DNA from: a virus
Direction: 5' to 3' (one strand)
IMG/VR virus record: IMGVR_UViG_3300036832_001295
Location: 1 to 64,000 of that record
DNA: 64,000 bases
Shown: one piece after another, positions 1 to 64,000 of the stretch
Layout: each line of letters begins with the position of its first letter
How positions within the stretch are numbered: position 1 is the first letter of the stretch
The notes under the pieces: model-generated
What the model was told of the DNA's origin: nothing
Database searches by the model: none
Seen by the model: the letters and a program-made list of their open reading frames with translations, nothing else
Program-made: the position numbers and the translations under genes

Positions 1-41
1 TTCGTGCCCGCCTCCCCTAACCGGACAGCGCCAGACCCCCC

Positions 42-437
42 TTACTGCGGGGCTGCGGGATCCTCGGGATGGGCCGTGGGGTCCTCGGCGGACCGCTCCT
101 GCGACTGCCCCTCGGCGGCAGCCTGATCCTCTTCGGTGGGCACACTCACCGAGGCGGCCTGGGCTGCGGCCTGGTCGGAGGCGGCCTGCAACGCCTCGGC
201 CTGTTCCTCGCTGGTGGCCTGACCGGCCGCGGTGGCCAACGCGTCGGCGCGGGCCTGCGCGAAGACCGGGCTGACCTGGTCGATGTTGCCGCCCTCGGCC
301 TGGGTGCTGTACTGCTGATGCATCCATACCGAGGTGGTCGGCGGGGTGGCCGGTTGGCTGTCCGGCGCGTCTTCGGCGGCCTGCTCTTCGGCGGCGGCTT
401 GCTCTTCGGCGGCGGGTTGTTCTTCGGTCATGGTCAC
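42..437 (-). CDS. hypothetical acidic Ala/Glu/Gln-rich protein
   Basis: 131 aa ORF with GGAG RBS, co-oriented with the head operon; low-complexity EEQAAA repeats. Confidence 0.7.
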   Translation of the reverse strand: MTMTEEQPAAEEQAAAEEQAAEDAPDSQPATPPTTSVWMHQQYSTQAEGGNIDQVSPVFAQARADALATAAGQATSEEQAEALQAASDQAAAQAASVSVPTEEDQAAAEGQSQERSAEDPTAHPEDPAAPQ

Positions 438-455
438 TCCTTCGGGATGGGTGGG

Positions 456-1031
456 TTAGGCGTTGGCGATGCCCGCGCGCCGCCAGACAATCTCGCTCTT
501 GCCGTTGGGCAGCACCTTGCCGGTCTCGTGCGGGATGTACTGCACCCCCAGATGCACGTGTTCGGAACACAGCGGGGGCCGCTCGTTCGGGTTCTGCCCG
601 GAGGCCAGCGCGTAAGAGCCGCACAGTTCTCCGGATCGGGACGATCCCTTGGGGGCGATGCAGGCCACACCACGGGCGATGGTGCGATCCGCGGCCCGGT
701 CCAGGGTGGCCTGCGACTCGGCCAGCCGGTTCTGCCGGGCCTCCCATTCCTTCTGCTGCAACCCGAGCGCCTCGGCTAGTGCCTCCGGGGCGTCTTCGAC
801 GGTGAGCAGGTCACGCAGCAGCGCCCGGCGGAAGTCCGGGTTGCGCAGCACCTGGCTGGACACCTCGCACACGTCCCGGCCGCCGCCGTCACCCTTCCCC
901 TCCCACACGTAGGTGATCTTCGTGGAGTCGTCGGTGAAGACGGTGATCCCGGCCTGGTTGTTGCGGACCACGATCACGTCGTTGGCCAGTTCGGCGGCCA
1001 GTTGGTTGAGCCGAGATGCGGCCAGTGGCAT
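456..1031 (-). CDS. conserved phage head-region protein with C-terminal Cys/His cluster
   Basis: 191 aa, GGAGG RBS; VRNNQAGITVF N-terminus and C..C..C..H resemble, from memory, genes downstream of the capsid in Bxz1-like phages. Confidence 0.75.
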   Translation of the reverse strand: MPLAASRLNQLAAELANDVIVVRNNQAGITVFTDDSTKITYVWEGKGDGGGRDVCEVSSQVLRNPDFRRALLRDLLTVEDAPEALAEALGLQQKEWEARQNRLAESQATLDRAADRTIARGVACIAPKGSSRSGELCGSYALASGQNPNERPPLCSEHVHLGVQYIPHETGKVLPNGKSEIVWRRAGIANA

Positions 1032-1075
1032 GGGTTCCTCCTGCGGTAAGCGCGGTCAGAGGGTCAAGTGTGGAT

Positions 1076-1747
1076 TTACGGCGCGGCCCCGGCGACCCAG
1101 GCCGGGGTGGCACCGACCCAGGAGGCCTTGGACCCGTCTTTGAGGCTGACGTACTGACCGGTGGTCCAGGCGGTGGCCGGTACGGCGGTGACCATGTTGG
1201 CGGTCAACGCGGCCAGGTTGGCCGGGACCGGGGCCGCGGAGCCGCCCAGCAGCCCGGTGCTGAAGCCGCCCGGGATGCCTGCGGTGGCGTTGACCTGCAC
1301 GATCCAGGCGGTGCCGTTCCAGGTGGCGGCGGAGCCGTCGGCGAGCAGCACGTACTGCCCGGCGGTCCAGGCCGTAGCGGGGGAGGCGGTGACCGGGCTG
1401 GTCAACGCCACCCGGTTGCCGCTGGTGTCCAGCCGCCAGGGCACCAGGTCGCTGAAGGTGGCCGGGACGACCTGCCCGGAGGAGAAACTGCCCGGTGACC
1501 CGGCGATGGCGGTGCGGACCGCGGGCCGGGCCGGTTGGGCGACCGTCGTCGGTGCGCTCAATGCCCGCAGCGTGGCGGTGTCCAACGCGGCGTACTCGGC
1601 GTCGGTGAGGGTGACCACGTCCCCGCTGGTGTAGGAGCGCTGCCCCACCGAGGCCACCAGCTGGTCGGCGGCGGAGGCGATGGCGGTGATGGTGCCCGGC
1701 AGTTTGATGGAACGGAAACCAGTCAGGATGGTGACTTGCTTGCCCAT
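1076..1747 (-). CDS. putative virion protein with internal duplication
   Basis: 223 aa; motif PATAWT(A/T)GQYVxLxDGSxAxW occurs twice; AAGGA RBS. Confidence 0.75.
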   Translation of the reverse strand: MGKQVTILTGFRSIKLPGTITAIASAADQLVASVGQRSYTSGDVVTLTDAEYAALDTATLRALSAPTTVAQPARPAVRTAIAGSPGSFSSGQVVPATFSDLVPWRLDTSGNRVALTSPVTASPATAWTAGQYVLLADGSAATWNGTAWIVQVNATAGIPGGFSTGLLGGSAAPVPANLAALTANMVTAVPATAWTTGQYVSLKDGSKASWVGATPAWVAGAAP

Positions 1748-1820
1748 CGAATCGTCCTTTCCCGGCGTGGTTCGGCTCGCTACTTCACGGGCCGAGCGCC
1801 GAGCCGGGACAGGACTGCGG

Positions 1821-2456
1821 TTAGGGCAGCTTGCTGTGCAGCCAGGCGGCGTCCTTGGCGTAGTGCGCCGCCTGGGTGGCCAGGTAGTACTTGGGGAAGC
1901 GCTGGTGCACCCAGCCGCGGTAGCAGCCGTAGCCGAAGAAGTAGCCCCCGACCAGCAGCCCGATGAGCACTCCCCACGGGGTGCCGTGGTAGGCGGAGAT
2001 GCCGAAGCCGATGACGAAGGCGAGCACCCCGACGATGAATCCGCCGACCCGGTCGTAGTGGCCTTCGGAGTTCTTCTGCCAGCGGCCCGCAGCCCGATAC
2101 CGGCGGTGCTGCTCGCGGGGGGTGAAGGTGGACGGGATGGTGATCCAGCCGGTCTGGCAGTACCAGGCGTCGTGCTCGAAGTCGTAGAGGGTGTCCCCGG
2201 GCGGGGTGATGGGCCCGAACCGGTCCACGAAGCACTGCTTCGCGACCGACCACTGCGGGCGTTCCACGTTCGGGTTCAGGGCCCGGTCGGCCCAGACCAT
2301 GGTGGCGGTGATGGCCTGCTGCTCGGGGCTGTTGGTGTTGGGCCGGGGCAGGTCGATGCCGGTGTACCAGACCGCAAACCTGTCGTAGTCGAAGTGATTG
2401 TTGGTGTTCCCGTAGGGGGTCAACGGTAGGTCGGGTATCAGTGCCGGAGTAGTCAT
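1821..2456 (-). CDS. membrane protein
   Basis: 211 aa with two hydrophobic helices (VGGFIVGVLAFVIGFGI; WGVLIGLLVGGYFFGY). Confidence 0.7.
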   Translation of the reverse strand: MTTPALIPDLPLTPYGNTNNHFDYDRFAVWYTGIDLPRPNTNSPEQQAITATMVWADRALNPNVERPQWSVAKQCFVDRFGPITPPGDTLYDFEHDAWYCQTGWITIPSTFTPREQHRRYRAAGRWQKNSEGHYDRVGGFIVGVLAFVIGFGISAYHGTPWGVLIGLLVGGYFFGYGCYRGWVHQRFPKYYLATQAAHYAKDAAWLHSKLP

Positions 2457-2487
2457 GCTTAGACCATAGCAAGTGACCTTGACGATT

Positions 2488-2880
2488 TCAAGTCATCACT
2501 TCGATAGTCCGCTTTGACTTATACGCTTCCAGTACCTCACGAAATGGTTCCTCCCCTGGCCCCGGGTAGGCCAGGAAGAAATCATCTACCCCCGCTTCGA
2601 GCAGCCTGCGCTGCTCCTGTCCCCAGGCCCGGCTGCCCTCGGTCACCCACGGGCTCTCGTGCCGCTCGGCCAACACGTCCTTGCCCAGGAACACCGACCA
2701 GGACCGCCACATCGCGCAGAAGGTATCCGCGGCCTGGTCCGCACCGCTCGGGTAGTCGCCGTGCACCACGGTCAGCACCCTGACCTCCGGCATCTTCAAG
2801 ATCCGGGTCAGGTCATTGACGATCCGGTCCGGGTACGGGCAGCGCGGGCCGCCCAACACCGCCACCCGGAAGTTCGTCAT
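2488..2880 (-). CDS. SLOG/YspA-like (DUF2493-like) protein
   Basis: MTNFRVAVLGG...VVHGDYPSGADQAA matches the family pattern; start set at ATG 2880. Confidence 0.6.
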   Translation of the reverse strand: MTNFRVAVLGGPRCPYPDRIVNDLTRILKMPEVRVLTVVHGDYPSGADQAADTFCAMWRSWSVFLGKDVLAERHESPWVTEGSRAWGQEQRRLLEAGVDDFFLAYPGPGEEPFREVLEAYKSKRTIEVMT

Positions 2881-2985
2881 GCGGCGCGATGGTAGCCGAC
2901 CGTTCGCGATCCACCGGCTGTGACGGCGCACGGGAGTAGGCGTCCACCATCGTCTCGATGTCGCGGTCCACCGCAGGTGGCAGGG

Positions 2986-3960
2986 TCAGGTCTTGACCAC
3001 CGAAGCGATGCCGCGCGGGTTGAGCACCAGCTGCGCCACCATCTCATCGAAGACCCAGCCGCGCAGGAACCGGTCCACGATGTGGTTCTCCTCCACGTCC
3101 AGGCTGTAGAGCACCGGGAACACGCCGAGGAAGTTCGGCTCCGGCAGCAGGAACAGGTGGTTCTGCTGCACCATGATCGAACGCTGCACCTGGAACTCGC
3201 CGAAGGACAGGATCGTCTCACCGGCCACCACCCGGTCCTTGAACGCCCAGCCGGTGGTGTTGATGTCCCAGCGGAAGAAGTCCCGGTAGTCCATCGGATG
3301 CACCAGCATCCGGGCCGAGACCAGTTCGTGCACGTCGGTCTGGGATACCGCCTGGTAGAAGCTGGCCGGGGTGTAGTAGCCGGAGGTCTCGGTGACCGTG
3401 TGGTTGGGCGAGACGACGTGGTCCGGGCGGGAGGCGTAGTCGGTCAACGCCGCCTGCAAGACCAGCATCAGCCGGGAGTCCTCCTGCTTCAGGATGGACT
3501 GCTTGGTCTCGTCCTGGGCCTGCTCGACGGCGTTGATCCGCAGGTACATCAGGTCTTCCTTGCGGATCTGCGCCTGGGATGCGATGCGGAAGAAGTCGAC
3601 CCGCACCCGCTTGCCCTCGAAGATCGTGATGGCAACTTCGCCGTCGTTGCCGTTCATGATGTAGGCCTGGCCCAGGTCGTCCCACACGTCGTACTCGACC
3701 GGGGTGCCCGGGGTGACCGGGTCCTCGACCAGCACGTTGCGGGTGATGCCCTGGTAGCGCAGCTTCAGCTGGATCGGGCCGATCATGCCGACACCGAGCC
3801 GCTTGAAACCGGAGACCTCGTCGGAGAGCACCCGGGCGATGGCTTCCAGCTTCTGACCGTGGCTGGCGGTCTTGCCTTGATGCCGGGCCAGAATCTGGGC
3901 GACGTAGTCGTCGCTCTTCATCGGGGTCTTGACGCCCTGAGGAACCATCAGCGTCGTCAT
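2986..3960 (-). CDS. major capsid protein (Bxz1/cluster C-like)
   Basis: motifs MIGPIQLKLRYQGI, FRWDINTTGWAFKD and FLGVFPVLYSLDVEE...LNPRGI recognised from cluster C mycobacteriophage capsids. Confidence 0.92.
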   Translation of the reverse strand: MTTLMVPQGVKTPMKSDDYVAQILARHQGKTASHGQKLEAIARVLSDEVSGFKRLGVGMIGPIQLKLRYQGITRNVLVEDPVTPGTPVEYDVWDDLGQAYIMNGNDGEVAITIFEGKRVRVDFFRIASQAQIRKEDLMYLRINAVEQAQDETKQSILKQEDSRLMLVLQAALTDYASRPDHVVSPNHTVTETSGYYTPASFYQAVSQTDVHELVSARMLVHPMDYRDFFRWDINTTGWAFKDRVVAGETILSFGEFQVQRSIMVQQNHLFLLPEPNFLGVFPVLYSLDVEENHIVDRFLRGWVFDEMVAQLVLNPRGIASVVKT

Positions 3961-4008
3961 GTCACTCTCCTGAGTTCTCTCCGGGCCGGAAATGGGTGTC
4001 CAGGGCTG

Positions 4009-4584
4009 TCAGACGGTGCCGGTCAGTCCGCCGATGGTGATCTGCGAGGGGCTGTCCACCGAGATCAGCCGGGCCGCGGTGATCACCGTGACGGCGCTGG
4101 ACGGCTTCAGCTGACCGCGGTAGGTGCCGCCGCTGTCGACCGCGTACGCATCGACGTACTGCGGGATGCCGGTGGCGATGGCGGTGTTCGCCGCGGCCCA
4201 GCCCGCGGCCGGGTCGAAGGCCGGGGACATCACCTGGAACAGCGAGTCCGGGCCGAGCACCCACACCGCGCAGGCGTTCACGCCGGAGTCGGAGATCTGC
4301 CGGATGCCGAGCTTGGGGGCCTCAAAGAAGTCCGAGAGCCCGAAGACCCGAGCACCCGCATTCGGGGTGATGGTCTGCGGCGGGTTGCCGCCCGTGTAGG
4401 CGGTGGTGCCGTACGGGGCGACCAGTTGACCGGCCCGTCGGTAGAGCGCCATCCCCGGGTAGATGTCGCAGCTGAAGTCCCAGTAGGGGTCCAGCAACAT
4501 GTTCTGCGGGGTCGCCTGGGTGTTGGCGTACAGCGGTCGGATAGTCCGCTTCAAGTAGTTGAGGTTCATTGGAGTGCGAAGCAC
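4009..4584 (-). CDS. capsid decoration protein
   Basis: KRTIRPLYANTQATP...FGLSDFFEAPKLG...PAFD; immediately upstream of the major capsid as in Bxz1-like phages. Confidence 0.8.
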   Translation of the reverse strand: MLRTPMNLNYLKRTIRPLYANTQATPQNMLLDPYWDFSCDIYPGMALYRRAGQLVAPYGTTAYTGGNPPQTITPNAGARVFGLSDFFEAPKLGIRQISDSGVNACAVWVLGPDSLFQVMSPAFDPAAGWAAANTAIATGIPQYVDAYAVDSGGTYRGQLKPSSAVTVITAARLISVDSPSQITIGGLTGTV

Positions 4585-4631
4585 TGGTCCAGTCCTCTCT
4601 TCGAGCCGCTGCTATTGCTTGGGTGTCTGGT

Positions 4632-7600
4632 TCACTCCCCGGACAGGGCATCGCCGAGCAGAACCAGCGACAGATCCAGGTCGTCGTCACGTTGGGCCGC
4701 CTCCCGGCGCAGCGGTGCCTGCCCGGCCAGCGACGGCACGGTGCGTGCCTGACCGGCCGAACGGGGCACCGCACGCCGCGGCGGTGGCTGCCCCTGACGC
4801 TTGGCCGCGGCCTTCGCCACCTTGTTCAGGGTGCCGATCTCGGCGTTGATGGCCGCAATGTCGGTGCTGTTGGCGATCTTCTGGGCGAGCGCCAGGTCTT
4901 CCTCGCCGTCGGCGTAGCCCGCCGCGATCTGCAACCGGGCCAGCCGCAACGCGGCCATGAAGCGCAGCTGGGTGTCCTCGCCGCCATCCAACGAGCCGGT
5001 GCGCTGCGCCTGCCCGAACGGACCACCGAGCGGGAACGCGACCTGCGAGTTCATCGTGTTCCCCGCCCGCACGTCCACCTCGGTCTTGGTCTCGCGCAGC
5101 GGCCGGGGCCCCTGGGTGCCGTCGATCGGGCGGGTCACGTCGACCAGCTGCTTGACCGCCGGGGAGGGCAGGTCCTGGCCGGGGGTGTAGGCGGTGGTGA
5201 CCGCGTCGGCGGCCACATCCTGGTTGACGCCGGGCACCATGCCGGGGGCGTTGACGTCGGCGAAGGCCTCCGGCTCCAACGCGTCCGGGGTGGACTGGCT
5301 GGGCGGCTCCGGGCGGGGTTCGATGACCGGCTGAGCGGGGTTCTGCTCGTCGGCGTGCTTGCGGACCATGGCGGTGCGGACCAGCGTGTCGACGTCCGGG
5401 CCCAGGTGCATGGCGATGGCTTGCAAACCGGCGGTGAGCCGCTGGATCTGGCTGTCCTTGACGCTCAATCGGCGTTGCAGCTTCAGGTTCTCCCGCTGCT
5501 GGTGCTCGACCAGTTCCTGTAGCTCGGCCAGCGCCGCGAGTGCGTGCTGCATGTCGAACTCCTTCACAGAGGCTCGGTACTTAGCGGCGGCGGACTTCTT
5601 GGGGACAGGGCGCTTGGCCGGTGGGGTTTGTGCCTGCTCCTCCTCCTCGTCCTCTTCCTCCGGCTCTTCCTCGTCCTCCTCCTCGTCCTCGGGGACCTCC
5701 TCCGGGGTGACGGTGGTCCGGGACGGGATCGGGGAAGTGTCCAACGGGCCTTCCTCGGGGCTGCCTTCCGGTGGCTGTTCCTCCTCACCGGGTTCGGGTT
5801 CTTCCTCCTCGCCCTGGCCGGTGGCCTCCAACAGCCCCTTGTTGCAGTTGGGGCACACATCACCCTCGGCGGGGCCTTCCGGTTGCCCGCCCTCGGTGGT
5901 CGGTGCGCCGGACTCGTACTCCATCCCGCACACCGGGCAACCCAACGTGGACGGGCCGCCCTCCCCGGCGACCTGCGCCTGCACGTCCTCGGTGTCCCCG
6001 GCCTCGAAGTCGGCTCCCTTGCGGGACGGGTCGACGTCGAGCAGCGCGTCATCGACCGACCGTTTCAATTCGTCAAGGTGTCGGGCCTTGTCCACATCCG
6101 GGTCACCCAGCGCCTTCGGTGGCGCGAGGTAACCGCAGACCAGGCATTCCCGGCCGTCGAAGGCGGTGTCGTTGCCGCAGATCGCGCACCGCTCGTCACG
6201 CAGCGTGTCGACGTCTTGTGGGGCTTTTGTCTCGTTATAGGCCAACGCCTGCACCATCGCGGCGGAGGTCAGCGAGGAGGTGGGCAACGCCCCGACGATC
6301 GCGTCGGCGGTCTTGCGGCCATGGTGGTGGGAAAGCAGGTCGTGCAGCTTGGACTTGTTGGTCGCCGCCAGCCCCTGCTTGGACCGCAACCGGGTGGTCA
6401 CGGTGCGCCGGGTCTCGTTCTCATCGGCGGCCTGCCGCTGCTGCCCGGCGTACCACCAGCCTGCTTGCAGGTGGTCGGAACGGTACTTGCGACGGTCCTG
6501 CTTGCCGATCATGTCGTGCGCGGTGCGGGCCACCGACTGGGCGGCCTCGTAGCCGCCCTTGTTGCCCAGCTGCGAGGAGATGTGGTGGTACCAGGCGTAG
6601 TCGGGCATGTTGCCGGACCCTGCCGCGTAGGTCTGCCGGTCCATGACGTACCGCTTCTCTCCCTGGTCGCCGGAGTTGGCGATGTGCCGGTGGAAGTCGG
6701 AGAACTTGTTCGACCTGATCACCTCGGTGGGTTCGGCCCCGTCCAGCAGCCGCCGGATCTGGCCGCGGGCCGCGCCGTTGAGGTGGTAGCCGCCGCCCGC
6801 GTAGTCCTTGCCGTACGGGTCGTCGGAGACGGCGATGGCGTGCGCGGTCGCCTTCTGCTGGTGGTATTCGGTCCCGGCCGAGGAGATCGTGTTGATGGCG
6901 TTGAGGGTGAGCGGGTGGATGGGGTGGAATCCCTGCTCGGTGCGGGCCCGGTTGATGTGCTTGGTCTCGCTGGCCAGCGTGTCGTGTTCCTTGGCGTACC
7001 AGACCTTCGCGTGTGCCTTCTGCGCCCGGCTCAACCCGTTCCAGGAGGTCACGAACTTCTCCGCGCTCAACGGGTTGGCCGCCGACCAGCGTTTGGCCTG
7101 CCCCTGGATGTAGCCGTGCTGGGCGGCGTGCTGGACCTGCTCGGTCCGCGGCAGCGTCTCGGTGATCTTCTTGCTGGGGGCCTTGTAGAACATCGGCTGC
7201 CCGTCCGGGTGCTCGTTGTTCTCGCCGTGGCTGCGGTAGACGCTACGCACGTTGGCCAGGTGTGCGTCGAACTCTTCCTCGCTCATCTTGGTAGTCCGCC
7301 GTCGGGCCACCGGCAGGTCAGGCAGAGTGTTCATCGGTGGTGCTTCGGCCTTGCTGGCCCCCTGCCGCCGGTCCAGGTCCCGCATCCGGGCCCGGTCGGC
7401 GTAGCTCATCGGCTCGATCTCGGGGTGGTTGAAGGACATGTACTCCGCGCCGTTGTCCCGTACCCACTTGTGCAGGCCACGTTCGAGGTGGTGCTGGCCG
7501 AACCGGTCCCGGTTGGCAGCGGCCTCGCTGGAAGACATCGCGTCGGAGTAGCCGGGCAACGGCGGTGAGTCGACCGGCTGGTCGCCCTCGTAGATGTGGT

Positions 7601-9053
7601 ACCGGTTGCCGCCGGTCCATTCGGCCCGGTAGCCGGAGGGGTGTTCGGCGAACATCCGCCGTTCCATCCCGGCCCGGTGCCGCTGCTGCCACCGCCGGAT
7701 GCGGGGGTCGTGTTGTTCCAGGTGGGCGGCGTACCCGCCGGTCTCTTCCGGGTCGCCGTTGACCCAGTGGTGCAGATCCTGTTCGGCTTCGGCCGGTCCG
7801 TAACCGGGCATCCGATGCTGGTTGCGGGTCTCCCGATCGTAATGCTGCAAATCAATCAAATCGTGTGATTCGTCACCGGTCGCTTGGTGCCGAATCTCCA
7901 AATGCGGCCCGGAATGGTCAATGGCATACCAACCGCGCGGGCCTTCGATATGCGCGTACGGGTGATCGTCATCGTCAGGGTCGAACTTGATGTGGTGCGG
8001 CTGGTATCCCAATCCCTGAAGATCATTCATAACCCCGATATTGCGGGTGGACTTACGGCTCTCCGGGGTGCTGCCCGGATCCATGACCTGGTGGAAGCCC
8101 TCCCACAGCCGCTCACCCATCTCCCGGCCCTTGGCCTTGTCGGCGGCGATCTGCTCCGGGGTCTTGGGCTTGTCGTTGCCTTGGAACCAGGGGTCGTCGT
8201 CACCCTGCCGGTGGTAGGGGTTGATACCGTTTGAAGCGGTATATTGAAGCGGCAAGGTCGAGGCGTGGCTGGGCGTGGTGAGGCGCGGCCTGGCATGACG
8301 AGGCGTGGCGAGGCTGGCAAGATTCGTTGCAGGTCGTTCACTAAGAACGGCCTCCAACGAAGCCACCTTCTGCTGTAGATGTTCCAATCCAGGACCCAGT
8401 ACCGGCCGGTCCAGGAAGTAGGCGGTCGGATCTGCCGGAGGTTCAACAAGCAGTGAATTCTCGAAGAAGGACAGGCCACTGCAAATTTCGAATACCAACA
8501 CGTCTTCGAACCGGCCGTCCGGGTTGCGCCGCCTGATCCGTTTGCCCTTCTTGCCGGGAATATGTGCACAGTATTCGAGCGGGGTGGTGGCCTTGTTGCC
8601 GCAGAACGAGCAGGTGGATATCGCCACATCGGTGCCCATGGAAGTCCGGTCGATATCACCATTGAGAATGGCCTGGGCCAGCTTCGGGAACCGGATCGCG
8701 TCGATTTCCATCAAACATTCGCACCAGGTATCCGGGGAGCCGTCCGGGTTGCGGTCCCGGTGCAGGGCCGCGTCGATGACCACCCCGCGGGCGTGCCGGT
8801 GGTCCTCGTTGACGTGATTGACGAACACCGGACGGCCGATGAACGTCTGGTAGGACTTGGCGATCTCCTCGGCCGGGAAGCAGTCCCAGTTGTCGTTGGT
8901 GCGCGAGGAGATGGCCCGCGACCGGACGTAGAGGTAACCCTCCCGGGGCACGTAGTGGAACACCGCCCGGTGCGCGTCCTTGGCCAAGCCGGGGATCGCC
9001 CCGCTGGCCGCGGCCAGCACCTGCGCCGCACCGAACCGTCGGAACACCGGCAC
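4632..9053 (-). CDS. capsid maturation protease / scaffold fusion with inserted modules
   Basis: N-terminal YLYVRSRAISSRTNDNWD...FIGRPVFVNH...TSMGTDV..CSFC..FFENSLLVEPPADPTA protease-type region; CxxC zinc ribbons, acidic linker and coiled-coil C-terminus. Confidence 0.8.
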   Translation of the reverse strand: MPVFRRFGAAQVLAAASGAIPGLAKDAHRAVFHYVPREGYLYVRSRAISSRTNDNWDCFPAEEIAKSYQTFIGRPVFVNHVNEDHRHARGVVIDAALHRDRNPDGSPDTWCECLMEIDAIRFPKLAQAILNGDIDRTSMGTDVAISTCSFCGNKATTPLEYCAHIPGKKGKRIRRRNPDGRFEDVLVFEICSGLSFFENSLLVEPPADPTAYFLDRPVLGPGLEHLQQKVASLEAVLSERPATNLASLATPRHARPRLTTPSHASTLPLQYTASNGINPYHRQGDDDPWFQGNDKPKTPEQIAADKAKGREMGERLWEGFHQVMDPGSTPESRKSTRNIGVMNDLQGLGYQPHHIKFDPDDDDHPYAHIEGPRGWYAIDHSGPHLEIRHQATGDESHDLIDLQHYDRETRNQHRMPGYGPAEAEQDLHHWVNGDPEETGGYAAHLEQHDPRIRRWQQRHRAGMERRMFAEHPSGYRAEWTGGNRYHIYEGDQPVDSPPLPGYSDAMSSSEAAANRDRFGQHHLERGLHKWVRDNGAEYMSFNHPEIEPMSYADRARMRDLDRRQGASKAEAPPMNTLPDLPVARRRTTKMSEEEFDAHLANVRSVYRSHGENNEHPDGQPMFYKAPSKKITETLPRTEQVQHAAQHGYIQGQAKRWSAANPLSAEKFVTSWNGLSRAQKAHAKVWYAKEHDTLASETKHINRARTEQGFHPIHPLTLNAINTISSAGTEYHQQKATAHAIAVSDDPYGKDYAGGGYHLNGAARGQIRRLLDGAEPTEVIRSNKFSDFHRHIANSGDQGEKRYVMDRQTYAAGSGNMPDYAWYHHISSQLGNKGGYEAAQSVARTAHDMIGKQDRRKYRSDHLQAGWWYAGQQRQAADENETRRTVTTRLRSKQGLAATNKSKLHDLLSHHHGRKTADAIVGALPTSSLTSAAMVQALAYNETKAPQDVDTLRDERCAICGNDTAFDGRECLVCGYLAPPKALGDPDVDKARHLDELKRSVDDALLDVDPSRKGADFEAGDTEDVQAQVAGEGGPSTLGCPVCGMEYESGAPTTEGGQPEGPAEGDVCPNCNKGLLEATGQGEEEEPEPGEEEQPPEGSPEEGPLDTSPIPSRTTVTPEEVPEDEEEDEEEPEEEDEEEEQAQTPPAKRPVPKKSAAAKYRASVKEFDMQHALAALAELQELVEHQQRENLKLQRRLSVKDSQIQRLTAGLQAIAMHLGPDVDTLVRTAMVRKHADEQNPAQPVIEPRPEPPSQSTPDALEPEAFADVNAPGMVPGVNQDVAADAVTTAYTPGQDLPSPAVKQLVDVTRPIDGTQGPRPLRETKTEVDVRAGNTMNSQVAFPLGGPFGQAQRTGSLDGGEDTQLRFMAALRLARLQIAAGYADGEEDLALAQKIANSTDIAAINAEIGTLNKVAKAAAKRQGQPPPRRAVPRSAGQARTVPSLAGQAPLRREAAQRDDDLDLSLVLLGDALSGE

Positions 9054-9100
9054 CTCCTCCGCCCGTGACTTCGCGGGCGTAGTCGCCGGTCAGGCAGAAC

Positions 9101-9304
9101 TCAACGGATGAACTGGCCGGTGATGTCGCTGCGGTAACCGTCCGGTGCGGCCTGGTTCACCTTCTCCCCGGCCCGGCGGTGCACCCGCACGTAACGGATC
9201 GCGCGGGCCCGACTCAGCCCCTCGATCGCCAGCCGTTCCCCGTGCAACACCGCCCAGGAGCCGTCCTGATGAGGTTCCAGCGTCCAGGCCATCAACCGCC
9301 TCAT
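9101..9304 (-). CDS. hypothetical protein
   Basis: 67 aa; ATGA overlap with the upstream gene. Confidence 0.55.
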   Translation of the reverse strand: MRRLMAWTLEPHQDGSWAVLHGERLAIEGLSRARAIRYVRVHRRAGEKVNQAAPDGYRSDITGQFIR

Positions 9305-12300
9305 AGGAACAGCGTCTCGTCCTCCAACGAATGCTCCCCGTCATCGAGCAGATGCTCGTAGTGGGTGCCCTGCACCTGCAGGTCGGTGAAGTTACGGGCC
9401 CGGCCGGTCAGGTTCTCGTTGATCAGCGCCTGCTGCTCGGCGAAGGTGAAGTCCTTCCCGGCCGCCTTCTGCAACACGGTGCGGGCCGCAGCGGCGATCT
9501 GCGCATCGGAGTACTCCGCCCCGGCCCGTGACCCACCCGAGCCGTTCATCGCCCGCTGCCGTTCGCTCTGCGGCGGCGGCGGGGCATCGTGCATCAGTGC
9601 CTGCCCGCCGGAGGTCGCCCAGAACGCGGCGACCACCGGGTCGACCGCACCCTGGATGCGCAACGCGTCGTTGTTGTCGGTGTCGTCGGTCAGGCCCCGG
9701 TCGTCGCCTTCCGGGATGAACGGCGGGCTGTCCTCCGGGTAGCCCCACGGCTGCTCACGCATCGTCTCGATACCGGGCTGCGCGGCATGCTCGACCTGCT
9801 GCTCCGGTCCCGGTTCGCCGATCTCCTCGGTCGTCCCGTCGGTGGACGGCAACGCCGGTTCCGGTTCCTCGTTCAAGGTGGACACCACGTCGAACCCGGC
9901 CCCGCGCAGCCGCCGGTTGCGCTCGATCTGATAGTTGGTGTCGTAGGCGGTGCCTGGTTCGGCCCCCAGTTCGGCCAGCTGGTCGTAGTGGCTGTGCAGA
10001 TGGGTGCTGGTGGACCCGTCGGCGTCCATGTGGTGGCAGGGCACCTTGGTTTGCAGCTGCTGCCGGGCACTGAACGGGCCCTCGAAGGCGTGGCTGCCGT
10101 CACGCCGCTCGTAGGGCCGGTAGGCCCCGCCGTCCGGGCCCAGGTAGATGCTGACACGGCTGATGCCGTGCTTGTACCGGCTCAGCACCGAGGACTGCGG
10201 CTGGCCTTCGTGAAAGGTGGTGCCCGGGTTGTTCTCCATGAACATCCAGCCGTGGTGCTCGGCCGGGGGGATGTCAGAGCGGTGCAGCGGCTCCCAGTTC
10301 ACCGCATACTTCACATCGTCCTGGTGCGCCGCGGCCTCCTGCTCGCGGGCCTGGTCCAGGGAGCGTTGCACGTCCAGGACCGGCGGGGACTCGCCTTCGG
10401 GGTGGGTGGCGGCCTGCTTGCCCCACTTCTGGCCCTGCGACTCCCGGCCCTCCTGGTAACCCTGCGCGTACCGGGTGGCGCGGATGTAGCCGCCCTCACC
10501 CTGTTCGTAGTCGGGCAGCTGGTAGGGCTGGTCGTCAATGGCGTGCGTGAACCCGATCTTCCAGTCCGGGTCGGTGGCCTTCTCCCGCGGGCTCTCCAAC
10601 GCGGCGGTTGTATCGCTCAGCTGCTCATATGTCGGCCCGACCCCGTTACCCCTCACCGATGTGACCGGAGTCACACTCGCCGCCTTCTTGATCTCGTCCC
10701 AGGGGGTGGATTTCACCTCCCGGCGCAACGCCGGGTTGGCCTTCGCGTGCTGAATTGTCCACCAGGCGGCCTGCTCATGGTCGTCGCCGTCCGGGTCGTC
10801 CGGGTTGAGGGTGGCCCGGCCGTCCTTGAAGGAGACCGCCGATTCTTCCGGGACGTGAACCATGTGCAGCACGTAATTGCGATTGCGATGCACACCGGTC
10901 AGATGCCCGCCGGGCGGGAAGGCCTGGCCGACTTCTTCTTCCCATTCGCGGATCGCACCGTGCAGCGAGGTCTGGTCGCCGTCCTCCAACTTGCCGCCGG
11001 GGAATTCCCAAGTGCCCGCGGCCGGGTCGTCCGGATCATGATTACTGCGTTGGATCATCAGGACCCGACCGGTATCGCCCGCCTTCAAACACAGACCGGC
11101 ATGAGTCGGAGGATCGCTTTGGGGCGATCCTCCGTTACTCGCTTGCCTGCCTTGCCATGCCTCGCCCAGCCCAGACGCGCCATGCCTGACCTCGCCGACA
11201 TCATCATAACCGTTTGAAACGGCTTCCCCGTGCGCCGCCGCGTCCCAATGGGTGAACCCGGAGGACACCGCCGAATCCGACCAGTTACCCGGGTCGGCGG
11301 AGGTCGCCCAACCGATGGAAGCCGGGTTCGGTGAGTCCGAATGCGGGGTAGTCGACTGGTACAGCTGCGCCGGGTTGCCGGGCATCAGCGAGTAGTTGTC
11401 GTAGCTGGCGGTGTGCAGGCTGGCGCTGGTCGCCCCGATCGGGTCGGACTGCTGCATGTCCCCGGCGTCCGGGCTCTCATCGCCGACCGGGTCGGTGGTG
11501 GCGGACAGGTCACCGGGCCCGCCCCCGGCCGCGTCGGTGGGGGCCGCCCCGACCTGCACCTGGCCGGTGCCGCCGCAGTGCCCGCAGCCGGAGCCCTCAC
11601 ACTGCGGACACCACACGTAGTTGCCGCCCCACGGCATCCCGTACCCCCAGTCCGGGGCGTGCATCCGGGTGTCGTTGGTGTGGTGCAGCAGGTGCTTCTT
11701 CTTCTGTTTCGCGTCCGACTGGTCCCGTTCGTCCAACCGCGGGATGTCGGTGCCGGGTTCGGCGGCCCCACCCATCGGGTCGGTGGTGGCCTCCTCCTCA
11801 TCGTCATCCTCGTTCTCGTCGTCGTCCTTCTTGGCGGCGAAATGCACCATCCCGGCCGGAACCACCCGACCGTCGGCCAGGGTGCAATCCCCGCCTGGTT
11901 CGACATGCACTAACCGGGCCACCACGCCGTCCACCAGCACGGTCGCGGCGGTCTCGGAGGCAACCGCCCAGGTCAACGACTCCCTGGCGGCCTGGTGGGT
12001 CATTCCCGTGGCCCTGAGGGCCGTCAGGGCCTCCGCCGGGGAGGTCCCTGCGGCCAGTGCCAGCCTGGCCCACTCGTGCGCCGGGGTTAGCTCCGGCTCG
12101 ACCAGGCTGCCCTTGATCCGGACCCGGGAGCGCGGTGTCCACTCGGTGCGCACATTGCCCGGCGGCACGGTACGGCGGGTCAAACCCCGGCCGGGGGCAT
12201 GTTCGGTGGGCCGTTGGTATTCGGTCTGTATCGGGCTGCGTTGGTACTGGCCGGGTAGCCGTTCGGTGTCCGGTTCGACCTCGCGGCCGAACATGCCCTT

Positions 12301-14394
12301 CGAGGCGACCGTGAACCGCAACGCCATGTTGTGGCTGCACGGCCGGTTCTGGAACCGCTTGTACGGCGGGGTGCGTTCCACGTTGGCCCAGGCGCTCCAT
12401 TGGCAGCCACAATGCCAGTACGCCACCCGGCGGGTGCTCGGCAGGTAAGAGAACTCGGTCTCGTAGGTTGCCGTGTCGCCCTGTACCTCACCGACCGCAC
12501 CGGTCGAATTGGCGGCCAGCACCCGAACCTTGCCTTCTTTGCGGAGCCGGACACCCTTGCGACGCACGTCCGCCCAGGAGGCGGTGAACTCGAAGCCGAC
12601 CTGCGGCGGGTCCGGTGCGGGCAACCCGGTGAAGATCGGGTACCCGGCCTCGGCGGTGGCGGCGGCATTCAGGGTGGCCGAATGCACCGTGCCCTCGGCC
12701 TTGATCTTGCGCAGCGCCCGGCCGTACTGGGCCTCGGTGCCCGGGTCGTCGTGGACCCAGTCGTACTCGCCCGCCTTGACCTCGTCCCGGTAGTTGTTCT
12801 TCAGATAGTGGTAGCCCTGGTGCCAGGGTTCGTGGATGGCCACGATCTGCGAGGGCGGCACGTCACCGCGCAGCGTGACGTGGGAGCGGTGACCTTCCAG
12901 GTGCTCGATGTGGTTCTGCAACGAGCCGCCCTGGCCGTAGTGCTCACCGATGTCCAGATCCTTGCCCCGGCTCGGGTCGGCGTGGAACTCGACGTAGGCC
13001 CGGTCATGGAAGGTGTCGGCCCTGGGCACCCCGGCCGCCGCCCACACCTGATCCGGTTCGCCGTAGGTGTGCCCGCGGGCATGACCCCGAACCAGGCCGT
13101 GCTCCCGGATCGAGGGCAGCGCGTCCGGTGAGGTGTAGTGGAAGAGCCGGACATGGCCCTCCGGGATCGGGGCGGTGCCGGGCTCGGGCGGGATCTCCTC
13201 CGGCCCGTTCACCGCCCTGTGCAGCGAGGCATCAAGGTGATGCCGCATGGCCTCCGGATTGTCCATCAGGCAGGAGGAGCAGATGTACTTACCCCCTGGC
13301 GTTTCGCGGAAGTCGTCCTCGTGCTTGTACTTTCCGCAGAAGTCGCACTGCAGGGAGTCGGGGTCGGGTTCCTCGTCGTAGCCGAGCACCTGCAGCACCG
13401 AGTAGTGCTCCAGTCCCTTGGTGGACCAGGTGTCCTCCTCGTCCTGCCGGGCGTCATACCACTTGCGGTGCTGGCGGTACTCCTGCTCCCCCGCGTCGTC
13501 CAGGTCGCCGTAGTCGTTGACCACGTGGTGCTGCATCAACGCTTCCATGTGCGGGTAACGCGGGTTGTCCAGGTGGGCGTTGAACGCGTCATAGGCGGCC
13601 CGCTCGTCCGGCTCCATCCCCGCGTACTCATCGAACTTGGCGTGCACCGCCCGCGGGTCGTTGATGACCGCCCGCGGGTCACCCTGCCGGGACGGGGCGT
13701 TGGCGGAGGAGTTCGGGAATTCCGGCTGCCACTGGATCCCGTCGTCGGTTTTGGCCATCGTGCCGCCGCACTGCGCACACCGGGCCCGTACCCCGCGCCC
13801 GGTGTCCTGGAAGTCCTCGAAGCTCTGGTTGCCGCACCAGGCGCAGGTGTCCGGTTGGCCCAGATCCTCGGTCGCCGGGGTGGCTTCCTCCTGGCTGCGG
13901 TCGATCTTGTCCTGCTGCGGGTCCAGCGTCTGGGTGCCACCCAGGCTCGGGTTGTCCTCCCAGTCCTGGTCCAGCGGCGCGTCCACCCCACCGAGGGAGC
14001 GCAGCGCCGCGTAGACGTGCAGGTTCTCCGGCGGCAGCCGTTCGGACAGGATCGAGCCCAACTCCGGGTAGTAGAAGCTGGCGTCGGAGCCGCCGGAGGC
14101 CTCCGCGGCGGCCGACACCTCATCCAGGGCCGCGGTCAACGCCCCGGCCGCGTTGAGGTCCTCACCCGGTTTGCTGATCTGGCTGGCCAGGTACTGCCCG
14201 CCGCCGACGCCATGGTCCAGGCGCACCTCGTAGGTCTCCGCGCCGTTGAACAGCCCGTCGTAGACCGCGATCACCCGGCCCGGATAACCGTCGGCGATGA
14301 CCGACTCACCGACCTGGTAGTCGTAGTTCGGATCGTCTTCGATGCCGTTGGCGATCGAGGCGGCGGTGCGGTGGAAGTTGTTCCTGCGCGACAT
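9301..14394 (-). CDS. large multi-domain virion-type protein (Zn ribbons, ART-like, SWIM, Nudix)
   Basis: 1697 aa; Nudix box GGKLEDGDQTSLHGAIREWEEEVG; SWIM CGC...CSH; RLFHYT...SIREHGL ART-like start; CxxCxGxG; GGAGG RBS. Confidence 0.8.
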   Translation of the reverse strand: MSRRNNFHRTAASIANGIEDDPNYDYQVGESVIADGYPGRVIAVYDGLFNGAETYEVRLDHGVGGGQYLASQISKPGEDLNAAGALTAALDEVSAAAEASGGSDASFYYPELGSILSERLPPENLHVYAALRSLGGVDAPLDQDWEDNPSLGGTQTLDPQQDKIDRSQEEATPATEDLGQPDTCAWCGNQSFEDFQDTGRGVRARCAQCGGTMAKTDDGIQWQPEFPNSSANAPSRQGDPRAVINDPRAVHAKFDEYAGMEPDERAAYDAFNAHLDNPRYPHMEALMQHHVVNDYGDLDDAGEQEYRQHRKWYDARQDEEDTWSTKGLEHYSVLQVLGYDEEPDPDSLQCDFCGKYKHEDDFRETPGGKYICSSCLMDNPEAMRHHLDASLHRAVNGPEEIPPEPGTAPIPEGHVRLFHYTSPDALPSIREHGLVRGHARGHTYGEPDQVWAAAGVPRADTFHDRAYVEFHADPSRGKDLDIGEHYGQGGSLQNHIEHLEGHRSHVTLRGDVPPSQIVAIHEPWHQGYHYLKNNYRDEVKAGEYDWVHDDPGTEAQYGRALRKIKAEGTVHSATLNAAATAEAGYPIFTGLPAPDPPQVGFEFTASWADVRRKGVRLRKEGKVRVLAANSTGAVGEVQGDTATYETEFSYLPSTRRVAYWHCGCQWSAWANVERTPPYKRFQNRPCSHNMALRFTVASKGMFGREVEPDTERLPGQYQRSPIQTEYQRPTEHAPGRGLTRRTVPPGNVRTEWTPRSRVRIKGSLVEPELTPAHEWARLALAAGTSPAEALTALRATGMTHQAARESLTWAVASETAATVLVDGVVARLVHVEPGGDCTLADGRVVPAGMVHFAAKKDDDENEDDDEEEATTDPMGGAAEPGTDIPRLDERDQSDAKQKKKHLLHHTNDTRMHAPDWGYGMPWGGNYVWCPQCEGSGCGHCGGTGQVQVGAAPTDAAGGGPGDLSATTDPVGDESPDAGDMQQSDPIGATSASLHTASYDNYSLMPGNPAQLYQSTTPHSDSPNPASIGWATSADPGNWSDSAVSSGFTHWDAAAHGEAVSNGYDDVGEVRHGASGLGEAWQGRQASNGGSPQSDPPTHAGLCLKAGDTGRVLMIQRSNHDPDDPAAGTWEFPGGKLEDGDQTSLHGAIREWEEEVGQAFPPGGHLTGVHRNRNYVLHMVHVPEESAVSFKDGRATLNPDDPDGDDHEQAAWWTIQHAKANPALRREVKSTPWDEIKKAASVTPVTSVRGNGVGPTYEQLSDTTAALESPREKATDPDWKIGFTHAIDDQPYQLPDYEQGEGGYIRATRYAQGYQEGRESQGQKWGKQAATHPEGESPPVLDVQRSLDQAREQEAAAHQDDVKYAVNWEPLHRSDIPPAEHHGWMFMENNPGTTFHEGQPQSSVLSRYKHGISRVSIYLGPDGGAYRPYERRDGSHAFEGPFSARQQLQTKVPCHHMDADGSTSTHLHSHYDQLAELGAEPGTAYDTNYQIERNRRLRGAGFDVVSTLNEEPEPALPSTDGTTEEIGEPGPEQQVEHAAQPGIETMREQPWGYPEDSPPFIPEGDDRGLTDDTDNNDALRIQGAVDPVVAAFWATSGGQALMHDAPPPPQSERQRAMNGSGGSRAGAEYSDAQIAAAARTVLQKAAGKDFTFAEQQALINENLTGRARNFTDLQVQGTHYEHLLDDGEHSLEDETLFL

Positions 14395-14439
14395 CGGGGC
14401 CTCCTCGCTTCTTCGCAGCCAGCAGCCTGCCTGGGGCAG

Positions 14440-15096
14440 TTAGTAGAACTCCTCCACGATCACCACCCCGGGACCGCCCGCTCCACCGGCAGTGTTCGCG
14501 GTGGAGGAAAGCGACCCGGATGCGCCGCCGCCGTAAGATTGCCCATCACCGCCACCGCCGACCGCGACGAGGCCTCTGCCGCCGCCACCCAGTTGTGAGG
14601 AGCCGCCCGCGCCGGACAGTGACGGCGGCGAGCCGATGGTGACGCCGCCGAAGCCCGGCTGTCCGGCGATCTGGATGGCACCTGCCGTGCCGGAACCCGA
14701 TACCCCGCCCTGTGCGGAGGAGTTGGCCGTGCTCGCCGTGCCACCTTGATTGCCTGCTCCACCGCCGTTGGCCGCGACCAGAGCGCCGAACGAGCTAGCC
14801 GATCCGGGGTTGCCGCTCGCTGCACTCACCCCGGTGCCACCCGCGCCGACCGTGACCGTCACGGTGGCGGTCAGATTTGCGGCGGGGATGAAATCCTCTG
14901 CGTAACCTGCGCCGCCGCCGCCACCGCCCGCAGCCCGTCCGGTCGCCGCCCCGGTGCAGCCACCACCGCCACCGCCACCGCCGACCAGCCGCACCCGGGC
15001 CGCTTTGATGTTGGCGGGTTTGTTCCACGTCGTGCTCGCCGTGTAAACGCGCAGGATGGGAGTTGGGACGGTGCCGGGGCCGTAAATGGTGGGCAT
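14440..15096 (-). CDS. glycine-rich minor tail protein
   Basis: start reset to ATG 15096; VRLVGGGGGGGG...GGAGGPGVVIVEEF is typical of Gly-rich actinophage tail proteins. Confidence 0.75.
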   Translation of the reverse strand: MPTIYGPGTVPTPILRVYTASTTWNKPANIKAARVRLVGGGGGGGGCTGAATGRAAGGGGGGAGYAEDFIPAANLTATVTVTVGAGGTGVSAASGNPGSASSFGALVAANGGGAGNQGGTASTANSSAQGGVSGSGTAGAIQIAGQPGFGGVTIGSPPSLSGAGGSSQLGGGGRGLVAVGGGGDGQSYGGGASGSLSSTANTAGGAGGPGVVIVEEFY

Positions 15097-15098
15097 CG

Positions 15099-16628
15099 CT
15101 AACCGATCCGTGCGAACTGCATCCAGTGCCCTGCGCCTTGTGGGTTCAGGGCGAGGTTCGCTCCGGTGGTCTGCCAGACCCGCAGGTCGATCACGTCCCC
15201 GGCAGCGGCCCGGTAGATGTGCGTGACCTGTTGGGCCATCGTCAGGGGGGAAGGCAAGTCGGTACGGTTCGCCTCGCTGTTGTTGATGAAGACGGCAAGT
15301 ATCCGCCGACCGGTGGTGTTGTTCGCCCAGCAGATCGTGAAGTTGATGAGCAGCAGCGCGCCGTCGTTCGCTGCGTTGACGGTGGCCGCGCCGCCAACTA
15401 GCGGGGCGATGGGCTGACCGCCGCCGGGGGTGACGTTCGCCCAACCGGTGAACGGCCCGTTCCACTGACCATTGATAATGCTGGTGACCTGCTGCCCGTT
15501 GTGGACCTGCCAGATGTTCGGCTGCCAAGGCGCTGGCGAGGCGGCGCTGCCGACACCGTAACCGGAAGTGATTCGCGTATTAGCCGCACCGTCGCACACC
15601 AACTGGGCACTCGCGTGTTGGCCGACCAGGTAGAGGTTGGCGTCACCGTCGATCAGCCCGGTGGTCATGGTGACGGTGCAGGTGTTCGATGTGTTGTCGA
15701 TCCGCTTGATCGTGTACACGTTGCCTGCCGTGGCCGGACAGGTGACGGTGACGTTGTTGCTGGTGCAGTCCACCTCGATGGTGTCCCGGTTCTGCAAGGT
15801 CGCGGTTGCCGCCGTGATGGTGTAGACCCGCCCGTCCACGTAGTTCTTGTTGGCGATTTCGGTGCCGGACGCCGGGAAGTCGGATACCTGCGAGCGACCG
15901 CTGGAATCCCGCAGCATGATGGACGGGTTGAAGGCGGCACCGACCGCCGCGTAGTTGACGTTGCCCAGGCCCTGCCAGCCGACGCTGGTGACGGCCCAGT
16001 TGGTGTTCGCGGCGTAGTAGGTGAACTCGACGTAGGCGTTCTGCCCGCCGACGGTCCAGGTGGTGTTGGTCTGCCCGCCGATGATCGTGTCGCTGCCGCC
16101 AGCGGTGACCGTCCAAGAGGTCGAGTAGAAGTTATTGTCCTGCCGGAAGAGCCGGATCCGAGTTCGGTCAGCGGGAATAGTCGGCAGTGTGATCGCCAAG
16201 CTACCCAGGCTGGCGGCAGCGTTGAGCCGGTAGAAGGTGTTCGCGACGGCCCCGAACGCGGCGTTCTTGGTGCCGCCGTCGAGCAGGTCGACGTAACCCT
16301 TGTTAGCGATGTCGGCCGCCACCAACGCGGTACCCACCTGGGCGTTGCCATTAGCGTCACGGGCCATCCACGAATTAGCCTGTGGGCCGGTTGCCGAGAC
16401 CGACCAGTTCACGTCGTAGTCAGCGGCGCTCTTCTTGGTCAGTACGGAAGTGAATGCACCTCCGGGTGGGAGAGGGTTCGCACCGCCACCGGTCGGCCAC
16501 GCCACCCAGGCACCACCCTGCGCGACGTAGAGCGTGCTGTTGGCGGTATTCCAGTACATGTCGCCGTTCGAGCCGACGGCCGGTGCCGAGGAGTACGCGG
16601 CAGCATTGGTGATACCCAGCGTGCGCAT
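15099..16628 (-). CDS. tail fibre / minor tail protein
   Basis: 509 aa Thr/Asn/Gly-rich; GDMYWNT, repeated MxRDxxG...IANKxYVD and C-terminal beta-sandwich pattern. Confidence 0.75.
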   Translation of the reverse strand: MRTLGITNAAAYSSAPAVGSNGDMYWNTANSTLYVAQGGAWVAWPTGGGANPLPPGGAFTSVLTKKSAADYDVNWSVSATGPQANSWMARDANGNAQVGTALVAADIANKGYVDLLDGGTKNAAFGAVANTFYRLNAAASLGSLAITLPTIPADRTRIRLFRQDNNFYSTSWTVTAGGSDTIIGGQTNTTWTVGGQNAYVEFTYYAANTNWAVTSVGWQGLGNVNYAAVGAAFNPSIMLRDSSGRSQVSDFPASGTEIANKNYVDGRVYTITAATATLQNRDTIEVDCTSNNVTVTCPATAGNVYTIKRIDNTSNTCTVTMTTGLIDGDANLYLVGQHASAQLVCDGAANTRITSGYGVGSAASPAPWQPNIWQVHNGQQVTSIINGQWNGPFTGWANVTPGGGQPIAPLVGGAATVNAANDGALLLINFTICWANNTTGRRILAVFINNSEANRTDLPSPLTMAQQVTHIYRAAAGDVIDLRVWQTTGANLALNPQGAGHWMQFARIG

Positions 16629-16629
16629 C

Positions 16630-16722
16630 TCATTTCCTCCGGCGGAAGAAGACCGACCAGGCCACCACGATGGCGACGATCGTCACCGCCCAACCCAGCA
16701 GCAGCCACTGGATGAGGTTCAC
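16630..16722 (-). CDS. small membrane peptide
   Basis: 30 aa (MNLIQWLLLGWAVTIVAIVVAWSVFFRRRK) fills the gap between tail genes. Confidence 0.5.
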   Translation of the reverse strand: MNLIQWLLLGWAVTIVAIVVAWSVFFRRRK

Positions 16723-16724
16723 GG

Positions 16725-18752
16725 CTAGCCCGTGATAACCACGCGATAGCCGACCGGGTTGATGACGTTGGAGTTGTAGCGGATGGTGGCATGGGTGGTG
16801 TCGGTGGCCTCCCAATCCACCTCTATGGCGTTCCACGGCGAGTTGTTGTTGATCACGGAGACCTGGATGTCGCGGGTGTTCAGGTTGTGCAAGAACACCT
16901 CACCGGTCGCATAGGCGACACTGCCCGCCAGCGCACTTGCGTATTTCTTCACCATGCCGGTGGTCGCGGTGGTCACGCTGGCCACGGTGGCGATCACGGC
17001 GGTGTTCACGATCACCGAGTCGGCGGCGACGGTGAGGCTGGTGTCCCCGGTGACGAAGTCGATGGTATTGCCGGTCTTGGTCAGTCCGTTCCCGGCGTTG
17101 ATCTGCGCCGCGCCGGAGAACTGCGTCCAGGTGACCGCGGTGGTGTTCAGCGTGCCGCCCTGATCCGCGGTGCACAGCCAACCGGTATCACCGTTGACGG
17201 TGCCCTGCTCCACCCAGGTGTAGGCCGAAGGCACCTCGGTCCAGGCATCCATGTCGGTGGCCCGGACCCAAGCCCCGGCCGCTACCACGTAGATGCCGTT
17301 GTTGGCCACGGTGGTCTGGTCCTTGCACAGCACCCGGTCATTGGCGATCAACGCGATGCCATCCACCGTCTGGGTGCCGGACAGGGTGAGGTTGGCGGTG
17401 CTGGCCGCCTTCACCGACTGCTTCGCGTCCAGGCCTTGCACGGTGTTGTCGACGTAGTTTTTGGTCGCGCCGTCCTGCGCGGCAGCTGGGTCAAGCAGCC
17501 CGGTGATCTTGTGGTTGTTCAGCGCGACGTCGGTGCTGGTGGGGTGTGCGGTGGCCAGTGCCCCCAGGTCGAAGGCGGTGGCGGTGTCGGCGACCACGAT
17601 GGTGCCGTCGGTGATGTTCGCGCTACTCACCGAGTTGTTCGCCAGCGTCGGGTTGGGGTAGGTGCCGGTCAGTGCACCACCGGCCGCACCGCCGGACTGG
17701 ATCGGGGTGAACGCCAGGTCGGTGGTGGCGATGGTGCCGTCCAGGATCTTCGCGCTGGTCACCGCGCCGTTGGCGATGACCGGGTTCGGGTAGGTCGACC
17801 CGGCCAGGTCGCCGCCTGCCGTCCCGCTGGGCGGGAAGGTGGCGGGCATCGGGTGCCGGTGATCCTCCCGGGCGTAGGTGGCGGCGGTGCCGACCTGGCC
17901 CGCATCCGCGACCGCCTCGGTCTGCACCGTGGTCGCCGGGCTCACTCCGGCTGCCGGGGTCGCCCAGATCACGTCGTAAGGAGTAATGCTGTTCTTGGTG
18001 AGCACTTGGTTGGCGGTACCTGCGGGCGGCAGGCTCTGCCCGTGCAGGTGCCAGAACCCGGCGTTATAAACGAACACCAGCATTTCGTTGTTGTTCAGCA
18101 GGTTGTACTGGTTACCTGTGCCGCCGCCTGTGCTGCCCGAGGTACGGAACAAATCAGCACCGCCGCAAGAAACTATGACGGTGTTGGCCGAGTTGATGTC
18201 GTTGCGGATGAATCCGATGGCGCTGCCCGACGCCGGGGTGGTCGGCAACGTGATCGTGATATTCGCCGATACAGTCACCAGGTAGCTGGTGTCTACCGCC
18301 GCCGCACCCGACGTGGTGATGGTGCCCCAGGTACTGGGAACCTGCTTCGTGTTCGCCGAAGCAGCAGGCGTGCCGTGCGTGTGGTCCGAGCGTGCGATGG
18401 TGGTCGCTGCGCCTACGTTCGATGCGAGGCCGTAGCTCGTCTCTGCCGTTACCGAGCCACCGAATGCAGGCATGCCGTGCTTGTGGTCCCCGGCGCTGGC
18501 CTGTGAGGAGACACCACCGACAGGTGCATCCCCGATCGCTTGGGTGGACGCCGAGGAAGACAACGACATCCCGGCCCCGGCCATCGCCTGCTGCCAGGAG
18601 GTGCCGTCCCACCACTTCAGGATGTTGTTGGTGGAGTCGTACCAGAGTTGCCCCTTGACCGGGGTGGGTGGCGCGCTGGTCAGGTTCTGCACCGCCGCCT
18701 GGCGCAGTTCGTTCTTGTTCAGGTCGAGGGGAACCAGGAAATTGGGCACCAC
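16725..18752 (-). CDS. tail fibre protein
   Basis: 675 aa; ARxDHxH repeats, GGDLxGTYPNP repeats and LSGTQTVDG...DRVLCKDQT...NGIY...WVRATD fibre motif. Confidence 0.85.
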   Translation of the reverse strand: MVPNFLVPLDLNKNELRQAAVQNLTSAPPTPVKGQLWYDSTNNILKWWDGTSWQQAMAGAGMSLSSSASTQAIGDAPVGGVSSQASAGDHKHGMPAFGGSVTAETSYGLASNVGAATTIARSDHTHGTPAASANTKQVPSTWGTITTSGAAAVDTSYLVTVSANITITLPTTPASGSAIGFIRNDINSANTVIVSCGGADLFRTSGSTGGGTGNQYNLLNNNEMLVFVYNAGFWHLHGQSLPPAGTANQVLTKNSITPYDVIWATPAAGVSPATTVQTEAVADAGQVGTAATYAREDHRHPMPATFPPSGTAGGDLAGSTYPNPVIANGAVTSAKILDGTIATTDLAFTPIQSGGAAGGALTGTYPNPTLANNSVSSANITDGTIVVADTATAFDLGALATAHPTSTDVALNNHKITGLLDPAAAQDGATKNYVDNTVQGLDAKQSVKAASTANLTLSGTQTVDGIALIANDRVLCKDQTTVANNGIYVVAAGAWVRATDMDAWTEVPSAYTWVEQGTVNGDTGWLCTADQGGTLNTTAVTWTQFSGAAQINAGNGLTKTGNTIDFVTGDTSLTVAADSVIVNTAVIATVASVTTATTGMVKKYASALAGSVAYATGEVFLHNLNTRDIQVSVINNNSPWNAIEVDWEATDTTHATIRYNSNVINPVGYRVVITG

Positions 18753-18762
18753 GGTCTCCTAG

Positions 18763-19644
18763 CTAGGAGCAGTACGCCTCACCCGCGAACTGCGCGGAGA
18801 AGGTCAACTGCACGGTGTTGTCATCCACGTAAAGCACGTCGCCGATCACCTCGGTGCCCGCCGAGTCGACCACCGTCACATTCGGCCGGAAGCCCAGGTA
18901 GTGGATCACCGTCCAGACCGTGGCCGGGGTGGACTGCCGATGCGTGTAGGAGGGCAGCATTGGCGGCTGGAAGGTGAAGGAGTTGCTGGTGGAATCCCAG
19001 ACGATGAAGTCGCCGGTCTGGGCGGTCCCGGTGTAGGGCGGGGCCGGTTCCAACAGCGCGATGCCTTCCCAGCTGGTTCCGTTCCAGCACATCAGCATGT
19101 CGTCGGTGGTGTCGTAGTAGACGTAGCCGACCTGCTCCGGGGTGACCGTCGGGGCGGCGGGCAGCCCCGGGATGGGCGGCCCGGGCGGGCCGGGTGGTCC
19201 GGGCGGGCCACCCGGATGAGCCTGGAAGTAGGCGAGCGTGACCAGGTCGGCGGGCAGGCTCGGGTCGGCGGCTTGCAGCTGGCCGGTGACGGTGTGGATC
19301 GCGCCGATCTCGGTGAAGTAACCGGTGGAGAACACGTCGGTGTGAGTGGCGGCGGTGCAGATCCAGAGCCGGTTCTGGTAAGTGAGCAGGTCGTAGAGGG
19401 CGTACTGCGAGCCGGGTATCCACGGTCCTCGCCAGTGGGTGGCGTTGACGTCCCAGGCCGACCCGCCACCCGGTGCGTTGGCCACTGCCACCGGTCCGCC
19501 GGGGGTGATGACCACCGCCCGCGGCTGCGGCTGGCCACCGGTCACGGCCACCGTCGGGGCCTGCCCGGGCAGTACCGCGGTGCTCGGGGTGGGCGCACCG
19601 ACCTGCGCGATCGGGGGTTTCGACGGCGGTACCACGGCCTGCAT
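18763..19644 (-). CDS. minor tail protein with short collagen stretch
   Basis: 293 aa; WRGPW..G.QY, GPPGPPGPPGPP and WTVIHYLGFRPNVTVVDSAG motif. Confidence 0.75.
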   Translation of the reverse strand: MQAVVPPSKPPIAQVGAPTPSTAVLPGQAPTVAVTGGQPQPRAVVITPGGPVAVANAPGGGSAWDVNATHWRGPWIPGSQYALYDLLTYQNRLWICTAATHTDVFSTGYFTEIGAIHTVTGQLQAADPSLPADLVTLAYFQAHPGGPPGPPGPPGPPIPGLPAAPTVTPEQVGYVYYDTTDDMLMCWNGTSWEGIALLEPAPPYTGTAQTGDFIVWDSTSNSFTFQPPMLPSYTHRQSTPATVWTVIHYLGFRPNVTVVDSAGTEVIGDVLYVDDNTVQLTFSAQFAGEAYCS

Positions 19645-19700
19645 CGGCTCCTCCTCGGCTGCATTACTTCGCCGCCGGGCGGACCGCTATGCCAGCGTGC

Positions 19701-20582
19701 TCAGATCTGGACACCCCACCCGTCGGCGAGCCCGGTGGCCGCCGCCACCGGTTGTTGATAGAGCACCTGCACCGAGACCCGGCCGGTGCGCATCTTCTGC
19801 GGCGGGCCGGACAACACCTGCATCGAGAGCCGCCCGGTGCGCGCCTTTGACCCGCTCACGGACAGCACCGCCCCCGCCAAGCGGGCATCACGGAGCCGGT
19901 CGGCCTGCATCGGCAGTGCGGCGTTGTAGTGCGCCAGCACCCGGGCCGCGGACAGCGCGCTGTTGTACTGCGCGTACTCGTCTATCACCGCGGCGGACAC
20001 GTTGACCGAATTGGACGGGTGCCCACCGAAGTTGTAGGTGTTGATCTGGGTGGTCTTCATGCTGGCGAAGGACTGGGAACCGACCAGCACGCCGTCCACG
20101 TAGAGCAGCGCCGTCAACCCGGACCGCACCCCGACGACGTGGTGCCGGTTGCCGTCGCGCAGGTCGATGCTCCCGGCCACGCCCGCGTTGCTGCTGCCGC
20201 CGGACAGGAAGGTGACCCAAGTGACCCGGCCGTTGAGCAGATACAGCTGGAACTGGGCGCTGGATGACTGCCCGGCCAACCACTGCTGCTGGCCCGCGAG
20301 GGTGCTGGTCGAGCGGAACCACATCTCGACGCTGGTGTCCGGGTTGGCGTCGAAGATCGTGTTGTAGGTGATCCCGACGTAGAGGGTGTTGTTGTCGGTG
20401 AAGTACCAGGCGGCGTCGGCCGGGTCACCGACCAGGCTGTGCAGCCCGCGCAGGCAGTTGGCGGTCTGCGACGCGCCGATGGCGAAGCCGTGCCCGGAGG
20501 AGTCGAGCGGGTTACCGGTGCTCTCAGCCAACCGGAAGTAGGCGGTCGGGGAATCGGCCAGCACCTCGCTGACGTAGCTCAC
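19701..20582 (-). CDS. LamG/concanavalin-like minor tail protein
   Basis: start GTG 20582 (GTGA overlap); SYVSEVLADSPTAYFRL, SVEMWF, HHVVGV, LYVDG, IDEYAQYNSALS. Confidence 0.85.
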   Translation of the reverse strand: MSYVSEVLADSPTAYFRLAESTGNPLDSSGHGFAIGASQTANCLRGLHSLVGDPADAAWYFTDNNTLYVGITYNTIFDANPDTSVEMWFRSTSTLAGQQQWLAGQSSSAQFQLYLLNGRVTWVTFLSGGSSNAGVAGSIDLRDGNRHHVVGVRSGLTALLYVDGVLVGSQSFASMKTTQINTYNFGGHPSNSVNVSAAVIDEYAQYNSALSAARVLAHYNAALPMQADRLRDARLAGAVLSVSGSKARTGRLSMQVLSGPPQKMRTGRVSVQVLYQQPVAAATGLADGWGVQI

Positions 20583-21631
20583 GCCACCTGCACCCCGGCC
20601 TGCGCGGAGTTGACGCCAGCCTGGTTCCAGGCCACCCCGGTGCCAGGGTCGACGGCGAACACGCCGCGCGCTGCCAGGAACGTGGCACCGGTCAGCGCCT
20701 GATTGGCCGACAGCGCCTCGGACACGCCTTGCCGCACTCCAAGGACCGCGCTGCGCCCGGCCCCACCGTCGGCGTTGGAACACCAGCCGGTGACCTGTAC
20801 GCCGAGGATGGTGGCGTTCGCGACCAGCGCGAGATCCTGCATCTGGTAGAAGTCCCGCTGGCCGGGGGTGGCCGACTCGACATAGCTGCTGACGACCGGC
20901 GCACCGACCTCGTTGACCAACGCGAAGTTGGACACCTGGTCGCCGTCGCTGCCGAGCAGCTGGGAGAAGCTGCCGTCACCGTTCGGGTAGAGGGTGCTGA
21001 CCTTGCAGTCGCCGAGAAAGTCGTTGGGGGTGCCGGTGCCGGTGAGCAAGTAGAAGTCGTCAATGTTCATCGCCGGGTTGCTGAAACCACTGCCCTGCGG
21101 ATAAGTAACCGAGTCGATGATCGTCTTGGTGCCCGCGTTCTTGGTGTCCACCCCGGTCAGGTCCAGCACCGGGCTGCCGTTATAGCGGACATGCACCTCA
21201 CCGACCGTGTCGGAGAGCACGCACTTGATCTCCCAATAGCCCCATGTGTTGGTGGCGATAGCTGCGCCAGACAGTGTGGTAGTGCCGAGCAGCGTCCCTG
21301 ATGGAGTACCCCGGTAGACGTTCAGTACCCCAGTGGACGGGGCCATCGTGACCGAGACGTGGGCGGTAGCGGCGTTATCGGACATGAACATGGCGAGCAG
21401 GCAGACGATATCCGCGAGATTTTGGAAGAAGCCCGCGAAGCCGGTAACCACCGTGGCGTCCCCACCGCCAGGGATCGGCAAGATCATGTAGGAGTTGAAG
21501 TTGTTCGTACCGATCTGCATGCTGGTGGTGCCGGTGCGGAATCGGGTGGTGTCGAAGGCGGGCGGATAGTTGCCGAACTGGCTTGCGGAGTGCATCTGGT
21601 CATCGAAGCCGTTGACGAACACCAGCGACAT
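20579..21631 (-). CDS. lectin-like virion protein (paralog A)
   Basis: start ATG 21631; shares MSL.F..GFD, DTKNAGT and IDDFY with 21861..22910. Confidence 0.75.
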   Translation of the reverse strand: MSLVFVNGFDDQMHSASQFGNYPPAFDTTRFRTGTTSMQIGTNNFNSYMILPIPGGGDATVVTGFAGFFQNLADIVCLLAMFMSDNAATAHVSVTMAPSTGVLNVYRGTPSGTLLGTTTLSGAAIATNTWGYWEIKCVLSDTVGEVHVRYNGSPVLDLTGVDTKNAGTKTIIDSVTYPQGSGFSNPAMNIDDFYLLTGTGTPNDFLGDCKVSTLYPNGDGSFSQLLGSDGDQVSNFALVNEVGAPVVSSYVESATPGQRDFYQMQDLALVANATILGVQVTGWCSNADGGAGRSAVLGVRQGVSEALSANQALTGATFLAARGVFAVDPGTGVAWNQAGVNSAQAGVQVA

Positions 21632-21864
21632 CAGGACCACCCCGCGTATGGCTGCGCGAAGCTGCCGGTGGTGACCACTTCGGCGTAGCACTCGGTCAAC
21701 AGCCGCATCTTCTGCCACACGGTGACCACCTCGGCGTAGTCCTCGCCCAACCGGGGGGTGCCTGCCTGGGTGGGCACCTCCGCGTAGTCCTCCACCAGCC
21801 GGGGCGTGCTGGCCTGGGTGACGACGACCTCGGCGTAGTCCTCAACAACCCGGCGGTCGGTCAC
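21631..21864 (-). CDS. small protein with four xExYAEV repeats
   Basis: 77 aa; VEDYAEV, VEDYAEV, GEDYAEV, TECYAEV; abuts both neighbours. Confidence 0.7.
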   Translation of the reverse strand: MTDRRVVEDYAEVVVTQASTPRLVEDYAEVPTQAGTPRLGEDYAEVVTVWQKMRLLTECYAEVVTTGSFAQPYAGWS

Positions 21865-22910
21865 GACACCTCAGCCCCCACCTGAAGCGCGTTCACACCC
21901 GCCACCGTCCAGGCTGCGCTGGTGGCCGGGTCGGTCTCCCGCACCGCCTGGGAATACACCTTGCTGGTCGCGCCGACGGTCACGGTGGGGTCGTAGTAGA
22001 TGGTGCCGCCGGAGCGCACCACCGGTTTGAAACCACCTGCCCCGGCGTCGCTGTTCTGTCCAGTGACAACGTTGCGGACGGCGAGCACGGCGCTGGTGCC
22101 GACTGCCAGGTCGGGCAGGTTGTAGCTGTCCCGGGTGCCGACCACTGCGGAGTAGTTGTAAGACGAGGCGTTCTGGTCGGACACGTTCTGGTAGTTGGAA
22201 CCCGCCGTTGGGGTCAACCCGGTGTCGGAGCCTGCCGCGTTCGGGGACAGCGTCTGGATGCGGATCGGACCGAGGAAGGAGTTGTTGCGGGAGCCGCTGG
22301 TGTCGGCGACGTAGAAGTCGTCAATCAGCATGGTGCCGGGCGTGCCTGACCCAGTAGAGGTGGTCCAGCCGATTTGCACCGTGTCGAAGCTGGTGTTGGT
22401 GCCCGCGTTCTTGGTGTCGATGTTGGTCAGGCTGCCATCGACGTTGCCGTCCACCCGCCAGGTGATCTCACCGATGGTGTCGCTGATCGTGATGCGAGCC
22501 TCGACGTAGTACCACTGGTTGTTCGCCATCGGCGTGGTGAACGAGCCAAGTGGTGTGGCGTTGCCGCCACGCCGCCACTGGAATGGACCGGATATCGGTA
22601 TCCAGAGTTCGACGTGGCTGGTTGTTCCACCGTCACCGAGCAGATGCAGGACCGCCTGGTCCCCGTTGCTCCCGGAGGGACGCACCATGACGTTTATCGC
22701 GAACCCGATGTAGACGGTTACGACAGCGGGAATCGTCTGCGAGAGCCGTGACCACTGCCCGTTAGCGGTGCCCGCGAAGTTGAGCGATTTGCCTGCGCTG
22801 AACGGGCTGCTGGTTGACGGCGTGGTGGTCGGTGTGCCGCTGACGGTGTAGGAACTCCACTTGCTCAGGTAGTCCCCGGTGTCGAACCCGTCGCAGAACA
22901 GCAGGCTCAT
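21861..22910 (-). CDS. lectin-like virion protein (paralog B)
   Basis: 349 aa; paralog of 20579..21631. Confidence 0.75.
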   Translation of the reverse strand: MSLLFCDGFDTGDYLSKWSSYTVSGTPTTTPSTSSPFSAGKSLNFAGTANGQWSRLSQTIPAVVTVYIGFAINVMVRPSGSNGDQAVLHLLGDGGTTSHVELWIPISGPFQWRRGGNATPLGSFTTPMANNQWYYVEARITISDTIGEITWRVDGNVDGSLTNIDTKNAGTNTSFDTVQIGWTTSTGSGTPGTMLIDDFYVADTSGSRNNSFLGPIRIQTLSPNAAGSDTGLTPTAGSNYQNVSDQNASSYNYSAVVGTRDSYNLPDLAVGTSAVLAVRNVVTGQNSDAGAGGFKPVVRSGGTIYYDPTVTVGATSKVYSQAVRETDPATSAAWTVAGVNALQVGAEVS

Positions 22911-22911
22911 C

Positions 22912-25053
22912 TCAGGCCAGTCCGATCTGCACGGTCAGCCCCGACCCGGCGAACGTGGAACCGACCTGGTCGATGTCCACCGTCAGGTAGTCCCCGGCCG
23001 CCAGCGCGGTGACATCCGGGGTGGAGGACAGGTCCGCGTTCGTCCCGGCCGCAATGGTGGGCCGGTTGGCCTGGGTGGTGAAGATGGTGGTGCCGTTGCG
23101 GTTCACGTCCACGATCGCTGCCGCGCCGGTCGGTGCGGTGCCCAGGCTGGCGATCACGTAGGAGATGGTGCGGGCCACCGGCAGGTAGATCCGCGGCTCG
23201 CCGACCTTGACGCTCACCGCCCCCGAGGCGGAGAAGGTGATCGGCGCGACCCCGGCGGCAGCACCGCCGGACAGCTGCACCGTGGCCCCGTTGACCCGGG
23301 CGAACACCCCGGCCGCGGTGACCCAGATGTCGCCGTTGACCAGCACCGTGGGAGCACTCGTCTCCGGGGTCAGGTTGAGCAGCCCAGGTACCTGCACGTG
23401 ATGCAACGCGGTGCCCAGCACGAAATCGTTGAGGTTGGCCGCCTGCGCCCCGTTACCCGCATTGTCGGTGCCGATGGCGACCGCACCTGCCTGGTCGGAC
23501 CAGGTGTTCGCACCCAGCGCGAGCGAGTTCGCACCGTTCGCGCCCGCGCCTGCCCCAGCCGCGGTCGAACTGTCCCCGTAGGCGGTGGCGGAGATGGCGA
23601 CCGAGTTGTCGGCCTGCGCCCAGGCGTTGGGGCCGAGCGCCAACGCCTGGTAGCCGCCCGAACCGGATATCCCGCACCAGGCCCGCCAGCCCAGCGCGGT
23701 CGCACCCACGTCCGGGGCAGCCGCCTCCCTGCCGATCGCGATGGCCTGACTGCCCGCTGCACTGGCCCGGTAGCCGATGCCGATCGAGTCGGCCCCGGAG
23801 GCGACCATGTTGTTCAGCGCGTCCCCGGAGCCGATGGCGACCGCGTTGTCACCGGAGGCGAGCACCCGGAAGCCCATCCCGATGCTGTACGCACCGGGGA
23901 CCCAGGCCAGCACCATCTCGCCGATGGCAATCGCGCCCTGCTTGGTGGCCTGCGCGCCGTTGCCGATCGCGATGCTGCTGTCCGTGTTGGTGGTGGACTC
24001 ACCCGCCCGCGCGCCGCTACCGATCGCGATGTGCGCGTTGGTGGTGCCGGAAGACAGCAGCGTGGCCGCGCCCAGCCCGATCGCCATGTCGGCTTGGTTG
24101 GTGGCATCACAGGCCCGTCCGAGCGCCAGCCCGGCGTAGTTGCGGGCTTCGCTGCGGTAGCCGATGGCGACGCCGTACTCGGCGGGGGCATCGACCGTCG
24201 CCCCGTCACCGATCGCGATGCCGTGGTCGACTCCGACGTCGGAGGTACCGCTGCCCGCGAGGGTGCTGGTGATCGAGACGGCGCTGGCATCGACCTGGGT
24301 GCCGGTGATGACATTGGTAGCCCCGGTAGCACCCGGCGGGCCAGCGGGACCGCTCGCCCCGGCAGGACCCGCGGGTCCGGTTACTCCGGCGGGACCGGCG
24401 GGTCCGGTTGACCCGGTCGCCCCGGTAGGCCCGGTGCTGCCTTGCGGACCGGCGGGTCCGACCACTCCCTGCGGACCGGCCGGACCGGTGGATCCGGCAA
24501 CCCCCGGCGGACCTTGCAACGGCTGGAACTGGAAGGCGACCATCACCTGCGCGCCGTCGGCCGGTTCGGTGCCCTGCGGCGACCCGGCGTCGGTGGTCAC
24601 CCCGACCCGGTACTGCTGGGCGGCGACCTGGGTGGGTGCGACGGTGATCGTGTACCGGTGCCAGGAGGCGGCGTTGTTGGCCTGTTGCAGGTAGATGTGA
24701 TCGCCGATCGCCAGCGGGGTGAGCACCTCGGCGAAGTCGACGTTGTTGATGTCCAGGGTGTTCAGCCACAGCGTGCTGGCCTGCGCGGGTAGGTCGGTGT
24801 TCACCCCGATGTGCTGGGCGGCGGGGGCTGCGGAGATGGGTGCGGCGGTCCAGTACCAGACCGACTGCTGGGTACCGCCCCCGGCCCCGCCCGGATTGCC
24901 TTGCGGACCGACCGCGCCCTGTGTCCCCGCGGGCCCGGCACTGCCTTGCGGTCCTGCCGGGCCCTGCGTCCCGGCAGGACCGGTCGGACCCTGTGCCCCG
25001 TAGGCGATGTAGAGCCAGGAGCCGTCTTGGGCCTTGACCTTCGTCGCGGTCAT
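22912..25053 (-). CDS. collagen-like tail fibre with YadA-head-like repeats
   Basis: 713 aa; two GXY tracts and about 18 (A/S)xAIG/LG repeats. Confidence 0.85.
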
Positions 25054-25060
25054 CGGGTCA

Positions 25061-25243
25061 CTACCTGGCGGCCCGGGTTTCGGCGCTGGGTTGTGCCGCC
25101 CCGTTGTCAGAAACCTTGAACTCGTTCAAAGTTGCCTCCAACGCTGCGATCCGCGCGTTGGCCTGGGCGAGCGCCAGCCCGACCTGGTTGAGCAGGTAGA
25201 TCAGACCCTCGATGTTCGGGACGTTGTTCACAGGCTGGGACAT
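25061..25243 (-). CDS. small coiled-coil protein
   Basis: 60 aa; [15 protein letters not shown] heptads; possible fibre chaperone. Confidence 0.55.
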
Positions 25244-25282
25244 GGGATGTTCCGTTCTGAGCCTTCCGGCCCGGGAAAACTG

Positions 25283-25552
25283 CTACGGCGTGTTGACCGC
25301 CTGCACGGCAGCGAGGATGTTGCCGTCGGTGATCACGTCGTCGCGCATCCCCAGGTCCGGGTTCTGGTTGACGGTCATCGAATCCACCGCAGAGGTCCAC
25401 TGGTCCGTCCAACCGGGTGAGGCAAGCAGCTTCCACCAGTTGGTGGCCACCCAGCCTTCCGGGCTGTCGATGCCCTCCCCGGCTGCGGCGGCGGTGCACC
25501 GGTTGCGCAACGACGTGCTGCCCGACATCGACACGCTCGCGTTGTAGGTCAT
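25283..25552 (-). CDS. hypothetical tail-associated protein
   Basis: 89 aa, GGAG RBS; VITDGNILAAVQA C-terminus. Confidence 0.7.
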   Translation of the reverse strand: MTYNASVSMSGSTSLRNRCTAAAAGEGIDSPEGWVATNWWKLLASPGWTDQWTSAVDSMTVNQNPDLGMRDDVITDGNILAAVQAVNTP

Positions 25553-25562
25553 ACGGGTCTCC

Positions 25563-28500
25563 TCACTTCCAGGCCGGGACGTAGACGGTGGTGCCGTCGC
25601 TAGAGGTCATCCTGAACCACGTGTAGGGGGCGGCGGCCACAGTGGCCGGGCTGTTCGCGCCGAGCGCGGCGCTGGCTGCGCCGGTCGCGTTGTTGCTGAT
25701 CTTCACTTGATGGTTGGCGGTGCCCAGCGCGATCTGGTTGGCCACCGCGGTACTGGCCCCGGCCGCGCCGCTGTCCGTGCCGATGGCCACCGAACCGTTG
25801 CCGCTGGCCACCGTGGCATAGCCGAGCGCGGTGGTATAGGCCAACGACGCGCCGCTGAAGTTGGCCTGGTAGCCCAGCGCGGTGTTGCCCGAGCCGTCGA
25901 CCAGCGAGAACAGCGGCCGGTAGCCGACCCCGGTGTTGCTGGCCCCGGTGGTGGCGCTGCGTACCGCGTTGTCGCCGACCCCGGTGTTGTTGATGCCGGT
26001 GGTCACCGAGAGCAGCGCCGCGTAGCCCAGCGCGGTGCAGGCCACTGCGCCAGCGGCGTTGTTCAGCGCCTGGTAGCCGACCGCCACCATGCTGCCGACG
26101 GTGGTGTTCTTCATCATCGCCTGCCAGCCGATGGCGACGTTCTGCGCCCCGGTGGTGTTGCCGAGCAACGCGCTGCTGCCGATCGCGATGTTGAATGCAG
26201 CGTCGGTAAGGCTCTTCAGTGCGTTGAATCCGACGGCGACGTTCTCTGTGGCGTTGACGGTTGGCGCGCCAGCGCTCATCGCCTGGGCACCTACCGCGAT
26301 GTTGTAGTTGGCGATCAGGGTGTTGCCCGCGTAGTAGCCGAGCGCGACGTTCTGCTGGCCGGTCGTCGTGTTCTGCAGCGCGCTCATCCCGACTGCGGTG
26401 TTGTACGCCCCGGAAGCCTTGTAGAGCGCGTTCTGGCCGATCGCGACACTGCCCGACCCGGCGGTGGCGATCTGCATCGCGTTCATCCCGATGGCGACTT
26501 GCCCGTCGCTGGCGGTGGCGGTGCTCAGCGCGTTCGCCCCGATGGCGACGCTGTTGTTGCTGCCAGCGACTATCGCCGACAGCGCGCCGTTGCCGAGCGC
26601 GGTGTTGCCGGAGCCGGTGGTGTTGTTCTGCATCGCGTTATAGCCGACCGCGGTGTTGCTGTTGCCGATCGTGTTCTGTAACGCCTGCGATCCGACGCCG
26701 ACATTGAAACTGCAAGCGTCGGACAGGTTCATCGCGTTGTAGCCGAGCGCGACATTGTTGTTGCCGGTCAGCATCGCCGCGAGGGTGCTGGTGCCGACCG
26801 CCACGATGGAGCCAGCGGTGGTGGCGGCGGTCATCGCGTTGTAGCCGACAGCGGTGTTGTTGACTCCGGTGGTGCTGGCTTTGAGGGCGTTGTTGCCGAC
26901 TGCGACGCTGATGCAGCTAGCAGAAGTGTTGGCGGCGAGCGTCGAGTAGCCGACTGCGACCGACCCGCCGATGCCATTGGCGTTCTGCATCGCGAGGGAG
27001 CCGACGGCGGTGTTGGTGCCACCGGAGACGTTCGCTGACAAGGCGAGAATGCCGACCGCGGTGTTGTTGCTGCCGGTCTGGTTCAGGGACAGCGCGGCGT
27101 GCCCGAGCCCAGTGTTGCTGGCCCCGGTGGTATTCACCTGCAACGTGGTGTAGCCCATCGCGATGTTGCCGGTGCCGCTGGTGTTGGCTTTCAGCGCGTT
27201 CAGCCCGACCGCGACCAGCCCGGTGGCGGTGTTGCTTTGCAACGCGCTGACGCCGATCGCGGTGCAGGAACTGGCCGTCGTGGTCCCGGACATAGCGTTA
27301 TAGCCGAGCGCAGTATTGGAAGCGCTGGTGGTGACCGCTGCCAGCGCGCCGAGGCCGACGGCGGTACTGCTGCTGCCGTCTACGTTCGCGGCCAGCGCGC
27401 TGCTGCCGACCGCGGTGTTGCTGCCTCCGGTGGTGTCCGCAGCGAGCGCGACGTATCCGAGGGCGGTGTTGCCCGTCCCGCTGGTGTTGGCCTTCAGCGC
27501 GTTCAGCCCGACCGCGGTCTGGTTGCTGACGGTGGTGTTCTGCAGCGCGGCGTAGCCGACCGCGACATTCTGCGACCCGCTGGACAACTGCATGCAGGTG
27601 CTGCCGACCGCGGTGTTGTAGCCGGTGGTGTTGGTGTTGCCGGACAGGGCGTTGACTCCCACCGCGACGTTATTAGCGCCGGTCACGGTGGTAGACAGTG
27701 CGGCGTAGCCGAGCGCGGTGTTGTTGATGCCGGAGGTGTTGGCGTTCAGCGCCTGGTAGCCAAGCCCAACATTGGCGGTGCCGGTGGTGTTCTGCTGCAT
27801 CGCGGCGTAACCGACCGCGGTCTGGTTGCCCGAGGTCGTGTTCTGCAGGGCGAGGTAGCCCACTGCGACATTCGCGCCCCCGGACGTGGACAGCTGCATC
27901 GCGGCGTAGCCGAGTGCGGTGTTGGTGCCACTGCTGGTCGCTCCGGCCAGCGCCGACCAGCCGAACGCGGTGTTGCCAGTGGCCGTGGCGTTCTGCAACG
28001 CGGATGTGCCAACTGCGGTGTTGTTCGCGCCGCTGACGTTGGCGAGTAGCGCGTTGTAGCCGAGCGCGACGTTGCTGCCGCCGGTCGTGTTGTTGGATAG
28101 GGCGGCATTGCCGACCGCAGTGTTCGCAGCGCCGGTCGTGTTCAGGCAGAGCGCCTGGATGCCGAACGCGGTGCCCGCGACGGTGCTGTTCTGCAGCGCC
28201 CGGTAGCCCATCGCGGTGCCGCTCGGGCCGGTGCAGAGTTGCATCGCCAGTTCACCGACGGCGGTGTTGAAGTTGCCGGTGGCGTTGGTGGCCAGCGCGA
28301 GGTAGCCGACGGCGGTGTTGTTGACGGCGGTGGTGAGCGCGGCGAGGGCGCTGTTGCCGACGGCGGTGTTGTTGCCGGAGCCGGTGGTCTGGGCAGCCAT
28401 TGCGCCCAGCCCGAAGCCTTCGTTGTGGTTGGCGGGTTCACCGAAGACTTGGGACAGCACTGAGCCGTGCGCGTCGATCCCGACCACGTTGGCCCAACCG

Positions 28501-30119
28501 ATGGCGTAGTCGGTGCCGCTGGTCTTGGTCAGCGCCTGCCCGGTGGTGCCACCGGCAGGCACACCTATCACGGTCTGATCTGCGGTCACCTGGACCCGGA
28601 AGTAGGCGATGTCGGTCGCACTGGCGGTCATCGAGACCTGGAACTGGTTATTCGACTGCGCGGACACCCGAGCCTGCAACGCCAGCGTCTGCCCATGGGT
28701 GATCGGATTGGCGTTCACCACGGCCAGCGCAGCGGTCTGCGTCGTGTTGGCGGCGACGTTGACGAAGGCGTTGCGGGTCAGCGGTGCCGCCCCGTTGACC
28801 GAGACGCCGAACTCCACCGTCCCGGTCCGGGTGGTGGTGTTCGTCAGGGTCATCTGGGCGGAGATCGTCGCGTCCCCGACCGGGATGTCGCGTCCGACCA
28901 CCAACGACAGGCCGAGATCCACCCACGGAGAAGGTGCGGCGACACCCGCAGCCTTGATCGTCACGCCGGTCTGGGTCGACGCGCTGATCTGGTAGCCGAG
29001 GGCCGGTGGCGCACCCCAGCCGAGGATCGCGTTGTTCGAGTTGTCGAAGCCCGCGATCACCAGCGGCGAGTCCTGCTGGCCGCCGAGCATGGTGGACATG
29101 GGCATCTGCGAGTCCAGCAGCAGACGCGGTGCACTGACGATGATGCCGTCCGGGGACGAGACGCCCAGCGCGTCGGCGTTCGGGTTCTCTACGTCGGGGA
29201 CGATGCCGATGGTGCCGGACGAGGCGTCGTAGGCGATCCCCAACGCGCCGGTCATCGTGTCCCCGGTGGTGTTCACGTACAACCCGTCCGCGATGGCCTG
29301 GTCAAGACCGGGCACCCCGACCTCCTGCCAGGGCGACCAGGCCTGCGTGGTGCTCCCGGTGGTGTAGGTGCGGAAGAAGCGTCGCCCGGAGGTCAACCCG
29401 GTCCAGGTCTGGGTCTGGGCCTGCGGCGTGTCGGTGGCGGTGCCGTCCACCCAGTCGTAGTCGGCCAGGTCGACGGTCAGGATCGCCTGCTCACCGGTCA
29501 GCGGGCCGCTGGCGGCGCGGTAGCTTCCGTTCATGAACACGTGATCCGGGTCGGCGCTGACATTGCCGGTGAACGACAACGGGGTCCACACCGACCAGAG
29601 GTTCTGCTGGCTGTGCCGCACCCACACGTCGTTGTTCAGGTCGGTGGTGTGTGGGCCGTCCGCGATCCACGTCTGGCTGATGTGCCGCAGTGACGGGTCG
29701 GCCCCCTGGCCGGTGCCGAAGACCTGCAAGACGCCGGTCGGGTCCTGCCCCTCGATGTCGACGCTGGCGACGTCCATCGCGATCGGCAACTGGGTGCGGT
29801 GGATCAGGTAGAAGCCCGGTTCGGTCAGGTCGTCGGCGGTGCCGACCCCGGTCATGTCCTGCAGCTGCCCCAGGCCGCCGTCGACCCCGGTCATGTCATC
29901 GGTGTCCACCCAGAAATCGCCGGTCTGTGCCGTGCCCGGCTCGTCCGGCTGGATGAAGACGTCCGGACCGTCCTCGCCGTCCGTACCCGGTGGACCTGCC
30001 GGGCCCGGTGGACCAGGCGGGCCGGGCGAGGTGGGCCAGACGTCGACATTCCCAGCGCCGCCGGTCCCGCCCAGGTCGAAGTCGATCGGGGTAGAGGCAG
30101 TTACCCGGTAGTTGGTCAT
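25563..30119 (-). CDS. long beta-solenoid tail fibre/adhesin
   Basis: start reset to ATG 30119 (ATGA overlap), 1518 aa; dozens of ~14 aa NTAVGxxAL/M repeats after an N-terminal collagen/fibre region. Confidence 0.85.
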   Translation of the reverse strand: MTNYRVTASTPIDFDLGGTGGAGNVDVWPTSPGPPGPPGPAGPPGTDGEDGPDVFIQPDEPGTAQTGDFWVDTDDMTGVDGGLGQLQDMTGVGTADDLTEPGFYLIHRTQLPIAMDVASVDIEGQDPTGVLQVFGTGQGADPSLRHISQTWIADGPHTTDLNNDVWVRHSQQNLWSVWTPLSFTGNVSADPDHVFMNGSYRAASGPLTGEQAILTVDLADYDWVDGTATDTPQAQTQTWTGLTSGRRFFRTYTTGSTTQAWSPWQEVGVPGLDQAIADGLYVNTTGDTMTGALGIAYDASSGTIGIVPDVENPNADALGVSSPDGIIVSAPRLLLDSQMPMSTMLGGQQDSPLVIAGFDNSNNAILGWGAPPALGYQISASTQTGVTIKAAGVAAPSPWVDLGLSLVVGRDIPVGDATISAQMTLTNTTTRTGTVEFGVSVNGAAPLTRNAFVNVAANTTQTAALAVVNANPITHGQTLALQARVSAQSNNQFQVSMTASATDIAYFRVQVTADQTVIGVPAGGTTGQALTKTSGTDYAIGWANVVGIDAHGSVLSQVFGEPANHNEGFGLGAMAAQTTGSGNNTAVGNSALAALTTAVNNTAVGYLALATNATGNFNTAVGELAMQLCTGPSGTAMGYRALQNSTVAGTAFGIQALCLNTTGAANTAVGNAALSNNTTGGSNVALGYNALLANVSGANNTAVGTSALQNATATGNTAFGWSALAGATSSGTNTALGYAAMQLSTSGGANVAVGYLALQNTTSGNQTAVGYAAMQQNTTGTANVGLGYQALNANTSGINNTALGYAALSTTVTGANNVAVGVNALSGNTNTTGYNTAVGSTCMQLSSGSQNVAVGYAALQNTTVSNQTAVGLNALKANTSGTGNTALGYVALAADTTGGSNTAVGSSALAANVDGSSSTAVGLGALAAVTTSASNTALGYNAMSGTTTASSCTAIGVSALQSNTATGLVAVGLNALKANTSGTGNIAMGYTTLQVNTTGASNTGLGHAALSLNQTGSNNTAVGILALSANVSGGTNTAVGSLAMQNANGIGGSVAVGYSTLAANTSASCISVAVGNNALKASTTGVNNTAVGYNAMTAATTAGSIVAVGTSTLAAMLTGNNNVALGYNAMNLSDACSFNVGVGSQALQNTIGNSNTAVGYNAMQNNTTGSGNTALGNGALSAIVAGSNNSVAIGANALSTATASDGQVAIGMNAMQIATAGSGSVAIGQNALYKASGAYNTAVGMSALQNTTTGQQNVALGYYAGNTLIANYNIAVGAQAMSAGAPTVNATENVAVGFNALKSLTDAAFNIAIGSSALLGNTTGAQNVAIGWQAMMKNTTVGSMVAVGYQALNNAAGAVACTALGYAALLSVTTGINNTGVGDNAVRSATTGASNTGVGYRPLFSLVDGSGNTALGYQANFSGASLAYTTALGYATVASGNGSVAIGTDSGAAGASTAVANQIALGTANHQVKISNNATGAASAALGANSPATVAAAPYTWFRMTSSDGTTVYVPAWK

Positions 30120-30871
30120 GAAGTCACCGTCACATCCCCGACCGCGATCGTGACGATCCCCTCCGGCAGGCTCAGGCGGCACTCCCACCGACAGACCGGC
30201 GGCAAAGTCACGGTGATGGTGTGGTCCAACATCAGGTGGATCACGTTGACGTTGACGGACAGCACGGTGAACACACCCAGCTGTTGACCGCCGTGGAAGA
30301 CGTCGGCGGCGACCATGTCGCCGCTCAGGTCGGCGGGGGCCCCGGTGTCCTGGTCGGTGAGAGTGAGGTCGAGGAAGTAGTCGTCGCCGCCCCGGAAACG
30401 GATGTTGACGATGGCCGGTTCGGCTTCCACGGTCTGCGGCGGTTCGGTCGGTTCCGGCGGGCCCGGCGGTATCTCCCCGGCAGGCAACGGCGGCCAGGCG
30501 GTGACCCGCGGGGTGACGGTGAGCACCCCGGAGGCGATCTTGGCGGTGTCCCCGTCGACCAGCCCGAAGCAGTCCCAGAAGCCGCGCCCGGAGGGCATCA
30601 GGGCGGTCACCGAGGCAGCCAGGTGCAGCAGCCATTGACCGACCGCGATGATCTGGATCAGGCCGTCGGCGGTGCCGGTGACATCCAGCCGGGCCAGCAG
30701 TTGGGAGTCGGGGTTGGTGTCCCGGCGCATCTCGATGACCGGCTCATCGACCGGCAGCGGGGTGACCGCGTCGGAGCGGTAGACCCAGAACGGTTCGGTG
30801 AACGCCGCCCCGCAGGCGATGCTCATCGCCAGCTGGGTGTTGCCGGGCAGCGTGTAGCTGGGCGCGCTCAC
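30116..30871 (-). CDS. tail/baseplate attachment-like protein (tandem beta domains)
   Basis: 251 aa; two similar domains ending SGVLTVT and VGDVTVT, BppU-N-like by recollection. Confidence 0.6.
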   Translation of the reverse strand: MSAPSYTLPGNTQLAMSIACGAAFTEPFWVYRSDAVTPLPVDEPVIEMRRDTNPDSQLLARLDVTGTADGLIQIIAVGQWLLHLAASVTALMPSGRGFWDCFGLVDGDTAKIASGVLTVTPRVTAWPPLPAGEIPPGPPEPTEPPQTVEAEPAIVNIRFRGGDDYFLDLTLTDQDTGAPADLSGDMVAADVFHGGQQLGVFTVLSVNVNVIHLMLDHTITVTLPPVCRWECRLSLPEGIVTIAVGDVTVTS

Positions 30872-30896
30872 GTTACTTTGGCGCTCAGCGGGGCGG

Positions 30897-31562
30897 TTAG
30901 CCCATCACGCAGACGTGCAGCATGTAGGTCTGGCTCTTCTCCTTGATCTGGATCGTCTGTGGGTGGAACGCCTCCGGGCAGAACGGACCGGCGGGCCCCT
31001 GCGGTCCTTGGACACCTTGCTTGCCCCGCGGGCCCGGTGCGCCACGTGGTCCGGCGGGACCCGCGGCCCCTTGTTTGCCGGTGGCCCCACGCTGGCCCTG
31101 TGCGCCCTGCTGTCCGGTCGCGCCGCGTGCCCCCTGCTGCCCGGTCGCGCCCTGCTGTCCTTGTGCGCCACGCGCTCCCGCGGCACCCTGGGCACCGGAC
31201 GCGCCGGGTGCGCCTTCGGGGCCTACCCTCCCAGGTTGGCCGGAGGTCCCCGGCGCTCCGTTGCGTCCCGCCGAGCCGGTTGCCCCGCTGGCCCCGGGAC
31301 TGCCTGCCGTCCCGGCTGGCCCGCTCGGCCCGGCACTGCCGGGGGTGCCGTTGGGTCCCATCAGCCCGGCACTGCCCGCCGGTCCCGGTGACCCGGCCGG
31401 ACCGGCAGGACCGCGGGGGCCGGGAATCCCGGCGTTGGCCTGCGCCTGCTTCTGGCCCAGCACCAGCGCCGCGACCGAGACGCTCAGCAGCAGCCCGGCG
31501 ATGATGAACGCCGCGCTAGCTTTGCCGAAGATCCGGTCCGCCCAACTCGTCACCTGGTTCAT
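30897..31562 (-). CDS. membrane-anchored collagen-like protein
   Basis: start ATG 31562; N-terminal TM helix, about 50 GXY triplets, C-terminal Cys pair. Confidence 0.8.
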   Translation of the reverse strand: MNQVTSWADRIFGKASAAFIIAGLLLSVSVAALVLGQKQAQANAGIPGPRGPAGPAGSPGPAGSAGLMGPNGTPGSAGPSGPAGTAGSPGASGATGSAGRNGAPGTSGQPGRVGPEGAPGASGAQGAAGARGAQGQQGATGQQGARGATGQQGAQGQRGATGKQGAAGPAGPRGAPGPRGKQGVQGPQGPAGPFCPEAFHPQTIQIKEKSQTYMLHVCVMG

Positions 31563-31824
31563 CGTCGTCCTCCTTCTCCGGTTCGGGTTCGGGCACCGCG
31601 ATGCCATGTTCGGCCAGCAGCATCATCAGTCGATAGTTGGCCAGTTCGGCCTGCACCCGACCGTGCCGCTCCTCGGCAAGCATCCCCTCGACCTCGCCTA
31701 GCTCGCCCTTGGCCGCCCGGCGTTCCTTGCTGCGCGCCGCCCGGATGGCCAGCAGCACTCCGGCGACGGCGGTGATGATCGCAGCCAGCCCGGTGACGAT
31801 GGCGACGATGTTGAAGGTGTCCAT
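31516..31824 (-). CDS. putative holin-like membrane protein
   Basis: start ATG 31824; one TM helix (FNIVAIVTGLAAIITAVAGVLLAI) plus coiled coil; directly downstream of the lysin. Confidence 0.6.
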   Translation of the reverse strand: MDTFNIVAIVTGLAAIITAVAGVLLAIRAARSKERRAAKGELGEVEGMLAEERHGRVQAELANYRLMMLLAEHGIAVPEPEPEKEDDDEPGDELGGPDLRQS

Positions 31825-31841
31825 CGCCCTCCCGCCACGGT

Positions 31842-32810
31842 TCACCAGTACAAGATCCGCCACCAGGCTCGGGTGACGGTGGCCGCCTTGCTGGCCGAGA
31901 CGAGCAGTCGCAGGTTGGTCTTGTCCCCGACCGTGCCGACCTGGCTGTAGACGAACTCGCTGCTGGCGGTGGGGGCGGCCAGCAGCTGCCCGCGCGGGAA
32001 GATGGACTTCTGGTTGTTGCCGCGGTCCAGGTTCTGCACCTGCACGTAGAGAACGCCGTCCGGGCCGAGCCCGGCGACGTAGAGCCAGGCGGTGAGGCTG
32101 ATGAACCGGGCGGTGTTGGGCAGGATCGCCGATGCCCCGCCGGAGGCGGTTGTCGGGTTCCAGCCGTCCCACTGCAGGTAGGTGTTGGTAGGCGCGGCGG
32201 GCACCTTGGTGGGTTTCTTCGCGGAGGCGGTCAGGTACAGCTGGGCGGGCATGTCGACCTCCGGCGGGGGAGTGGGGACGGGGCTGGTGGGCAGAATCGC
32301 GGTGCCCAGCGACAGGCAGTGCTTGTAGCGGGTGGTGCGGTCGGCCAGCCCGTTCAACCCGCCGTTGATGGCCCGGGTGGCCCCGACGATGTCGCCCTGG
32401 TCGGAGAGGGTGTTCAGCTGCGGGCGGGACACCGTCCAGTACCAGACCGGGCCGAGCCAGGCCCATTGGTCGGCAGCCAGGGTGGGCGGGTGGTTGAGGA
32501 ACAGATTCGGGTCGTTGAGCAGGTTCTTGCGGGCGCACCACTGCCCGAAGGCGGCGTAGTTGTAGTCCCAGGTGATCTGGATGAAGGTGCGCCCGATGTA
32601 GGGCGGGTAGGTTGCCCCGGGCGGTGGCTGGATTTCCTGCTTGTAGCGCAGCGAGCCGGATTCATGCCCGATCTGGGCCAGGAACATGGCGGCCCGGCGC
32701 ACGTTGGTGATCTCGCCGATGACCATCGCGGCGTTGGCCCCGTTGACCAGCTGGCTGGCGCGGGGCAAGTCCAGCCCGGGCATCGCCTTGACGAGGGTGG
32801 CGGCGTCCAC
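31842..32810 (-). CDS. endolysin, glycoside hydrolase family 19
   Basis: AMFLAQIGHESG, YIGRTFIQITWDYNY and TRAINGGLNGLADR GH19 motifs. Confidence 0.9.
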   Translation of the reverse strand: MDAATLVKAMPGLDLPRASQLVNGANAAMVIGEITNVRRAAMFLAQIGHESGSLRYKQEIQPPPGATYPPYIGRTFIQITWDYNYAAFGQWCARKNLLNDPNLFLNHPPTLAADQWAWLGPVWYWTVSRPQLNTLSDQGDIVGATRAINGGLNGLADRTTRYKHCLSLGTAILPTSPVPTPPPEVDMPAQLYLTASAKKPTKVPAAPTNTYLQWDGWNPTTASGGASAILPNTARFISLTAWLYVAGLGPDGVLYVQVQNLDRGNNQKSIFPRGQLLAAPTASSEFVYSQVGTVGDKTNLRLLVSASKAATVTRAWWRILYW

Positions 32811-32895
32811 ATTCCTTCGTATGGTGCGGTGCGGGTCGGACAGGGGGGCCTTGAACCGGGACGTTTGAAACCGTCAAGAAATAGAGGCGATGGTC

Positions 32896-32996
32896 TTGCA
32901 CACCTGGCGCTGGGATGTGCTACAGTTCCTGTGTCATCGCTTCCGCGGTGCAAACCACACAGGGTTCATAACCCACTACTCAAAGCCTATAGGAGG
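32896..32996 (+). promoter_or_regulatory. putative SigA-type promoter, leader hairpin and RBS of the RAMP-like operon
   Basis: TTGCAC (32896), 19 nt, TG-n-TACAGT (32921); CCTGTGT...ACACAGG stem; AGGAGG at 32991. Confidence 0.55.
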
Positions 32997-33002
32997 CTTA
33001 CT

Positions 33003-33650
33003 ATGACCGCAGCACCTACTGCTGCTCTGCACATCCCACGCATCAACGTGGAGACCCTGCTGGTGCCGATCCTCGGGACCAGCCCGCTGCTCGTGCACCA
33101 GTGGTCCCAGAAGGCCAAGCTGCAGATGCTCAACGCGCAGCAGGGCATCAAGACCATCAAGGAACCCCGCGACCCGCAGTCGGAGTACGAGGCCAGCCTG
33201 TACCGGGCCGGGGACGACGGCTACGGCATCCCGTCGGTCGCCTTCAAGGCGGCCACCGTGTCCGCGGCCCGCGTCTACGGCAAGGCGGTCCGGATGACCG
33301 AACTGCGCCAGTTCCTGTTCTTCCGCGGCAAGATGTACAAGGGCAACAACGGCAAGTTCAGCTGCAACCAACAGCTGTTCCTGCTCGACGGCACCCCGCA
33401 GATGCGCGAAGACATGGTCACCGTCGGCATCTCCGGCACCGACCTGCGCTACCGGGGCGAGTTCACCGAGTGGTCGACCACGCTGACCGTCGAGTACATC
33501 AAGTCCTCGATCACCAAGGAGTCGGTGCTCGGCATCATCGAGGCGGCCGGAACCACCGTCGGGGTCGGCGAGTGGCGGCCGGAGAAGGACGGCGAGTTCG
33601 GCACCTTCAAGCTCGACCCGTCCCGTGAGGTGCAGGTCATCTCGGCATGA
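33003..33650 (+). CDS. RAMP/Cas7-like protein, putative effector of the GGY-NN repeat system
   Basis: 215 aa from ATG 33003 with strong RBS; RAMP-like layout ILGTSPLLVH, YGIPSVAFKAA and C-terminal G-rich loop GVGEWRPEKDGEFGTF. Confidence 0.8.
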   Translation: MTAAPTAALHIPRINVETLLVPILGTSPLLVHQWSQKAKLQMLNAQQGIKTIKEPRDPQSEYEASLYRAGDDGYGIPSVAFKAATVSAARVYGKAVRMTELRQFLFFRGKMYKGNNGKFSCNQQLFLLDGTPQMREDMVTVGISGTDLRYRGEFTEWSTTLTVEYIKSSITKESVLGIIEAAGTTVGVGEWRPEKDGEFGTFKLDPSREVQVISA

Positions 33651-34015
33651 GCGGCGACCCGCAGCAGTGGTTGCGGACGGAGTTGAAGGGGGTGCGCGTC
33701 CGGCAGGGCGCGCTCACCCCGGCCACGTTGCTGGCTGACGTGACCCAGACCGGCCCGACGCATCCGCTCTATGACCGGTTCCTGTGGTCGGTGGACACGC
33801 CGCAGGACAAGGCCCAACTGGCCCGCATGCTGATCCACGAGGCCCATCCGGAGCAGGCCTGCCGCCAGGCCACCCTGGACGAGGTACAGGCCGGGTTCGC
33901 CCGGCTGGGGTTTTCCACCGGCAGCTTGCAGACCAACTACCACCGTGAGGACCACATTCTGTTCACGGTGGACGACGCACAGCGGCTGCTGGCCGCATTA
34001 GGGGGACAGTCATGA
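33647..34015 (+). CDS. accessory protein, divergent paralog of 34012..34467
   Basis: ATGA-coupled; GALTPATLLA...HPLYDRFLW. Confidence 0.75.
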   Translation: MSGDPQQWLRTELKGVRVRQGALTPATLLADVTQTGPTHPLYDRFLWSVDTPQDKAQLARMLIHEAHPEQACRQATLDEVQAGFARLGFSTGSLQTNYHREDHILFTVDDAQRLLAALGGQS

Positions 34016-34467
34016 GCTTCTCCGCCTACGAGGCGCAGCGGGAACTGATCACGCAGCTGGAAGAGGTTCGCGAACACCGCGGCGAACTGACCCCGCAGGC
34101 GGTGTTGGCCGAGGTCGAGGAGACCGGCAAGCGGCACCCGCTCTACGACCGGTTCGAGTGGAACAACCGGGTCGCCGGGCACGGCTACCGCCTCGACCAG
34201 GCGCACCGGCTGATCATGTCCGTGAAGGTGATCTTCCGGGGACCGACCGACGAGGAACGCAAGATCCGCAAGTACGTCGCGGTGCCGCAGCCGATGGCCC
34301 ACCAACCCAACTACGAGCCGATCGAGGACGTCGCGATGGACGACCTGAAACGCAAGCTGGTGCTGCAGGACGCGGAACGGCGCTGGAAGGCGTTGCGGAC
34401 CCAGTTCGGCCACCTGCAGGAGTTCATCGACCTGGTGCTGGGCGACCTGAACGGCAAGGCCAGCTGA
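34012..34467 (+). CDS. accessory protein of the RAMP-like operon
   Basis: ATGA-coupled; GELTPQAVLA...HPLYDRFEWNN...YRLDQAHRLI. Confidence 0.8.
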   Translation: MSFSAYEAQRELITQLEEVREHRGELTPQAVLAEVEETGKRHPLYDRFEWNNRVAGHGYRLDQAHRLIMSVKVIFRGPTDEERKIRKYVAVPQPMAHQPNYEPIEDVAMDDLKRKLVLQDAERRWKALRTQFGHLQEFIDLVLGDLNGKAS

Positions 34468-34470
34468 GCT

Positions 34471-34554
34471 AAACACGCTCGGCCAGGTGCCGATCGTGTT
34501 TGTCGAGATCCGGGATGCCCAACCGCGGGGGAGGGAGCATCCCGGATCTTCGGC
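34471..34554 (+). other. two stem-loops forming the array leader
   Basis: AAACACGcTCGGC-caggt-GCCGAtCGTGTTT (34471-34501) and GATCCGGGATGC...GCATCCCGGATC (within 34502-34554). Confidence 0.7.
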
Positions 34555-34561
34555 GTCTGCG

Positions 34562-34957
34562 GGCAGGGCTTGGTTCGGCACGGTTCGGCACGGCAGGGCT
34601 GGGCAGGCACGGCAAGGCTGGGCCCGTCGAGGTTCGGCGTGGCAAGGCCCGGCAGGCCAGGCAGGGTGTGGCACGGCACGTCGTGGCGGGGTTCGGCAGG
34701 GCTGGGCAGGCAAGGCGAGGCACGGCATGGCACGGCCTGGCGCGGCCGGGCAGGCAAGGCGTGGATGGCCCGGCGGGACGTGGCAAGGCGGGGCAGGCAC
34801 GGCTTGGTTGGGCACGGCAGGGCTAGGTTCGGCATGGCGGGGCAGGCAGGGCTTGGTGCGGCCAGGCGCGGTTGGGGTTGGCGCGGTGCGGCGGGGCAGG
34901 CGTGGCACGGCTTGTCATGGCTGGGCAGGGCTGGTCTTGGCGCGGCGTGGCAGGCTG
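34562..34957 (+). repeat. GGY-NN pentamer array 1 (putative guide ncRNA, about 8 units)
   Basis: period-5 GGC/GGT plus a variable dinucleotide, interrupted every 8-10 pentamers by GGCA. Confidence 0.9.
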
Positions 34958-34999
34958 TGCCGAACAGGTCAAACGGTGATCTGGTTAGGGGGAATCGGG

Positions 35000-35446
35000 A
35001 TGAAGATTCATACGCTGTTGGCGTTGGCCGCGGCCGGGGTGTGCACCGCCGGAATGGTGGTCTTCGCGGCACCGGCCTCGGCGGCGCAGTCGGAGTTGAC
35101 CCTCAACTGCACCGGCCTCGGCATGGTGACGGTGGCGACCAACAACAACAACTCATCCGAGCACGGTGGTTGGGGCGCGGCGCAGACCGTGAACATTCCC
35201 GGGCACGGTATCGCGACCTCGTTCTCCGGCACGATTACCGACCTGGTGACCGGCACCAGCGTGAGCTTCACCCAGGTCAAGGGCAACGGCAACGCCAACC
35301 AGAACACCACCGGGCAACCCACCATGTGCTCACAGACGATCACCGGCACGGTGGTCGACTTCACCGGGGGGTTCATCCCGCCGGGCATGTCGGGCTCTGA
35401 CCCGGCCACCTTCATGCTCACGGTGGGCGTGATTTACAAGGCCTGA
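35000..35446 (+). CDS. secreted protein embedded between the two arrays
   Basis: 148 aa; Sec signal MKIHTLLALAAAG...AAPASA-A; two Cys in the mature part; GC3-rich codons. Confidence 0.8.
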   Translation: MKIHTLLALAAAGVCTAGMVVFAAPASAAQSELTLNCTGLGMVTVATNNNNSSEHGGWGAAQTVNIPGHGIATSFSGTITDLVTGTSVSFTQVKGNGNANQNTTGQPTMCSQTITGTVVDFTGGFIPPGMSGSDPATFMLTVGVIYKA

Positions 35447-35449
35447 CTC

Positions 35450-38300
35450 GGCAGGCAGGGCTTGGCGGGGCATGGTTCGGCGCGGCATGGCACGGTGTGG
35501 CAGCCAGGGCACGGCGCGGCACGGCACGGCCTGGCTCGGCGCGGCAGGCGCGGCGCGGCGCGGCGGGGTCGGGCCCGGCCTGGTGCGGCGAGACATGGCG
35601 CGGCGAGGCAGGCATGGTGTGGCTCGGCCTGGCTCGGCAAGGCAGGGCAGGCACGGCATGGTTGGGCTCGGCGCGGTTGGGCGTCGCAGGGCTTGGCAGG
35701 CAGGGCGAGGTGTGGCGGGTCCAGGCATGGCGCGGCAGGCATGGCCCGGCGCGGCTCGGTACGGCAAGGTGGGGCGTGGCAGGCGGGGTTGGGTTCGGTT
35801 TGGCATGGCGCGGTTGGGCACGGCACGGCTCGGCAGGCGTGGCTTGGCGTGTCGAGGCGGGGCTGGGTTCGCTGGGCCAGGCGGGGCAGGGCAGGCGTGG
35901 CTGGGCGGGTTCCGGCAAGGCAAGGCATGGCCAGGCAGGCACGGCCCGGTTCGGTATGGCACGTCGTGGCCAGACTTGGCTTGGCAGGCGTGGCTTGGTG
36001 TGGCACGGCCGGGTCAGGCACGGTTGGGCGCGGCAGGCTCGGCGAGGCGTGTCATGGCAAGGCTCGGCTAGGTAGGGCACGGCAGCCGAGGCCTGGTGAG
36101 GCAGGGCAACGCGAGGCATGGCTAGGCCCGGCAGTCGGGGCGTGGCATGACCCGGTGTGGCAGGTCACGGCAAGGCGTGGCGCGGCAGGCACGGCTAGGT
36201 CGGGCGCGGATCGGCGTGGCATGGCGTGGCAGCTAAGGCGCGGCGGGGCACGGCACGGCTGGCTAGGCAAGGCTCGGCCCGGTGCGGCATGGCAGGTCAG
36301 GGCAGGCGTGGCAGGGTGCGGCAGGGTCAGGCGCGGCAGGGCTAGGCGGGGCTTGGCAGGCAAACGTGGTTTAGCTGGGCCCGGCGTGCCGGGGCACGGT
36401 GGGGCGTGGCAGGCAGAGCAAGGCTCGGCTTGGTTCGGCGTGGCATGGCAGGCAGGGCTAGGCAAGGTATGACAAGGCTGGGTGCGGCATGGCGTGGCTG
36501 GCATTCGTGGTTTGGCTGGGCGGGCCGCGGCGGGGCAGGCAAGGCATGGCTTGGCATCGCATGGTGTGGCTCGGCTAGGCGCGGCAGGGCAGGCAGGCGA
36601 GGCCGGGCAGGCAGGGCTGGATTCGGCCGGGCATGGCTTGGCGCGGTTTGGCAGGCAAGGCAGGCATGGTGAGGCACGGCAGGGCACGGCGCGGCTAGGC
36701 GCGGCAGGCGAGGCAGGGCCCGGCTAGTCCAGGTGCGGCGGGTCGCGGCCGGGTTCGGCAGGGCAGGCTCGGTTGGGCTGGGCGGGGCGTGGTTTGGCAA
36801 GGCAGGGTTGGGCACGGCAGGCAGGCAGGGCGTGGTTGGGCTCGGGCGGCTGGGCACGGCAGGGCAGGCACGGCGGGTCCGGGCGAGGCTCGGCAAGGTC
36901 CGGCCTGGCGGGGTAGGGCCTGGCAGGCGAGGCGGGGTGTGGCGGGGCCTGGCGGGTCAAGGCACGTCATGGCGCGGCAGGCATGGCGAGGCAGGGCTTG
37001 GTCCGGCAGGGCACGTCCCGGCTTGGCTTGGCAGGCTCGGCCAGGCGCGGTTGGGCGAGGCATGGCAAGGCAGGGCTCGGCCAGGCAGGCATGGCCCGGC
37101 GAGACCCGGCTCGGCTCGGTGCGGCATGGCGCGGCATGGCAGGCAGGGCGCGGCGCGGCCAGGCGAGGCCGGGCTTGGCTCGGTCCGGCCTGGCGAGGCG
37201 AGGCAGGCATGGCCCGGTATGGCACGGTGCGGCACGTCCCGGCGTGGTATGGCAGCCGAGGCCCGGCTTAGCGTGGCAGGTCTTGGCGAGGCCTGGTGTG
37301 GCACGGCAAGGCAGGGCGTGGCAGGCATCGCGTGGTGTGGCACGGCCCGGTGGGGCACGGCTTGGCAGGCATCGCACGGCGCGGCATGGCAGGTCGAGGC
37401 AAAGCCTGGCGGGCACGGCAGGCATGGCCCGGTCCGGTTCGGCACCGCACGGCGGGGCATGGCAGGCATGGTTCGGCTTGGCGTGGTGTGGTGGGGCACG
37501 GCAGGGCACGGCAGGCAGGGCTCGGCGTGGTTCGGCACGGCACGGTGTGGCGTGGCTTGGCGGGCAGGGCTCGGCCGGGTTGGGTACGGCGTGGTCAGGC
37601 GAGGCGCGGCGCGGTGTGGCAGGCAGGGCTCGGTACGGCGGGGCATGGCAGGGTGTGGCTAGGCCCGGCGGGCATGGCATGGCGCGGCAAGTCCAGGCGA
37701 GGCGCGGCGAGGCGTGGCGAGGCGAGGCGAGGCAGGCAAGGCAAGGTCGGGCAGGGCACGGTATGGCCCGGTGTGGTTGGCATGGCGCGGCATGGCAGGC
37801 AGGGCGCGGCAGGCTGGGCTCGGCACGGCTAGGCGCGGCTCGGCAAGGCGTGGTGGGGCAGCCGGGGCTGGGCGAGTTGGGCATGGCCGGGCGCGGCGTG
37901 GCAGTCCAGGCAGGGCAGGACGAGGCAGGGCTAGGCGCGGCTTGGCAGGGCAGGCTTGGCCCGGCGGGGCATGGTTGGGCTAGTCAAGGTCGGGCATGGC
38001 AGGCAGGGCAGGGCTTGGCCCGGCAACGCAGGGCTTGGCCCGGCGCGGCAGGCACGGCAGGGTTAGGCGGGGCGGGGTCCGGCTAGGCCTGGCAGGCAAG
38101 GCGGGGCAGGTCCCGGCTTGGTTGGGCACGGCTCGGCGCGGCAGGCGTGGCAGAGTTCGGCGAGGCTAGGCGTGGCAAGGCCCGGCTAGGCAGCCACGGC
38201 GGGGCCTGGCCAGGCATGGCAAGGTGAGGTGCGGCGCGGCATGGCAGGCGTGGCTTGGCGTGGCACCGTGTGGCCACGCGTGGCACGGCACGGCAGGCTC
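35450..38300 (+). repeat. GGY-NN pentamer array 2 (putative guide ncRNA, roughly 55-60 units by hand estimate)
   Basis: about 2.85 kb of period-5 GGY-NN with GGCA (occasionally GGCT/GGCG) punctuation; strong G skew; no coherent ORF. Confidence 0.92.
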
Positions 38301-38317
38301 GGAAAACCGGGCCTGCC
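38292..38317 (+). terminator. stem-loop closing the array
   Basis: GGCAGGCTCGG-AAAA-CCGGGCCTGCC, 11 bp stem with one G-U pair, at a convergent junction; no U-tract. Confidence 0.65.
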
Positions 38318-38320
38318 CGC

Positions 38321-38494
38321 TCACCCCTCGCTGTCGCTGCACCCCACGTCGCGGTACTCCACCTCGGTCGTCTGGCTCGGCGGGTCCACCTGCGGGTAGT
38401 CGTAGTCCTCGACCAGGTCGAAGCGTTCCTCCTCGTAGGAGGTCTCCGGCGGCGGCGGCTCCTCGGTCGGCTCCGGGATCGGCACCTCGCTCAT
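38321..38494 (-). CDS. small acidic protein
   Basis: 57 aa from ATG 38494 with GGGAGAG RBS. Confidence 0.55.
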   Translation of the reverse strand: MSEVPIPEPTEEPPPPETSYEEERFDLVEDYDYPQVDPPSQTTEVEYRDVGCSDSEG

Positions 38495-38504
38495 CGTCTC
38501 TCCC

Positions 38505-39299
38505 TCAGTAGGTGAACAGCCGGGTCCAGTCGCCCCGCCACACCTGGCCGACATGCTTGCTGCGCGGGGTGTGCTTCTTCTGCCACTTGGTCACCGCGGC
38601 GGTAGTAGTTGCTCCGTAGACGCCCGGGGTCCACTTGCCGCCGAAGCCGAGGGCCGCCAGCCGGTTCTGGATGGCCTGGATGTCCGGGCGTTCGGCGACG
38701 TAGTAGCCGCCGTGGCTGGTGTTCGGCCCGGCGATCGGCCCGAAGTAGTGGCCCTTCTTCATGTAGGAGGGCCAGCGGCGGCGCAACTTCTTCTCCTTGC
38801 CCGGTTTGGCCGGTGCCTTGGGGGCCGAACCCTGCCCGCAGAAGACCTGCGCGACCCGCTGCCAGGCGGGTCCGTCGTTGACGTAGGCGCGGTGCCCGGA
38901 CAGATGCACGTGCCAAAGATGTGATTTGTCCGAACTGACCCATTTCAGGGTCTGCACGTCCAGCCCGGTGACGTCCTTGCCGTTGACGGTGCCGAAGAAC
39001 TCGCGCAGCGTCTGCATCCGCACGTCGTGCGCCTTGGCGGCGTTGATCAGCCGTTGGGTGACCTTGCGCATCTGCGCCGCGGGCAGCGTGACGTCCAGGG
39101 CGGACGCGGCCTGCCCGTCGCCCTTGCGGTCGATCGGTTGGGTCACCGAATAGTCGTCCTTGGGCAGCACGTCCCGGCAACGGTGGTAGCCGTAGGCGTG
39201 GCTGCGGTCCCCGACGATGCCGGACAGCTGCGCCTGCGGGATGAAATGGTGGATGGTGTTGTAGGCCGCCTGGATCGCCTGCGGGGCATATTCGCTCAT
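38505..39299 (-). CDS. second lysin: putative Zn peptidase (M15-like) plus peptidoglycan-binding domain
   Basis: GYH...ALDV...HLWHVHLS metal ligands; C-terminal DIQAIQNRL...GVYGATTTAAVTKWQ...GQVW PG-binding pattern. Confidence 0.75.
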   Translation of the reverse strand: MSEYAPQAIQAAYNTIHHFIPQAQLSGIVGDRSHAYGYHRCRDVLPKDDYSVTQPIDRKGDGQAASALDVTLPAAQMRKVTQRLINAAKAHDVRMQTLREFFGTVNGKDVTGLDVQTLKWVSSDKSHLWHVHLSGHRAYVNDGPAWQRVAQVFCGQGSAPKAPAKPGKEKKLRRRWPSYMKKGHYFGPIAGPNTSHGGYYVAERPDIQAIQNRLAALGFGGKWTPGVYGATTTAAVTKWQKKHTPRSKHVGQVWRGDWTRLFTY

Positions 39300-39314
39300 C
39301 GGTGTTCCTCCCGT

Positions 39315-39557
39315 TCAGCCCACACCGTCACCGGGCAGGGCAACCGTAACCCGGCCTCCCGTTATCCACTGCCCCCAGACCGACCTGATCCGGGGACCGG
39401 GCGGCGGCAGCACCGGCACCTCGACGTTGACCAGCGCCCGGCAGCACCGGCAGCGGTACTCCCGGTAGGCGGCACCATCCAGCGTGATGCAGGACCGCTC
39501 GTCACTGTCCAGGTCCTGCTGCCCGCAGTTCGGGCAGACCGCGCCGATCTCACACAT
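39315..39557 (-). CDS. small Cys-rich zinc-ribbon protein
   Basis: CPNCG...CRCC; GTG start overlapping the portal end. Confidence 0.5.
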   Translation of the reverse strand: MCEIGAVCPNCGQQDLDSDERSCITLDGAAYREYRCRCCRALVNVEVPVLPPPGPRIRSVWGQWITGGRVTVALPGDGVG

Positions 39558-42375
39558 CCTCTTCCTCTTCCTCCTCGTCGCCGTAATGGGTGTCCCCGGC
39601 CAGCTTCGGCACCGCGGAGGTGTCCAGATACTTGCGCATTCCGTACACCTTCGGGTCCCCGAAACGCCCGGTCGGCCGGTAATGGGTCGGGTCGTCTTCC
39701 TCGGAGTTGTCCGGGGCGATCCAGTGCCGTTTGGTGACCACGCTGATGCCGAAGCGCTGCCCCGGCTGGTACCCGGCCAGCTTGCTCAGCTTGGCCGCCT
39801 TCTTCCGGGGCCGTTTGCCGTCCTTGTTGTCCTTCGGCGCGTCCTCGCGCTCCTCGTCGGACTCCTCCGGGCCGGACTCCTGGCCGGGCATCGGGGCGGG
39901 CAACCCCAACGCCGGGTTGCCGACCGGCGGGGCGTTGATGTCGCCTTGCTCGGCCATCATCGCCTGCTCCGGGTCCGGCGACATCACCGGGTTGTCGTCC
40001 ACCCCCATGCCCAGCGAAGGCACCGCCGCGTCGTTGGCGTTGTAGACCGGCGAGGGCTGGCTGCCCGCCTCGATCGCCTTCGGGGCGAAGTCGGCGGCCA
40101 GGTCCGCCGGGATCGGGTAGCCCTCCCGTTGCAGGGACTGGAAGATCTTGCGGCGGGTGTCCTGCTCGGCGACCGCCAGGGCCACCGCCTCCTCGCTACG
40201 CTGCTCGATGGCCTCGTTGAACTCGATGCCGGTGGTGGACAGCCGCTGCTTGTACGGGATCGGCACCCCGGCCGCGGCGAGGGTCTCCACGAACTGCCGC
40301 TCGGTCTCCTCATCGGAGATGTTCAGCGTCTTGAAGGTCAGCCGCGGGATCAGCAGCTTGGGCTGTTCGATGATGCGTTCCTCGCCGGACTCCTCGTCTA
40401 TCTCATAGATCTCCTCGGTGATCAGGTACCGTTTCCCGCCGCGCACCTCGTAGTCGAAATGCTCCTGCGCCTCGGCGACGATCGCGGCCCGGTCGAAGAC
40501 GAACTTGGCCAGCATCCGCTGGTAGTGGGTCAGCAGCTGGGTGACCACATCCCTGTTCAAGGCATCCGCGGCGTAGGTCTCCCCGGCCTGCGCGCCGGTC
40601 AGCATCGTCTGAGACAGCCCGAACACCATCAAGATCCGTTCGGTGATCCGGTCGAAGTCGTTGGACAGGTCCGGCACGTTCTCCCGGCCGAAGACCGGCT
40701 GCATGTCGATCGCCCAGTGGTAGGTCAGCACCCGGAAATCGGCGGCCAGCGCCGCGTCCAGGGAGGCGTTGAACTCCTCCATGTCCTCCTGAGTGGGGAT
40801 CCACGGGGTGCCGGTGCCCAGGTCCTGCGCGGTCGCGCCCAGCTTGGTCAGGATCAGCGGGGTGTAGAGCCGATCGGCGATGGAGTCCAGCGCGGAGTTC
40901 AGCATCTCCTCCTGGATGATCATCCGGAAGGCCCGCATCAGCAGCGGGATGCCACGGTTAGAAAACCGGTCGGCCTTGAACCGCAGCTGCTTCAGGATGA
41001 TGTTGGAGACGGGCATCAGCGCGTCTTCCTGGGCGTAGTTCAGCAGTTCCGGGAACTGCCGGACCAGCTGCGTGTACTGCCAGTGCGGGGTGCGGCTGGT
41101 GAGCACCTTGCGCAGCGACTCGGGCAGCCGCATCAGGTACCGCGGGTCGTTCAGGAACAGCGACTTCTCGATCTCCACGTCATCCGGGTTGATCAGTTCG
41201 TCGGCTTCCCAGACGCCCAGCGTGTCGTTCCAGCCGCCCAGCGCCCAGGACTCGCCGGACAACCAGTACTCGGTGCCCAGGTCGAGCAGGAAGTCCTCGA
41301 AGTTCAGCTGGTCGAAGAACAGGTCGGAGTAGAAGTCGATCAGCTGCTGGTCCTGGCATTCGAAGGCCATGCCCTGCATCGGCAGCTTGGAGTAGACGTC
41401 GATGCAGGCCGGGATCACCGGGTGGGTGACGTAAAGCAGGCGGCAGTTCTTGGACTGGTAGCCCCAGGCGACGTAGTTGCCGGTGCTGGTCTGCATGCTG
41501 ATCACGGTGGCGGTGCCCGCGTCGGTAACCGAGAGCACCTTGTCCGGCCCGCCGTGCGGCAGGGTGTACCAGCGCCCGACCGCGTTCATCCCGGACTCCA
41601 CCGAAGACAGCCCGAACAGTTCGTCGCCTTCGTTGGCGACGAAGTACTCGGTAGTGATCTTGCCGGTGTCGATCGGGTGACCGCGCAGGTCGACCTGCTG
41701 ACGGCCGAACCACGGGTTGAACCAGCGGTGGTCGGGGGTGCAGGTGATGACCTGGCCGGAGGCCATGGTCAGCTTCACCACCGGCACGTCATCGCGGGAC
41801 AGAGTGGCCAGCACGGTGGCCGGGAGGTAGTGCACGCCCAGCCCGCCGTTGCTGTGCAGCGTGTACTTCCAGCCCTGCACCGCATCGCCGGGGGTGATCT
41901 CACCCAGCGGTTTGGAGGTGCCGTCGGCCATCAGGATCGGCGCGTCCGGGGTATTGCAGAACTCCCGGATCCGTTCCAACTCGACCGGGTCGGTGAAGTT
42001 GAAGGGCAGGTTGTTCTGCCGCCAGTACCACATCGGGTCACGCGGGCGGGCGGTGGCGATCTGCATCGAGCCACCGGTCCCGTAGGCCGCGGTGCGGCGC
42101 ATCGACGTGCCGACCGCCCGGGAGCCGCTCAGCCGGTTGTTGATGGTGCGCTCGGGCAGGTGCGGGGCCCCGAACGGCAACCCGGCAGGGGTGCGCTGGT
42201 CGGACTCGCGGACCCGCCGGGTCGCGACCCGGCGCGGCGACGCGATGTTGGCTCCGGTGCCGGGCAGGTCCGGCAGCGGCACCCGGCGGCCCCGCCGGTC
42301 GGTCACGGAAAAGTCGGCCACGTTACTTCGCGGCCCCAGCCGGGTGACGGGCAGCGGGTCGCCCGCTAGGTTCAC
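39550..42375 (-). CDS. portal protein (Bxz1-like) containing an intein; exact start uncertain
   Basis: RPRDPMWYW, IDVYSKLP, RGIPLLMRAFR, IADRLYTPLIL.KLG and ALAADFR recognised from cluster C portals. Confidence 0.88.
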   Translation of the reverse strand: MNLAGDPLPVTRLGPRSNVADFSVTDRRGRRVPLPDLPGTGANIASPRRVATRRVRESDQRTPAGLPFGAPHLPERTINNRLSGSRAVGTSMRRTAAYGTGGSMQIATARPRDPMWYWRQNNLPFNFTDPVELERIREFCNTPDAPILMADGTSKPLGEITPGDAVQGWKYTLHSNGGLGVHYLPATVLATLSRDDVPVVKLTMASGQVITCTPDHRWFNPWFGRQQVDLRGHPIDTGKITTEYFVANEGDELFGLSSVESGMNAVGRWYTLPHGGPDKVLSVTDAGTATVISMQTSTGNYVAWGYQSKNCRLLYVTHPVIPACIDVYSKLPMQGMAFECQDQQLIDFYSDLFFDQLNFEDFLLDLGTEYWLSGESWALGGWNDTLGVWEADELINPDDVEIEKSLFLNDPRYLMRLPESLRKVLTSRTPHWQYTQLVRQFPELLNYAQEDALMPVSNIILKQLRFKADRFSNRGIPLLMRAFRMIIQEEMLNSALDSIADRLYTPLILTKLGATAQDLGTGTPWIPTQEDMEEFNASLDAALAADFRVLTYHWAIDMQPVFGRENVPDLSNDFDRITERILMVFGLSQTMLTGAQAGETYAADALNRDVVTQLLTHYQRMLAKFVFDRAAIVAEAQEHFDYEVRGGKRYLITEEIYEIDEESGEERIIEQPKLLIPRLTFKTLNISDEETERQFVETLAAAGVPIPYKQRLSTTGIEFNEAIEQRSEEAVALAVAEQDTRRKIFQSLQREGYPIPADLAADFAPKAIEAGSQPSPVYNANDAAVPSLGMGVDDNPVMSPDPEQAMMAEQGDINAPPVGNPALGLPAPMPGQESGPEESDEEREDAPKDNKDGKRPRKKAAKLSKLAGYQPGQRFGISVVTKRHWIAPDNSEEDDPTHYRPTGRFGDPKVYGMRKYLDTSAVPKLAGDTHYGDEEEEEEDV
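41446..41958 (-). mobile_element. mini-intein (171 aa, no endonuclease) in the portal
   Basis: starts CNTPDAPILMADG, block B CTPDHRW, ends TGNYVAWGYQSKN followed by +1 Cys; removal gives RIREF-CRLLYVTH. Confidence 0.88.
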
Positions 42376-42414
42376 TTCAAACGGTCCACCTCCCGAGAAC
42401 AGGAGCTACTACTG

Positions 42415-42669
42415 ATGACCGATGTGGCCGACCGGCCGTTTACCGGCCAGATGCATGACCTGAACGAGAAGGGCGACACCAAGATCGTCTGGAGCGCCGA
42501 CAACCCGGACGAGGTGGCGATTGCCAAGACCGCCTTCGACGCGGCCCGCAAGAAGGGCATGCTGGCCTACAAGGCCGAGGGCCGCAAGGGCGAACGCGGC
42601 AGCCAGATCCGCGAGTTCGACCCGGACGCGGAACGGATCATCCTTGTGAAACCCCTCCAAGGCGGCTGA
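42415..42669 (+). CDS. small protein ending in Gly-Gly
   Basis: 84 aa, AGGAG RBS; GDTKIVW...IREFDPDAERIILVKPLQGG. Confidence 0.8.
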   Translation: MTDVADRPFTGQMHDLNEKGDTKIVWSADNPDEVAIAKTAFDAARKKGMLAYKAEGRKGERGSQIREFDPDAERIILVKPLQGG

Positions 42670-42670
42670 C

Positions 42671-43339
42671 TTGGCCACCTACTGGCCCACCGACAGCACC
42701 TGGTATTGGTCCACGACTACCTCTGCGACCACTACGATCACGTGGCCGCATGACCTCGCCTGGCAGACCTGGGGCACGCAGACCAACACGATCCAGTTGA
42801 ACTCCACCTGGGAGACGTGGAACTGGACCGACCCGGTCTACCCCGTCCGACCCATCTCCGTACCGCCGACCCCCGAACAACTGATCGAGGCGGAGGCCCA
42901 CAGAGCCGCCCAGGAGCGGCTGTGGGCCGACCAGCAGCAGGAACGTGAACTGGCCAACGCCACCGCCCGCGTGTTGCTGGAAGCGGTGCTGTCCGAAACA
43001 CAGCTGCGCGACCACCAGCAACACGGCTTCTTCGAGGTGTTGAGTGCGGCCGGACGGCGCTACCGGATCCACACCGGCAACGGCTCCAACGCGGGCAACA
43101 TCAAGTTGATGGTCGGCGAGAGCGGCGAACAGGTGGCCGCCTCGCTGTGCGCGCATCTGTACGGCCGAGAGCCGGTCGCCGACTCGTGGATCGCGCAGAA
43201 GCTGGCCTTGGAGGACGACGAGGAAGGTTTCTGGGCGGTGGCCAACCCGTCCTGGCACCGGCCACGCGAGATCGAGGTGCCGACTCCGCAGTTCCGGACT
43301 CGTGGGTTGCGGGAACGGCCGGTGCAGCTGGCAGCATGA
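42671..43339 (+). CDS. conserved phage hypothetical protein (LCAH motif)
   Basis: 222 aa; Trp/Thr-rich N-terminus; GRRYRI...LCAH...AQKLALEDDEEGF. Confidence 0.75.
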   Translation: MATYWPTDSTWYWSTTTSATTTITWPHDLAWQTWGTQTNTIQLNSTWETWNWTDPVYPVRPISVPPTPEQLIEAEAHRAAQERLWADQQQERELANATARVLLEAVLSETQLRDHQQHGFFEVLSAAGRRYRIHTGNGSNAGNIKLMVGESGEQVAASLCAHLYGREPVADSWIAQKLALEDDEEGFWAVANPSWHRPREIEVPTPQFRTRGLRERPVQLAA

Positions 43340-43500
43340 ACACACCGGGGCACAGCGTCGGGGACCTCTGGTGCTACGGCGGCGTGGGCTCGTGCGAGGC
43401 CGCGCCGGACAGCCGCCACAAGTGGATCAAGATAGGGGACGGCGGGGACAGCAACGAACTGTTCGAGTGTGAGTACTGCCACCAACGGATCTGGGACTGA
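43336..43500 (+). CDS. small Cys/His protein
   Basis: 54 aa; ATGA overlap; C..HKW...CEYC. Confidence 0.55.
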   Translation: MNTPGHSVGDLWCYGGVGSCEAAPDSRHKWIKIGDGGDSNELFECEYCHQRIWD

Positions 43501-43501
43501 G

Positions 43502-43657
43502 ATGCGACGCCGGTTCGCGCTCTGGCGGTGCCGGGTGCTGGGCTGGCATCCGCAGCGTTACCGCGAGGCGTTCGGCTTCGACGGTTGCTCGGTGCATGCT
43601 CGGTGCAGACGGTGCGGCTTCGAGGGGATGGAGGACAGCCAGGGCGGGTTGTTCTAA
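43502..43657 (+). CDS. small Cys-rich protein
   Basis: 51 aa; CRVLGWH...CRRCG. Confidence 0.55.
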   Translation: MRRRFALWRCRVLGWHPQRYREAFGFDGCSVHARCRRCGFEGMEDSQGGLF

Positions 43658-43775
43658 CCGACGTGCGAGTACCCACGACGATGAGTCGAGAACCAGCGCG
43701 GTGAGGATTGCCGGGTGACACTCCGCCACTCGCACGCGGACGGCTAACCCCAGCGGATCTGCTGGTCGAGGTGGC

Positions 43776-44009
43776 CTAACCGGGCGGTGCGGCCAACAAC
43801 CCGACGTGCGTGTGCGAACAGCGCTCGGCGTCCAGGTCGTGACTCTCGATCAGGCAACTCTCAAAGCCGCGCACCCGCATCGGCTCGCCGTCGATGCGCA
43901 CCGTGGTGCCGACCAACTCGCGCAGGTTGCCGAGTCCGAACCGCTTGACCAGATACACCGTGCCGTGCCCGGTGACGGTGAAGGTGTCCTCGGCGTGCAA
44001 CTCGATCAC
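43776..44009 (-). CDS. small protein resembling EF-Tu domain II
   Basis: EDTFTVTGHGTVY...VRGFES versus EF-Tu EDVFSIxGRGTVV...VTGVEM. Confidence 0.5.
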   Translation of the reverse strand: MIELHAEDTFTVTGHGTVYLVKRFGLGNLRELVGTTVRIDGEPMRVRGFESCLIESHDLDAERCSHTHVGLLAAPPG

Positions 44010-44032
44010 CGCCGCAGCCTAGCGGCGGCGGC

Positions 44033-44365
44033 CTAATGCCTGCGCCGGGCGTCGTCGGCCAGTATCCGTTGCCCGTAGGCGCGGATCTGGTTGCCGAACT
44101 CGCGCAGCATCTCCCACGGCAGCCCGTCCGGGTTGGCGTGGGACAGGTGCAGGAAGCATTCCAGGTTGGCGGTGCAGGTCGGGCACAACCACGCCACCGT
44201 CCGGCCGTGGTGGGTGTAGGCGCGGGTGGTCAACGGGGTGGGGGAATGGAACTTCACCCCTTCGCAGGGGTGTTCGGCGGCTCGTGAACCCAGCTGCGGC
44301 GGCACTCCGTTGATCGCCAGGGCTGCGCCGATGGTGAAGGAACGAGTGGGCTGCGTCATGGTCAT
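44033..44365 (-). CDS. hypothetical protein
   Basis: 110 aa; WLCPTC. Confidence 0.65.
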   Translation of the reverse strand: MTMTQPTRSFTIGAALAINGVPPQLGSRAAEHPCEGVKFHSPTPLTTRAYTHHGRTVAWLCPTCTANLECFLHLSHANPDGLPWEMLREFGNQIRAYGQRILADDARRRH

Positions 44366-44948
44366 CGGCGACTTGCCTTGATCTTCGCGGCGGTGCGGGC
44401 CGGGTCGGTGCTGGACATGATCGCCAAGTGCCGCAGGAAGTCCGCCTCGCCCAGTTCGTCCCCGGCGACAGTACGGTACGACTTCTTCTTGGTGAACGGC
44501 GGCGGACCTTTGCTGCCGCCCACCTCGGCTTCCTCCTCGTCCTCGTCTTCCTCGGGCTCGCCCTCCTCGTCTTCTTCACCCTCCTCGCCTTGTTCGGCGA
44601 ACGGGTTCTCGCCGTTCTCGTCCGCGAACGGCTCCTCGCCGGGGTTGGCCATCCCGCCGTCGCCGCCGGGCATCGGCATCCCGCCCGAGTCGGGACGTCC
44701 CGGCCACGGGTACGGCTCGCCGCCCACCGACATCGGGAAGGCCGGGAACTGCGGCTGCACCTGCACGGTGAAGGCGGCGGTGCAGAAGGAGCATTCGATG
44801 GAGCCGTCGGAGCGGGCCGTCACCGACCCGCTGCCACAAAAGGGCAGTGCAGCACGTCCACCGCGTTGCCGGAGACGTGCCCGATCTTGACGAAGACCGG
44901 CATCCCTTCCGGGCCGGTGTCCAACACCGCGATCCGGTCCTGGCTCAT
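44362..44948 (-). CDS. zinc-ribbon protein spanning a -1 frameshift (44948..44820 joined to the frame ending 44362)
   Basis: C CCT TTT at 44844-44838 joins HCPF to CGSGSVTARSDGSIECSFC. Confidence 0.65.
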
Positions 44949-45418
44949 GTCGGCTCCTCCCCGAACGCGTCGCGCAGCAGCCGACGGGCCCCGACCGAGA
45001 CCACCCGGTCCATCTGCTCGGAGGACAGCTGCTCGTAAGCCAGATCCAGTGAGGTGTCCACCTTCAGCCGGGCCTCCACGTAATTCAGCACGTCCCGGGC
45101 GATCCGTTCCCAGTTGGCCAGCCGGTTGGCCCGGGCCAGCAGGTTGATGACGCCTTGTTCGCCTTCGGAGCCCATCACCATCCGCACCGACATGGTGGTC
45201 AACGTCGGGGCGTGCAGCGCCGCCTGGGACGGCTCCGGCACCAGGTCGTAGATGGACACCATGTCGATCTCGCCCTGCCGCGGGCCGGTGGACCATTTCA
45301 CGTTCGCGGCAGTGTCGGAGGCGAAGTACACCAGCGTCCCGGAGGCGGGTTGCAGCCCGTCCCGGCCGTCCCCGAGGTAGGCGACCGAGTCCCCTTCGTA
45401 GAGGCTGATGTAGCTCAC
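44945..45418 (-). CDS. hypothetical protein
   Basis: 157 aa in the operon; its stop overlaps the next start. Confidence 0.7.
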   Translation of the reverse strand: MSYISLYEGDSVAYLGDGRDGLQPASGTLVYFASDTAANVKWSTGPRQGEIDMVSIYDLVPEPSQAALHAPTLTTMSVRMVMGSEGEQGVINLLARANRLANWERIARDVLNYVEARLKVDTSLDLAYEQLSSEQMDRVVSVGARRLLRDAFGEEPT

Positions 45419-45422
45419 TTAC

Positions 45423-46253
45423 CTACCCTCCGTGTGCGACCAGCGTGGCGCGGGCCAAGGTGAGCGCCTCCTGGGCGGAAACCTGGTTGGCGGCGTGCAC
45501 CCGGGTCAGGATCGCCAGCAGCCGCCCGTCCCGGCGTGGTTTGCGGGCCAGCTTCGCGGTCCGGGTCTTCATCGACCGGTCCGGTCTGAAGTTCTCACCG
45601 GGCCGGTACGGATCCAGGTCCGGGTGCCGGTCCAGGTCGGCCAGGCTGCCGCACTTGCACACCCACCAGGCGTGATGGGCCCGGTCCGGGGCCAACGCGG
45701 TGCCGTGGTTGGCGCAGCTGGGGCAGTTGGCCTGGGCGAGCAGGTAGCGGCGTTCGTCCGGGGCGGGCAGCGTCACCTGCCGGGCCGGACGTTCGGTCTT
45801 GGCGGCCCGGCCCTGCCAGCGGGCCCCGCCGGAGGGCGGGCCGCTCGGCTCGGTGGCGTCCATCGTCTCCGGGTGCAGGTAGTCATTGCCAGGCGGTCCG
45901 GTGGCGATGCCGGTGACCGTCCCGGCCCCCATGCAGCGGCGGCAGACGGTTTCCGGGTAGGCCGGATCCAGTCCGGTGCCGTGACATTGCGGGCAGACGT
46001 GGGTATCCATGTCACGCGGCGCGCGGGGTGGGGTGCCGGGTAACGGACCTGCATAGTCGGACCAACCGCGGGTCGGGGAGGGCATCGGCTTGCCCCACCC
46101 GGTGCCGCCCGCGCCTTGCGCCATCATCGACGGTTTCGGGTCGACGCCTTCCAGGCCGAGGTTGGACGACCCGCACCGGCACATCAGGTCGGTGGACAGT
46201 TTTGCGATCACACCGCGGGCCCCGCAGTCGGCGCAGAACACTGGGATCGGCAT
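45423..46253 (-). CDS. multi-zinc-finger protein (DnaJ-type CxxCxGxG)
   Basis: start ATG 46253; CADC, CRCG, CPQCHGTG, CRRCMGAG, CPSC, CKCG. Confidence 0.7.
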   Translation of the reverse strand: MPIPVFCADCGARGVIAKLSTDLMCRCGSSNLGLEGVDPKPSMMAQGAGGTGWGKPMPSPTRGWSDYAGPLPGTPPRAPRDMDTHVCPQCHGTGLDPAYPETVCRRCMGAGTVTGIATGPPGNDYLHPETMDATEPSGPPSGGARWQGRAAKTERPARQVTLPAPDERRYLLAQANCPSCANHGTALAPDRAHHAWWVCKCGSLADLDRHPDLDPYRPGENFRPDRSMKTRTAKLARKPRRDGRLLAILTRVHAANQVSAQEALTLARATLVAHGG

Positions 46254-46254
46254 C

Positions 46255-49200
46255 TCAACCCTCGTCCTCTTCGGTGTCGTCCTCGTCCATGTCGGTCTCG
46301 CCCCGGGAGCCCTGATCCCCCAACCCGGGGGTGGGGGTGTTGATCTGCCGGGTTTGCAGCCGTTCACCGGGTTGGGTGGGGGTGTTGATGCCGCGCTGCT
46401 CGGCGGGCTGCATCGGGCGTTGCTTGACCAAGCCCTCCCAGGTGTTGGCGCGGTACTCGTCCTCGGACAGCCCGGACGGGTTCTCCGGGGTGGGTTGGCT
46501 CAACGTGCGGCCCCCGACCCGTTGCGGGGCCATGTTCGGCGGGGCGGCGTTCGGAGCCGCCGGGGCGGGGGCTGCGCTCGGCCCGCCGGTCCCGGGTGCG
46601 GCGTCCCCGCCGGGGGTCGCGCCGGGTGGTGCGCCCGCGCCCGTGTCGTTGGCGGGCGGCACCGCCGGAGGCAGCGAGGCAAGCAACGACCGGGAGAAGA
46701 ACTGCGGGGCTTGCTTACCTTCGTACAACCACGGGAACTCCCGTTCGTGGCTGCCCTGCCCGTAGAGGTCGTCGTGGGCATGGATCCAATGCTGGTCCTG
46801 ATGGTCGCTGGCCATCGCCCGCGCGATGCCTTCGGCCGGGTGGCTGACCACCGGCCCGCACGCCTCGCAGGTGACCCGGTAGTTCTCGCCGGGGTGTTCC
46901 GGGTGCCAGATGGTGGTTTTCGGGTGTGGCACCGCGGCCAGCTTGGAGACCTTCGCCGACCACGCCCCGTCGCCGCACTTGTGGCTGCCGTTGTGCAGGT
47001 GTTCCAGGTGCTCTTCCTCCTCGCCGCCCGCCGCGGTGTGCCACCGCACCGGCATCCGGCAGTGGTCGCAGTGCCCGACGATCAACCCGTCGGTGGCGGC
47101 CCGCTTGGAGTACCGGGACGGGCCGGTCGGGTTGGACCGCAGGAATTGCATCTGCTCCGGGCTGGACTGTTCCCGGATGGACTGGAACAGCGGCCCGATC
47201 ACCTGCCGGTTGTGGTTGTTCTCATTCGCCATGTGCTCGTGCGCCAACCGGTAACCGCGCTGGTAACCCTCCGATTCGTCCTTGAAGTCCTGCTGCCCGC
47301 GCCAGTCGAAGTTGCGGGTGGCGTGGTGCATCGCGTCGGAGTAGCCGTCCCGCTCGTCCTCCTCGTGCACGGTGTCCGGCGGGCCGGTGGTGTACCGGTT
47401 CATGTACGGGTACAGGCCTTTGCCCATCACGTCGGCGGTGGCCGGGTGCTGACCCCATTCGTAGGCGGCCTGGCGGCTCAGCCGGGTGACGCCTTCCCGG
47501 GCGAAGTGGCCGTGCTCGCGGCAGGCCGGGTTGACATGGCAGGTGCCTTCGCTGTCGTAACGGCAGGTGCAGTCGTCCTCCTCATTGGCAGGCGGCTGCC
47601 GTTCCTCGTTGCGGTACCCGGCACCGGGTGGGACCGGTGGCCCGCTAAGCGGGTACCCGGCGCGGCGGGCGAAAGGGCGCGGCCCCAGGGCGGCTTCCTT
47701 CTCCTCGCCGACCTTCGGTTCGCCGTACTGCTCGGCCCAGTGATTGATGTGTTTGACCACGGTGGCCCGGTCGTGTTTGGTGCGGCCGATGTCGTGCTTG
47801 GCGTTGCGGACATCCTCCGCGGAGTTGATCGGGAAACTGCCGTCACTAAGCGCGTGGCCGGACTCGGCGGCCTTGTCCCGCTGCTCCTGGGTGAACTCCT
47901 TGGCCCAGTACACCAACCCGTCACGGCGGGCGGCGGTGAACGGGTAGTCCTCCCGGCCGAAGTGGGTGTCGGTCGCGTCGGCGTGCCCGTGGATGGTCCG
48001 TATCGCCGCCCGGTAGGCCGACTGTTGACCACCCCGGCCGTACTCGTGGTGGCCGATCTTGTCCCCGGCGTAGGTGTGCGGGATGTACACCCCGTGCCCG
48101 CCCTCCTCATCATGAAAATGTTCGAGGCGGTACCGGTTGTCCGCGTCGTAGCCGGTCCCGGCGTGGATGATCTCGGAGTCGAAGGCGGCCTGCCGCCGCA
48201 ATGCGGCCCGGTGCCAGGCGGACTCCTTCTCCGCCGACTCGGAGGCCCCGGGCACGTTGACGTACAACGCCTTCTGGTGGCGGCGGGCCTGCTCGCGGGT
48301 GGCGTACCCCTTCTCTTCCTTCTTCTCGCCCTTGTCGTTGACGACGAAGAACCGCCCGCCCTCCTCCTTGATCCGGTACGGGGCGTGTTCACCGCCGCCG
48401 GGCGCGGTGTGCCGCATCCCGGTGGCACCGCGCGAGTAACCCTGCCCGTCGACCTGGCCCATCGCGCTGCCGGAGGACTGTTCGGGTGGGACGTCGCCGT
48501 AGAAGTCGTCGGTCCGGTTGTCGGTCTTCGGTTCGATGCCTTCGGCCGGGTCGACCGGGAAACCGGAGGTGGCGGACTGGTCGCCCATCGCGAAATAGCT
48601 CGGGTTCGGCCCCGGGGTGGGTGCGGCCCCTTCGACCCCCGTGTGCCGGGAGGCGTGCTTGACGGCGCGTTCCACGGACTGGTCCAGGCCCGCCTTGGCG
48701 TAGTCGTACTCGGACTTCAACGCCCCGATCGGGTGCCCCGCCGCCTGCGGGTGGGTGTCGTGGTGGAAGGCGTTGATGCCGCAGGTGGCGCAGTAGCGCG
48801 GCGTGCGGTCGGCCTTCTCCATGATCGACTTGGCGGTGGCCAGTTCACGCAGCGCGTTGTTGCGTTGCGCGTGCGGGTTGGGGCCCTGGTAGTTCGGGTT
48901 GGTCGGCGGATCGCCGGAGTTGTGCGTCATCTCGTGCCAGACGTCGCCGCCATGCCAGTGCTGATCCATGTACGCCTTGGCCTCGCCGGGGGTGTGCACG
49001 ATGTCCCAGGTGGATTCGTTGGAGACCGCCGGGCTACCTTTTGGGATCTGCCCGCCGCAGTGGTCACACCAGGTGTCGGCCCCGGCCGGGTGCGAATGCC
49101 AGTGGTTGGAGGGCAGGTCGCCGGGGGTGGCGTTGCCGTAGTCGTCGCCTTCCAGGTAGCCGCCTGCCGCGCTGCGCCGGGACCCGGTGGCGGCGTTGCC

Positions 49201-50082
49201 CCCGGGCGGGGGTGCGCCTTGCGGCAGCCCGGTGGCGGCGTTGGGCGGTTGCGGCCATTCGGTGCCCGGCGTGACGGCCCACACGCCGGGGGTGAGTTGG
49301 CGTTGGTAACCGACCTGGGAGCGTTGTTCACCTTCGGCCAGGTCGACCGGGAAACCGTCCGGGCCGAGGTTGGTGCCGGGTTGGGTGACCCCGCCGCCGG
49401 TCGAGGGGGCCGGTTGTGGATCCGGGTAGTGCGAGTAGCGGGCCGCGTCGGAGGGGTCGGGGGTGAACAACCCGACCCGGATCCAGCGCTTGGATTCGGC
49501 GTCGTAGAACTCCTGCCCGGCCTGCACGGGCGGGAACAGGGCACCTTCGACGTGGTGGCCGTCCAGGTAGATCGGTAACCCGGCCGGGAGGCCGAACTGG
49601 CGGGCGTAGTCCATCGCCTCGTCCTTGGCCGAGGCGCGGGTCAGCGTCTTGACCCAGCTTGGGGAGGCGACGTGGTCGACCTGGAAGTACTCGTCCTCGC
49701 CGCCGCCGTGCGCATGTACGTGCACGTAGGAGCGCGGCAGTTCCTCGTGCCCGGCGGGGGACCGGGCCGCGGTGACGCGCAACGCTGCGGTACGGCCCAC
49801 CGCGGCCTGTGCGGCACGTTCGGCCGACAAGGTGCGGTAGTCCTCCCGCAATCGGGCCAACACATCGTCCAAGGCGTCCGGGGCGACCTTGGCGACCACA
49901 TCCGGCAGGACGAGGTCCAACCGGTGCCCGAACTCCTCCTCGCTGCCCGCGGCGGCCAGGAACGGCCAACACCCGGAAAGCGCCACCCGGGCCGCGATGA
50001 CCGCTTCGTGGTGTTGGCGGGCGACGACGTCGGTGTTCGCCTCAGACCACATCGCGGTGAAGGCGAGTTCATTCACAGGCAT
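46255..50082 (-). CDS. large modular head-associated protein
   Basis: 1275 aa; CWPFLAAAGSEEEFGHRL N-terminus, ALSDGSFPINS..DVRNA module, several Cys/His clusters. Confidence 0.75.
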   Translation of the reverse strand: MPVNELAFTAMWSEANTDVVARQHHEAVIAARVALSGCWPFLAAAGSEEEFGHRLDLVLPDVVAKVAPDALDDVLARLREDYRTLSAERAAQAAVGRTAALRVTAARSPAGHEELPRSYVHVHAHGGGEDEYFQVDHVASPSWVKTLTRASAKDEAMDYARQFGLPAGLPIYLDGHHVEGALFPPVQAGQEFYDAESKRWIRVGLFTPDPSDAARYSHYPDPQPAPSTGGGVTQPGTNLGPDGFPVDLAEGEQRSQVGYQRQLTPGVWAVTPGTEWPQPPNAATGLPQGAPPPGGNAATGSRRSAAGGYLEGDDYGNATPGDLPSNHWHSHPAGADTWCDHCGGQIPKGSPAVSNESTWDIVHTPGEAKAYMDQHWHGGDVWHEMTHNSGDPPTNPNYQGPNPHAQRNNALRELATAKSIMEKADRTPRYCATCGINAFHHDTHPQAAGHPIGALKSEYDYAKAGLDQSVERAVKHASRHTGVEGAAPTPGPNPSYFAMGDQSATSGFPVDPAEGIEPKTDNRTDDFYGDVPPEQSSGSAMGQVDGQGYSRGATGMRHTAPGGGEHAPYRIKEEGGRFFVVNDKGEKKEEKGYATREQARRHQKALYVNVPGASESAEKESAWHRAALRRQAAFDSEIIHAGTGYDADNRYRLEHFHDEEGGHGVYIPHTYAGDKIGHHEYGRGGQQSAYRAAIRTIHGHADATDTHFGREDYPFTAARRDGLVYWAKEFTQEQRDKAAESGHALSDGSFPINSAEDVRNAKHDIGRTKHDRATVVKHINHWAEQYGEPKVGEEKEAALGPRPFARRAGYPLSGPPVPPGAGYRNEERQPPANEEDDCTCRYDSEGTCHVNPACREHGHFAREGVTRLSRQAAYEWGQHPATADVMGKGLYPYMNRYTTGPPDTVHEEDERDGYSDAMHHATRNFDWRGQQDFKDESEGYQRGYRLAHEHMANENNHNRQVIGPLFQSIREQSSPEQMQFLRSNPTGPSRYSKRAATDGLIVGHCDHCRMPVRWHTAAGGEEEEHLEHLHNGSHKCGDGAWSAKVSKLAAVPHPKTTIWHPEHPGENYRVTCEACGPVVSHPAEGIARAMASDHQDQHWIHAHDDLYGQGSHEREFPWLYEGKQAPQFFSRSLLASLPPAVPPANDTGAGAPPGATPGGDAAPGTGGPSAAPAPAAPNAAPPNMAPQRVGGRTLSQPTPENPSGLSEDEYRANTWEGLVKQRPMQPAEQRGINTPTQPGERLQTRQINTPTPGLGDQGSRGETDMDEDDTEEDEG

Positions 50083-50088
50083 CCGAGA

Positions 50089-50379
50089 TCACCTCAGTGT
50101 CGTCGTATCCACGTCGGGGCCTTGCTGGTGCGGCACCGGCTGGCCGGGGTGGATGGGCCGGTCCAGCATCGGATCCTCGGTGACCGGGACGCCGTACGGG
50201 CCTTGTGCGGAGTTGTACGGGGCGGGCCCGCCGGGTGCGGCCGGGTCCAGGCCGTCGGTCTGGGGCGGTGGTTGACTGATGACCGGGCGGCGGGTCGGCC
50301 AGGGCACCTCGTGATGCACCTGGGCGTCCGGGTCCAGGTCCGCCATGGCTCGTAGTGCCGCCCGGTAGTCGATGCTCAT
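50089..50379 (-). CDS. hypothetical Pro-rich protein
   Basis: 96 aa; ATGA-coupled. Confidence 0.65.
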   Translation of the reverse strand: MSIDYRAALRAMADLDPDAQVHHEVPWPTRRPVISQPPPQTDGLDPAAPGGPAPYNSAQGPYGVPVTEDPMLDRPIHPGQPVPHQQGPDVDTTTLR

Positions 50380-52952
50380 TGCCGGGTAAGCATCCGGTTG
50401 CGGGTGGCGATCAACCGCTGCTGCCGGACGATCTCCTCCTGGGCGGCGGCGATGAACGGGTCACTCGACCCGGAGGTGGTCAACCGGGGGCCGGACTCGG
50501 ACGCACCTTCGTCGTCCTGGGTGGGTTGGCCGGGTTGCCAGTTCTGGCCGGGGTTGTTGGTGTAGTCGAGCGCCTCCTGATGCCCGTAGGGCAGGTGCGG
50601 GGCGTTGGGTTCGTCGCCGCCGTAGTTGTAGACCGGGTTGGGTTGGCCCAGGTTGGTCGACCCGTCGTAGCCGCTCGGGGCGGACTCACCGGGGTAGTCG
50701 ATGCCGCGCCCGCCCATGTCCCCGACCCAACCGGAGTTGTCCCGCCCGCCGGTCCGGGAGGCGGCCACACTGCCGCCTGCCCCGCCACCACCGCCGGGTG
50801 CGCCGGGACGGCCCTGCGGGCGGGCCTGGATCTGCTGCTCGGCCTCGTTGACGGTGTTCTGGACCGCGTCCGGCCCCCAGCCGACGATCGGGAACGCGAC
50901 GTCGGGCGGGTACGGGGCGGACTGGCCCGGCGCGGGGGTGACACCGGGGGAGTCGTCGGCGTTGACGATCTGGTCGATCTGCGGAAGCCCGCTGTAGGCC
51001 AAGGTGCGGACGGCAACCTTGCCGAGGCCGCCGCAGGTCGGGCACTGGGCGTGCTCGGTCATGGTGTGCTCCTTCGCGGTGTGGGTGATGCCGTCTGGTT
51101 CGTTGTCGTGGTAGGCCGCGCCGACCGGGAAGCCTGCCCTGCCCCCGGAGGCCGCATCGGAGACCGGCCGGTGACCTGCGCCGTTGTCCTCGGTGGTGGG
51201 GTCGGAGGCACCGAGGCCGGGGTCGTTCGGGTCGACCACGGACGCCCCGTCATAGCCGGTGAAGCCCTGCAACTCCTGCAGGGCGGGCGCGCGGTTGGAG
51301 TCGGTGGCCGGGTCAAGCACCGCGGTGGCCGGGTGCCGGGCCTGGGCGGCGTAGTCGCGGGCGTAGTCGTCGTACGGGTCGTCACCGAAGATGTTCTCGA
51401 CCAGCGCCTCATCCCGGCCCGCGTCGGGCACTTGGGCCGCGGTGACGTCGAACCCGGCCAACAAGGCGGACAGGTCCGTGTTGGGCAGACCCGGGTCGGC
51501 GTTGTCCAGGTGCGGGTCGTGGCCAGGGCCCAGGTGGCCCAACACGGCAAGCCGGGTGCCGCCGCCGGACAGCTGGCGTTGCACGTGCGCCTGGGTCAAG
51601 CCTTCCAGCCCGGACGTGTCGGTGCCCGCCCACAACGGCCCCCACACGGTGTGCCCGGGCAGCTGCTCCTTGTAGAAGCGGTTGCGTTCGGCTTCCCGGG
51701 CGGCCTGGTTGCGTTCGATCTCCTCGTGTTCGGCCTGGGACATGCCGCCGTCCTGCCCGCCCTTGTCCTTGCCGCCCTGCCCGCCCTTGTCCTGTCCGCC
51801 CTTGCCGCCAGGTGGCTGCTTGCCGCCCGGTGGTGTGGTCGTGCCGCCTCCGCCGTCGCCTGGTGGGCTGGGTGGCGGGGTCAGGGTCGGCGGGTTGGTG
51901 GACAGATCCCAGCTGCCCTGCTGCCCGGACGGGATGATCGGGTTGGGGGCCAGGGTCGGGGTGTTCTGCGCCCGGGTCGGGACGTGCTGTTCAGACGGGG
52001 CCGGGGTGGGCGGTGGCAGGTGCGGGTTGATGGCGTGCTGCATCTGCTGCAAGGCCGGGTTGACCCGGTGCTGCACCTGGCTGCCGTGGGACGGCTCGGG
52101 CTCGGGCTCGCTGCGCAAGGCCCGCAGCCGCTCTTCCAGGTTCGCCCCGGTGGCGTGCAGGGCGGCCTGCCTGCGCCCGGTGACCGGGGCCATGTCGTCC
52201 AGGTCCTCGCCCTGCCCTGCCGTGCCCGGCTCGGGTTGGCCGCTCGCGTCGGTGCCCGCGGGCCTGGCGGCGGCCTGCCCGGACAGGGCCCGGTCCACCT
52301 GGGCCTTGCTGTCCTGGTCCAGGCTGCTGATCGGCCCCCCGGCAGGCAGGGTGGACTTGTGCCCTTCCCCGCCGCCGGGCATGCCAGGCAGCTTGGGCAT
52401 GCCGCCCAACCCGCCGCCTGCCTCTGCCCCGCCTGCCTCTGCCCCACCGGCAAGCTCGGGCAGTAGCTCCACCGCTGCCGCTGCCGCCGTTCGTGCCCAC
52501 CTGGCCCGTAACCGGTCGGCCTCGGACAGGAACGCCGCCTGCGCGTGCTCGGCCCACTGGCCGTGGGTGGAGGCCTGGCGGCGGGCCAGCCCGTGCGCTT
52601 GGACGGCGTACTCGTCCGGGTCGGCCTTGACCACGTCCGGCACCCGGTCGAACCAGGCCACTGCGGTGGCGATCAGGGCGTGTTCGGCCTCGGCCTGGCT
52701 GCTGGTGTGCCAGCCCGCGTCGGCCACCTCGGTCAACCAGTCGGTGGCCGCGGTGTGGTGTTCGTGCACGTGCCCGGGGACGACGGCGGCGGGGATGTGG
52801 GTCAGGTCCAGGGCGCGGGCGGCGTCGTGGGCTGCCATCCGGGCGGTGCGGGCCGCCTCTGCCGCTGCGGTCCAGTGCGCCTGGGCGGGGTAGTCGTGGG
52901 CGGCGGCGGCCAGCGCCAGGCACTGCGCCTCACTCAGGTCGGTGTCGGTCAC
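50376..52952 (-). CDS. large low-complexity head-associated protein
   Basis: 858 aa; HEHHTAATDWL, VKADPDEY..QAHG, CPTCGG.G. Confidence 0.7.
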   Translation of the reverse strand: MTDTDLSEAQCLALAAAAHDYPAQAHWTAAAEAARTARMAAHDAARALDLTHIPAAVVPGHVHEHHTAATDWLTEVADAGWHTSSQAEAEHALIATAVAWFDRVPDVVKADPDEYAVQAHGLARRQASTHGQWAEHAQAAFLSEADRLRARWARTAAAAAVELLPELAGGAEAGGAEAGGGLGGMPKLPGMPGGGEGHKSTLPAGGPISSLDQDSKAQVDRALSGQAAARPAGTDASGQPEPGTAGQGEDLDDMAPVTGRRQAALHATGANLEERLRALRSEPEPEPSHGSQVQHRVNPALQQMQHAINPHLPPPTPAPSEQHVPTRAQNTPTLAPNPIIPSGQQGSWDLSTNPPTLTPPPSPPGDGGGGTTTPPGGKQPPGGKGGQDKGGQGGKDKGGQDGGMSQAEHEEIERNQAAREAERNRFYKEQLPGHTVWGPLWAGTDTSGLEGLTQAHVQRQLSGGGTRLAVLGHLGPGHDPHLDNADPGLPNTDLSALLAGFDVTAAQVPDAGRDEALVENIFGDDPYDDYARDYAAQARHPATAVLDPATDSNRAPALQELQGFTGYDGASVVDPNDPGLGASDPTTEDNGAGHRPVSDAASGGRAGFPVGAAYHDNEPDGITHTAKEHTMTEHAQCPTCGGLGKVAVRTLAYSGLPQIDQIVNADDSPGVTPAPGQSAPYPPDVAFPIVGWGPDAVQNTVNEAEQQIQARPQGRPGAPGGGGGAGGSVAASRTGGRDNSGWVGDMGGRGIDYPGESAPSGYDGSTNLGQPNPVYNYGGDEPNAPHLPYGHQEALDYTNNPGQNWQPGQPTQDDEGASESGPRLTTSGSSDPFIAAAQEEIVRQQRLIATRNRMLTRQ

Positions 52953-54030
52953 GGCCCTGCTCCCCTGCTCGGTGGCGTTGCCCTCTACCCCTTCGCGGGC
53001 GGGCAGCCCCAGGCAGGCAGGGCGGCGGGGTGGGGGCGCTTGCGCCGGGGCGGGCCGTGCCGGGGCCAGGCTGGCCGTTGGCAGGCTGGGGCGGCGTGGT
53101 CGCGGCTCGGGTAGGCCGTGGCGGCTGCGGGCCGTTCAGGCTGTCGCTGGTCGGTCCGGCGCACCGTGCCTGGTCGGCCTGACCTGCCCTGATCAGGCCG
53201 TCTGCCATGATCCACTGGCCGCTGACCCTGGACCACTGGTCGAGGCCGGTGTATGGGAGTGGGTTTGACGACGGATTTCGTTGTTCACAGGTGATATACA
53301 GCTACACCATTATGGTTGAAGGCTTCAAAGCGTCTTCTCAGCTGGGCACAACTGATTCCGCAGCTTTAGCGGGTTTCGGACGTGTGATCAACAGTGCTAA
53401 CCGGAGGTGGATCTTGATTCGCTGCCAGGTCGCCTGGGGGTTGGGGAGCGGCTGTCGGACGGCTCTGCCCCCGGTGATTGCTGGGGTGGACGGGTCGGGG
53501 CGCTAACCGGAGGGTCAAGATCCAACAGCGGGGGTTCTGGGGGGTGGTCGGCGGCTGCCTCGCGCGGGCGTGAAACAGGCCAAGTGGGGAGCGGAGTGCC
53601 TCTGGGTAGGGATGAGGGGGGTCGCTGGGGGGTCGGAGTGGGGCGGAATGGCCGGGTATAAAGGCATGTACCCCAGCAAACACGGGCGGTTGGTCGGTAT
53701 CCATTGATCACTTGGGGGGTTCCTAACAGCCCGGTGGTGGCCGGTGGTGGCTGCTGCTACCGTGCCGGGGTCCCCGCGGGGGCCGTTCCGTTTCGGGTCC
53801 CCTCGTTGCCGGTCCCTGCGGGGGCCGCCCGCCTGCGGGGCCTGTGGCCGGGGGGTGCTCCCGTCCTCGCCAGCTGCTCTCTTGCTGGGGCCCTGGTGAG
53901 GTGTGGGACAACGAACTACCCGGGGTGGGGTCCCTGGACGCCGGATCCGGCAGGGACCCGTTCAGGGCCGCGCCGGGGGGTGTCTCTCGCTGTGCAATTG
54001 GCAAGGTTCAGGCGGGGGTGGTTACGGGGC

Positions 54031-54417
54031 CTACTGGGCCAGCAGCCAGGAGAAGTCCGGTACCTCACCGCGCAGCACCGCGACCACCAGCCGCAGATCC
54101 ATCGTGGTGGCCCCGTCGGCGGTGCCCTCCGCGAGGACCCGGTTCAGAGTGTCCTCGACGCTCTGCCACAGATACTGCGGCAACGCGACCGGCGCGATCG
54201 GGGAGTCCTGCGGCTCCGGCAGGGGGCCGCAGCTGACCGCGAACGGGTCCACGGTGGTCCAGTGCTGGGACCCGTCGGCGGTGCGTACCACCCAGGTGCG
54301 GGCCTCAACCAGCACCGTCGGGGCCAACTCGCCCAGCACATCCACCTGCACGCCGTTGAACATGCCGCGGGTTCCCTCGGCGTACCGGCTCGCCCGGTCG
54401 GTGTCGTTATTGGTCAT
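54031..54417 (-). CDS. hypothetical early protein
   Basis: 128 aa; AGGAG RBS in an A/C-rich leader. Confidence 0.65.
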   Translation of the reverse strand: MTNNDTDRASRYAEGTRGMFNGVQVDVLGELAPTVLVEARTWVVRTADGSQHWTTVDPFAVSCGPLPEPQDSPIAPVALPQYLWQSVEDTLNRVLAEGTADGATTMDLRLVVAVLRGEVPDFSWLLAQ

Positions 54418-54461
54418 GATCAGTAACTCCTGTCAGTAGTTGATGTTGATGGTGGGTGGTG

Positions 54462-54490
54462 CCGCAAGGCCCCCGGAGGGGGCCCTGCGG
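54462..54490. terminator. GC-rich hairpin
   Basis: CCGCAAGGCCCCC-gga-GGGGGCCCTGCGG just past the stop of the 54498 gene. Confidence 0.55.
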
Positions 54491-54497
54491 GTGAGCC

Positions 54498-55493
54498 TCA
54501 GGCCGCTTCCGGGGTCCGCTCGGTGATCTCGAACTGGGTCGGGCGGGAGTAGAAGCCGAAGCTCGGGTCCTTATCGGAGACCTTCACCGCGGCGGCGAAA
54601 CGAACCTTGTCGCCCTTGCTGGTCTCGAACGCTGAGGGCTCCGTGCCGTACACCCGGGTCCCGTCGGCAAGCTCGACAAGCATCTTCCAGGTGGTCCCGC
54701 CGTGGTAGCTGTACGGGTCCTCCACCTCTTTGCGGGAGATGATGGTGCCCTCGATGACCTGACGCTTGCCGGTGACCTGAAGCGTCGCCGCGGGAGCCTC
54801 GTCGGCCTTGACCGTCATCCGGTCCAGGTAGGAGTCCCACTTGGACTCCTGCTCGGCCACGATCCGCGCCACCAGCGCGATCTGCTTGTCCGAGGCCTCC
54901 CCGTACTTGCGGGACTTGGCGGCGATGTCGGCCATCGTGTGCAGGCCCCAGGTCAGCCCGGAGGCGAGCACGTAGTCGTCGGCCGCGAGCCGGGAGTCCC
55001 GCACCGGACGCAGGGACCCGGCGCGAGCCAGGTCGTGGGACTCCTGCTCCATGCCGATCTCGATGTTGTGCGAGTAGGTGGCGTAGGCCATCGCGGGGTG
55101 CTCCTCGCAGAGGACCCGGAACGCGGACAGCTTGGCCTGGCGGGCCCGGTCCAACGCGGCCTGCTTGCGGAGCTTGTCGAACTCGGGCTTGCTCATCGCG
55201 AACCGGCCGTCCAGGCAGGTCTCGCCGATCCAGATCCACTGCTTGGCGTCCTCGCGGACCATCAGCGCCGCGTAGCGGATGTAGGCCCCGCAGTGCCCGC
55301 ACTGGCCCATCCCGTGGGCCCCGCAGCGGAAACCACGCGCGATCAGGTCGTTGATCAACTTGAGCCGGTAGGCGACCGAGGTCGGGTTCGGGTAGTCCGG
55401 GTTCAGGTCGAACACGCCCGCCAGGCTGTAGGCAGCCGGGTCGAATTCCGGGGCCGAAGGCCGGTGGATGTCGTTGCGCTCGATGGTGGTCAT
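54498..55493 (-). CDS. early protein with Zn-finger-like N-terminus and OB-fold-like C-terminus
   Basis: start ATG 55493; CGHCG...IGETC; IEGTIISRK...KGDKVRFAA.V...FGFYSRPT. Confidence 0.7.
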   Translation of the reverse strand: MTTIERNDIHRPSAPEFDPAAYSLAGVFDLNPDYPNPTSVAYRLKLINDLIARGFRCGAHGMGQCGHCGAYIRYAALMVREDAKQWIWIGETCLDGRFAMSKPEFDKLRKQAALDRARQAKLSAFRVLCEEHPAMAYATYSHNIEIGMEQESHDLARAGSLRPVRDSRLAADDYVLASGLTWGLHTMADIAAKSRKYGEASDKQIALVARIVAEQESKWDSYLDRMTVKADEAPAATLQVTGKRQVIEGTIISRKEVEDPYSYHGGTTWKMLVELADGTRVYGTEPSAFETSKGDKVRFAAAVKVSDKDPSFGFYSRPTQFEITERTPEAA

Positions 55494-55532
55494 GGTGGTG
55501 GCTCCCAGTAAGAGTGAGTAAGTGATGGTCCC

Positions 55533-55588
55533 ATTATAGGCACACCGTTTCCGGGGTGTCCACTTCCTGGGTCCCAAAGTTTGTTGTG
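55533..55588 (-). promoter_or_regulatory. repeated early promoter
   Basis: CACAACAAA...TGGACA-18-TATAAT. Confidence 0.75.
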
Positions 55589-55681
55589 ACCTGGGTCACC
55601 GCTCGGTGGGGGCCTCGACGCGGGGGTAGTGCCGCGACCTGACACCCAGCAGCGCGATGCTCCACAGCGCGAGTAGCTCCC

Positions 55682-55921
55682 TCATGAGGGCACCTGCGCA
55701 CGTAGCACCGGCTCGTGCCGCTCATCGGCCCGGGGGCCCAGCAGCAGCGGTTCCTTGTCCGGGCAGTCCCGCGGGTCCCCCTCGGGCGAACCGTCCTCCC
55801 AGTACAGCCAGCCGTCATCGGCGGGAAACTGGAACAGCACCTGACCGCAGTACAGGCACACCACGTCAAGCTCCTCGGCCAGGTACCGACCGGTGCGGCG
55901 CGGGATGTGGGTGGTGCTCAT
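55682..55921 (-). CDS. small Cys protein
   Basis: 79 aa; CLYCG; ATGA coupling. Confidence 0.55.
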   Translation of the reverse strand: MSTTHIPRRTGRYLAEELDVVCLYCGQVLFQFPADDGWLYWEDGSPEGDPRDCPDKEPLLLGPRADERHEPVLRAQVPS

Positions 55922-56052
55922 CGAGACTCCTCACGCAGCACCCGGCCCGCGGAGGGCCGGTGGTAGCGCTTGCGGTTGCGGTGCGGGGTGGCCGCATTGC
56001 TGCGGCGCACCTCCTGCACCTTGATGATCTTGGTCTGGGGCTGCTTGCTCAT
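55918..56052 (-). CDS. small basic protein
   Basis: 44 aa; RRSNAATPHRNRKRYHR. Confidence 0.55.
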   Translation of the reverse strand: MSKQPQTKIIKVQEVRRSNAATPHRNRKRYHRPSAGRVLREESR

Positions 56053-56054
56053 GA

Positions 56055-56393
56055 TCAGGAGTCCTCCCGGTAGAGGGCCAGTGCGTAGGAGGTGGTCGCC
56101 TCGGTGCGCACCCCCACCGGCAGCTGCGCGGGCTTGGTGTGCGCGATAGCACCCGGCTTGAACTCCTGCATCATGATGGTGAGTTCCTCGTCCACACCGC
56201 CACCGGGGAACCGGAAGGTCCACTCGTAGGGGCCCTCCTCCCACAGGATGGTGGGCCGGGGGCCCCAGCCCAGGTCGGCGTCCATGACCAGCGTGGGACC
56301 CGCCTCGGGCCGCTCCGGGTCGCAGTACCCGGCGAAGGTGCGACGCACCGCGGCCAGTACCTGCTCGGCCTGCCGCTTGGTGACCGCGCTCAT
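56055..56393 (-). CDS. hypothetical early protein
   Basis: 112 aa; ILWEEGPYEW. Confidence 0.7.
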   Translation of the reverse strand: MSAVTKRQAEQVLAAVRRTFAGYCDPERPEAGPTLVMDADLGWGPRPTILWEEGPYEWTFRFPGGGVDEELTIMMQEFKPGAIAHTKPAQLPVGVRTEATTSYALALYREDS

Positions 56394-56641
56394 CGGGCGG
56401 TGCCCCAGCGGGAGCCCGCCAGACGCTCGGTCTCGGTGACCTCGGCGCGCACGTTGCGGAAGGTGTAGCTCTCGCCCACCGTGATGTTGTAGGCCAGCGT
56501 GCTGACCCCCAGCGCCGCCAGCGTGGCAGCGGGAGTGTTCAGCCAGGCGTCGCGCTCGGCCCCGGTGAGGTCCAGGTTCACCTGGGACTGGTCGCCGTCG
56601 GCGGTGATGAAGGTGACCTTGACGTTGTGGGTGGTGGTCAT
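56390..56641 (-). CDS. hypothetical early protein
   Basis: 83 aa; GAGGAGCC RBS. Confidence 0.7.
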   Translation of the reverse strand: MTTTHNVKVTFITADGDQSQVNLDLTGAERDAWLNTPAATLAALGVSTLAYNITVGESYTFRNVRAEVTETERLAGSRWGTAR

Positions 56642-56680
56642 GATGGCTCCTCGTATCAGTGAGTAAATGTTGACGGTTTC

Positions 56681-56734
56681 ACCATAACGGTTGCGGCTGG
56701 ATTACCGCAACCCTACGGCGTAAAGTTTGTTGTG
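56681..56734 (-). promoter_or_regulatory. repeated early promoter
   Basis: CACAACAAA...TTGCGG-18-TATGGT. Confidence 0.7.
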
Positions 56735-56751
56735 GTCTGCGTCACACAGGC

Positions 56752-57201
56752 TCAGGCGATGCCTGCGATCTGCGCCCAGGTCTCCCCGGCGTCCAGACGG
56801 GCGGCGGTCTGCGGGTCCCGGGCGGCAAAGTCCTCGACCATCGCTTCCAGGCGCTCCTGCGCCTGCTGGGCGGGCGAGCCGTAGGCCAGGTGCTCATGGC
56901 CTGCGCGGCAGGTCCAGCCCTCGTCCAGGGACCCGTTCAGGGCGTGCATGGGGGCCCCACAGTCGACGGTGGTGTACACGTCCGCAGGGCTGTCCGGGTA
57001 CCACTCCTCCTCGGGCGAGTGCAGCGAGGCGGTGGGGATCTCGACCCACCACGAGCAGGTACCGATCGCCTTGCCGTGGGTGGCCTCGAAGCGGTACTTG
57101 CGCTCGAAGCAGTCACGCACCTCGGCGATCGTGTCGTGCTTGACCTGGCAGCCCAGCGCGCGGCCGAGGGAGGCGGTGCATTCTCCGCAGGTGATGCTCA
57201 T
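56752..57201 (-). CDS. Cys/His-rich early protein
   Basis: start ATG 57201 after AGGAGCCAC; HDTIAEVRDC, WTCRAGHEH. Confidence 0.7.
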   Translation of the reverse strand: MSITCGECTASLGRALGCQVKHDTIAEVRDCFERKYRFEATHGKAIGTCSWWVEIPTASLHSPEEEWYPDSPADVYTTVDCGAPMHALNGSLDEGWTCRAGHEHLAYGSPAQQAQERLEAMVEDFAARDPQTAARLDAGETWAQIAGIA

Positions 57202-57242
57202 AACGTGGCTCCTAGTAGCTGGTGCAGTAGTTGACGGTGCCA

Positions 57243-57296
57243 ACGTTAGTCGTCGTAACCCGATGGTGCAACCCATGTGGGCATATCTCTGTTGTG
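57243..57296 (-). promoter_or_regulatory. repeated early promoter
   Basis: CACAACAGA...TTGCAC-17-TAACGT. Confidence 0.75.
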
Positions 57297-57370
57297 GGCT
57301 GCGCCACAGTGTCTGGATGGGGGCCCAGGTTTGGATGAGCACCCGGTATCCCGGGCCCCCACAACGGCCC

Positions 57371-58294
57371 TCAGGCCGCGTCTGCGCTCACCTCCTCCTC
57401 GGTGTAGGCGGCGATGCCCAGCACGTGCTCTGCGGCCTTCTGGGCCTGCGCCGCGGCCTGCACGATGAGCTTGTGGTCGGCCTTCAGGACCCGCAGCCAG
57501 CTGGCCAGGTAGGCCGCTGAGTTGTCCAGGGTGGTCTCGATGCCCGCCTGGGCGCACAGGAACGCGGCGGTCATCTCCGCGCAGAGTTCCTCCTTCGAGT
57601 ACTTCTCGTCGCCGAAGTGACTAAAGCTGGTGATGTTGGGCCGGTCCAGCCGGGACGGGTGGCCGGTGGAGTGCCCCATCTCGTGGAACAACGTCGAGTA
57701 GAACTCCTCGGCGTGCGCGTACTGGCCGATCTCCGGGACGGTGATCTCATCGGTGGTAGGCACGTAGAAGGCCTGGTCGGAGGCGGTCCGGGTGATCCGC
57801 GGCGCGTCCGGATAGCCCGCCACGATCGCCTCCGCGGCCTCGATCGGGTCATGCTGGGTACGGCTGGTCGCCGGGTTCACCGGCTCCTTGCCCTCGGCCC
57901 AGTCGGCCTGCTCGGCGTTGAAGACGGAGTAGACCCGCAGCATGAAGATGATCTTGGGCTTCTTCTCGCCGGTCACCTCGTCCGTCTCGGTGATCTTGAT
58001 CCGCTTCCAGAGCGTCACCATGGTCGACTTCTCGCCCTTGCGGACCTGACCGCCCATCTCGGAGATGCGCTTGTAGGTGCCCCACCACGGCGAGGTGTAG
58101 CCGCCCTCTAGCGCAGAGAGGCTCAGCAGCAGCGGGTTGATGCCGCGGTAGGCCTTCTTCGTGGACAGGCTCAGCGGCAGCGTGCCGGACGCGCCCCACG
58201 GCTTGCGCCAGGGCACGGTACCCGCTTCCAGGGCCTTGATGATGGTGGCGGTGACGGCCTCGTAGGCGTCGAACTTGGTCTTGGTGCTGGTCAT
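57371..58294 (-). CDS. ardC: ArdC-like antirestriction protein (ssDNA-binding plus zincin-like metallopeptidase)
   Basis: PWRKPW, YRGIN, GGQVRKGEK, VFNAEQ, TLFHEMGHSTGHPSRLDR, YSKEELCAE, SAAYLASW. Confidence 0.88.
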   Translation of the reverse strand: MTSTKTKFDAYEAVTATIIKALEAGTVPWRKPWGASGTLPLSLSTKKAYRGINPLLLSLSALEGGYTSPWWGTYKRISEMGGQVRKGEKSTMVTLWKRIKITETDEVTGEKKPKIIFMLRVYSVFNAEQADWAEGKEPVNPATSRTQHDPIEAAEAIVAGYPDAPRITRTASDQAFYVPTTDEITVPEIGQYAHAEEFYSTLFHEMGHSTGHPSRLDRPNITSFSHFGDEKYSKEELCAEMTAAFLCAQAGIETTLDNSAAYLASWLRVLKADHKLIVQAAAQAQKAAEHVLGIAAYTEEEVSADAA

Positions 58295-58339
58295 GGTGGT
58301 GGCTCCTCAGTAGCGAGTGAGTAGAAGTTGACGGTGCTA

Positions 58340-58393
58340 ACGCTAGTGGTCGAAAGCCGATGGCGCAAGCCCTACGGCGTAATCTCTGTTGTG
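58340..58393 (-). promoter_or_regulatory. repeated early promoter
   Basis: CACAACAGA...TTGCGC-17-TAGCGT. Confidence 0.75.
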
Positions 58394-58400
58394 GGCTGCG

Positions 58401-58781
58401 TCACAGGTACCGCTGCCGGTTGTCGGGCAGCACCTCGATGATCGCCATCCCAGGCTTGCGGGCCTTGCGCGCGGTCTCCAACGACGCGGTGCGCTTGATG
58501 ACGTGGGCGTGCGTGGGGTTGTAGGCCACCACGAAGTACCGGTTCGAGCGCGCGGTGCGCACGGTGGCCCCGCTGGGCGCGACCAGGGTCACGGTGCGGC
58601 TGGGGGCCACGGTGGGCGTGCTCGGGGTGGGCAACGGCTGCGCGTGCTCGGCGCACTCGGCGTAGACGGTGCCGCCCTCACGGGCAAAGGCCAACGTGGC
58701 GGGCTTGCCGCAGCGTTCGCCCTGGGCACCGACGATGACGGTGCAGGTCCGGCCCTCGGCGGGCACTCGACGGATGGCCAT
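58401..58781 (-). CDS. hypothetical early protein
   Basis: 126 aa; C..CGKPA...CAEH. Confidence 0.65.
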   Translation of the reverse strand: MAIRRVPAEGRTCTVIVGAQGERCGKPATLAFAREGGTVYAECAEHAQPLPTPSTPTVAPSRTVTLVAPSGATVRTARSNRYFVVAYNPTHAHVIKRTASLETARKARKPGMAIIEVLPDNRQRYL

Positions 58782-58782
58782 C

Positions 58783-59046
58783 TCAGATCACCCGTCCACC
58801 GAACAGCGGCCGGTCGGCGTGCTTGACCAACTCGGTGATGGTGAAGTCGGCGACCTGGTTGGGCGCGCTCGGGATCGCGACCGCGACTGCGGTCACGCCG
58901 CGGCGGCGCAGGTTGCGTACCGCGTCCCAGGTCAGCGACTGGCGACGGTTGTGCTCCTGCCAGCCCTGGCGGGGGACGAAGGACTGCACTAGGACCGGTG
59001 CGGTGTCGGTGCCGAAGTGTTCGGCGATCAGAGCGGGTGTGCTCAT
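58783..59046 (-). CDS. hypothetical early protein
   Basis: 87 aa; GAGGAGCCACC RBS. Confidence 0.7.
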   Translation of the reverse strand: MSTPALIAEHFGTDTAPVLVQSFVPRQGWQEHNRRQSLTWDAVRNLRRRGVTAVAVAIPSAPNQVADFTITELVKHADRPLFGGRVI

Positions 59047-59090
59047 GATGGTGGCTCCTCAGTAGCAGTGAGTAGAAGTTGACGGAGCTA

Positions 59091-59144
59091 ACGCTACTGG
59101 TTCAAACCCAGTGGCGCAAGCCATGTGGTGATATCTTTGTTGTG
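59091..59144 (-). promoter_or_regulatory. repeated early promoter
   Basis: CACAACAAA...TTGCGC-17-TAGCGT. Confidence 0.75.
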
Positions 59145-59263
59145 ACCTGGGTCACCTGAAGTTTGGGGGCTGCCGCCCCGCCCGTACGGCCGAACGTGGC
59201 CTGCGCGCCATGTCAAGACGCAGGGTGCCCCACGCTCTACGGGGCGGCAGCCGGTCTGTGGGG

Positions 59264-59674
59264 TCAGAAGCTGCGCACCGCGGACGGCGCGGCCAGCGGC
59301 TGGTGGATCATCTGCCACCGCGCATCACGCCAGTCCAGGCCCTCGACAAGCTCGTTGAGCAGGTCGTAGGTCTGCACGATGCCCAGGCCGGTGGCGAGCG
59401 CCAGGGCGGCGACGAAGCCGTCCATCTGGCCACGCCCGTCGGCGGCGGCGATGTTGGCGTTGGACGGGCGGCGGGTCTCGGCCTTGTGGCGGCGGCTGAC
59501 CTCGCCTTTGAGCAGCAGGAAGACGGACGGTGCGCCGATCCGTTGGAGTGCGGCCTTGGCCTGCTCGACGCGGGCCTGCTCCTGGTCGCGGCGGACCTGG
59601 TTCTCGGCCTCGACCGCTTCGCTGATGCGGCGTATCGCGCTGAAGTTGATCGACAGTTCCTGGTTGTCGTTCAT
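59264..59674 (-). CDS. hypothetical early protein
   Basis: start ATG 59674 after AGGAG. Confidence 0.7.
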   Translation of the reverse strand: MNDNQELSINFSAIRRISEAVEAENQVRRDQEQARVEQAKAALQRIGAPSVFLLLKGEVSRRHKAETRRPSNANIAAADGRGQMDGFVAALALATGLGIVQTYDLLNELVEGLDWRDARWQMIHQPLAAPSAVRSF

Positions 59675-59719
59675 GGTGGTAACTCCTGAAGTAGTGGTGG
59701 TGAGTAACTGATGTGTTCC

Positions 59720-59773
59720 ACCGTAAGGGTTGCAACCCAAGGGCGCAACCCCTACGGCGCAAACTCTGTTGTG
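59720..59773 (-). promoter_or_regulatory. repeated early promoter
   Basis: CACAACAGA...TTGCGC-17-TACGGT. Confidence 0.75.
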
Positions 59774-59780
59774 GCCTGCG

Positions 59781-60263
59781 TCACTTGCTCTGGTGGTACA
59801 GCAGGAAGTCGGCCACCAGCCCCTCGTACTCGGCCCAGTGGTTGGCGATCAACGTCGCGGTGGCCTCCCGCTCGGCCCTGGCCTTCTGCTCCGCGGCCTG
59901 CCGCTCGGCGTCCTTCTGGGCCCAGCGGGCCGCGTTGGCGGCATCCTGCTCGGCCTTCATCTCGTCCCAGACTGCCTGCACCGTCGGGTCGGCGGTGTAC
60001 CGGACATGGGTCCGGTGGCCGTCCAGCGAGACCTCCTCGCGGACCGCCAGGCCACGCTTGACCAGTGAGTCCAGCAGCCGCTCGGTGGTGCGCGGCCCGC
60101 TCCATGACCAGCCGCCGCCGTTGGACCAGCCGTGGTGACTGGCCAGGGTACGCAGGATGCCCCACTGGTCACCACTCATCCGGGCGAACTTGTAGCCGCT
60201 GGCGGTGTGTGTCTCGGCCAGCGCCGCGACCCGGGTGCGGAAGGTGTCCGGCACGGCGCTCAT
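59781..60263 (-). CDS. hypothetical early protein, possible winged helix plus coiled coil
   Basis: start ATG 60263; TERLLDSLVKRGLA. Confidence 0.65.
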   Translation of the reverse strand: MSAVPDTFRTRVAALAETHTASGYKFARMSGDQWGILRTLASHHGWSNGGGWSWSGPRTTERLLDSLVKRGLAVREEVSLDGHRTHVRYTADPTVQAVWDEMKAEQDAANAARWAQKDAERQAAEQKARAEREATATLIANHWAEYEGLVADFLLYHQSK

Positions 60264-60475
60264 GACGGCATCCAGGCATCGCTGGCGTTCGAGGCCTGGG
60301 CCGAGATGCCCAGCAACCGCAGCGCGGCCAGCACCTTGTCGATGGCCTCGGCCTGGTTCTGACCTTGCTCGATAGCCACGCTGATGGTGACCGGGCACAA
60401 CCAGCCGCCGCGCTGGCGGTCGAAGCCGGTCAGTACCGCCAGTGCCTCAGCAGCAGCATCATTGGACGGGTTCAT
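60260..60475 (-). CDS. hypothetical protein
   Basis: 71 aa; coupled to its neighbour. Confidence 0.55.
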   Translation of the reverse strand: MNPSNDAAAEALAVLTGFDRQRGGWLCPVTISVAIEQGQNQAEAIDKVLAALRLLGISAQASNASDAWMPS

Positions 60476-60485
60476 GGCTGCCCCC

Positions 60486-60914
60486 TCAGGCCGTCGCCGC
60501 GACGACCCAGCCGTTGATGAGCCGCAGGTCGTCCCCGATGGCGTCCATCAACTGCTTGATCTGAGCGAAGTCGTTGTCGTGGATGGCTTGGGCCAGCGGC
60601 GCAGCCATAGTCACCAAGTCACGGGCGTAGCCCTCGACGCGGACCTGGCGGGCGAGCAGTTCACCTGCTCGGTAGCCGGTGACTTGGTTCTTGTCCAGCA
60701 GGGTGCGTAGCTCCTGCTCGGCCTTGTCCAGTGCGGCCTTGTCGGCGGCGTAGATGGCCTCGCCACCATTGCCGTAGTGGTCTTCATCGTTCTTGCTGCC
60801 GTAGTTGGCGATGTAACCGGGCAGGTGGCCGCCGTGGTCTTCGAGCCACTGGCGGTGCTCGTCGCGCCGCTGGATGGCTGAAGCAATCAGCCTGGTGAGG
60901 TTGCGGGTGGTCAT
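60486..60914 (-). CDS. hypothetical early protein
   Basis: 142 aa; AAGGAG RBS. Confidence 0.7.
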   Translation of the reverse strand: MTTRNLTRLIASAIQRRDEHRQWLEDHGGHLPGYIANYGSKNDEDHYGNGGEAIYAADKAALDKAEQELRTLLDKNQVTGYRAGELLARQVRVEGYARDLVTMAAPLAQAIHDNDFAQIKQLMDAIGDDLRLINGWVVAATA

Positions 60915-60953
60915 GGTGGTAGCTCCTTGGGTTGTCGTAACTGACTGGTGCTC

Positions 60954-61007
60954 ACGCTACCTGTCGTAACCCAGGGGCGCAAGCTATATGGCATTAGCTT
61001 TGTTGTG
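60954..61007 (-). promoter_or_regulatory. repeated early promoter
   Basis: CACAACAAAGCTAA...TTGCGC-17-TAGCGT. Confidence 0.75.
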
Positions 61008-61068
61008 GTGTGGGACACAGGGGAAGCGGGCAGGGCTGCCCACCACAAACAGCCCCGCCCGCAAGCTC

Positions 61069-61392
61069 TCAGCCGCAGTCCATCTCCGGGTGGCCGCGGT
61101 ACTTGACCAGCACGCAGCCCATCCCGCCTGCGCCGTAGTCGCCCAGCGGGGCGTAGCAGGCGTCCTCGGTCTGGCCCTCGTCGGTGATCATTCGGCCGGT
61201 GACGTAGCGGATGCCGTCATCGTCGTACATCGAGAAGCGGTAGATCACCGCATCCGCGGGCAACGGCTTGTTGCCGTTGAGCACCGCGCACAACTCGTCC
61301 GGGGCCTCTCTGGGGCCCATCACGCCCGCGGCGCTGTGGTCGTCCGGGCCCTCGGCCAGGTGATCCTTGTCGATGATCCATGCGTAGCTCAT
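61069..61392 (-). CDS. hypothetical early protein
   Basis: start ATG 61392; FSMYDDDGIRY.G motif. Confidence 0.7.
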   Translation of the reverse strand: MSYAWIIDKDHLAEGPDDHSAAGVMGPREAPDELCAVLNGNKPLPADAVIYRFSMYDDDGIRYVTGRMITDEGQTEDACYAPLGDYGAGGMGCVLVKYRGHPEMDCG

Positions 61393-61434
61393 TTGGTGGC
61401 TCCTTGTAACAGTGGTTAGTAGCTGATGAGTACA

Positions 61435-61488
61435 ACCGTAATGGTTGCAACCCAGTGATGCAAGCCCTAGGGCGTTAGCTTTGTTGTG
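61435..61488 (-). promoter_or_regulatory. repeated early promoter
   Basis: CACAACAAAGCTAA...TTGCAT-17-TACGGT. Confidence 0.75.
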
Positions 61489-61495
61489 ATGTGGG

Positions 61496-62083
61496 TCACG
61501 AATCCAACAGGATGGCCAACTCGTCCAGGGTGATCTCGACCCGGTCCTTGCGCAGGGCGGGGTCCAGCTTGCGTACCAGGCTGTCCAGACCGCGGGCCTG
61601 GGCCAATGGGATGAGCGCACGACGCTGCTCGGCAAGCTGCTGCCGGTACGCCTCCATCCGGGCCTCATGGACCGCAGAGGCATGCGCAACCTCTGCCTTG
61701 CGTACGGCGTGAGTGGTCCATAGCTCGGCCACCTCGGCACCGGTCCGAAATTCCAGACTCAGCTTGACAGTGCCGAACCCGGGCACATCGCGGGTGATGA
61801 TGCGGGCCACGATGTCCTCGTCGGTGATGCTGGCCAGGTCGACGGCGGCGAGCAGATCGGCAGCCTTGTCCTTCTCGGTCCAGCTGACATTCTGCGGGGA
61901 GAGGAACACGTAGCCGTGCCGGTAGGCGCTGTAGGGCTTGCGGCCGGTGTAGCGGCGGGTGCCATGGCTGGTGGACGTCCAGGTGTCCAGGCTGACCAGC
62001 CTGGCCGGGTAGTGGTTCAAGGCGTACTTGTTTGCTCGGCCGACGGCGTAGACCTCGCCGACCTTCATCTCGCTCTTGTTCAT
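61496..62083 (-). CDS. hypothetical early protein
   Basis: start ATG 62083 after AAGGAGCCACC. Confidence 0.7.
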   Translation of the reverse strand: MNKSEMKVGEVYAVGRANKYALNHYPARLVSLDTWTSTSHGTRRYTGRKPYSAYRHGYVFLSPQNVSWTEKDKAADLLAAVDLASITDEDIVARIITRDVPGFGTVKLSLEFRTGAEVAELWTTHAVRKAEVAHASAVHEARMEAYRQQLAEQRRALIPLAQARGLDSLVRKLDPALRKDRVEITLDELAILLDS

Positions 62084-62120
62084 GGTGGCTCCTTGTAGCA
62101 GTGAGTAGTTGATGGGTTCC

Positions 62121-62174
62121 ATCGTAATCGTTGCAACCCATTGGTGCAAGGCCTATGGCGTTAGCTTTGTTGTG
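62121..62174 (-). promoter_or_regulatory. repeated early promoter
   Basis: CACAACAAAGCTAA...TTGCAC-17-TACGAT. Confidence 0.78.
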
Positions 62175-62205
62175 ATGTGGGTCACCGCGTCCACTCGGTA
62201 CTGGC

Positions 62206-62709
62206 TCATGCCGTCGCCGCCGCCCGTGCGCCCGCGTCGTGGCAGAGCACCCGGAACAGGAACCCGGCGTCCGGCCCCATGAACTCGCCGATGATCTCCT
62301 CGAAGACGGCCACGAACCGCGGCCCGTGGCTTTCCTCGGTGCGGGTCAGGTGATGGGCCACCTCGTGCAGCACGACAAGCTCACGCATCGCCCAGGACCG
62401 GTCCCAGGACTCGTGCGGCGGGATGGCGATGGTCTGGGTGTCAGGCTCGTAGTGCGCCTGGGCAAGGCCTTGACGGGCCCGTACGGCCACCTGCGGGCTC
62501 ACCCCGTACTTGCGGGCCCAGCGGGCCAGCACGACATCCACGTAGCGCTGCACGGCGTCCAGGTCCCCGAACTTGCGCTCGATGGGCACCGGGATGCTGG
62601 ACCCGGCCACGTGCAGAAGCGCGAGCCCGTGCTGGTTCGCGTTGTCCAGCAGCTGACGCAGCTGCTGCTCCGCGGCGTACAGCTTGCCGCGCTGCGCATC
62701 GCGGCTCAT
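62206..62709 (-). CDS. HExxH metallohydrolase (TIGR04338-like)
   Basis: start ATG 62709; RDAQRGKLYAAE, WAMRELVVLHEVAHHL, HGPRF. Confidence 0.8.
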   Translation of the reverse strand: MSRDAQRGKLYAAEQQLRQLLDNANQHGLALLHVAGSSIPVPIERKFGDLDAVQRYVDVVLARWARKYGVSPQVAVRARQGLAQAHYEPDTQTIAIPPHESWDRSWAMRELVVLHEVAHHLTRTEESHGPRFVAVFEEIIGEFMGPDAGFLFRVLCHDAGARAAATA

Positions 62710-63620
62710 GACGTGAGCCCGGGCCGAGACCCGCCGATGGCCCGCTCGCCGCCCAGTCGGGCACTCGCGCCCGCGGTGCGACCGGCGGCACTGGCGTGGT
62801 CGGAGCGACCGGTGGAAGAGCGTCCGCCGCGGTAGCTGCCACGGGCCCGGGAGTGCTGCTTGTAGTAGTCGGCGACCTCGACCTCCTTGGCGCGCAGCAC
62901 CAATTCGGTGCTGGTCGACTCGGGAGACAGGTCGGTCATCGCAGCCTCGGCGGTGAGCACGGCCTCGCTCAGGGCGTCCTGGCGGGCTTCCTCGGCGGCT
63001 TGGATGGCCTGGTTGCGGGCCAGCCGCAGCCGGGTGCCGACCTTGATCGCGAACGCCTCCTGGAAGGACTTGCGCGCGGTGATGCTGCTGACCGACACGT
63101 AGTCGCCGTCCACCCACTCTCGGTCGCGGACGTAGCGGCCCTCCCAAGAGGAGTAACGGCGCTCGCCGGTCGCCTTGTAGCGGCCGCTGCGCCAGACCTT
63201 CTCCTGCTTGTACTCACCGCTGCGCAGGTACTCATCGCACGCCCGCACCATCTGGATGACCAGGGAGGCGTAGAGGGCCTCGCACATGGCGATGTCGGAG
63301 TCGAAACCGAAGGCGTTGACGGAGGTGGAGTTGTGCGCGATGTTGATCTTGATGTCGTTCGCCTGGGCGATCTGGTGGAACAGTTCGACGTAGGTGAACA
63401 GCAGCTTCTTGCCGCGCTCACCGATCACGATCCGGCGGTGCGTGGGAACCTGCCGCTTGCTCTTGTCGGCCACGTGCTGACGGGCCCGTTCCAGGTCGAT
63501 CGCGTTGGTGACGGCCAACGCCTGGGCCTTGGCCATGAAGGTGGCGGCCTCGTCCTCGGTGCCTGCTGCCTCGGCCTGCCGCAGCAGTTTCCCGATCAGC
63601 TCCAGGTACTTCTCGCTCAT
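62706..63620 (-). CDS. DUF2786-domain protein
   Basis: start ATG 63620; LIGKLLRQAE...EAATFMAKAQAL; usual neighbour of the HExxH gene in actinobacteria. Confidence 0.8.
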   Translation of the reverse strand: MSEKYLELIGKLLRQAEAAGTEDEAATFMAKAQALAVTNAIDLERARQHVADKSKRQVPTHRRIVIGERGKKLLFTYVELFHQIAQANDIKINIAHNSTSVNAFGFDSDIAMCEALYASLVIQMVRACDEYLRSGEYKQEKVWRSGRYKATGERRYSSWEGRYVRDREWVDGDYVSVSSITARKSFQEAFAIKVGTRLRLARNQAIQAAEEARQDALSEAVLTAEAAMTDLSPESTSTELVLRAKEVEVADYYKQHSRARGSYRGGRSSTGRSDHASAAGRTAGASARLGGERAIGGSRPGLTS

Positions 63621-63720
63621 TGTGGTGGCTCGCTTTCTGACGAGTAGCAATGTGACTGTATGAATCAATCGTAGCAGACGTGTCAAGCGCTTCCTGCGTT
63701 GACCGGATCTGATGCGTAGA

Positions 63721-63775
63721 ACACTAGCGACCTCAAAGTCAGCGGTGCAAGCCCTATGGCGTTAGCTTTGTTGTG
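63721..63775 (-). promoter_or_regulatory. repeated early promoter
   Basis: CACAACAAAGCTAA...TTGCAC-18-TAGTGT. Confidence 0.72.
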
Positions 63776-63782
63776 GGCTGGG

Positions 63783-64000
63783 TCATAGGTGCATCTCGAT
63801 CCGGAAGAAGTGCCCGCCACGGACCCGCTCATCCTGATCGAAGAGCGCATCCAACATGGCGTGCGCCTTGCTCCGGTAATCCGCCGGGTCACTGCGCGGC
63901 TCCATCCAGGTCGGCGCGGCGTGGACCATCTCGGTCGGCGGATCGACCTGCGTATCGGCAGTCGCCGGACACTTCAGCACCTCTGCCCGAATCCAACTCA
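63783..64000 (-). CDS. 3' part of a hypothetical gene running off the window
   Basis: open frame ending at 63783. Confidence 0.45.
   Translation of the reverse strand, partial: SWIRAEVLKCPATADTQVDPPTEMVHAAPTWMEPRSDPADYRSKAHAMLDALFDQDERVRGGHFFRIEMHL

What the first reader, a model, noticed from the sequence alone, without database searches (positions are those of the whole stretch)
37088..37137. Next unit decodes to the GHKL ATPase G1 box IAIADDGSGM
Seen: NN = AT CC GA CC TC TC GC AT GC AT, antisense I-A-I-A-D-D-G-S-G-M/I. Known: hxhxDxGxG(M/I) is the G1 box of GHKL ATPases (MORC/Hsp90-like, common in restriction and defence islands) and histidine kinases. A second conserved motif directly next to the TIR unit suggests guides are selected for conserved sites.
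Basis: partly seen in the sequence, partly recalled or inferred. Interest (0 to 1): 0.8.

Follow-up and report, generated by a model that had tools for sequence, protein, structure and literature searches.

The report
Phage VIPR guide matching GHKL ATPase motif
These 50 bases are one guide RNA unit in a very large phage VIPR array, and its variable letters spell, two bases per codon, the ATP-binding G1 motif of GHKL ATPase genes, though the gene it really silences is still unknown.

Summary
It is one block of a 75-block array beside a Vipr (RAMP) gene: a VIPR "staggered" vrRNA array, a kind in print since 2026. This scan had already noted the same array on the same DNA.

Read by the published 1-nt-skip rule, the guide gives [IM]A[IM]A[DE][DE]GSG[IM]. 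The exact DNA pattern has 7 hits in 185,579 species genomes and 9 in metagenome contigs. Of these 16:
- 12 lie in frame on the G1 box of HATPase_c or HATPase_c_3 genes: 9 sensor kinases and 3 defence-linked GHKL ATPases.
- 2 lie in an Arthrobacter PGI-family gene.
- 2 lie in no evident gene.

The natural target is not identified:
- There are no exact hits in viral contigs or in the phage itself.
- No second guide matches nearby.
- Near-matches in 401 Actinomycetota genomes are sensor kinases (21 of 28 checked), with no defence-type GHKL among them.
- One randomly chosen comparator guide gave chance-level hits, so "guides are selected for conserved sites" is not shown for this array.

Verdict: a new member of a known kind. 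A counter-defence role is possible but unproven.

The parts
33003..33650 (+). vipr gene (215 aa RAMP/Cas7-like protein)
   Evidence: phmmer hit to PDB 36pp_D 'SUSP1 Vipr protein', E=7e-7. phrog_4652, E=5.8e-40. AlphaFold2 model with pLDDT 91.4 matches Csm3/Cmr4/type VII Cas7 chains, Foldseek prob 1.00.
33647..34015 (+). small gene coupled to vipr (122 aa), candidate accessory (vap-like) gene
   Evidence: Start overlaps the vipr stop. No Pfam or PHROG hit. The accessory role is inferred from position only.
34012..34467 (+). second small coupled gene (151 aa), candidate accessory gene
   Evidence: phrog_15946, E=2.9e-22, function unknown. GC3 0.93.
34566..34958 (+). vrRNA array, part A (about 9 blocks)
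   Evidence: Tokenised into 70 pentamers, 9 tetramers and 1 hexamer.
35448..38301 (+). vrRNA array, part B (about 66 blocks)
   Evidence: 515 pentamers, 68 tetramers and 1 hexamer. Over both parts: 585 pentamers in blocks, 435 GGC and 88 GGT; 63 of 75 blocks end in GGCA.
37088..37141 (+). the guide in question: 10 pentamers (37088-37137) plus the closing GGCA tetramer
   Evidence: Exact 1-nt-skip pattern hits.
   Evidence: Its decoding was not tested here.
37142..37205 (+). following guide, 12 pentamers plus GGCA

Best explanation
The stretch is one guide of a phage VIPR system. Shown: a Vipr (RAMP) gene lies 0.9 kb upstream of a 3.3 kb array on the same strand. The array is made of GGY/NN pentamers cut into blocks by GGCA tetramers, the 'staggered array' layout described for VIPR. 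This block has ten NN units. Inferred from the published mechanism (SUSP1 and P. fulva systems, not this clade): the array is transcribed and cut into roughly 54-nt vrRNAs. One Vipr protomer binds each pentamer and hides the GGY bases. The ten NN pairs base-pair with a DNA strand while every third target base is skipped, and the bound filament blocks transcription. Shown in silico: with that rule the guide pairs with the coding strand of AT.GC.AT.GC.GA.GA.GG.TC.GG.AT, i.e. codon positions 1-2 of [IM]A[IM]A[DE][DE]GSG[IM]. In nature that sequence is mostly the G1 (DxGxG) ATP-binding box of GHKL-superfamily ATPases. My best reading is that the cognate target is the G1-box stretch of one particular GHKL-family gene of the unknown actinobacterial host or of an element in it. 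That gene could be a sensor kinase or a defence-linked HATPase_c_3 ATPase. The guide fits one gene's variable residues, not a family consensus. The confidence of 0.5 is for 'the target is a GHKL-family gene'. That the stretch is a VIPR guide I put at about 0.9.
For: VIPR identity: Vipr/RAMP; 523 of 585 scaffolds are GGY; 63 of 75 blocks end in GGCA; 301 of 367 guides in 80 related Vipr loci also end in GGCA; the same layout beside the Vipr homologue of Gordonia phage Ecliptus. Published rule and staggered arrays.

Target class: 7 exact hits in genome contigs against about 1 expected for 20 fixed bases in 596 Gb (my arithmetic, uniform composition), and 9 in metagenome contigs. In 14 of the 16 hits the NN fall on codon positions 1-2 of a long ORF in one orientation. 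Twelve of 16 lie on the G1 box of HATPase_c or HATPase_c_3 domains.

All three HATPase_c_3 hits carry IAIADDGSGM, and two were shown to sit in defence settings. L003 matches PADLOC MzaB at E=2.7e-98, next to MzaC, a short pAgo and its nuclease partner. L016 lies between two C5 DNA methylase genes. L009 matches PADLOC type II restriction models.

In 401 Actinomycetota genomes at up to 2 mismatches there were 38 matches against 4 for the backwards control. Shuffle test: 4 of 20000. NN composition (GC 0.497 in a phage with GC3 of about 0.88) fits reading of codon positions 1-2: 54 of 57 guides fit that phase best.
Against: - No natural target is known. There were 0 exact hits in 2.9 million viral contigs and none in the phage's own 85.7 kb at up to 3 mismatches.
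- None of the 54 guides of 8 or more units, other than this one, matched at 80% NN or better in the 201 kb around the hits.
- Two of 16 exact hits are in an Arthrobacter PGI-family gene, and a third genome has it with 1 mismatch, so the peptide is not unique to GHKL.
- The 8-unit core also occurs in terminase-like phage genes ('..IADEGSGI').
- 0 of 120 homologues of the L016 ATPase carry the exact decapeptide.
- In Actinomycetota no exact GHKL site was found in the 401 genomes sampled.
- The codon-1-2 model fits the NN composition no better than a uniform model.
- The 1-nt-skip rule, vrRNA processing and expression are untested for this clade. No RNA run holds the sequence.
- One scaffold of the guide is GAC, not GGY.
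- The motif was recognised post hoc among about 114 decodings.
Confidence: 0.5

Rival explanations
1. Counter-defence guide. The target is specifically a defence-type GHKL ATPase (MORC/MzaB-like or restriction-linked HATPase_c_3) of the host, and the phage silences it during infection.
For: All three HATPase_c_3 exact hits carry IAIADDGSGM. L003 sits in a defence island, L016 lies between two C5 methylase genes, and L009 itself matches restriction-enzyme models. I-x-[IV]-x-D-D-G-x-G-M is the G1 consensus of the L016 family, so the guide's six constant positions fit it. HATPase_c_3 genes make up 3 of the 12 GHKL hits although, by my recollection, they are far rarer than kinases in genomes.
Against: 9 of the 12 GHKL hits are sensor kinases. 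0 of 28 near-match ORFs in Actinomycetota are HATPase_c_3. None of the three defence hits is shown to be actinobacterial. The main texts of the VIPR preprints report satellites, prophages, other VIPRs and viruses as targets, not host defence genes. No other guide matches near these loci.
Confidence: 0.2
2. The target is a host sensor histidine kinase, and the phage silences a two-component system.
For: 9 of 16 exact hits are kinases, one in an Actinobacteria MAG (L002). 21 of 28 near-matches in Actinomycetota are HATPase_c proteins, 17 of them with HisKA. One recurrent kinase carries IAVADEGPGI, which matches 8 of 10 NN, the preprint's reporting threshold.
Against: No exact kinase site was found in the 401 Actinomycetota genomes sampled. 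The benefit to the phage is unclear. A G1 guide would hit only the one kinase that shares the variable residues.
Confidence: 0.2
3. The real target is an unrelated gene of a competing phage, prophage or satellite (for example a terminase large subunit, a ParB-like gene or another gene with ..IA[DE][DE]GSG.), and the likeness to the G1 box is coincidence.
For: Published natural targets are mostly mobile elements: 18 of 20 SUSP1-clade and 48 of 66 P. fulva-clade targets. The 8-NN core occurs in terminase-like genes of viral contigs (L056, L057, L063, L064, L071, L081). 9/10 NN matches occur in ParB-like genes (L104, L105). The motif was picked post hoc.
Against: No 10/10 hit in viral contigs. 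The 9/10 and 8/10 viral hits are no more numerous than expected for 16 fixed bases, and most are in low-GC phages. 12 of the 14 in-gene exact hits are GHKL.
Confidence: 0.2
4. The block is not a working guide. It would be a drifted or spare unit of an over-expanded array, or a decoy.
For: One scaffold is GAC. The array is 3.4 times larger than any of 80 related loci. No target was found for it or for the other guides in the DNA available. The guide occurs in no other viral contig.
Against: 9 of 10 scaffolds are GGY and the closing tetramer is intact. The preprint notes frequent internal degeneracy in working vrRNAs. Random drift would rarely give a perfect 10-codon match to a conserved motif.
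Confidence: 0.1

Closest known systems
VIPR systems, type II of Escherichia phage SUSP1 and a Pseudomonas fulva prophage (bioRxiv 10.64898/2026.04.26.720920 and 10.64898/2026.04.26.720927)
   Same: A Vipr RAMP protein next to RNAs made of GGY/NN pentamers. NN read with one target base skipped, which falls on the wobble base in coding targets. Phage-encoded. Guides of 9-16 units (this one has 10).
   Different: Sequence similarity to SUSP1 Vipr is weak (E=7e-7, C-terminal 58 residues only). There is no 3' tail or pseudoknot between guides; blocks abut through a GGCA tetramer. 75 blocks against 4 vrRNAs in SUSP1. The host is probably actinobacterial. The exact matches of this guide are cellular GHKL genes, not a satellite or prophage.
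Staggered vrRNA arrays (legend of fig. S18 of 10.64898/2026.04.26.720920; only the legend was seen)
   Same: Guides follow one another directly, with the end of one marking the start of the next through a 1-nt overlap. GGCA followed by G fits two pentamers sharing one G.
   Different: I could not see the figure or the supplement, so I cannot say which VIPR type or clade it shows, or whether arrays of this size are reported.
SUSP1 vrRNA4 against the F5 satellite recombinase (bioRxiv 10.64898/2026.10.15.759431, section 6)
   Same: A guide in codon register reads near-invariant codon positions and skips the wobble base, so synonymous change gives no escape.
   Different: There the target is known, shared by 119 satellites and tested by qPCR and plating. 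Here the target is only inferred, and the guide also reads four variable residues, so it fits one gene rather than a family.
Vipr loci of Gordonia phages Ecliptus, ODay, Pipp and UmaThurman, and Mycobacterium phages Donkeykong, Brocalys and others (GenBank records)
   Same: Vipr homologues at 41-58% identity. In Ecliptus a GGCNN/GGCA array lies directly downstream.
   Different: The Ecliptus array is about 230 nt (4-5 guides) against 3.3 kb here. The genes are annotated only as hypothetical proteins. None of 367 guides from 80 related viral loci shares more than 4 of 10 NN units with this guide.
Cas7-family backbone proteins of type III and type VII CRISPR-Cas complexes (Csm3, Cmr4)
   Same: Same fold (Foldseek prob 1.00, TM about 0.5). 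One protomer per fixed number of guide nucleotides.
   Different: No CRISPR repeats, no other cas genes, 5-nt rather than 6-nt periodicity, and a gapped reading of DNA.

Membership tests
VIPR system | A Vipr protein (minimal RAMP with RRM core, G-loop and thumb) encoded beside the RNA | tested here: met
   PDB 36pp_D 'SUSP1 Vipr protein', E=7e-7. Model pLDDT 91.4. Best folds are Cas7-type RAMPs, prob 1.00. The G-loop GVGEWRP aligns to SUSP1 GVGDWRP and is invariant in 48 homologues.
VIPR system | Residues that read the GGY bases (SUSP1 H17 and D177, as given in 10.64898/2026.04.26.720927) | tested here: inconclusive
   E190 aligns with D177, a conservative change, in the strong alignment stretch. 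H32 aligns with H17 only in a weak stretch (score -1.4), though H32 is invariant in the family. No structural superposition on a Vipr structure was possible, because the fold library lacks one.
VIPR system | RNA made of tandem GGY/NN pentamers, at least 4 units, conserved GGY and hypervariable NN | tested here: met
   523 of 585 pentamers are GGC or GGT. All 16 NN dinucleotides occur.
VIPR system | Staggered array layout (adjacent vrRNAs overlapping by 1 nt) | tested here: met
   63 of 75 blocks end in a GGCA tetramer followed by G. 301 of 367 guides in relatives do the same. Only the legend of the published figure was seen.
VIPR system | Array is transcribed and processed into vrRNAs that bind Vipr | not testable with these tools
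   No RNA run holds the stretch. No Rfam family or ribozyme in 32700-38600. No sigma-70-like promoter found.
VIPR system | Targets obey the 1-nt-skip rule | tested here: inconclusive
   Under that rule 14 of 16 exact hits put NN on codon positions 1-2 of a real ORF. Other skip lengths were not searched, and the true target is unknown.
VIPR system | Accessory vap gene | tested here: inconclusive
   Two small coupled genes follow vipr. One matches phrog_15946 of unknown function. The vap1-6 definitions are in supplements that I could not see.
   The decoded string fits, and it is the only one of 57 guides in either orientation to do so.
GHKL ATPase G1 box (as target of the guide) | Exact DNA pattern occurs in frame inside Pfam HATPase_c or HATPase_c_3 domains | tested here: met
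   12 of 16 exact hits.
GHKL ATPase G1 box (as target of the guide) | A cognate site in the phage's host or in a competing element | tested here: not met
   Host unknown. 0 exact hits in viral contigs. In 401 Actinomycetota genomes the only exact site is in a PGI-family gene.

The most novel reading that the evidence does not exclude
A lytic actinophage uses VIPR as RNA-guided counter-defence. The host could then not escape by synonymous change. The very large array would be a library against the defence repertoire of its hosts.
Probability: 0.2. Interest if true: 0.8.

Novelty: new member of a known kind. Interest (0 to 1): 0.5.

Why it matters
VIPR was described only in 2026, and its known natural targets are satellites, prophages, other VIPR systems and viruses. 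This locus adds three things:
- an actinophage member with by far the largest array among the 81 loci I compared;
- a guide whose only perfect matches in very large sequence collections are cellular GHKL ATPase genes, some in defence islands;
- a concrete 29-bp site that can be tested.

If the guide does silence a host immune ATPase or a sensor kinase, VIPR would also be a phage tool against the host, not only against rival elements. If the real target turns out to be a rival element, the case is a warning that short decoded peptides can mimic famous motifs.

Tried and rejected
- Protein-coding repeat: all six frames carry overlapping ORFs of 80-370 aa across the array, as expected for 75% GC DNA, and block lengths are 5n+4. 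Rejected.
- Decayed microsatellite: GGY is kept while NN varies. Rejected.
- Known RNA family or ribozyme-interspersed array: no Rfam match.
- Close phage relative by DNA: no megablast match for 20000-44000.
- Self-targeting: none at 80% NN or better; at 70% or better, 4 observed against 4.5 in shuffles.
- Convergence of other guides near the exact hits: none in 201 kb.
- Our 54 guides against 1.06 Mb around 80 related Vipr loci, arrays masked: 0 with 0 or 1 NN missing and 37 with 2 missing, against 0.9 and 39.7 in shuffles.
- 333 relatives' guides against this phage: one hit with 1 NN missing against 0.15 in shuffles, and 4 against 7.85 with 2 missing. Not pursued.
- The same guide in other phages: 0 viral contigs; best 4 of 10 NN units among 367 guides.
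- Viral targets with up to 2 NN units mismatched at one end, or one at each end: sub-patterns gave 32, 15 and 44 loci. The best were 9/10 NN in ParB-like and unassigned ORFs, none in a GHKL gene. One viral HATPase_c_3-like hit (L074) matches only 8 of 10 NN units (3 base mismatches), in a 36% GC contig.
- Codon-phase likelihood: favours positions 1-2 over other phases but is no better than a uniform model, so it is weak evidence.
- NCBIfam naming of the kinases: none reached a curated cut-off.
- Expression: no RNA holder listed.
- Not done: searches with 0-, 2- or 3-nt skips, and composition-matched permuted patterns on the big collections.
- Only one comparator guide was run.
- Host not identified. 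Portal relatives are Mycobacterium, Gordonia and Rhodococcus phages at 38% identity or less.
- Supplements of all preprints were closed. They may hold the VIPR type of this clade, the staggered-array examples and the target lists.
Full report
**What is at the coordinates.** Window 37088-37137 is ten 5-nt units: GGCAT GGCCC GGCGA GACCC GGCTC GGCTC GGTGC GGCAT GGCGC GGCAT. A GGCA tetramer follows at 37138-37141. The stretch is not an isolated oddity. Distances between successive GGC triplets across 34555-34965 and 35445-38305 are almost all 5, 10 or 4. A tokeniser splits the region into 585 pentamers grouped in 75 blocks. Of those pentamers, 435 start with GGC and 88 with GGT. Sixty-three of the 75 blocks are closed by GGCA. 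Fifty-seven blocks have 7 or more pentamers, most often 8-10. A Logan contig from the probable source run reproduces 36500-37154 without a difference. That checks the assembly, but the reads are probably the same ones.

**What the region is.** The window is the first 64 kb of an 85.7 kb IMG/VR virus contig. It carries a major head protein, portal and endolysins. The portal is 38% identical to those of large Mycobacterium phages.

Directly upstream of the array and on the same strand lies a 215-aa gene (33003-33650). Several results identify it as a Vipr gene:
- The protein matches PDB chain 36pp_D, 'SUSP1 Vipr protein', at E=7e-7.
- It matches phrog_4652 at 5.8e-40.
- Its family has 1968 members at E of 0.001 or better in the large protein collection.
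- An AlphaFold2 model (pLDDT 91.4) has the Cas7-type RAMP fold (Csm3, Cmr4, type VII Cas7; Foldseek prob 1.00).

bioRxiv 10.64898/2026.04.26.720920 (Results, two Methods sections and legends read) describes Vipr proteins with RNAs of alternating GGY/NN. The NN pairs read DNA with one base skipped, and that base falls on the wobble position in coding targets. The legend of its fig. S18 describes 'staggered' arrays in which vrRNAs overlap by 1 nt. GGCA followed by G is what two pentamers sharing one G look like. The same layout stands next to Vipr homologues in Gordonia phage Ecliptus. It also occurs in 80 related viral contigs, where 301 of 367 guides end in GGCA.

The stretch is therefore one guide of a VIPR staggered array, a known kind. 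This array is unusually large: 585 pentamers against at most 173 in the 80 relatives (flanks of 8 kb).

**The decoding.** Reverse-complemented and read as codon positions 1-2, the NN string gives AT. GC. AT. GC. GA. GA. GG. TC. GG. AT. That is [IM]A[IM]A[DE][DE]GSG[IM], and IAIADDGSGM is one of its readings. The pattern h.h.[DE].G.Gh is met by this guide alone among 57 guides in both orientations, and by 4 of 20000 shuffles of the NN units. Because the motif was chosen after reading about 114 decoded strings, that figure cannot be taken at face value.

The exact pattern gave these counts:
- 0 hits in viral contigs;
- 0 in the phage itself, even with 3 mismatches;
- 7 hits in one genome each of 185,579 species;
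- 9 hits in metagenome contigs.

For 20 fixed bases in 596 Gb about one hit is expected (my arithmetic, uniform composition). In 14 of the 16 hits the NN fall on codon positions 1-2 of a long ORF, always in the antisense-to-guide orientation.

Pfam places 12 of the 16 on the G1 box of a GHKL domain:
- 9 are sensor kinases: L001, L002, L004, L010-L015. L013 repeats the gene of L004.
- 3 are HATPase_c_3 proteins: L003, L009, L016.

The three HATPase_c_3 proteins all read IAIADDGSGM. L003 matches PADLOC MzaB (2.7e-98) and lies next to MzaC, a short pAgo and its nuclease partner. L016 (66% GC) lies between two C5 DNA methylase genes. L009 matches restriction-enzyme models.

Two hits (L005, L006, Arthrobacter) are in a PGI-family gene, and two (L007, L008) are in no evident gene.

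**What this does not show.**
- No cognate site was found where VIPR targets are expected. Sub-patterns that allow two end units to differ gave 32, 15 and 44 viral loci. The best were 9/10 matches in ParB-like or unassigned ORFs. Several 8/10 matches fell in terminase-like genes ('..IADEGSGI'). None fell in a GHKL gene of a GC-rich phage.
- The peptide is not a family consensus. In 120 homologues of the L016 protein the G1 box is I-x-[VI]-x-D-D-G-x-G-M, and none has the exact string. The guide would fit one gene, not the family.
- In 401 Actinomycetota genomes there were 38 matches at up to 2 mismatches, against 4 for the backwards control (one match is from an unpublished genome). The only exact one is the PGI gene. 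Of the 28 near-match ORFs I classified, out of 30 loci fetched, 21 are HATPase_c proteins (17 with HisKA, 4 CheA-like). None is HATPase_c_3. The rest are unrelated enzymes.
- No other guide of the array matches within the 201 kb around the hits, so none of those loci looks like an element on which the array converges.
- The guide is unique to this phage.

**Are guides selected for conserved sites?** The idea is already published for SUSP1 vrRNA4, which reads invariant codon positions of a satellite recombinase (10.64898/2026.10.15.759431, section 6). For this array I could make only a small test. The GHKL guide gave 22 and 2 in the same genomes (my count from the table). So this guide is exceptional in sitting on a widely conserved motif, and the generalisation is not supported by that one comparator.

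The NN composition (GC 0.497, against GC3 of about 0.88 in the phage's genes) fits reading of codon positions 1-2: 54 of 57 guides fit that phase best, 39 of them antisense. A uniform model fits equally well.

**How it most likely works.** By analogy with the solved SUSP1 and P. fulva complexes (10.64898/2026.04.26.720927, abstract and passages read), one Vipr protomer would hold each pentamer and hide the GGY bases. The ten NN pairs would pair with the coding strand of the target, skipping each third base, and the filament would block transcription. These steps are inferred, and nothing about expression or processing could be tested.

If the closing GGCA(G) also read its 'AG', an eleventh codon CT. 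(Leu) would be needed before the motif. None of the 16 hits has Leu there.

**Weighing the readings.**
- That the stretch is a VIPR guide: about 0.9.
- That its cognate target is a GHKL-family gene: about 0.5. This splits roughly evenly between a sensor kinase and a defence-type ATPase.
- That the target is an unrelated gene of a rival element: about 0.2.
- That the block is inactive: about 0.1.

The main texts of the four preprints that mention VIPR do not report host defence genes as targets (listing; supplements not seen). A counter-defence role would therefore be new, but it rests here on three database hits from other phyla or from unassigned metagenome contigs.

**Verdict.** This is a new member of a known kind, in an exceptionally large array that this scan had already reported on the same DNA. 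Interest is moderate, because it gives a concrete, testable site and a possible new use of VIPR, with no natural target yet.

Noticed in passing
window 8259-8322 (+): A lone run of about 11 GGYNN pentamers closed by GGCT GGCA, 25 kb from the main array. It lies inside a long minus-strand ORF (4632-9053) in a locally GC-poorer stretch. It could be a solo vrRNA of the kind described in 10.64898/2026.10.15.759431, or just a coding repeat.
   Followed up: partly
window 35000-35446 (+): A 148-aa gene with a signal-peptide-like N-terminus splits the array into two parts. It has no significant Pfam hit (only weak PKD_5, E=0.075, below cut-off) and no PHROG hit.
   Followed up: partly
window 34566-38301: The array has 585 pentamers in 75 blocks, 3.4 times the largest total (173) among 80 related Vipr loci from viral contigs.
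   Followed up: yes
window 34566-38301: NN units starting with C are scarce (CA 17, CT 13, CG 13, CC 32; 75 of 585). CG is the joint rarest, although Arg CGN codons are common in GC-rich genomes. This may be a structural limit on guides or a bias of the targets.
   Followed up: no
window 30897-31607 (-): An ORF with a long collagen-like Gly-X-Y run (GPRGPAGPAGSPGPAG...), just before the endolysin gene.
   Followed up: no
window 57371-58294 (-): A gene matching phrog_7245, 'anti-restriction protein', E=6.8e-82. The phage thus also carries a conventional protein counter-defence candidate.
   Followed up: no
L056, L057, L063, L064, L071, L081 (viral contigs): The peptide ..IADEGSGI recurs in terminase-like phage genes after a G.H motif. 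Short G1-like decodings can therefore also point to phage packaging genes.
   Followed up: partly
window 37141-37154 and elsewhere in 36500-37700: The Logan assembly of the source run breaks and makes chimeric joins inside the array. Repeat arrays of this kind are therefore easily mis-assembled or truncated in metagenomes.
   Followed up: no

What the first reader, a model, noticed from the sequence alone, without database searches (positions are those of the whole stretch)
36926..36975. Sense-orientation unit decodes to the SNF2 helicase Walker A motif DGVGLGKTIA
Seen: NN = GA GG GT GG CT GG AA AC AT GC, read forward D-G-V-G-L-G-K-T-I-A. Known: AD(D/E/G)VGLGKT is motif I of SNF2-type helicases such as DISARM DrmD and RM-associated helicases. 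Because this one reads in sense while most read antisense, the target is more plausibly double-stranded DNA than mRNA (inference).
Basis: partly seen in the sequence, partly recalled or inferred. Interest (0 to 1): 0.8.

Follow-up and report, generated by a model that had tools for sequence, protein, structure and literature searches.

The report
VIPR guide matching SNF2 helicase motif
This 50-base stretch is one guide in an unusually large phage VIPR guide-RNA array, and its variable bases spell the conserved ATP-binding motif of SNF2-type (DISARM-like) helicase genes, although no exact natural target was found.

Summary
36926-36975 is ten GGY-NN pentamers flanked by GGCA, with NN = GA GG GT GG CT GG AA AC AT GC.

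It is not numerology. The stretch lies in a 3.24 kb VIPR array, a system described in 2026 bioRxiv preprints. The gene at 33003-33650 is a Vipr homologue, matching PDB 36pp "SUSP1 Vipr protein" at E 5.5e-14. In VIPR the NN dinucleotides pair with double-stranded DNA while skipping every third base, usually the codon wobble.

The SNF2 target itself is only partly supported:
- No exact match in IMG/VR or in the phage's own record.
- With up to 2 mismatches, 68 places in 57 of 401 Mycobacteriales-order genomes, against 3 control places; 59 of the 68 read VGLGKT.
- The best match (19 of 20 bases) lies in a decayed DrmD-like gene.
- The only exact match, one metagenome contig, lies in a LytS-type histidine kinase.

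Verdict: a new member of a known kind, with its target unresolved. The scan's earlier notes concern this same genome.

The parts
33003..33650 (+). vipr gene (215 aa), a RAMP-type Vipr homologue
   Evidence: Translation. PHROG 4652, function unknown. An 80-sequence profile hits PDB 36pp_D 'SUSP1 Vipr protein' at E 5.5e-14, and the single sequence hits it at E 7e-7. In that alignment R151 and E190-W191-R192 align to SUSP1 R138 and D177-W178-R179, the residues that contact GGY. The family sits next to arrays in 134 of 208 array loci, always on the array's G-rich strand.
33647..34015 (+). small gene (122 aa), a paralogue of the next gene and a candidate vap
   Evidence: Translation. It shares the 'HPLYDRF.W' stretch with the next gene (by eye). 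No Pfam, NCBIfam or PHROG hit.
34012..34467 (+). candidate vipr-accessory gene (vap-like, 151 aa)
   Evidence: PHROG 15946, function unknown, E 2.9e-22. Its family lies beside arrays in 101 of 208 loci, on the same strand.
34506..34549 (+). 13-bp inverted repeat (hairpin) between the vap-like gene and the first array
   Evidence: Read directly (AGATCCGGGATGC ... GCATCCCGGATCT). Its role was not tested.
34567..34957 (+). VIPR array block 1 (71 pentamers, 9 tetramer junctions)
   Evidence: Parse.
35000..35446 (+). 148-aa ORF with a signal-peptide-like N terminus, lying between the two array blocks
   Evidence: Sequence. No family hit. Whether it belongs to the system is unknown.
35450..38300 (+). 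VIPR array block 2 (515 pentamers, 69 tetramer junctions)
   Evidence: No Rfam family matches it.
36922..36925 (+). GGCA junction upstream of the unit
   Evidence: It fits the 'staggered arrays ... 1 nt overlapping' legend of fig. S18. The figure itself was not seen.
36926..36975 (+). the finding: one guide tract of ten GGY-NN repeats, with NN = GA GG GT GG CT GG AA AC AT GC
   Evidence: Target searches.
36976..36979 (+). GGCA junction downstream of the unit

Best explanation
The 50 bases are the repeat tract of one guide (vrRNA) in a very large 'staggered' VIPR array of a soil actinophage.

Shown:
- The array has the published VIPR make-up of GGY-NN pentamers in runs of about 9-10.
- A Vipr homologue and a conserved accessory gene lie just upstream on the same strand.

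Taken from the preprints:
- Vipr protomers polymerise along the RNA, one per pentamer, and hold each GGY.
- They present the NN pairs to double-stranded DNA, pairing two bases and skipping the third.
- The bound complex represses transcription.

Inferred here:
- Under that rule the unit specifies GA.GG.GT.GG.CT.GG.AA.AC.AT.GC, that is codons [DE]GVGLG[KN]T[IM]A.
- The gene class that fits best is motif I of SNF2-family helicases, and DrmD-like (DISARM) genes give the closest matches.
- The unit would then silence such a helicase gene in the host or in a rival mobile element.

My odds are about 0.9 that this is a VIPR guide unit and about 0.55 that its natural target is an SNF2-family motif I site.
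For: System:
- Run lengths peak at 8-11 pentamers.
- The Vipr family sits beside 134 of 208 array loci on the same strand.
- The Vipr profile hits PDB 36pp at E 5.5e-14, and the GGY-contacting residues are conserved.
- Between related contigs the GGY core differs at 4-12% of positions, while NN differs at 46-48% and the flanks at 11% (12 pairs). This is the hypervariable-NN pattern the preprint describes.
- The preprint's fig. S18 legend describes staggered arrays with a 1-nt overlap.

Target:
- 68 places in 57 of 401 genomes match with 2 or fewer mismatches, against 3 for the pattern read backwards. 59 of the 68 read VGLGKT in the printed strings.
- Five places in a Gordonia MAG match, against 0 control places.
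- The best hit, 19 of 20 bases, lies in an ORF matching PADLOC DrmD at 1.7e-38.
- Sampled 8/10 hits are DrmD (3e-276), DpdE (1.5e-262) and PbeA-like (3.9e-50).
- Five IMG/VR sites match 9/10, three of them in SNF2-rel_dom ORFs and one of those DrmD-like at 1.4e-93.
- All of these reach the preprint's working criterion of at least 80% NN match.
- There is no self-match with 3 or fewer mismatches and no SNF2 gene in the phage's own 85.7 kb record, so the guide would not hit its own genome.
- Chance expectation for the motif core within the array is about 1e-7.
Against: - No exact SNF2 site was found in IMG/VR (0), in the 401 genomes (best is 1 mismatch) or in the metagenome collection.
- The only exact match (L377) is in a His_kinase plus HATPase_c ORF.
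- The 19/20 genomic hit lies in a broken DrmD remnant, a 120-aa ORF followed by a frame change, and not in a working gene.
- One of the five 9/10 viral hits is in a tape measure gene.
- Two of the ten cores are GTC rather than GGY. In SUSP1 Vipr the second G is specifically held, so assembly on this unit is uncertain.
- None of 736 units from 244 other array loci resembles VGLGKT[IM] at 6 of 7 or better, so SNF2 motif I is not a recurrent VIPR target in that sample.
- Published natural targets are satellites, prophages and other VIPR loci. The preprints' main texts name no SNF2 or anti-defence target.
- Staggered arrays were not among the architectures the preprint confirmed by sRNA-seq.
- Expression, processing and binding of this unit are untested.
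- Matches of 80-90% to a very conserved motif are what any motif-like string would give. They do not identify a particular target.
Confidence: 0.55

Rival explanations
1. It is a genuine VIPR unit, but its real target is an unsampled, unrelated gene, or the unit is a decaying, non-functional repeat. The likeness to SNF2 motif I is then coincidence picked out by a reader scanning for any familiar motif.
For: - No exact target was found in any collection searched.
- Four unflagged 10-pentamer units also have 0 exact IMG/VR matches each, so targets of this array are generally unsampled.
- Most of the 75 decoded runs look like random peptides.
- Two of the ten cores are non-GGY.
- No similar unit occurs among 736 units from other arrays.
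- 736 units against 4.2 Mb of local DNA gave 6 near-perfect hits, against 11 for reversed controls.
Against: - Eight informative positions match a single well-defined motif, with about 1e-7 windows expected and 0 of 3000 shuffles reaching 7 of 8.
- Genomic hits outnumber control hits 68 to 3.
- Neighbouring units also decode to motif-like strings. That those strings are real motifs is my recollection and was not tested here.
Confidence: 0.3
2. The target is the ATP-lid (G2-box) region of a LytS-type sensor histidine kinase gene, with the NN read as E-G-V-G-L-G-N-T-I-A.
For: The only 20/20 match in any collection is L377:646-674. It is in frame in an ORF with Pfam His_kinase (2.2e-24) and HATPase_c (4.8e-9), reading REGVGLGNTIARL.
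Against: - It is one hit in a collection of 241 million records. My rough estimate, assuming roughly 500 Gb of sequence (a size no call gave) and uniform base use, is about one exact match to 20 fixed bases by chance.
- None of the 68 hits with 2 or fewer mismatches in 401 Mycobacteriales-order genomes reads GLGN.
- The contig shows no phage or defence context in the ORFs I looked at.
Confidence: 0.07
3. The unit acts on mRNA rather than on DNA.
For: The structural preprint reports that the Vipr-vrRNA complex can pair with a single-stranded RNA target in vitro.
Against: - With RNA, most complexes stalled as 7-subunit intermediates and no triplex formed.
- Silencing worked on either DNA strand, and dsDNA binding was specific.
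- A sense-reading unit cannot pair with the mRNA of the gene it spells.
Confidence: 0.04
4. There is no code at all. The region is a simple G-rich satellite, or a protein-binding or Rho-loading repeat, and the decoding is apophenia. This was my own starting view.
For: - The array has a 5-nt period, strong GC skew and no long ORF.
- Nothing was found in Rfam or in my first two literature searches.
Against: - The architecture is conserved in phages with GC content from 0.39 to 0.73.
- The array is tightly linked to a Vipr homologue.
- The code has been shown experimentally in published work.
Confidence: 0.02

Closest known systems
VIPR (Viral Interference Programmable Repeat) systems, type II of Escherichia phage SUSP1 and a Pseudomonas fulva prophage (bioRxiv 10.64898/2026.04.26.720920 and .720927)
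   Same: - A roughly 20 kDa Vipr RAMP protein with a conserved thumb Arg and a G-loop acid-Trp-Arg.
- An adjacent small accessory gene.
- Guides built of GGY-NN pentamers in tracts of 9-16.
- Hypervariable NN.
- Targets predicted in coding DNA, with the skipped base at the wobble position.
   Different: - No conserved 3' tail or pseudoknot separates the guides here. Units are separated only by a 4-nt GGCA.
- About 58-75 units in 3.24 kb, against four vrRNAs in SUSP1.
- The hosts are actinobacterial.
- The Vipr protein is only distantly similar, with the single-sequence match covering only residues 146-203.
- Nothing about this locus has been tested experimentally.
'Staggered vrRNA arrays' named in the same preprint (fig. 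S18 legend, seen as text only)
   Same: Back-to-back vrRNAs with boundaries offset by one nucleotide. This matches the one-base-short GGCA junctions here.
   Different: I could not see the figure or the supplementary tables. The preprint does not list this architecture among those confirmed by sRNA-seq. The array sizes it reports are unknown to me.
Vipr homologues in cultured actinophages: Gordonia phages Ecliptus, ODay, Pipp and UmaThurman (55-58% identity), and Mycobacterium phages such as Donkeykong and Brocalys (41%)
   Same: The same protein family, annotated as 'hypothetical protein'. In Ecliptus the gp19-gp20 intergenic region holds GGCA-punctuated pentamers.
   Different: The Ecliptus array is roughly 220 nt by eye. 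My detector, which is stringent, scored only 100 nt of it. Those phages have genomes of 50-60 kb. The window's portal gene instead resembles those of cluster-C-type Mycobacterium and Rhodococcus E3 phages of about 150 kb.
Class 1 CRISPR crRNA bound by a Cas7 backbone
   Same: RAMP subunits polymerise on a guide and their thumbs interrupt pairing periodically (as stated).
   Different: - Pairing is 2 of every 5 guide bases against 2 of every 3 target bases, not 5 of 6.
- There are no CRISPR repeats, no Cas1/Cas2 and no PAM.

Membership tests
VIPR system | A Vipr protein (a minimal RAMP with G-loop and thumb) encoded at the locus | tested here: met
   Profile A1 hits PDB 36pp_D 'SUSP1 Vipr protein' at E 5.5e-14, and the single sequence hits it at E 7e-7. 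R151, E190, W191 and R192 align with SUSP1 R138, D177, W178 and R179.
VIPR system | Guide tracts of tandem GGY-NN (YNNGG) pentamers, 9-16 per vrRNA | tested here: met
   There are 586 pentamers and 89% have GGY cores. Run lengths peak at 9, and 58 of 75 runs have 7-13 pentamers. The unit in question has 10.
VIPR system | GGY conserved and NN hypervariable between related loci | tested here: met
   Over 12 related contig pairs, the core differs at 4.4%, 5.2% and 11.5% of positions, NN at 46.0% and 48.3%, and the flanks at 11.4%. This was measured on other loci. No close relative of this phage was found, the best Vipr identity being 57%. Some array alignments may pair non-orthologous units.
VIPR system | An accessory vap gene next to vipr | tested here: inconclusive
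   A conserved family of about 150-170 aa lies beside arrays in 101 of 208 loci, and the window has two paralogues. It could not be matched to vap1-6, because no sequences were available and the supplements were not opened.
VIPR system | Natural targets at 80% NN match or better under the 1-nt skip rule, in frame with the skip at the wobble position, and no self-targeting | tested here: met
   Matches of 8/10 to 9/10 occur in frame in SNF2-family genes, 68 places against 3 control places in 401 genomes. Viral 9/10 sites are. The phage's own record has 0 matches with 3 or fewer mismatches. An exact SNF2 match was not found.
VIPR system | vrRNA expressed, processed and bound by Vipr, and the RNP binds dsDNA and represses transcription | not testable with these tools
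   The only run holding this DNA is the source soil metagenome, and no RNA holder is listed.
VIPR type II (SUSP1 clade) | Each vrRNA ends in a conserved structured 3' tail (a pseudoknot) | tested here: not met
   Units follow each other directly, separated by a 4-nt GGCA. The locus is therefore not filed as type II. It fits the 'staggered' architecture.
SNF2-family helicase motif I (as the decoded target) | The peptide [DE]xVGLGKT[IM] occurs in frame in genes that carry SNF2-rel_dom | tested here: met
   Six of the 9 ORFs scanned carry PF00176. The other three are a tape measure protein, a histidine kinase and a 120-aa fragment. By PADLOC, 4 of the 6 SNF2 ORFs scanned score best as DrmD (two), DpdE or PbeA. 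The fragment is DrmD-like.

The most novel reading that the evidence does not exclude
The phage uses VIPR as an anti-defence silencer rather than against rival viruses. This guide would shut off host DISARM-type drmD genes, and other SNF2 defence helicases, by pairing with the codon positions 1-2 of their invariant ATP-binding motif. One guide would then cover many alleles and could not be escaped by synonymous change. The roughly 60-guide array as a whole would be a library aimed at catalytic motifs of host immunity genes. The main texts of the three VIPR preprints I searched name only satellites, prophages, other VIPR loci and viruses as targets. Their supplements were not seen.
Probability: 0.25. 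Interest if true: 0.8.

Novelty: new member of a known kind. Interest (0 to 1): 0.45.

Why it matters
VIPR was described only in 2026 and has been tested in enterobacterial and Pseudomonas systems. This locus extends it in three ways.

First, it places VIPR in a large soil actinophage. Its array is about 13 times the median, and 2.7 times the largest, of 245 other array-bearing loci I measured.

Second, it is a concrete example of the untested 'staggered' array form.

Third, it offers a guide whose best-fitting target is a universally conserved enzyme motif of defence-type helicases. If that target is real, VIPR would also serve phages as a programmable silencer of host immunity. Motif-directed guides would then explain why skipping the wobble base is useful beyond blocking escape by rival elements.

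If the target is not real, the locus is still a rich natural set of guides for working out the targeting rules of staggered arrays.

Tried and rejected
1. My starting view was that the decoding was apophenia and that the array was a satellite, a TRAP-like RNA-binding repeat, a Rho loading site or a pac site. I dropped it after the neighbour-gene clustering, the PDB hit and the preprints.

2. Rfam found no family. There were two chance hairpin hits at E 0.15 and 0.98. The promoter and terminator scan found 0 promoter-like sites, and 3 terminator-like sites against 1.8 expected.

3. The first literature searches ('pentanucleotide ... phage genomes', 'GGCNN') found nothing relevant. The system surfaced only through the PDB molecule name.

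4. Recurrence test. NN 6-mers are shared only between closely related contigs, with none in 3 or more loci. No VGLGKT-like unit occurs in 736 other units. So there is no independent corroboration from other arrays.

5. I tested all 54 window units of 8 or more NN against 4.2 Mb of fetched DNA. Only the SNF2 unit scored high, but that database holds loci fetched with this very pattern, so the result says nothing. For 736 foreign units, 6 near-perfect hits against 11 for reversed controls gave no signal.

6. Four unflagged units each had 0 exact matches in IMG/VR.

7. Expression: no RNA holder is listed, only the probable source soil metagenome.

8. Pfam, NCBIfam and PDB sequence searches gave nothing usable for the vap-like genes or the 148-aa ORF.

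9. No close relative of this phage was found. The best Vipr identity is 57%, so conservation of this particular unit could not be examined.

10. Supplementary files of the preprints were not opened. Their locus tables, target lists (data S3) and fig. S18 may already cover this clade, the Gordonia phages or SNF2 targets.
Full report
**What is at the coordinates.** One search shows 36926-36975 as ten 5-nt units: GGCGA GGCGG GGTGT GGCGG GGCCT GGCGG GTCAA GGCAC GTCAT GGCGC. A GGCA tetramer sits on each side (parse). Read as codon positions 1-2 they give [DE]-G-V-G-L-G-[KN]-T-[IM]-A. So D, K and I are choices among two-fold ambiguities. Two of the ten cores are GTC rather than GGY.

**The surrounding array.**
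- The stretch belongs to two blocks of the same repeat on the + strand, 34567-34957 and 35450-38300. A 148-aa ORF with a signal-peptide-like start separates them.
- One search counts 586 pentamers. Of these, 436 have GGC cores and 88 have GGT, which is 89% GGY.
- It also counts 78 tetramers, 68 of them GGCA, and 75 runs between tetramers. 58 of those runs are 7-13 pentamers long, with the mode at 9.
- Tandem Repeats Finder sees the resulting periods of 5k+4: 44, 49, 54 and 64.
- No long ORF accounts for the region, and Rfam has no family for it.

**Context.**
- The window is part of an 85.7 kb IMG/VR record, 62% complete, from a soil metagenome.
- The portal gene (39550-42375, minus strand) resembles those of Mycobacterium cluster-C-type phages and Rhodococcus phage E3.
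- Endolysin genes flank the locus.

**How the identification was reached.**
- I began with the view that the decoding was probably apophenia.
- A pattern for the array form found at least 120 IMG/VR stretches and at least 120 stretches in bacterial genomes and MAGs of many phyla.
- The arrays occur in contigs with GC content from 0.39 to 0.73, so base composition does not explain them.
- I clustered the ORFs near the arrays. One family of about 214 aa was present in 134 of 208 array-bearing loci. All 136 members lie on the array's G-rich strand, and 102 of them lie upstream. A second family of about 150-170 aa was present in 101 of 208 loci.
- The window has both families: 33003-33650, and 34012-34467 with a paralogue at 33647-34015.
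- Pfam, NCBIfam and PHROGs give no function for them.
- An 80-sequence profile of the first family hit one solved structure, PDB 36pp 'SUSP1 Vipr protein', at E 5.5e-14. The window protein alone hits it at E 7e-7.
- That molecule name led to three 2026 bioRxiv preprints.

**What the preprints say.**
- For 10.64898/2026.04.26.720920 I read the outline, all of Results, the Discussion and three methods sections, plus found passages.
- It describes VIPR systems as a minimal RAMP protein (Vipr), an accessory gene (vap) and vrRNAs of 9-16 YNNGG repeats. The GGY is conserved and the NN is hypervariable.
- The NN pairs recognise double-stranded DNA with one target base skipped between pairs.
- Inferred natural targets were mostly protein-coding, with the skipped base at the wobble position. 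They lay on either strand, with no PAM.
- Binding represses transcription. Natural targets were satellites, prophages, other VIPR loci and, for types III and V, viruses.
- The working criterion for a natural target was at least 80% NN match.
- The text names 'staggered arrays with overlapping vrRNAs'. The fig. S18 legend says that neighbouring vrRNAs overlap by 1 nt. This fits the one-base-short GGCA junctions here. That architecture is not among those the authors confirmed by sRNA-seq.
- For 10.64898/2026.04.26.720927 I read the outline and the first part of Results. One Vipr protomer binds each repeat. R138, D177, W178 and R179 hold the GGY, and the complex forms an R-loop triplex on dsDNA.
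- In one search these residues align with R151, E190, W191 and R192 of the window protein. R151 and R192 are invariant in my alignment.
- For 10.64898/2026.10.15.759431 I saw the outline with abstract and one found passage.

**Independent support from the data in hand.**
- Over 12 pairs of related contigs, the flanks differ at 11.4% of positions (2481 of 21773).
- The three core positions differ at 4.4%, 5.2% and 11.5%, and the two N positions at 46.0% and 48.3%.
- Some pairs with 93% identical flanks carry wholly different units. One pair shares five units and differs by two extra units at one end.
- Part of the NN divergence may come from aligning non-orthologous units.

**Consequence for the finding.** Its inference of a dsDNA target agrees with the experiments reported, although the sense-against-antisense argument is not what establishes it.

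**Is the target an SNF2 gene? Evidence for.**
- Within the array, the core [DE]xVGLG[KN]T[IM] is expected about 1e-7 times from NN composition. 0 of 3000 shuffles reached 7 of 8.
- In 401 genomes of the order that holds the Gordonia MAG with the closest Vipr (60% identity), the full pattern with 2 or fewer mismatches hits 68 places in 57 genomes. The pattern read backwards hits 3 (my count of the printed rows).
- 59 of those 68 printed strings read VGLGKT.
- I checked gene families for only four of these places. By PADLOC they are DrmD at 3e-276, DpdE at 1.5e-262, PbeA-like at 3.9e-50, and the single 1-mismatch site.
- That 1-mismatch site reads DGVGLGKTIE. It lies in a 120-aa ORF matching DrmD at 1.7e-38.
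109 sites match 8/10 NN and 5 match 9/10.
- Of the five 9/10 sites, three lie in SNF2-rel_dom ORFs, and one of these scores as DrmD at 1.4e-93. One lies in a tape measure gene and one in a 98-aa ORF that I did not scan.
- The phage's own record has no site with 3 or fewer mismatches and no SNF2 gene.

**Is the target an SNF2 gene? Evidence against.**
- No exact SNF2 site was found anywhere: 0 in IMG/VR and none in the 401 genomes.
- The one exact hit in the metagenome collection lies in a LytS-type histidine kinase, where the same bases read REGVGLGNTIARL. My rough estimate, which assumes a collection size that no call gave, is that one such hit is about what chance would produce.
- The 19/20 genomic site lies in a decayed gene. 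The frame breaks about 35 codons downstream, and only DrmD profile positions 85-179 and 260-324 are recognisable. It sits next to a SoFic gene.
- Four unflagged units also lack exact IMG/VR matches, so the targets of this array are simply unsampled.
- No unit resembling this one occurs among 736 units from 244 other array loci.
- The main texts of the preprints do not mention SNF2 or anti-defence targets. Their supplements were not seen.

**Verdict.**
- The object is one guide tract of a VIPR array, a system already in print, so this is a new member of a known kind.
- I put the SNF2 (DrmD-like) target reading at about 0.55. Whether the gene belongs to host defence or to a rival element is open.
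- Two things are new relative to the texts I read. One is the size of the array: 3.24 kb, against a median of 245 nt and a maximum of 1190 nt in 245 other loci. That comparison carries two caveats, truncated loci and a stringent detector. The other is the possibility that a phage VIPR guide is aimed at a conserved catalytic motif of defence helicases.

**Limits.** There are no expression data.

Noticed in passing
window 37034-37083, 37088-37137 and 35836-35889: Other units decode to strings that I recall as resembling TIR ([CW][DE]L[FL][IM]S[HQ]A..), a GHKL G1 box (..[DE][DE]GSG[IM]) and Vsr (V[FL]V[DE]G[CW].[CW][HQ]G). The decodings were re-derived here. That these strings are real motifs is my recollection and was not tested. 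The Vsr-like unit contains a one-base-short repeat (GGTT), which would break the register.
   Followed up: partly
window 8252-8316 (+): There is an isolated run of about 12 GGY-NN pentamers ending in GGCT GGCA, 25 kb from the main locus. An AT-richer stretch precedes it, and it lies inside a long minus-strand ORF call (4632-9053). It may be a solo vrRNA of the kind the third preprint describes.
   Followed up: partly
window 35000-35446 (+): A 148-aa ORF with a signal-peptide-like N terminus is embedded between the two array blocks. It has no family hit in four libraries.
   Followed up: partly
L458 (Gordonia phage Ecliptus, OP820472) 5610-5870: The intergenic region between gp19 (a Vipr homologue annotated 'hypothetical protein') and gp20 holds an unannotated GGCA-punctuated pentamer array. 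So cultured Gordonia and Mycobacterium phages carry VIPR loci that could be tested directly.
   Followed up: partly
L231 unit against L082:6939: A 10-NN unit from one contig matches 9/10 inside the vipr gene of another contig. This recalls the VIPR-against-VIPR targeting reported in the preprints. However, reversed controls gave as many hits of that quality (11 against 6).
   Followed up: no
L037 about 7180-7230 (minus strand): An array in a contig with GC 0.46 is followed directly by a sequence with a tRNA T-arm look (GGTTCGAATCC).
   Followed up: no
L459 (G079:C1:168000-187900) 7351-11123: A decayed DrmD-like gene (two fragments, frame broken) lies next to a SoFic-type gene (9.2e-83) in a region of lower GC3. 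It looks like an eroded defence island.
   Followed up: partly
window 59172-59246 (-): tRNA-Val (GAC) gene in the phage.
   Followed up: no

Follow-up and report, generated by a model that had tools for sequence, protein, structure and literature searches.

What is specified by phage DNA in which GGC recurs at five-base steps over 3.3 kb, and does any one segment of it address a recognizable gene? The question is sharpest at positions 37255–37319 of the window (the whole stretch of DNA analysed, 64,000 nucleotides of IMG/VR record IMGVR_UViG_3300036832_001295), where the original prediction had read the SxN motif of a PLD-family nuclease. We assign this segment, with a probability of about 0.87, to one guide unit of a phage-borne VIPR (Viral Interference Programmable Repeat) system; no target of it was found in the collections searched. 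The carrier is an uncultured high-GC phage, probably with Mycobacteriales hosts. VIPR was described only in 2026, with natural targets known for few Enterobacteria and Pseudomonas clades, and this locus places it in a line of actinophages; the cultured relatives, which are Gordonia and Mycobacterium phages, have the system without annotation.

Results

Two pentamer arrays beside a Cas7-like gene

The locus runs on one strand in the order vipr, small ORF, vap-like gene and two blocks of GGY-NN pentamers.

33003..33650, + strand: vipr gene, 215-aa Cas7-like RAMP protein; start taken from the sequence, RBS taggagg upstream
33647..34015, + strand: ORF of 122 aa that follows vipr and precedes the vap-like gene; no assignment by Pfam/PHROG
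34012..34467, + strand: vap-like accessory gene, 151 aa, phrog_15946; homologues beside arrays, 15 ORF rows
34502..34554, + strand: hairpin just 5′ of array A; RNA fold −38.6 kcal/mol, z −5.67, 0/200 shuffles as good
34562..34963, + strand: vrRNA array A; 9 units of GGY-NN pentamers, from the parse
35000..35446, + strand: 148-aa ORF between the arrays, from translation; N-terminal signal-peptide-like stretch
35440..38305, + strand: vrRNA array B; about 66 units of the form (GGY-NN)n plus a 4-nt GGCA step, from the parse; staggered layout, as the accessible part of the VIPR preprint describes it
37255..37319, + strand: focal guide unit; 13 in-register GGY-NN pentamers, from direct reading and an independent dynamic-programming parse
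38287..38321, + strand: terminator-like hairpin ending array B; RNA fold −25.7 kcal/mol, z −4.85, 0/200 shuffles as good

The pentamer periodicity is far beyond chance. On the + strand between 34501 and 38500, GGC follows GGC at 5-base spacing 35–54 times per 500 nt, where the median for the rest is 0; the complementary GCC spacing occurs 0–1 times in the same bins. Over the whole 85.7-kb record, (GGCNN)6GGC gives 14 forward matches, no reverse and no control match. The two arrays together comprise 75 units on a single strand, spanning 3.3 kb; 57 units have at least seven pentamers, with a range of 7–13 and a mode of 9. GGC (390) and GGT (86) account for 476 of the 531 anchors (90%), and 63 of the 75 units close with the step GGCA. 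Within array A, which begins 95 bp past the vap-like gene, successive GGCs are spaced by 5 nt in 40 cases, by 10 nt in 12 and by 4 nt in 8. The end of array B is convergent with an endolysin-like ORF on the minus strand (38505–39299). The arrays lie near portal and lysis genes. A megablast of the 30–42 kb region against cultured phages returned no match, and comparison of the guides with 621 pentamer runs of other loci yielded two shared pairs, versus 0–2 in shuffles.

Homologues of Vipr adjoin GGCNN arrays at IMG/VR loci (44 ORF rows), in Gordonia phage Ecliptus and at 29 cellular loci. The AF2 model of the protein (pLDDT 90.5) gave 60 matches at E ≤ 0.001 in a Foldseek search of the PDB, the best being 6xn3_F (E 2e-5), and all of the matches listed are chains of CRISPR effector complexes (Csm, Cmr-beta, type III-D and type VII). 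The alignment of homologues displays the G-loop pattern GxGExRP..G..G.F, represented here by GVGEWRPEKDGEFG, with G187, R192 and G200 invariant among 27 homologues. The 122-aa ORF has no Pfam or PHROG match and weak phmmer matches (2e-4 and 4e-4) to two ORFs in other array-bearing loci (L035 and L080). The 148-aa ORF, with no Pfam or PHROG match and no homologue in other array loci, is outside the core system.

Probable assignment to VIPR

Two features place the locus with VIPR: a stand-alone Cas7-like RAMP protein with a G-loop outside any CRISPR context (from the model, the PDB matches, the alignment and a TRF run that found no CRISPR-like repeat), and tandem GGY/NN (YNNGG) pentamer units next to its gene. 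The invariable structured 3′ tail that follows each repeat tract in the type II architecture is absent, and a 4-nt GGCA separates the units instead. In staggered arrays, according to a figure legend in the accessible part of the preprint (fig. S18 of 10.64898/2026.04.26.720920), unit borders are set by a 1-nt overlap or register shift, with no tail; tail-less units fit this architecture, and their lack of a tail therefore argues against type II, not against VIPR.

The published code, as the same accessible part gives it, is a target of the form xNN xNN, with x mostly the wobble base (10.64898/2026.04.26.720920). The original reading, in which each NN supplies codon bases 1 and 2, coincides with this "1-nt skip" rule. 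A second preprint, likewise in its accessible part, assigns one Vipr protomer to each repeat (10.64898/2026.04.26.720927). By analogy with this published mechanism, the arrays would be transcribed and each pentamer bound by one Vipr protomer, with GGY hidden. The exposed NN dinucleotides would then base-pair with double-stranded DNA at two positions in every three, so that a unit of 13 pentamers would read 13 codons whatever their wobble positions, and target binding would silence transcription. The −1 register shift at the 4-nt GGCA would delimit the units in place of a structured tail, as the staggered arrangement in the accessible preprint text suggests.

Several results count against VIPR. 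No structured 3′ tail or ribozyme follows the units, an Rfam search giving nothing near threshold; no sigma-70-like promoter was found at the locus; and three of the 13 anchors of the focal unit are degenerate (GCC, AGC and GTC). The vap accessory genes of VIPR systems encode a DNA-interacting fold; the vap-like protein here (AF2 pLDDT 87.9) has no significant fold match in the PDB, where winged-helix-like rows are weak (E > 0.5 only). Neither the focal unit nor units 37142, 36867 and 37563 have an exact target in IMG/VR.

It is highly improbable that the pentamer region is something other than a guide array, whether a G-rich satellite prone to R-loops, an array that serves packaging or binds protein, or low-complexity coding sequence. 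The GC skew of 0.29–0.33 at 36–38 kb and the proximity of the portal and lysis genes would suit such an origin, but all six frames across the region are interrupted and no long ORF covers it, GGY-NN arrays accompany homologues of a single Cas7-like protein in phages of 44–70% GC, and two units (36926 and 37514, below) have in-frame matches to conserved coding motifs. Other ideas entertained at first were an RNA-binding array like that of TRAP, a pac/TerS array, a Chi decoy, and an origin resembling an R-loop or switch region; all were dropped given the Cas7-like neighbour and the VIPR papers.

The focal unit and its DNA-level matches

The focal unit is 65 bases long and reads gccGA ggcCC ggcTT agcGT ggcAG gtcTT ggcGA ggcCT ggtGT ggcAC ggcAA ggcAG ggcGT. 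The 13 pentamers originally proposed, with NN = GA CC TT GT AG TT GA CT GT AC AA AG GT, are thus exact, by direct reading and by the parse alike. A 4-nt GGCA step flanks the unit on both sides (37251–37254 and 37320–37323), so that its limits are natural. At 13 pentamers it is the longest in the array, tied with one other, against the mode of 9. Reverse-complementing the NN and taking them as codon bases 1 and 2 gives the antisense decoding TL[FL]VT[RS]S[KN]LT[KN]GS; the peptide first proposed, TLFVTSSNLTNGS, is permitted by this decoding, but is one choice at four two-way boxes.

The exact target pattern of the focal unit was found in none of three large collections (viral, genome and metagenome), and at up to three mismatches it occurred in 0 of 401 genomes and 0 of 92 Gordonia-genus genomes. 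IMG/VR likewise gave no match to pentamers 4–13, to pentamers 1–10, or to the full unit with pentamer 9 wild-carded (G for T allowed). Among 30 PLD loci from 26 Gordonia-genus genomes the best match was 17/26, a score that 69% of shuffled guides equal or exceed in the same loci (mean of shuffled bests 16.9); real drmC sites match at 16–17/26 and the PLD-SNF2 gene of genome G001 at 15/26. In these loci no PLD-family DNA rose above the level of shuffled guides. Across the PLD loci, genomes and collections examined, no PLD gene has an NN match of at least 80%. The central nine pentamers have 27 exact metagenome sites (16 distinct), which extend to 18–21/26 only. The 10 longest open frames over these sites include UDG, H+-PPase, LacI and AAA proteins, among others, and none is a PLD.

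Resemblance to the DrmC motif

Most PLDs have G where the DrmC motif has T. That the form hhh(G/T)SxNLT follows HxK in DrmC is borne out by four Gordonia-genus proteins (for example ISFITSANLTSAA and DVLLTSANMTNAA) that PADLOC calls DrmC at E 1e-97 to 1e-53. The focal decoding carries the corresponding post-HxK motif, hhh[GT]SxN[LFM][TS], which was chosen post hoc. Against a PSSM of the DrmC motif built from 147 DrmC representatives, the focal unit scores 12.8 bits, the top of 57 guides and well clear of the next-best at 5.5; random guides do as well with P 4.5e-4 and shuffled arrays with P 0.024, for a family picked post hoc. The regular expression hh[GT]SxN[LIVMF], a motif also picked post hoc, gives P 0.024 as well. 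Since the PLD family was picked after the peptide had been seen, P = 0.024 needs correction for all recognizable motifs. Among the 147 diverse representatives, identity reaches 8/13 residues at best, as in TLFITSANLTDYA and QLFVTSANLTGAA. In 400,201 aa of Gordonia-genus open frames, the top three antisense matches are all HKD sites, in two kinds of PLD protein, and the sense decoding scores equally or higher at random sites of the same set.

The decoding fails to agree with the invariant residues of DrmC (TSAN and an Ala six positions on). Ala occupies position 7 in 147/147 and in 119/119 sequences and position 13 in 144/147, and at both the focal decoding has Ser, each one base away (TC vs. 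GC). BLOSUM scoring against 13 DISARM proteins ranks the unit 9th of 57 (p 0.06). Of the shuffled arrays, 58% contain the loose motif [GT]SxN, and none of the 114 decodings (both orientations of the 57 units) has the canonical GSxN. The proposal that the unit represents a PLD SxN motif is partly supported: the unit is the best of 57 guides against the DrmC profile, but it has no PLD target in the DNA searched and misses the invariant Ala. We give a PLD-family gene about one chance in three of being the true target.

Neighbouring guides

Two further units have candidate targets.

36926..36975, + strand: unit of 10 pentamers; sense decoding [DE]GVGLG[KN]T[IM]A, that is SNF2 motif I
37514..37558, + strand: unit of 9 pentamers; antisense decoding [KN]TTVV[DE]T[DE]L

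Unit 36926, 330 bp from the focal unit, matches drmD of a complete DISARM operon in frame at 18/20 NN. At up to two mismatches it has 22 places in 17 of the 92 Gordonia-genus genomes, against none for the reversed-pattern control, and 20 of these 22 places read AD[DEA]VGLGKT[IM][EV] in long open frames. At up to one mismatch, none of 301 family genomes holds a match better than 18/20. In Jumbo and Camerico, the two Gordonia phages whose SNF2 helicases were checked, the match is worse (14/20). The SNF2 decoding originally noted in this neighbourhood is therefore upheld, real SNF2/DrmD genes matching the unit at 18/20.

In three of the 92 genomes, unit 37514 matches the motif KTTVADTEL in frame at 17/18; the control gave no match. 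The three target frames are homologous (699, 721 and 672 aa within the loci; full ORFs of 806, 797 and 764 aa), making the candidate target a gene of sporadic occurrence, about 780 aa long, whose Pfam likeness to NTPases is weak and below family cut-offs. VIPR guides match their natural targets under the 1-nt skip at no less than 80% NN, the skipped base falling mostly at wobble; units 36926 and 37514 have in-frame matches at this level, and the focal unit has none in the searches described above. Unit 37142 was absent at up to three mismatches from the 92 genomes.

A common island for these targets could not be demonstrated. The 380,593 bases around the SNF2 matches hold two further stringent guide matches against 0.5 expected, a count that 2 of 30 shuffles reach. 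On contig C38 of genome G001, units 36926 and 37514 match two neighbouring genes in an Hma-like operon. The other two genomes have the 37514 target in a different setting, where ORFs of at least 200 aa within about ±10 kb show neither an SNF2 nor a PLD motif. No general enrichment of the guides for DISARM proteins was seen (mean best score 26.44 vs. 26.01 ± 0.43 for decoy sets). The suggestion that guides were acquired from defence islands finds no support, and the accessible parts of the VIPR preprints give no acquisition mechanism. The 57 guides have 11 matches at 80% NN or better in the phage's own genome, against 9–19 for shuffled guides, and 79 in 489 kb of array-bearing loci, against 51–82. 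Since the own-genome count is within the shuffled range, no excess of self-targeting was seen, though the cut-off is a loose one that short guides can reach by chance.

Discussion

What the focal unit is aimed at may be weighed among three readings. We see an even chance that its PLD look is coincidental and that the true target is some other gene, carried by a competitor (phage, prophage or satellite) absent from the searched collections. The natural targets named in the accessible part of the preprint are of this kind, being satellites, prophage regulators and other VIPR systems (10.64898/2026.04.26.720920). With 114 decodings to compare and no fixed limit to the motifs that could be recognized, a single motif-like peptide is to be expected; the shuffled-array frequency of [GT]SxN and the missing GSxN agree with this, as do the core-nine metagenome sites, and the three other long units without an IMG/VR match make missing targets the rule here. 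Harder to reconcile with coincidence are the outlying DrmC-profile score of the focal unit among the guides, the robust match of its neighbour 36926 to a defence-associated helicase motif, and the poorer match of that neighbour to the SNF2 genes of Jumbo and Camerico.

The doubtful alternative is that the unit is aimed at the HKD/TSxN catalytic motif of a DrmC-type PLD gene, belonging to DISARM or a related system in a host or mobile element, and that together with unit 36926 it silences a defence operon by RNA-guided repression. The decoding has the DrmC form F-V-T-S-x-N-L-T, with the 8/13 identity, the top PSSM score and the three HKD sites described above, and DrmC and DrmD, the latter matched by unit 36926, belong to the same system by their PADLOC names. 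Against this stand the two Ser residues at invariant Ala positions, PLD DNA matches at the level of shuffled guides, the BLOSUM rank, a sense decoding that does as well or better at random sites, and the empty searches of the 401 and 92 genomes and the three collections. Repression would also be of little help to a lytic phage where the defence proteins are already present at infection. Improbably, the unit may instead be a decayed, non-functional member of a fast-turnover array, its NN string specifying nothing: three of its anchors are not GGY, it is long for the array and no target was found, but its register holds over 13 pentamers and both GGCA borders are intact.

Whichever of these applies to the focal unit, its place as one guide of a VIPR array is the reading we prefer. 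Beyond it, we consider it unlikely that part of the guide repertoire is aimed at conserved catalytic motifs of host defence genes and not at rival phages. The candidates would be unit 36926 (DrmD-like SNF2 motif I), the focal unit (DrmC PLD motif) and unit 37514 (the ~780-aa gene). If this were true, VIPR would be an RNA-guided, wobble-proof anti-defence weapon besides an inter-phage one; with an invariant motif as its target, a single guide would serve against many alleles and many hosts, and the case could be tested in tractable hosts (M. smegmatis and Gordonia terrae). In the literature searched, no publication joins "vrRNA" with "DISARM" or "SNF2". If the PLD reading is coincidental, the locus is an ordinary further VIPR array.

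Comparison with known systems

The focal decoding shares with DISARM DrmC the F-[VI]-T-S-x-N-L-T of its HKD-motif context; unlike DrmC it has Ser at two invariant-Ala positions, and drmC DNA reaches at most 17/26. With the Cas7 family of class 1 CRISPR (Csm3, Cmr4 and type VII Cas7), Vipr shares the fold (Foldseek E 2e-5, TM about 0.5) and a glycine-rich loop at 8–15% sequence identity, whereas the locus has no CRISPR repeats, no other cas genes and a periodicity of 5 nt, not 6 nt.

Type II VIPR, known from Escherichia phage SUSP1 and a Pseudomonas fulva prophage in the accessible part of the preprint (10.64898/2026.04.26.720920), has the same repeat code. At the level of the motif only, GEWRP of the present Vipr resembles the D177-W178-R179 contacts reported for SUSP1 Vipr in the available text of the structural preprint (10.64898/2026.04.26.720927). 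Compared with type II as described there, the locus differs in having no conserved 3′ tail or pseudoknot per guide, a host of another phylum, and an accessory protein that is unrelated as far as compared. With the staggered arrays outlined in the accessible text the locus shares a Cas7-like Vipr gene, a conserved small neighbour gene, phage-borne GGY/NN units, and units that are set apart by overlapping or shifting register by 1 nt, with no tail. The published units reported in that text have 9–16 pentamers, against 7–13 (mode 9) here. The present locus also departs from the staggered examples in size, with 75 units in two blocks over 3.3 kb, a guide repertoire more than 10 times that of the SUSP1 locus with its four vrRNAs in the same text, and in the unrelated ORF between the blocks.

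Among cultured actinophages, Vipr is 55–58% identical to homologues in Gordonia phages Ecliptus (58%), ODay, Pipp and UmaThurman, and 41% identical to those in 27 Mycobacterium phage records; all are annotated "hypothetical protein". Ecliptus has an array of about 240 bp only, between gene 19 and gene 20, in the order vipr, array, ORF, and its gene 20, downstream of the array, resembles the vap-like gene by eye.

Anatomy of the array

GGC recurs at 5-nt intervals on the + strand only between positions 34501 and 38500 of the window (35–54 pairs per 500 nt; median 0 elsewhere). A dynamic-programming parse divides this region into 75 units, in which consecutive GGY-NN pentamers are followed by a 4-nt closing step; in 63 units the step reads GGCA. 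Units of at least seven pentamers number 57 (nine pentamers in 21, eight in 13, ten in 11, twelve in four, eleven in three, seven in three and thirteen in two). Within these 57, 476 of 531 anchors are GGC or GGT, and the NN right after the closing step begins with A in 36. No ORF spans the array. Three same-strand genes lie directly upstream, and strong hairpins, possibly terminator or processing signals, bracket the whole guide region. The features are:

33003–33650, +, vipr gene (215 aa) with a good RBS
between the 215-aa and 151-aa genes, +, 122-aa ORF
34012–34467, +, vap-like gene (151 aa), phrog_15946
34502–34554, +, hairpin (−38.6 kcal/mol, z −5.7) separating the vap-like gene from array A
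35000–35446, +, 148-aa ORF with its own RBS, between the two vrRNA blocks
38287–38321, +, hairpin (−25.7 kcal/mol, z −4.9) closing array B, opposite the endolysin gene
38505–39299, −, endolysin-like gene
39550–42375, −, portal
14–31 kb, collagen/YadA-like tail fibres

The 148-aa ORF has an N-terminal signal-peptide-like stretch (MKIHTLLALAAAGVCTAGMVVFAAPASA...), no Pfam or PHROG match and no homologue at other array-bearing loci; it is possibly a moron gene. The units at 35987–36031 and 38247–38291 (+), separated by 2.2 kb, share their first four NN (GT TT GT AC; decoding V[FL]VT...) and are possibly related, with targets in a single gene family.

The parent IMG/VR record is linear, 85.7 kb long and 62% complete by CheckV; the window is its first 64 kb, has a G+C content of ~68% and contains phage structural genes. 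No SNF2 or PLD gene was found in the record. Two very large ORFs, 9301–14394 (−) and 4632–9053 (−), encode unusual virion-associated giants of 1,697 and 1,473 aa. A NUDIX domain lies inside one of them, and an N-terminal stretch of the other matches phrog_18299 (head maturation protease) and the larger, unannotated phrog_2774. Inside ORF 4632–9053, far from the array locus, TRF gives six copies of the 10-nt unit CGAGGCGTGG, equal to two GGC-NN pentamers, at 8259–8318; they may be either chance repeats in coding sequence or a solo run resembling a guide.

A Vipr-like protein is linked to such arrays

A scan of IMG/VR for (GGCNN)7GGC returned at least 139 stretches on contigs of 40–73% G+C, most of those listed carrying one-strand arrays of 80–1,570 bp. 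Homologues of the 215-aa protein recurrently adjoin IMG/VR arrays (at least 44 ORF rows at E ≤ 1e-3), as do those of the 151-aa protein (at least 15 ORF rows). The structural model of the 215-aa protein (pLDDT 90.5) shows a Cas7-like fold: Foldseek gave 60 PDB matches at E ≤ 0.001, every one listed being a chain from a CRISPR effector complex (Csm, Cmr, type III-D or type VII), and the protein has a conserved G-loop.

Its relatives in cultured phages, all annotated as hypothetical, are found in Gordonia phages (55–58% identity) and in 27 Mycobacterium phage records (41%); the nearest cellular copy (60%) is in an uncultured Gordonia MAG. In Gordonia phage Ecliptus (OP820472; retrieved locus L148, 2980–4293), vipr is followed by a ~240-bp GGY-NN array, situated between genes 19 and 20, and then by gene 20, whose ORF by eye resembles the 151-aa protein. 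With Ecliptus and 33 other cultured Gordonia/Mycobacterium phage records encoding unannotated Vipr homologues, the SEA-PHAGES collections hold lab-tractable systems of this kind.

The focal unit and its resemblance to DrmC

Direct reading and the parse agree that 37255–37319 coincides exactly with one 13-pentamer array unit, whose NN list is that of the original prediction. Read antisense by codon boxes, it gives TL[FL]VT[RS]S[KN]LT[KN]GS, which had been taken for the SxN motif of a PLD-family nuclease such as DrmC. No exact match to its pattern exists in IMG/VR, among 185,579 species genomes or in JGI metagenome records, and none at ≤3 mismatches in 401 genomes from the Gordonia MAG's order or 92 from its genus; looser patterns (pentamers 4–13, pentamers 1–10, or all 13 with pentamer 9 wild-carded) are likewise without match in IMG/VR. 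The central nine pentamers occur at 27 metagenome loci of 34–55% G+C, which extend to only 18–21 of 26 positions, the chance level; the ten longest open frames over them include UDG, H+-PPase, LacI, MotA, AAA_25 and NACHT, and none is PLD. Three other long units of the array also lack a match in IMG/VR, so the missing target is not peculiar to the focal unit.

Among 114 decodings of the array, canonical GSxN does not occur, the loose [GT]SxN occurs once (0.87 expected) and the tighter hh[GT]SxN[LIVMF] once (P = 0.024). In 26 Gordonia-genus genomes there are 30 PLD loci (PF13091 matches), including four small single-HKD proteins (ISFITSANLTSAA, DVLLTSANMTNAA, ILLLTSANFSFSA, IVLLTSANFSYSA) called DrmC by PADLOC (E 1e-97 to 1e-53); their motifs establish that the predicted T-for-G variant is real and DrmC-typical. 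The DrmC consensus is LAFITSANLTSAA (119 contexts from the 120 best-listed homologues). The focal decoding agrees with those contexts at 4–7 of 13 residues, and with 147 representatives (50% clustering) at 8 of 13 at most, as in TLFITSANLTDYA.

A DrmC-type PLD gene as the true target is a tentative proposal, for which a PSSM of the 147 contexts argues: the focal unit tops the guides at 12.8 bits, the next scoring 5.5 (P = 4.5e-4 per random 13-pentamer guide, 0.024 per shuffled array). However, the PLD family was picked only after the peptide had been seen, and positions 7 and 13, invariant Ala in DrmC, are Ser in the focal decoding. In DNA comparisons, real drmC sites agree at only 16–17 of 26 positions, and the best match over all 30 PLD loci is 17, shuffled guides averaging 16.9. 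BLOSUM scoring against 13 DISARM proteins places the focal unit 9th of 57 (p = 0.06), and its sense decoding scores equally at arbitrary sites. Overall the PLD reading is partly supported. We consider it about an even chance (roughly 0.5) that the likeness is accidental, the target being in an unsampled mobile element; decay of the unit is improbable.

Neighbouring units match conserved motifs

Two neighbouring units match conserved coding motifs in frame. Unit 36926–36975 (10 pentamers) has the sense decoding [DE]GVGLG[KN]T[IM]A, which corresponds to SNF2 helicase motif I, and is the array's strongest target lead. It matches motif I of a drmD in frame at 18 of 20 positions, an unplanned result of the DISARM test set; the operon is complete (MTase, DrmD, DrmMI, DrmA, DrmB and DrmC, names as output by PADLOC). 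The terms "SNF2 motif I", "HKD motif" and "DISARM class 1" follow general usage. At ≤2 mismatches the unit has 22 matches in 17 of the 92 Gordonia-genus genomes (reversed pattern, 0), 20 of them at AD[DEA]VGLGKT[IM][EV] within long open frames of SNF2 type, DrmD-like and other. No match of 19/20 or better was found in 301 family genomes, and the SNF2-like helicases of two Gordonia phages examined reach only 14/20.

Unit 37514–37558 matches KTTVADTEL in frame at 17 of 18 positions in 3 of the 92 genomes (control, 0). The targets are homologous, sporadic proteins of ~780 aa, weakly AAA/STAND-NTPase-like, in three retrieved loci:

L277, 5422–7713
L287, 9580–11970
L288, 9712–12129

In the Gordonia MAG this gene adjoins the helicase of an Hma-like operon (ATPase, methylase and PLD-SNF2 helicase), and that helicase bears a unit 36926 site; the focal unit does not match the PLD domain of that helicase (15/26). 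In the other two genomes the target is situated elsewhere. SNF2 neighbourhoods totalling 380,593 bases yield 2 other stringent guide matches (0.5 expected), and the guides as a set show no enrichment for DISARM proteins; the proposal that targets of neighbouring units lie together in one island is therefore unsupported.

Comparison with published VIPR systems

In the 2026 preprints, VIPR (Viral Interference Programmable Repeat) combines Vipr, a small RAMP protein, with the accessory gene vap and with vrRNAs built of 9–16 YNNGG repeats. Through its NN dinucleotides the vrRNA pairs with either strand of dsDNA, and in each repeat one base is skipped, usually at the wobble position of a codon; an NN match of ≥80% qualifies a target, and seven types are distinguished (10.64898/2026.04.26.720920). 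The original NN decoding is this same pairing rule. Each repeat is bound by one protomer, with GGY sequestered (10.64898/2026.04.26.720927); anti-satellite function and solo vrRNAs have been shown (10.64898/2026.10.15.759431), and 99 VIPR-like 5-nt clusters recovered (10.64898/2026.10.21.760802).

By extension from these preprints, the + strand of the array would be transcribed and Vipr would polymerise along the transcript, the −1 register steps delimiting filaments; NN-directed dsDNA binding would then repress transcription. An anti-defence reading is weakened because defence products pre-exist at infection, and silencing their genes would presumably give a lytic phage little help. We found no literature pairing "vrRNA" with "DISARM" or "SNF2"; the lead that some guides are aimed at conserved defence-gene motifs is not in print in the literature searched, except that the preprints' supplements may list such targets.

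We assign the locus to the VIPR systems with staggered arrays. The 4-nt GGCA step between its 5-nt units amounts to the layout described for the staggered type (10.64898/2026.04.26.720920). The kind is known from the 2026 preprints, to whose staggered type this locus adds a new and very large member from an actinophage.
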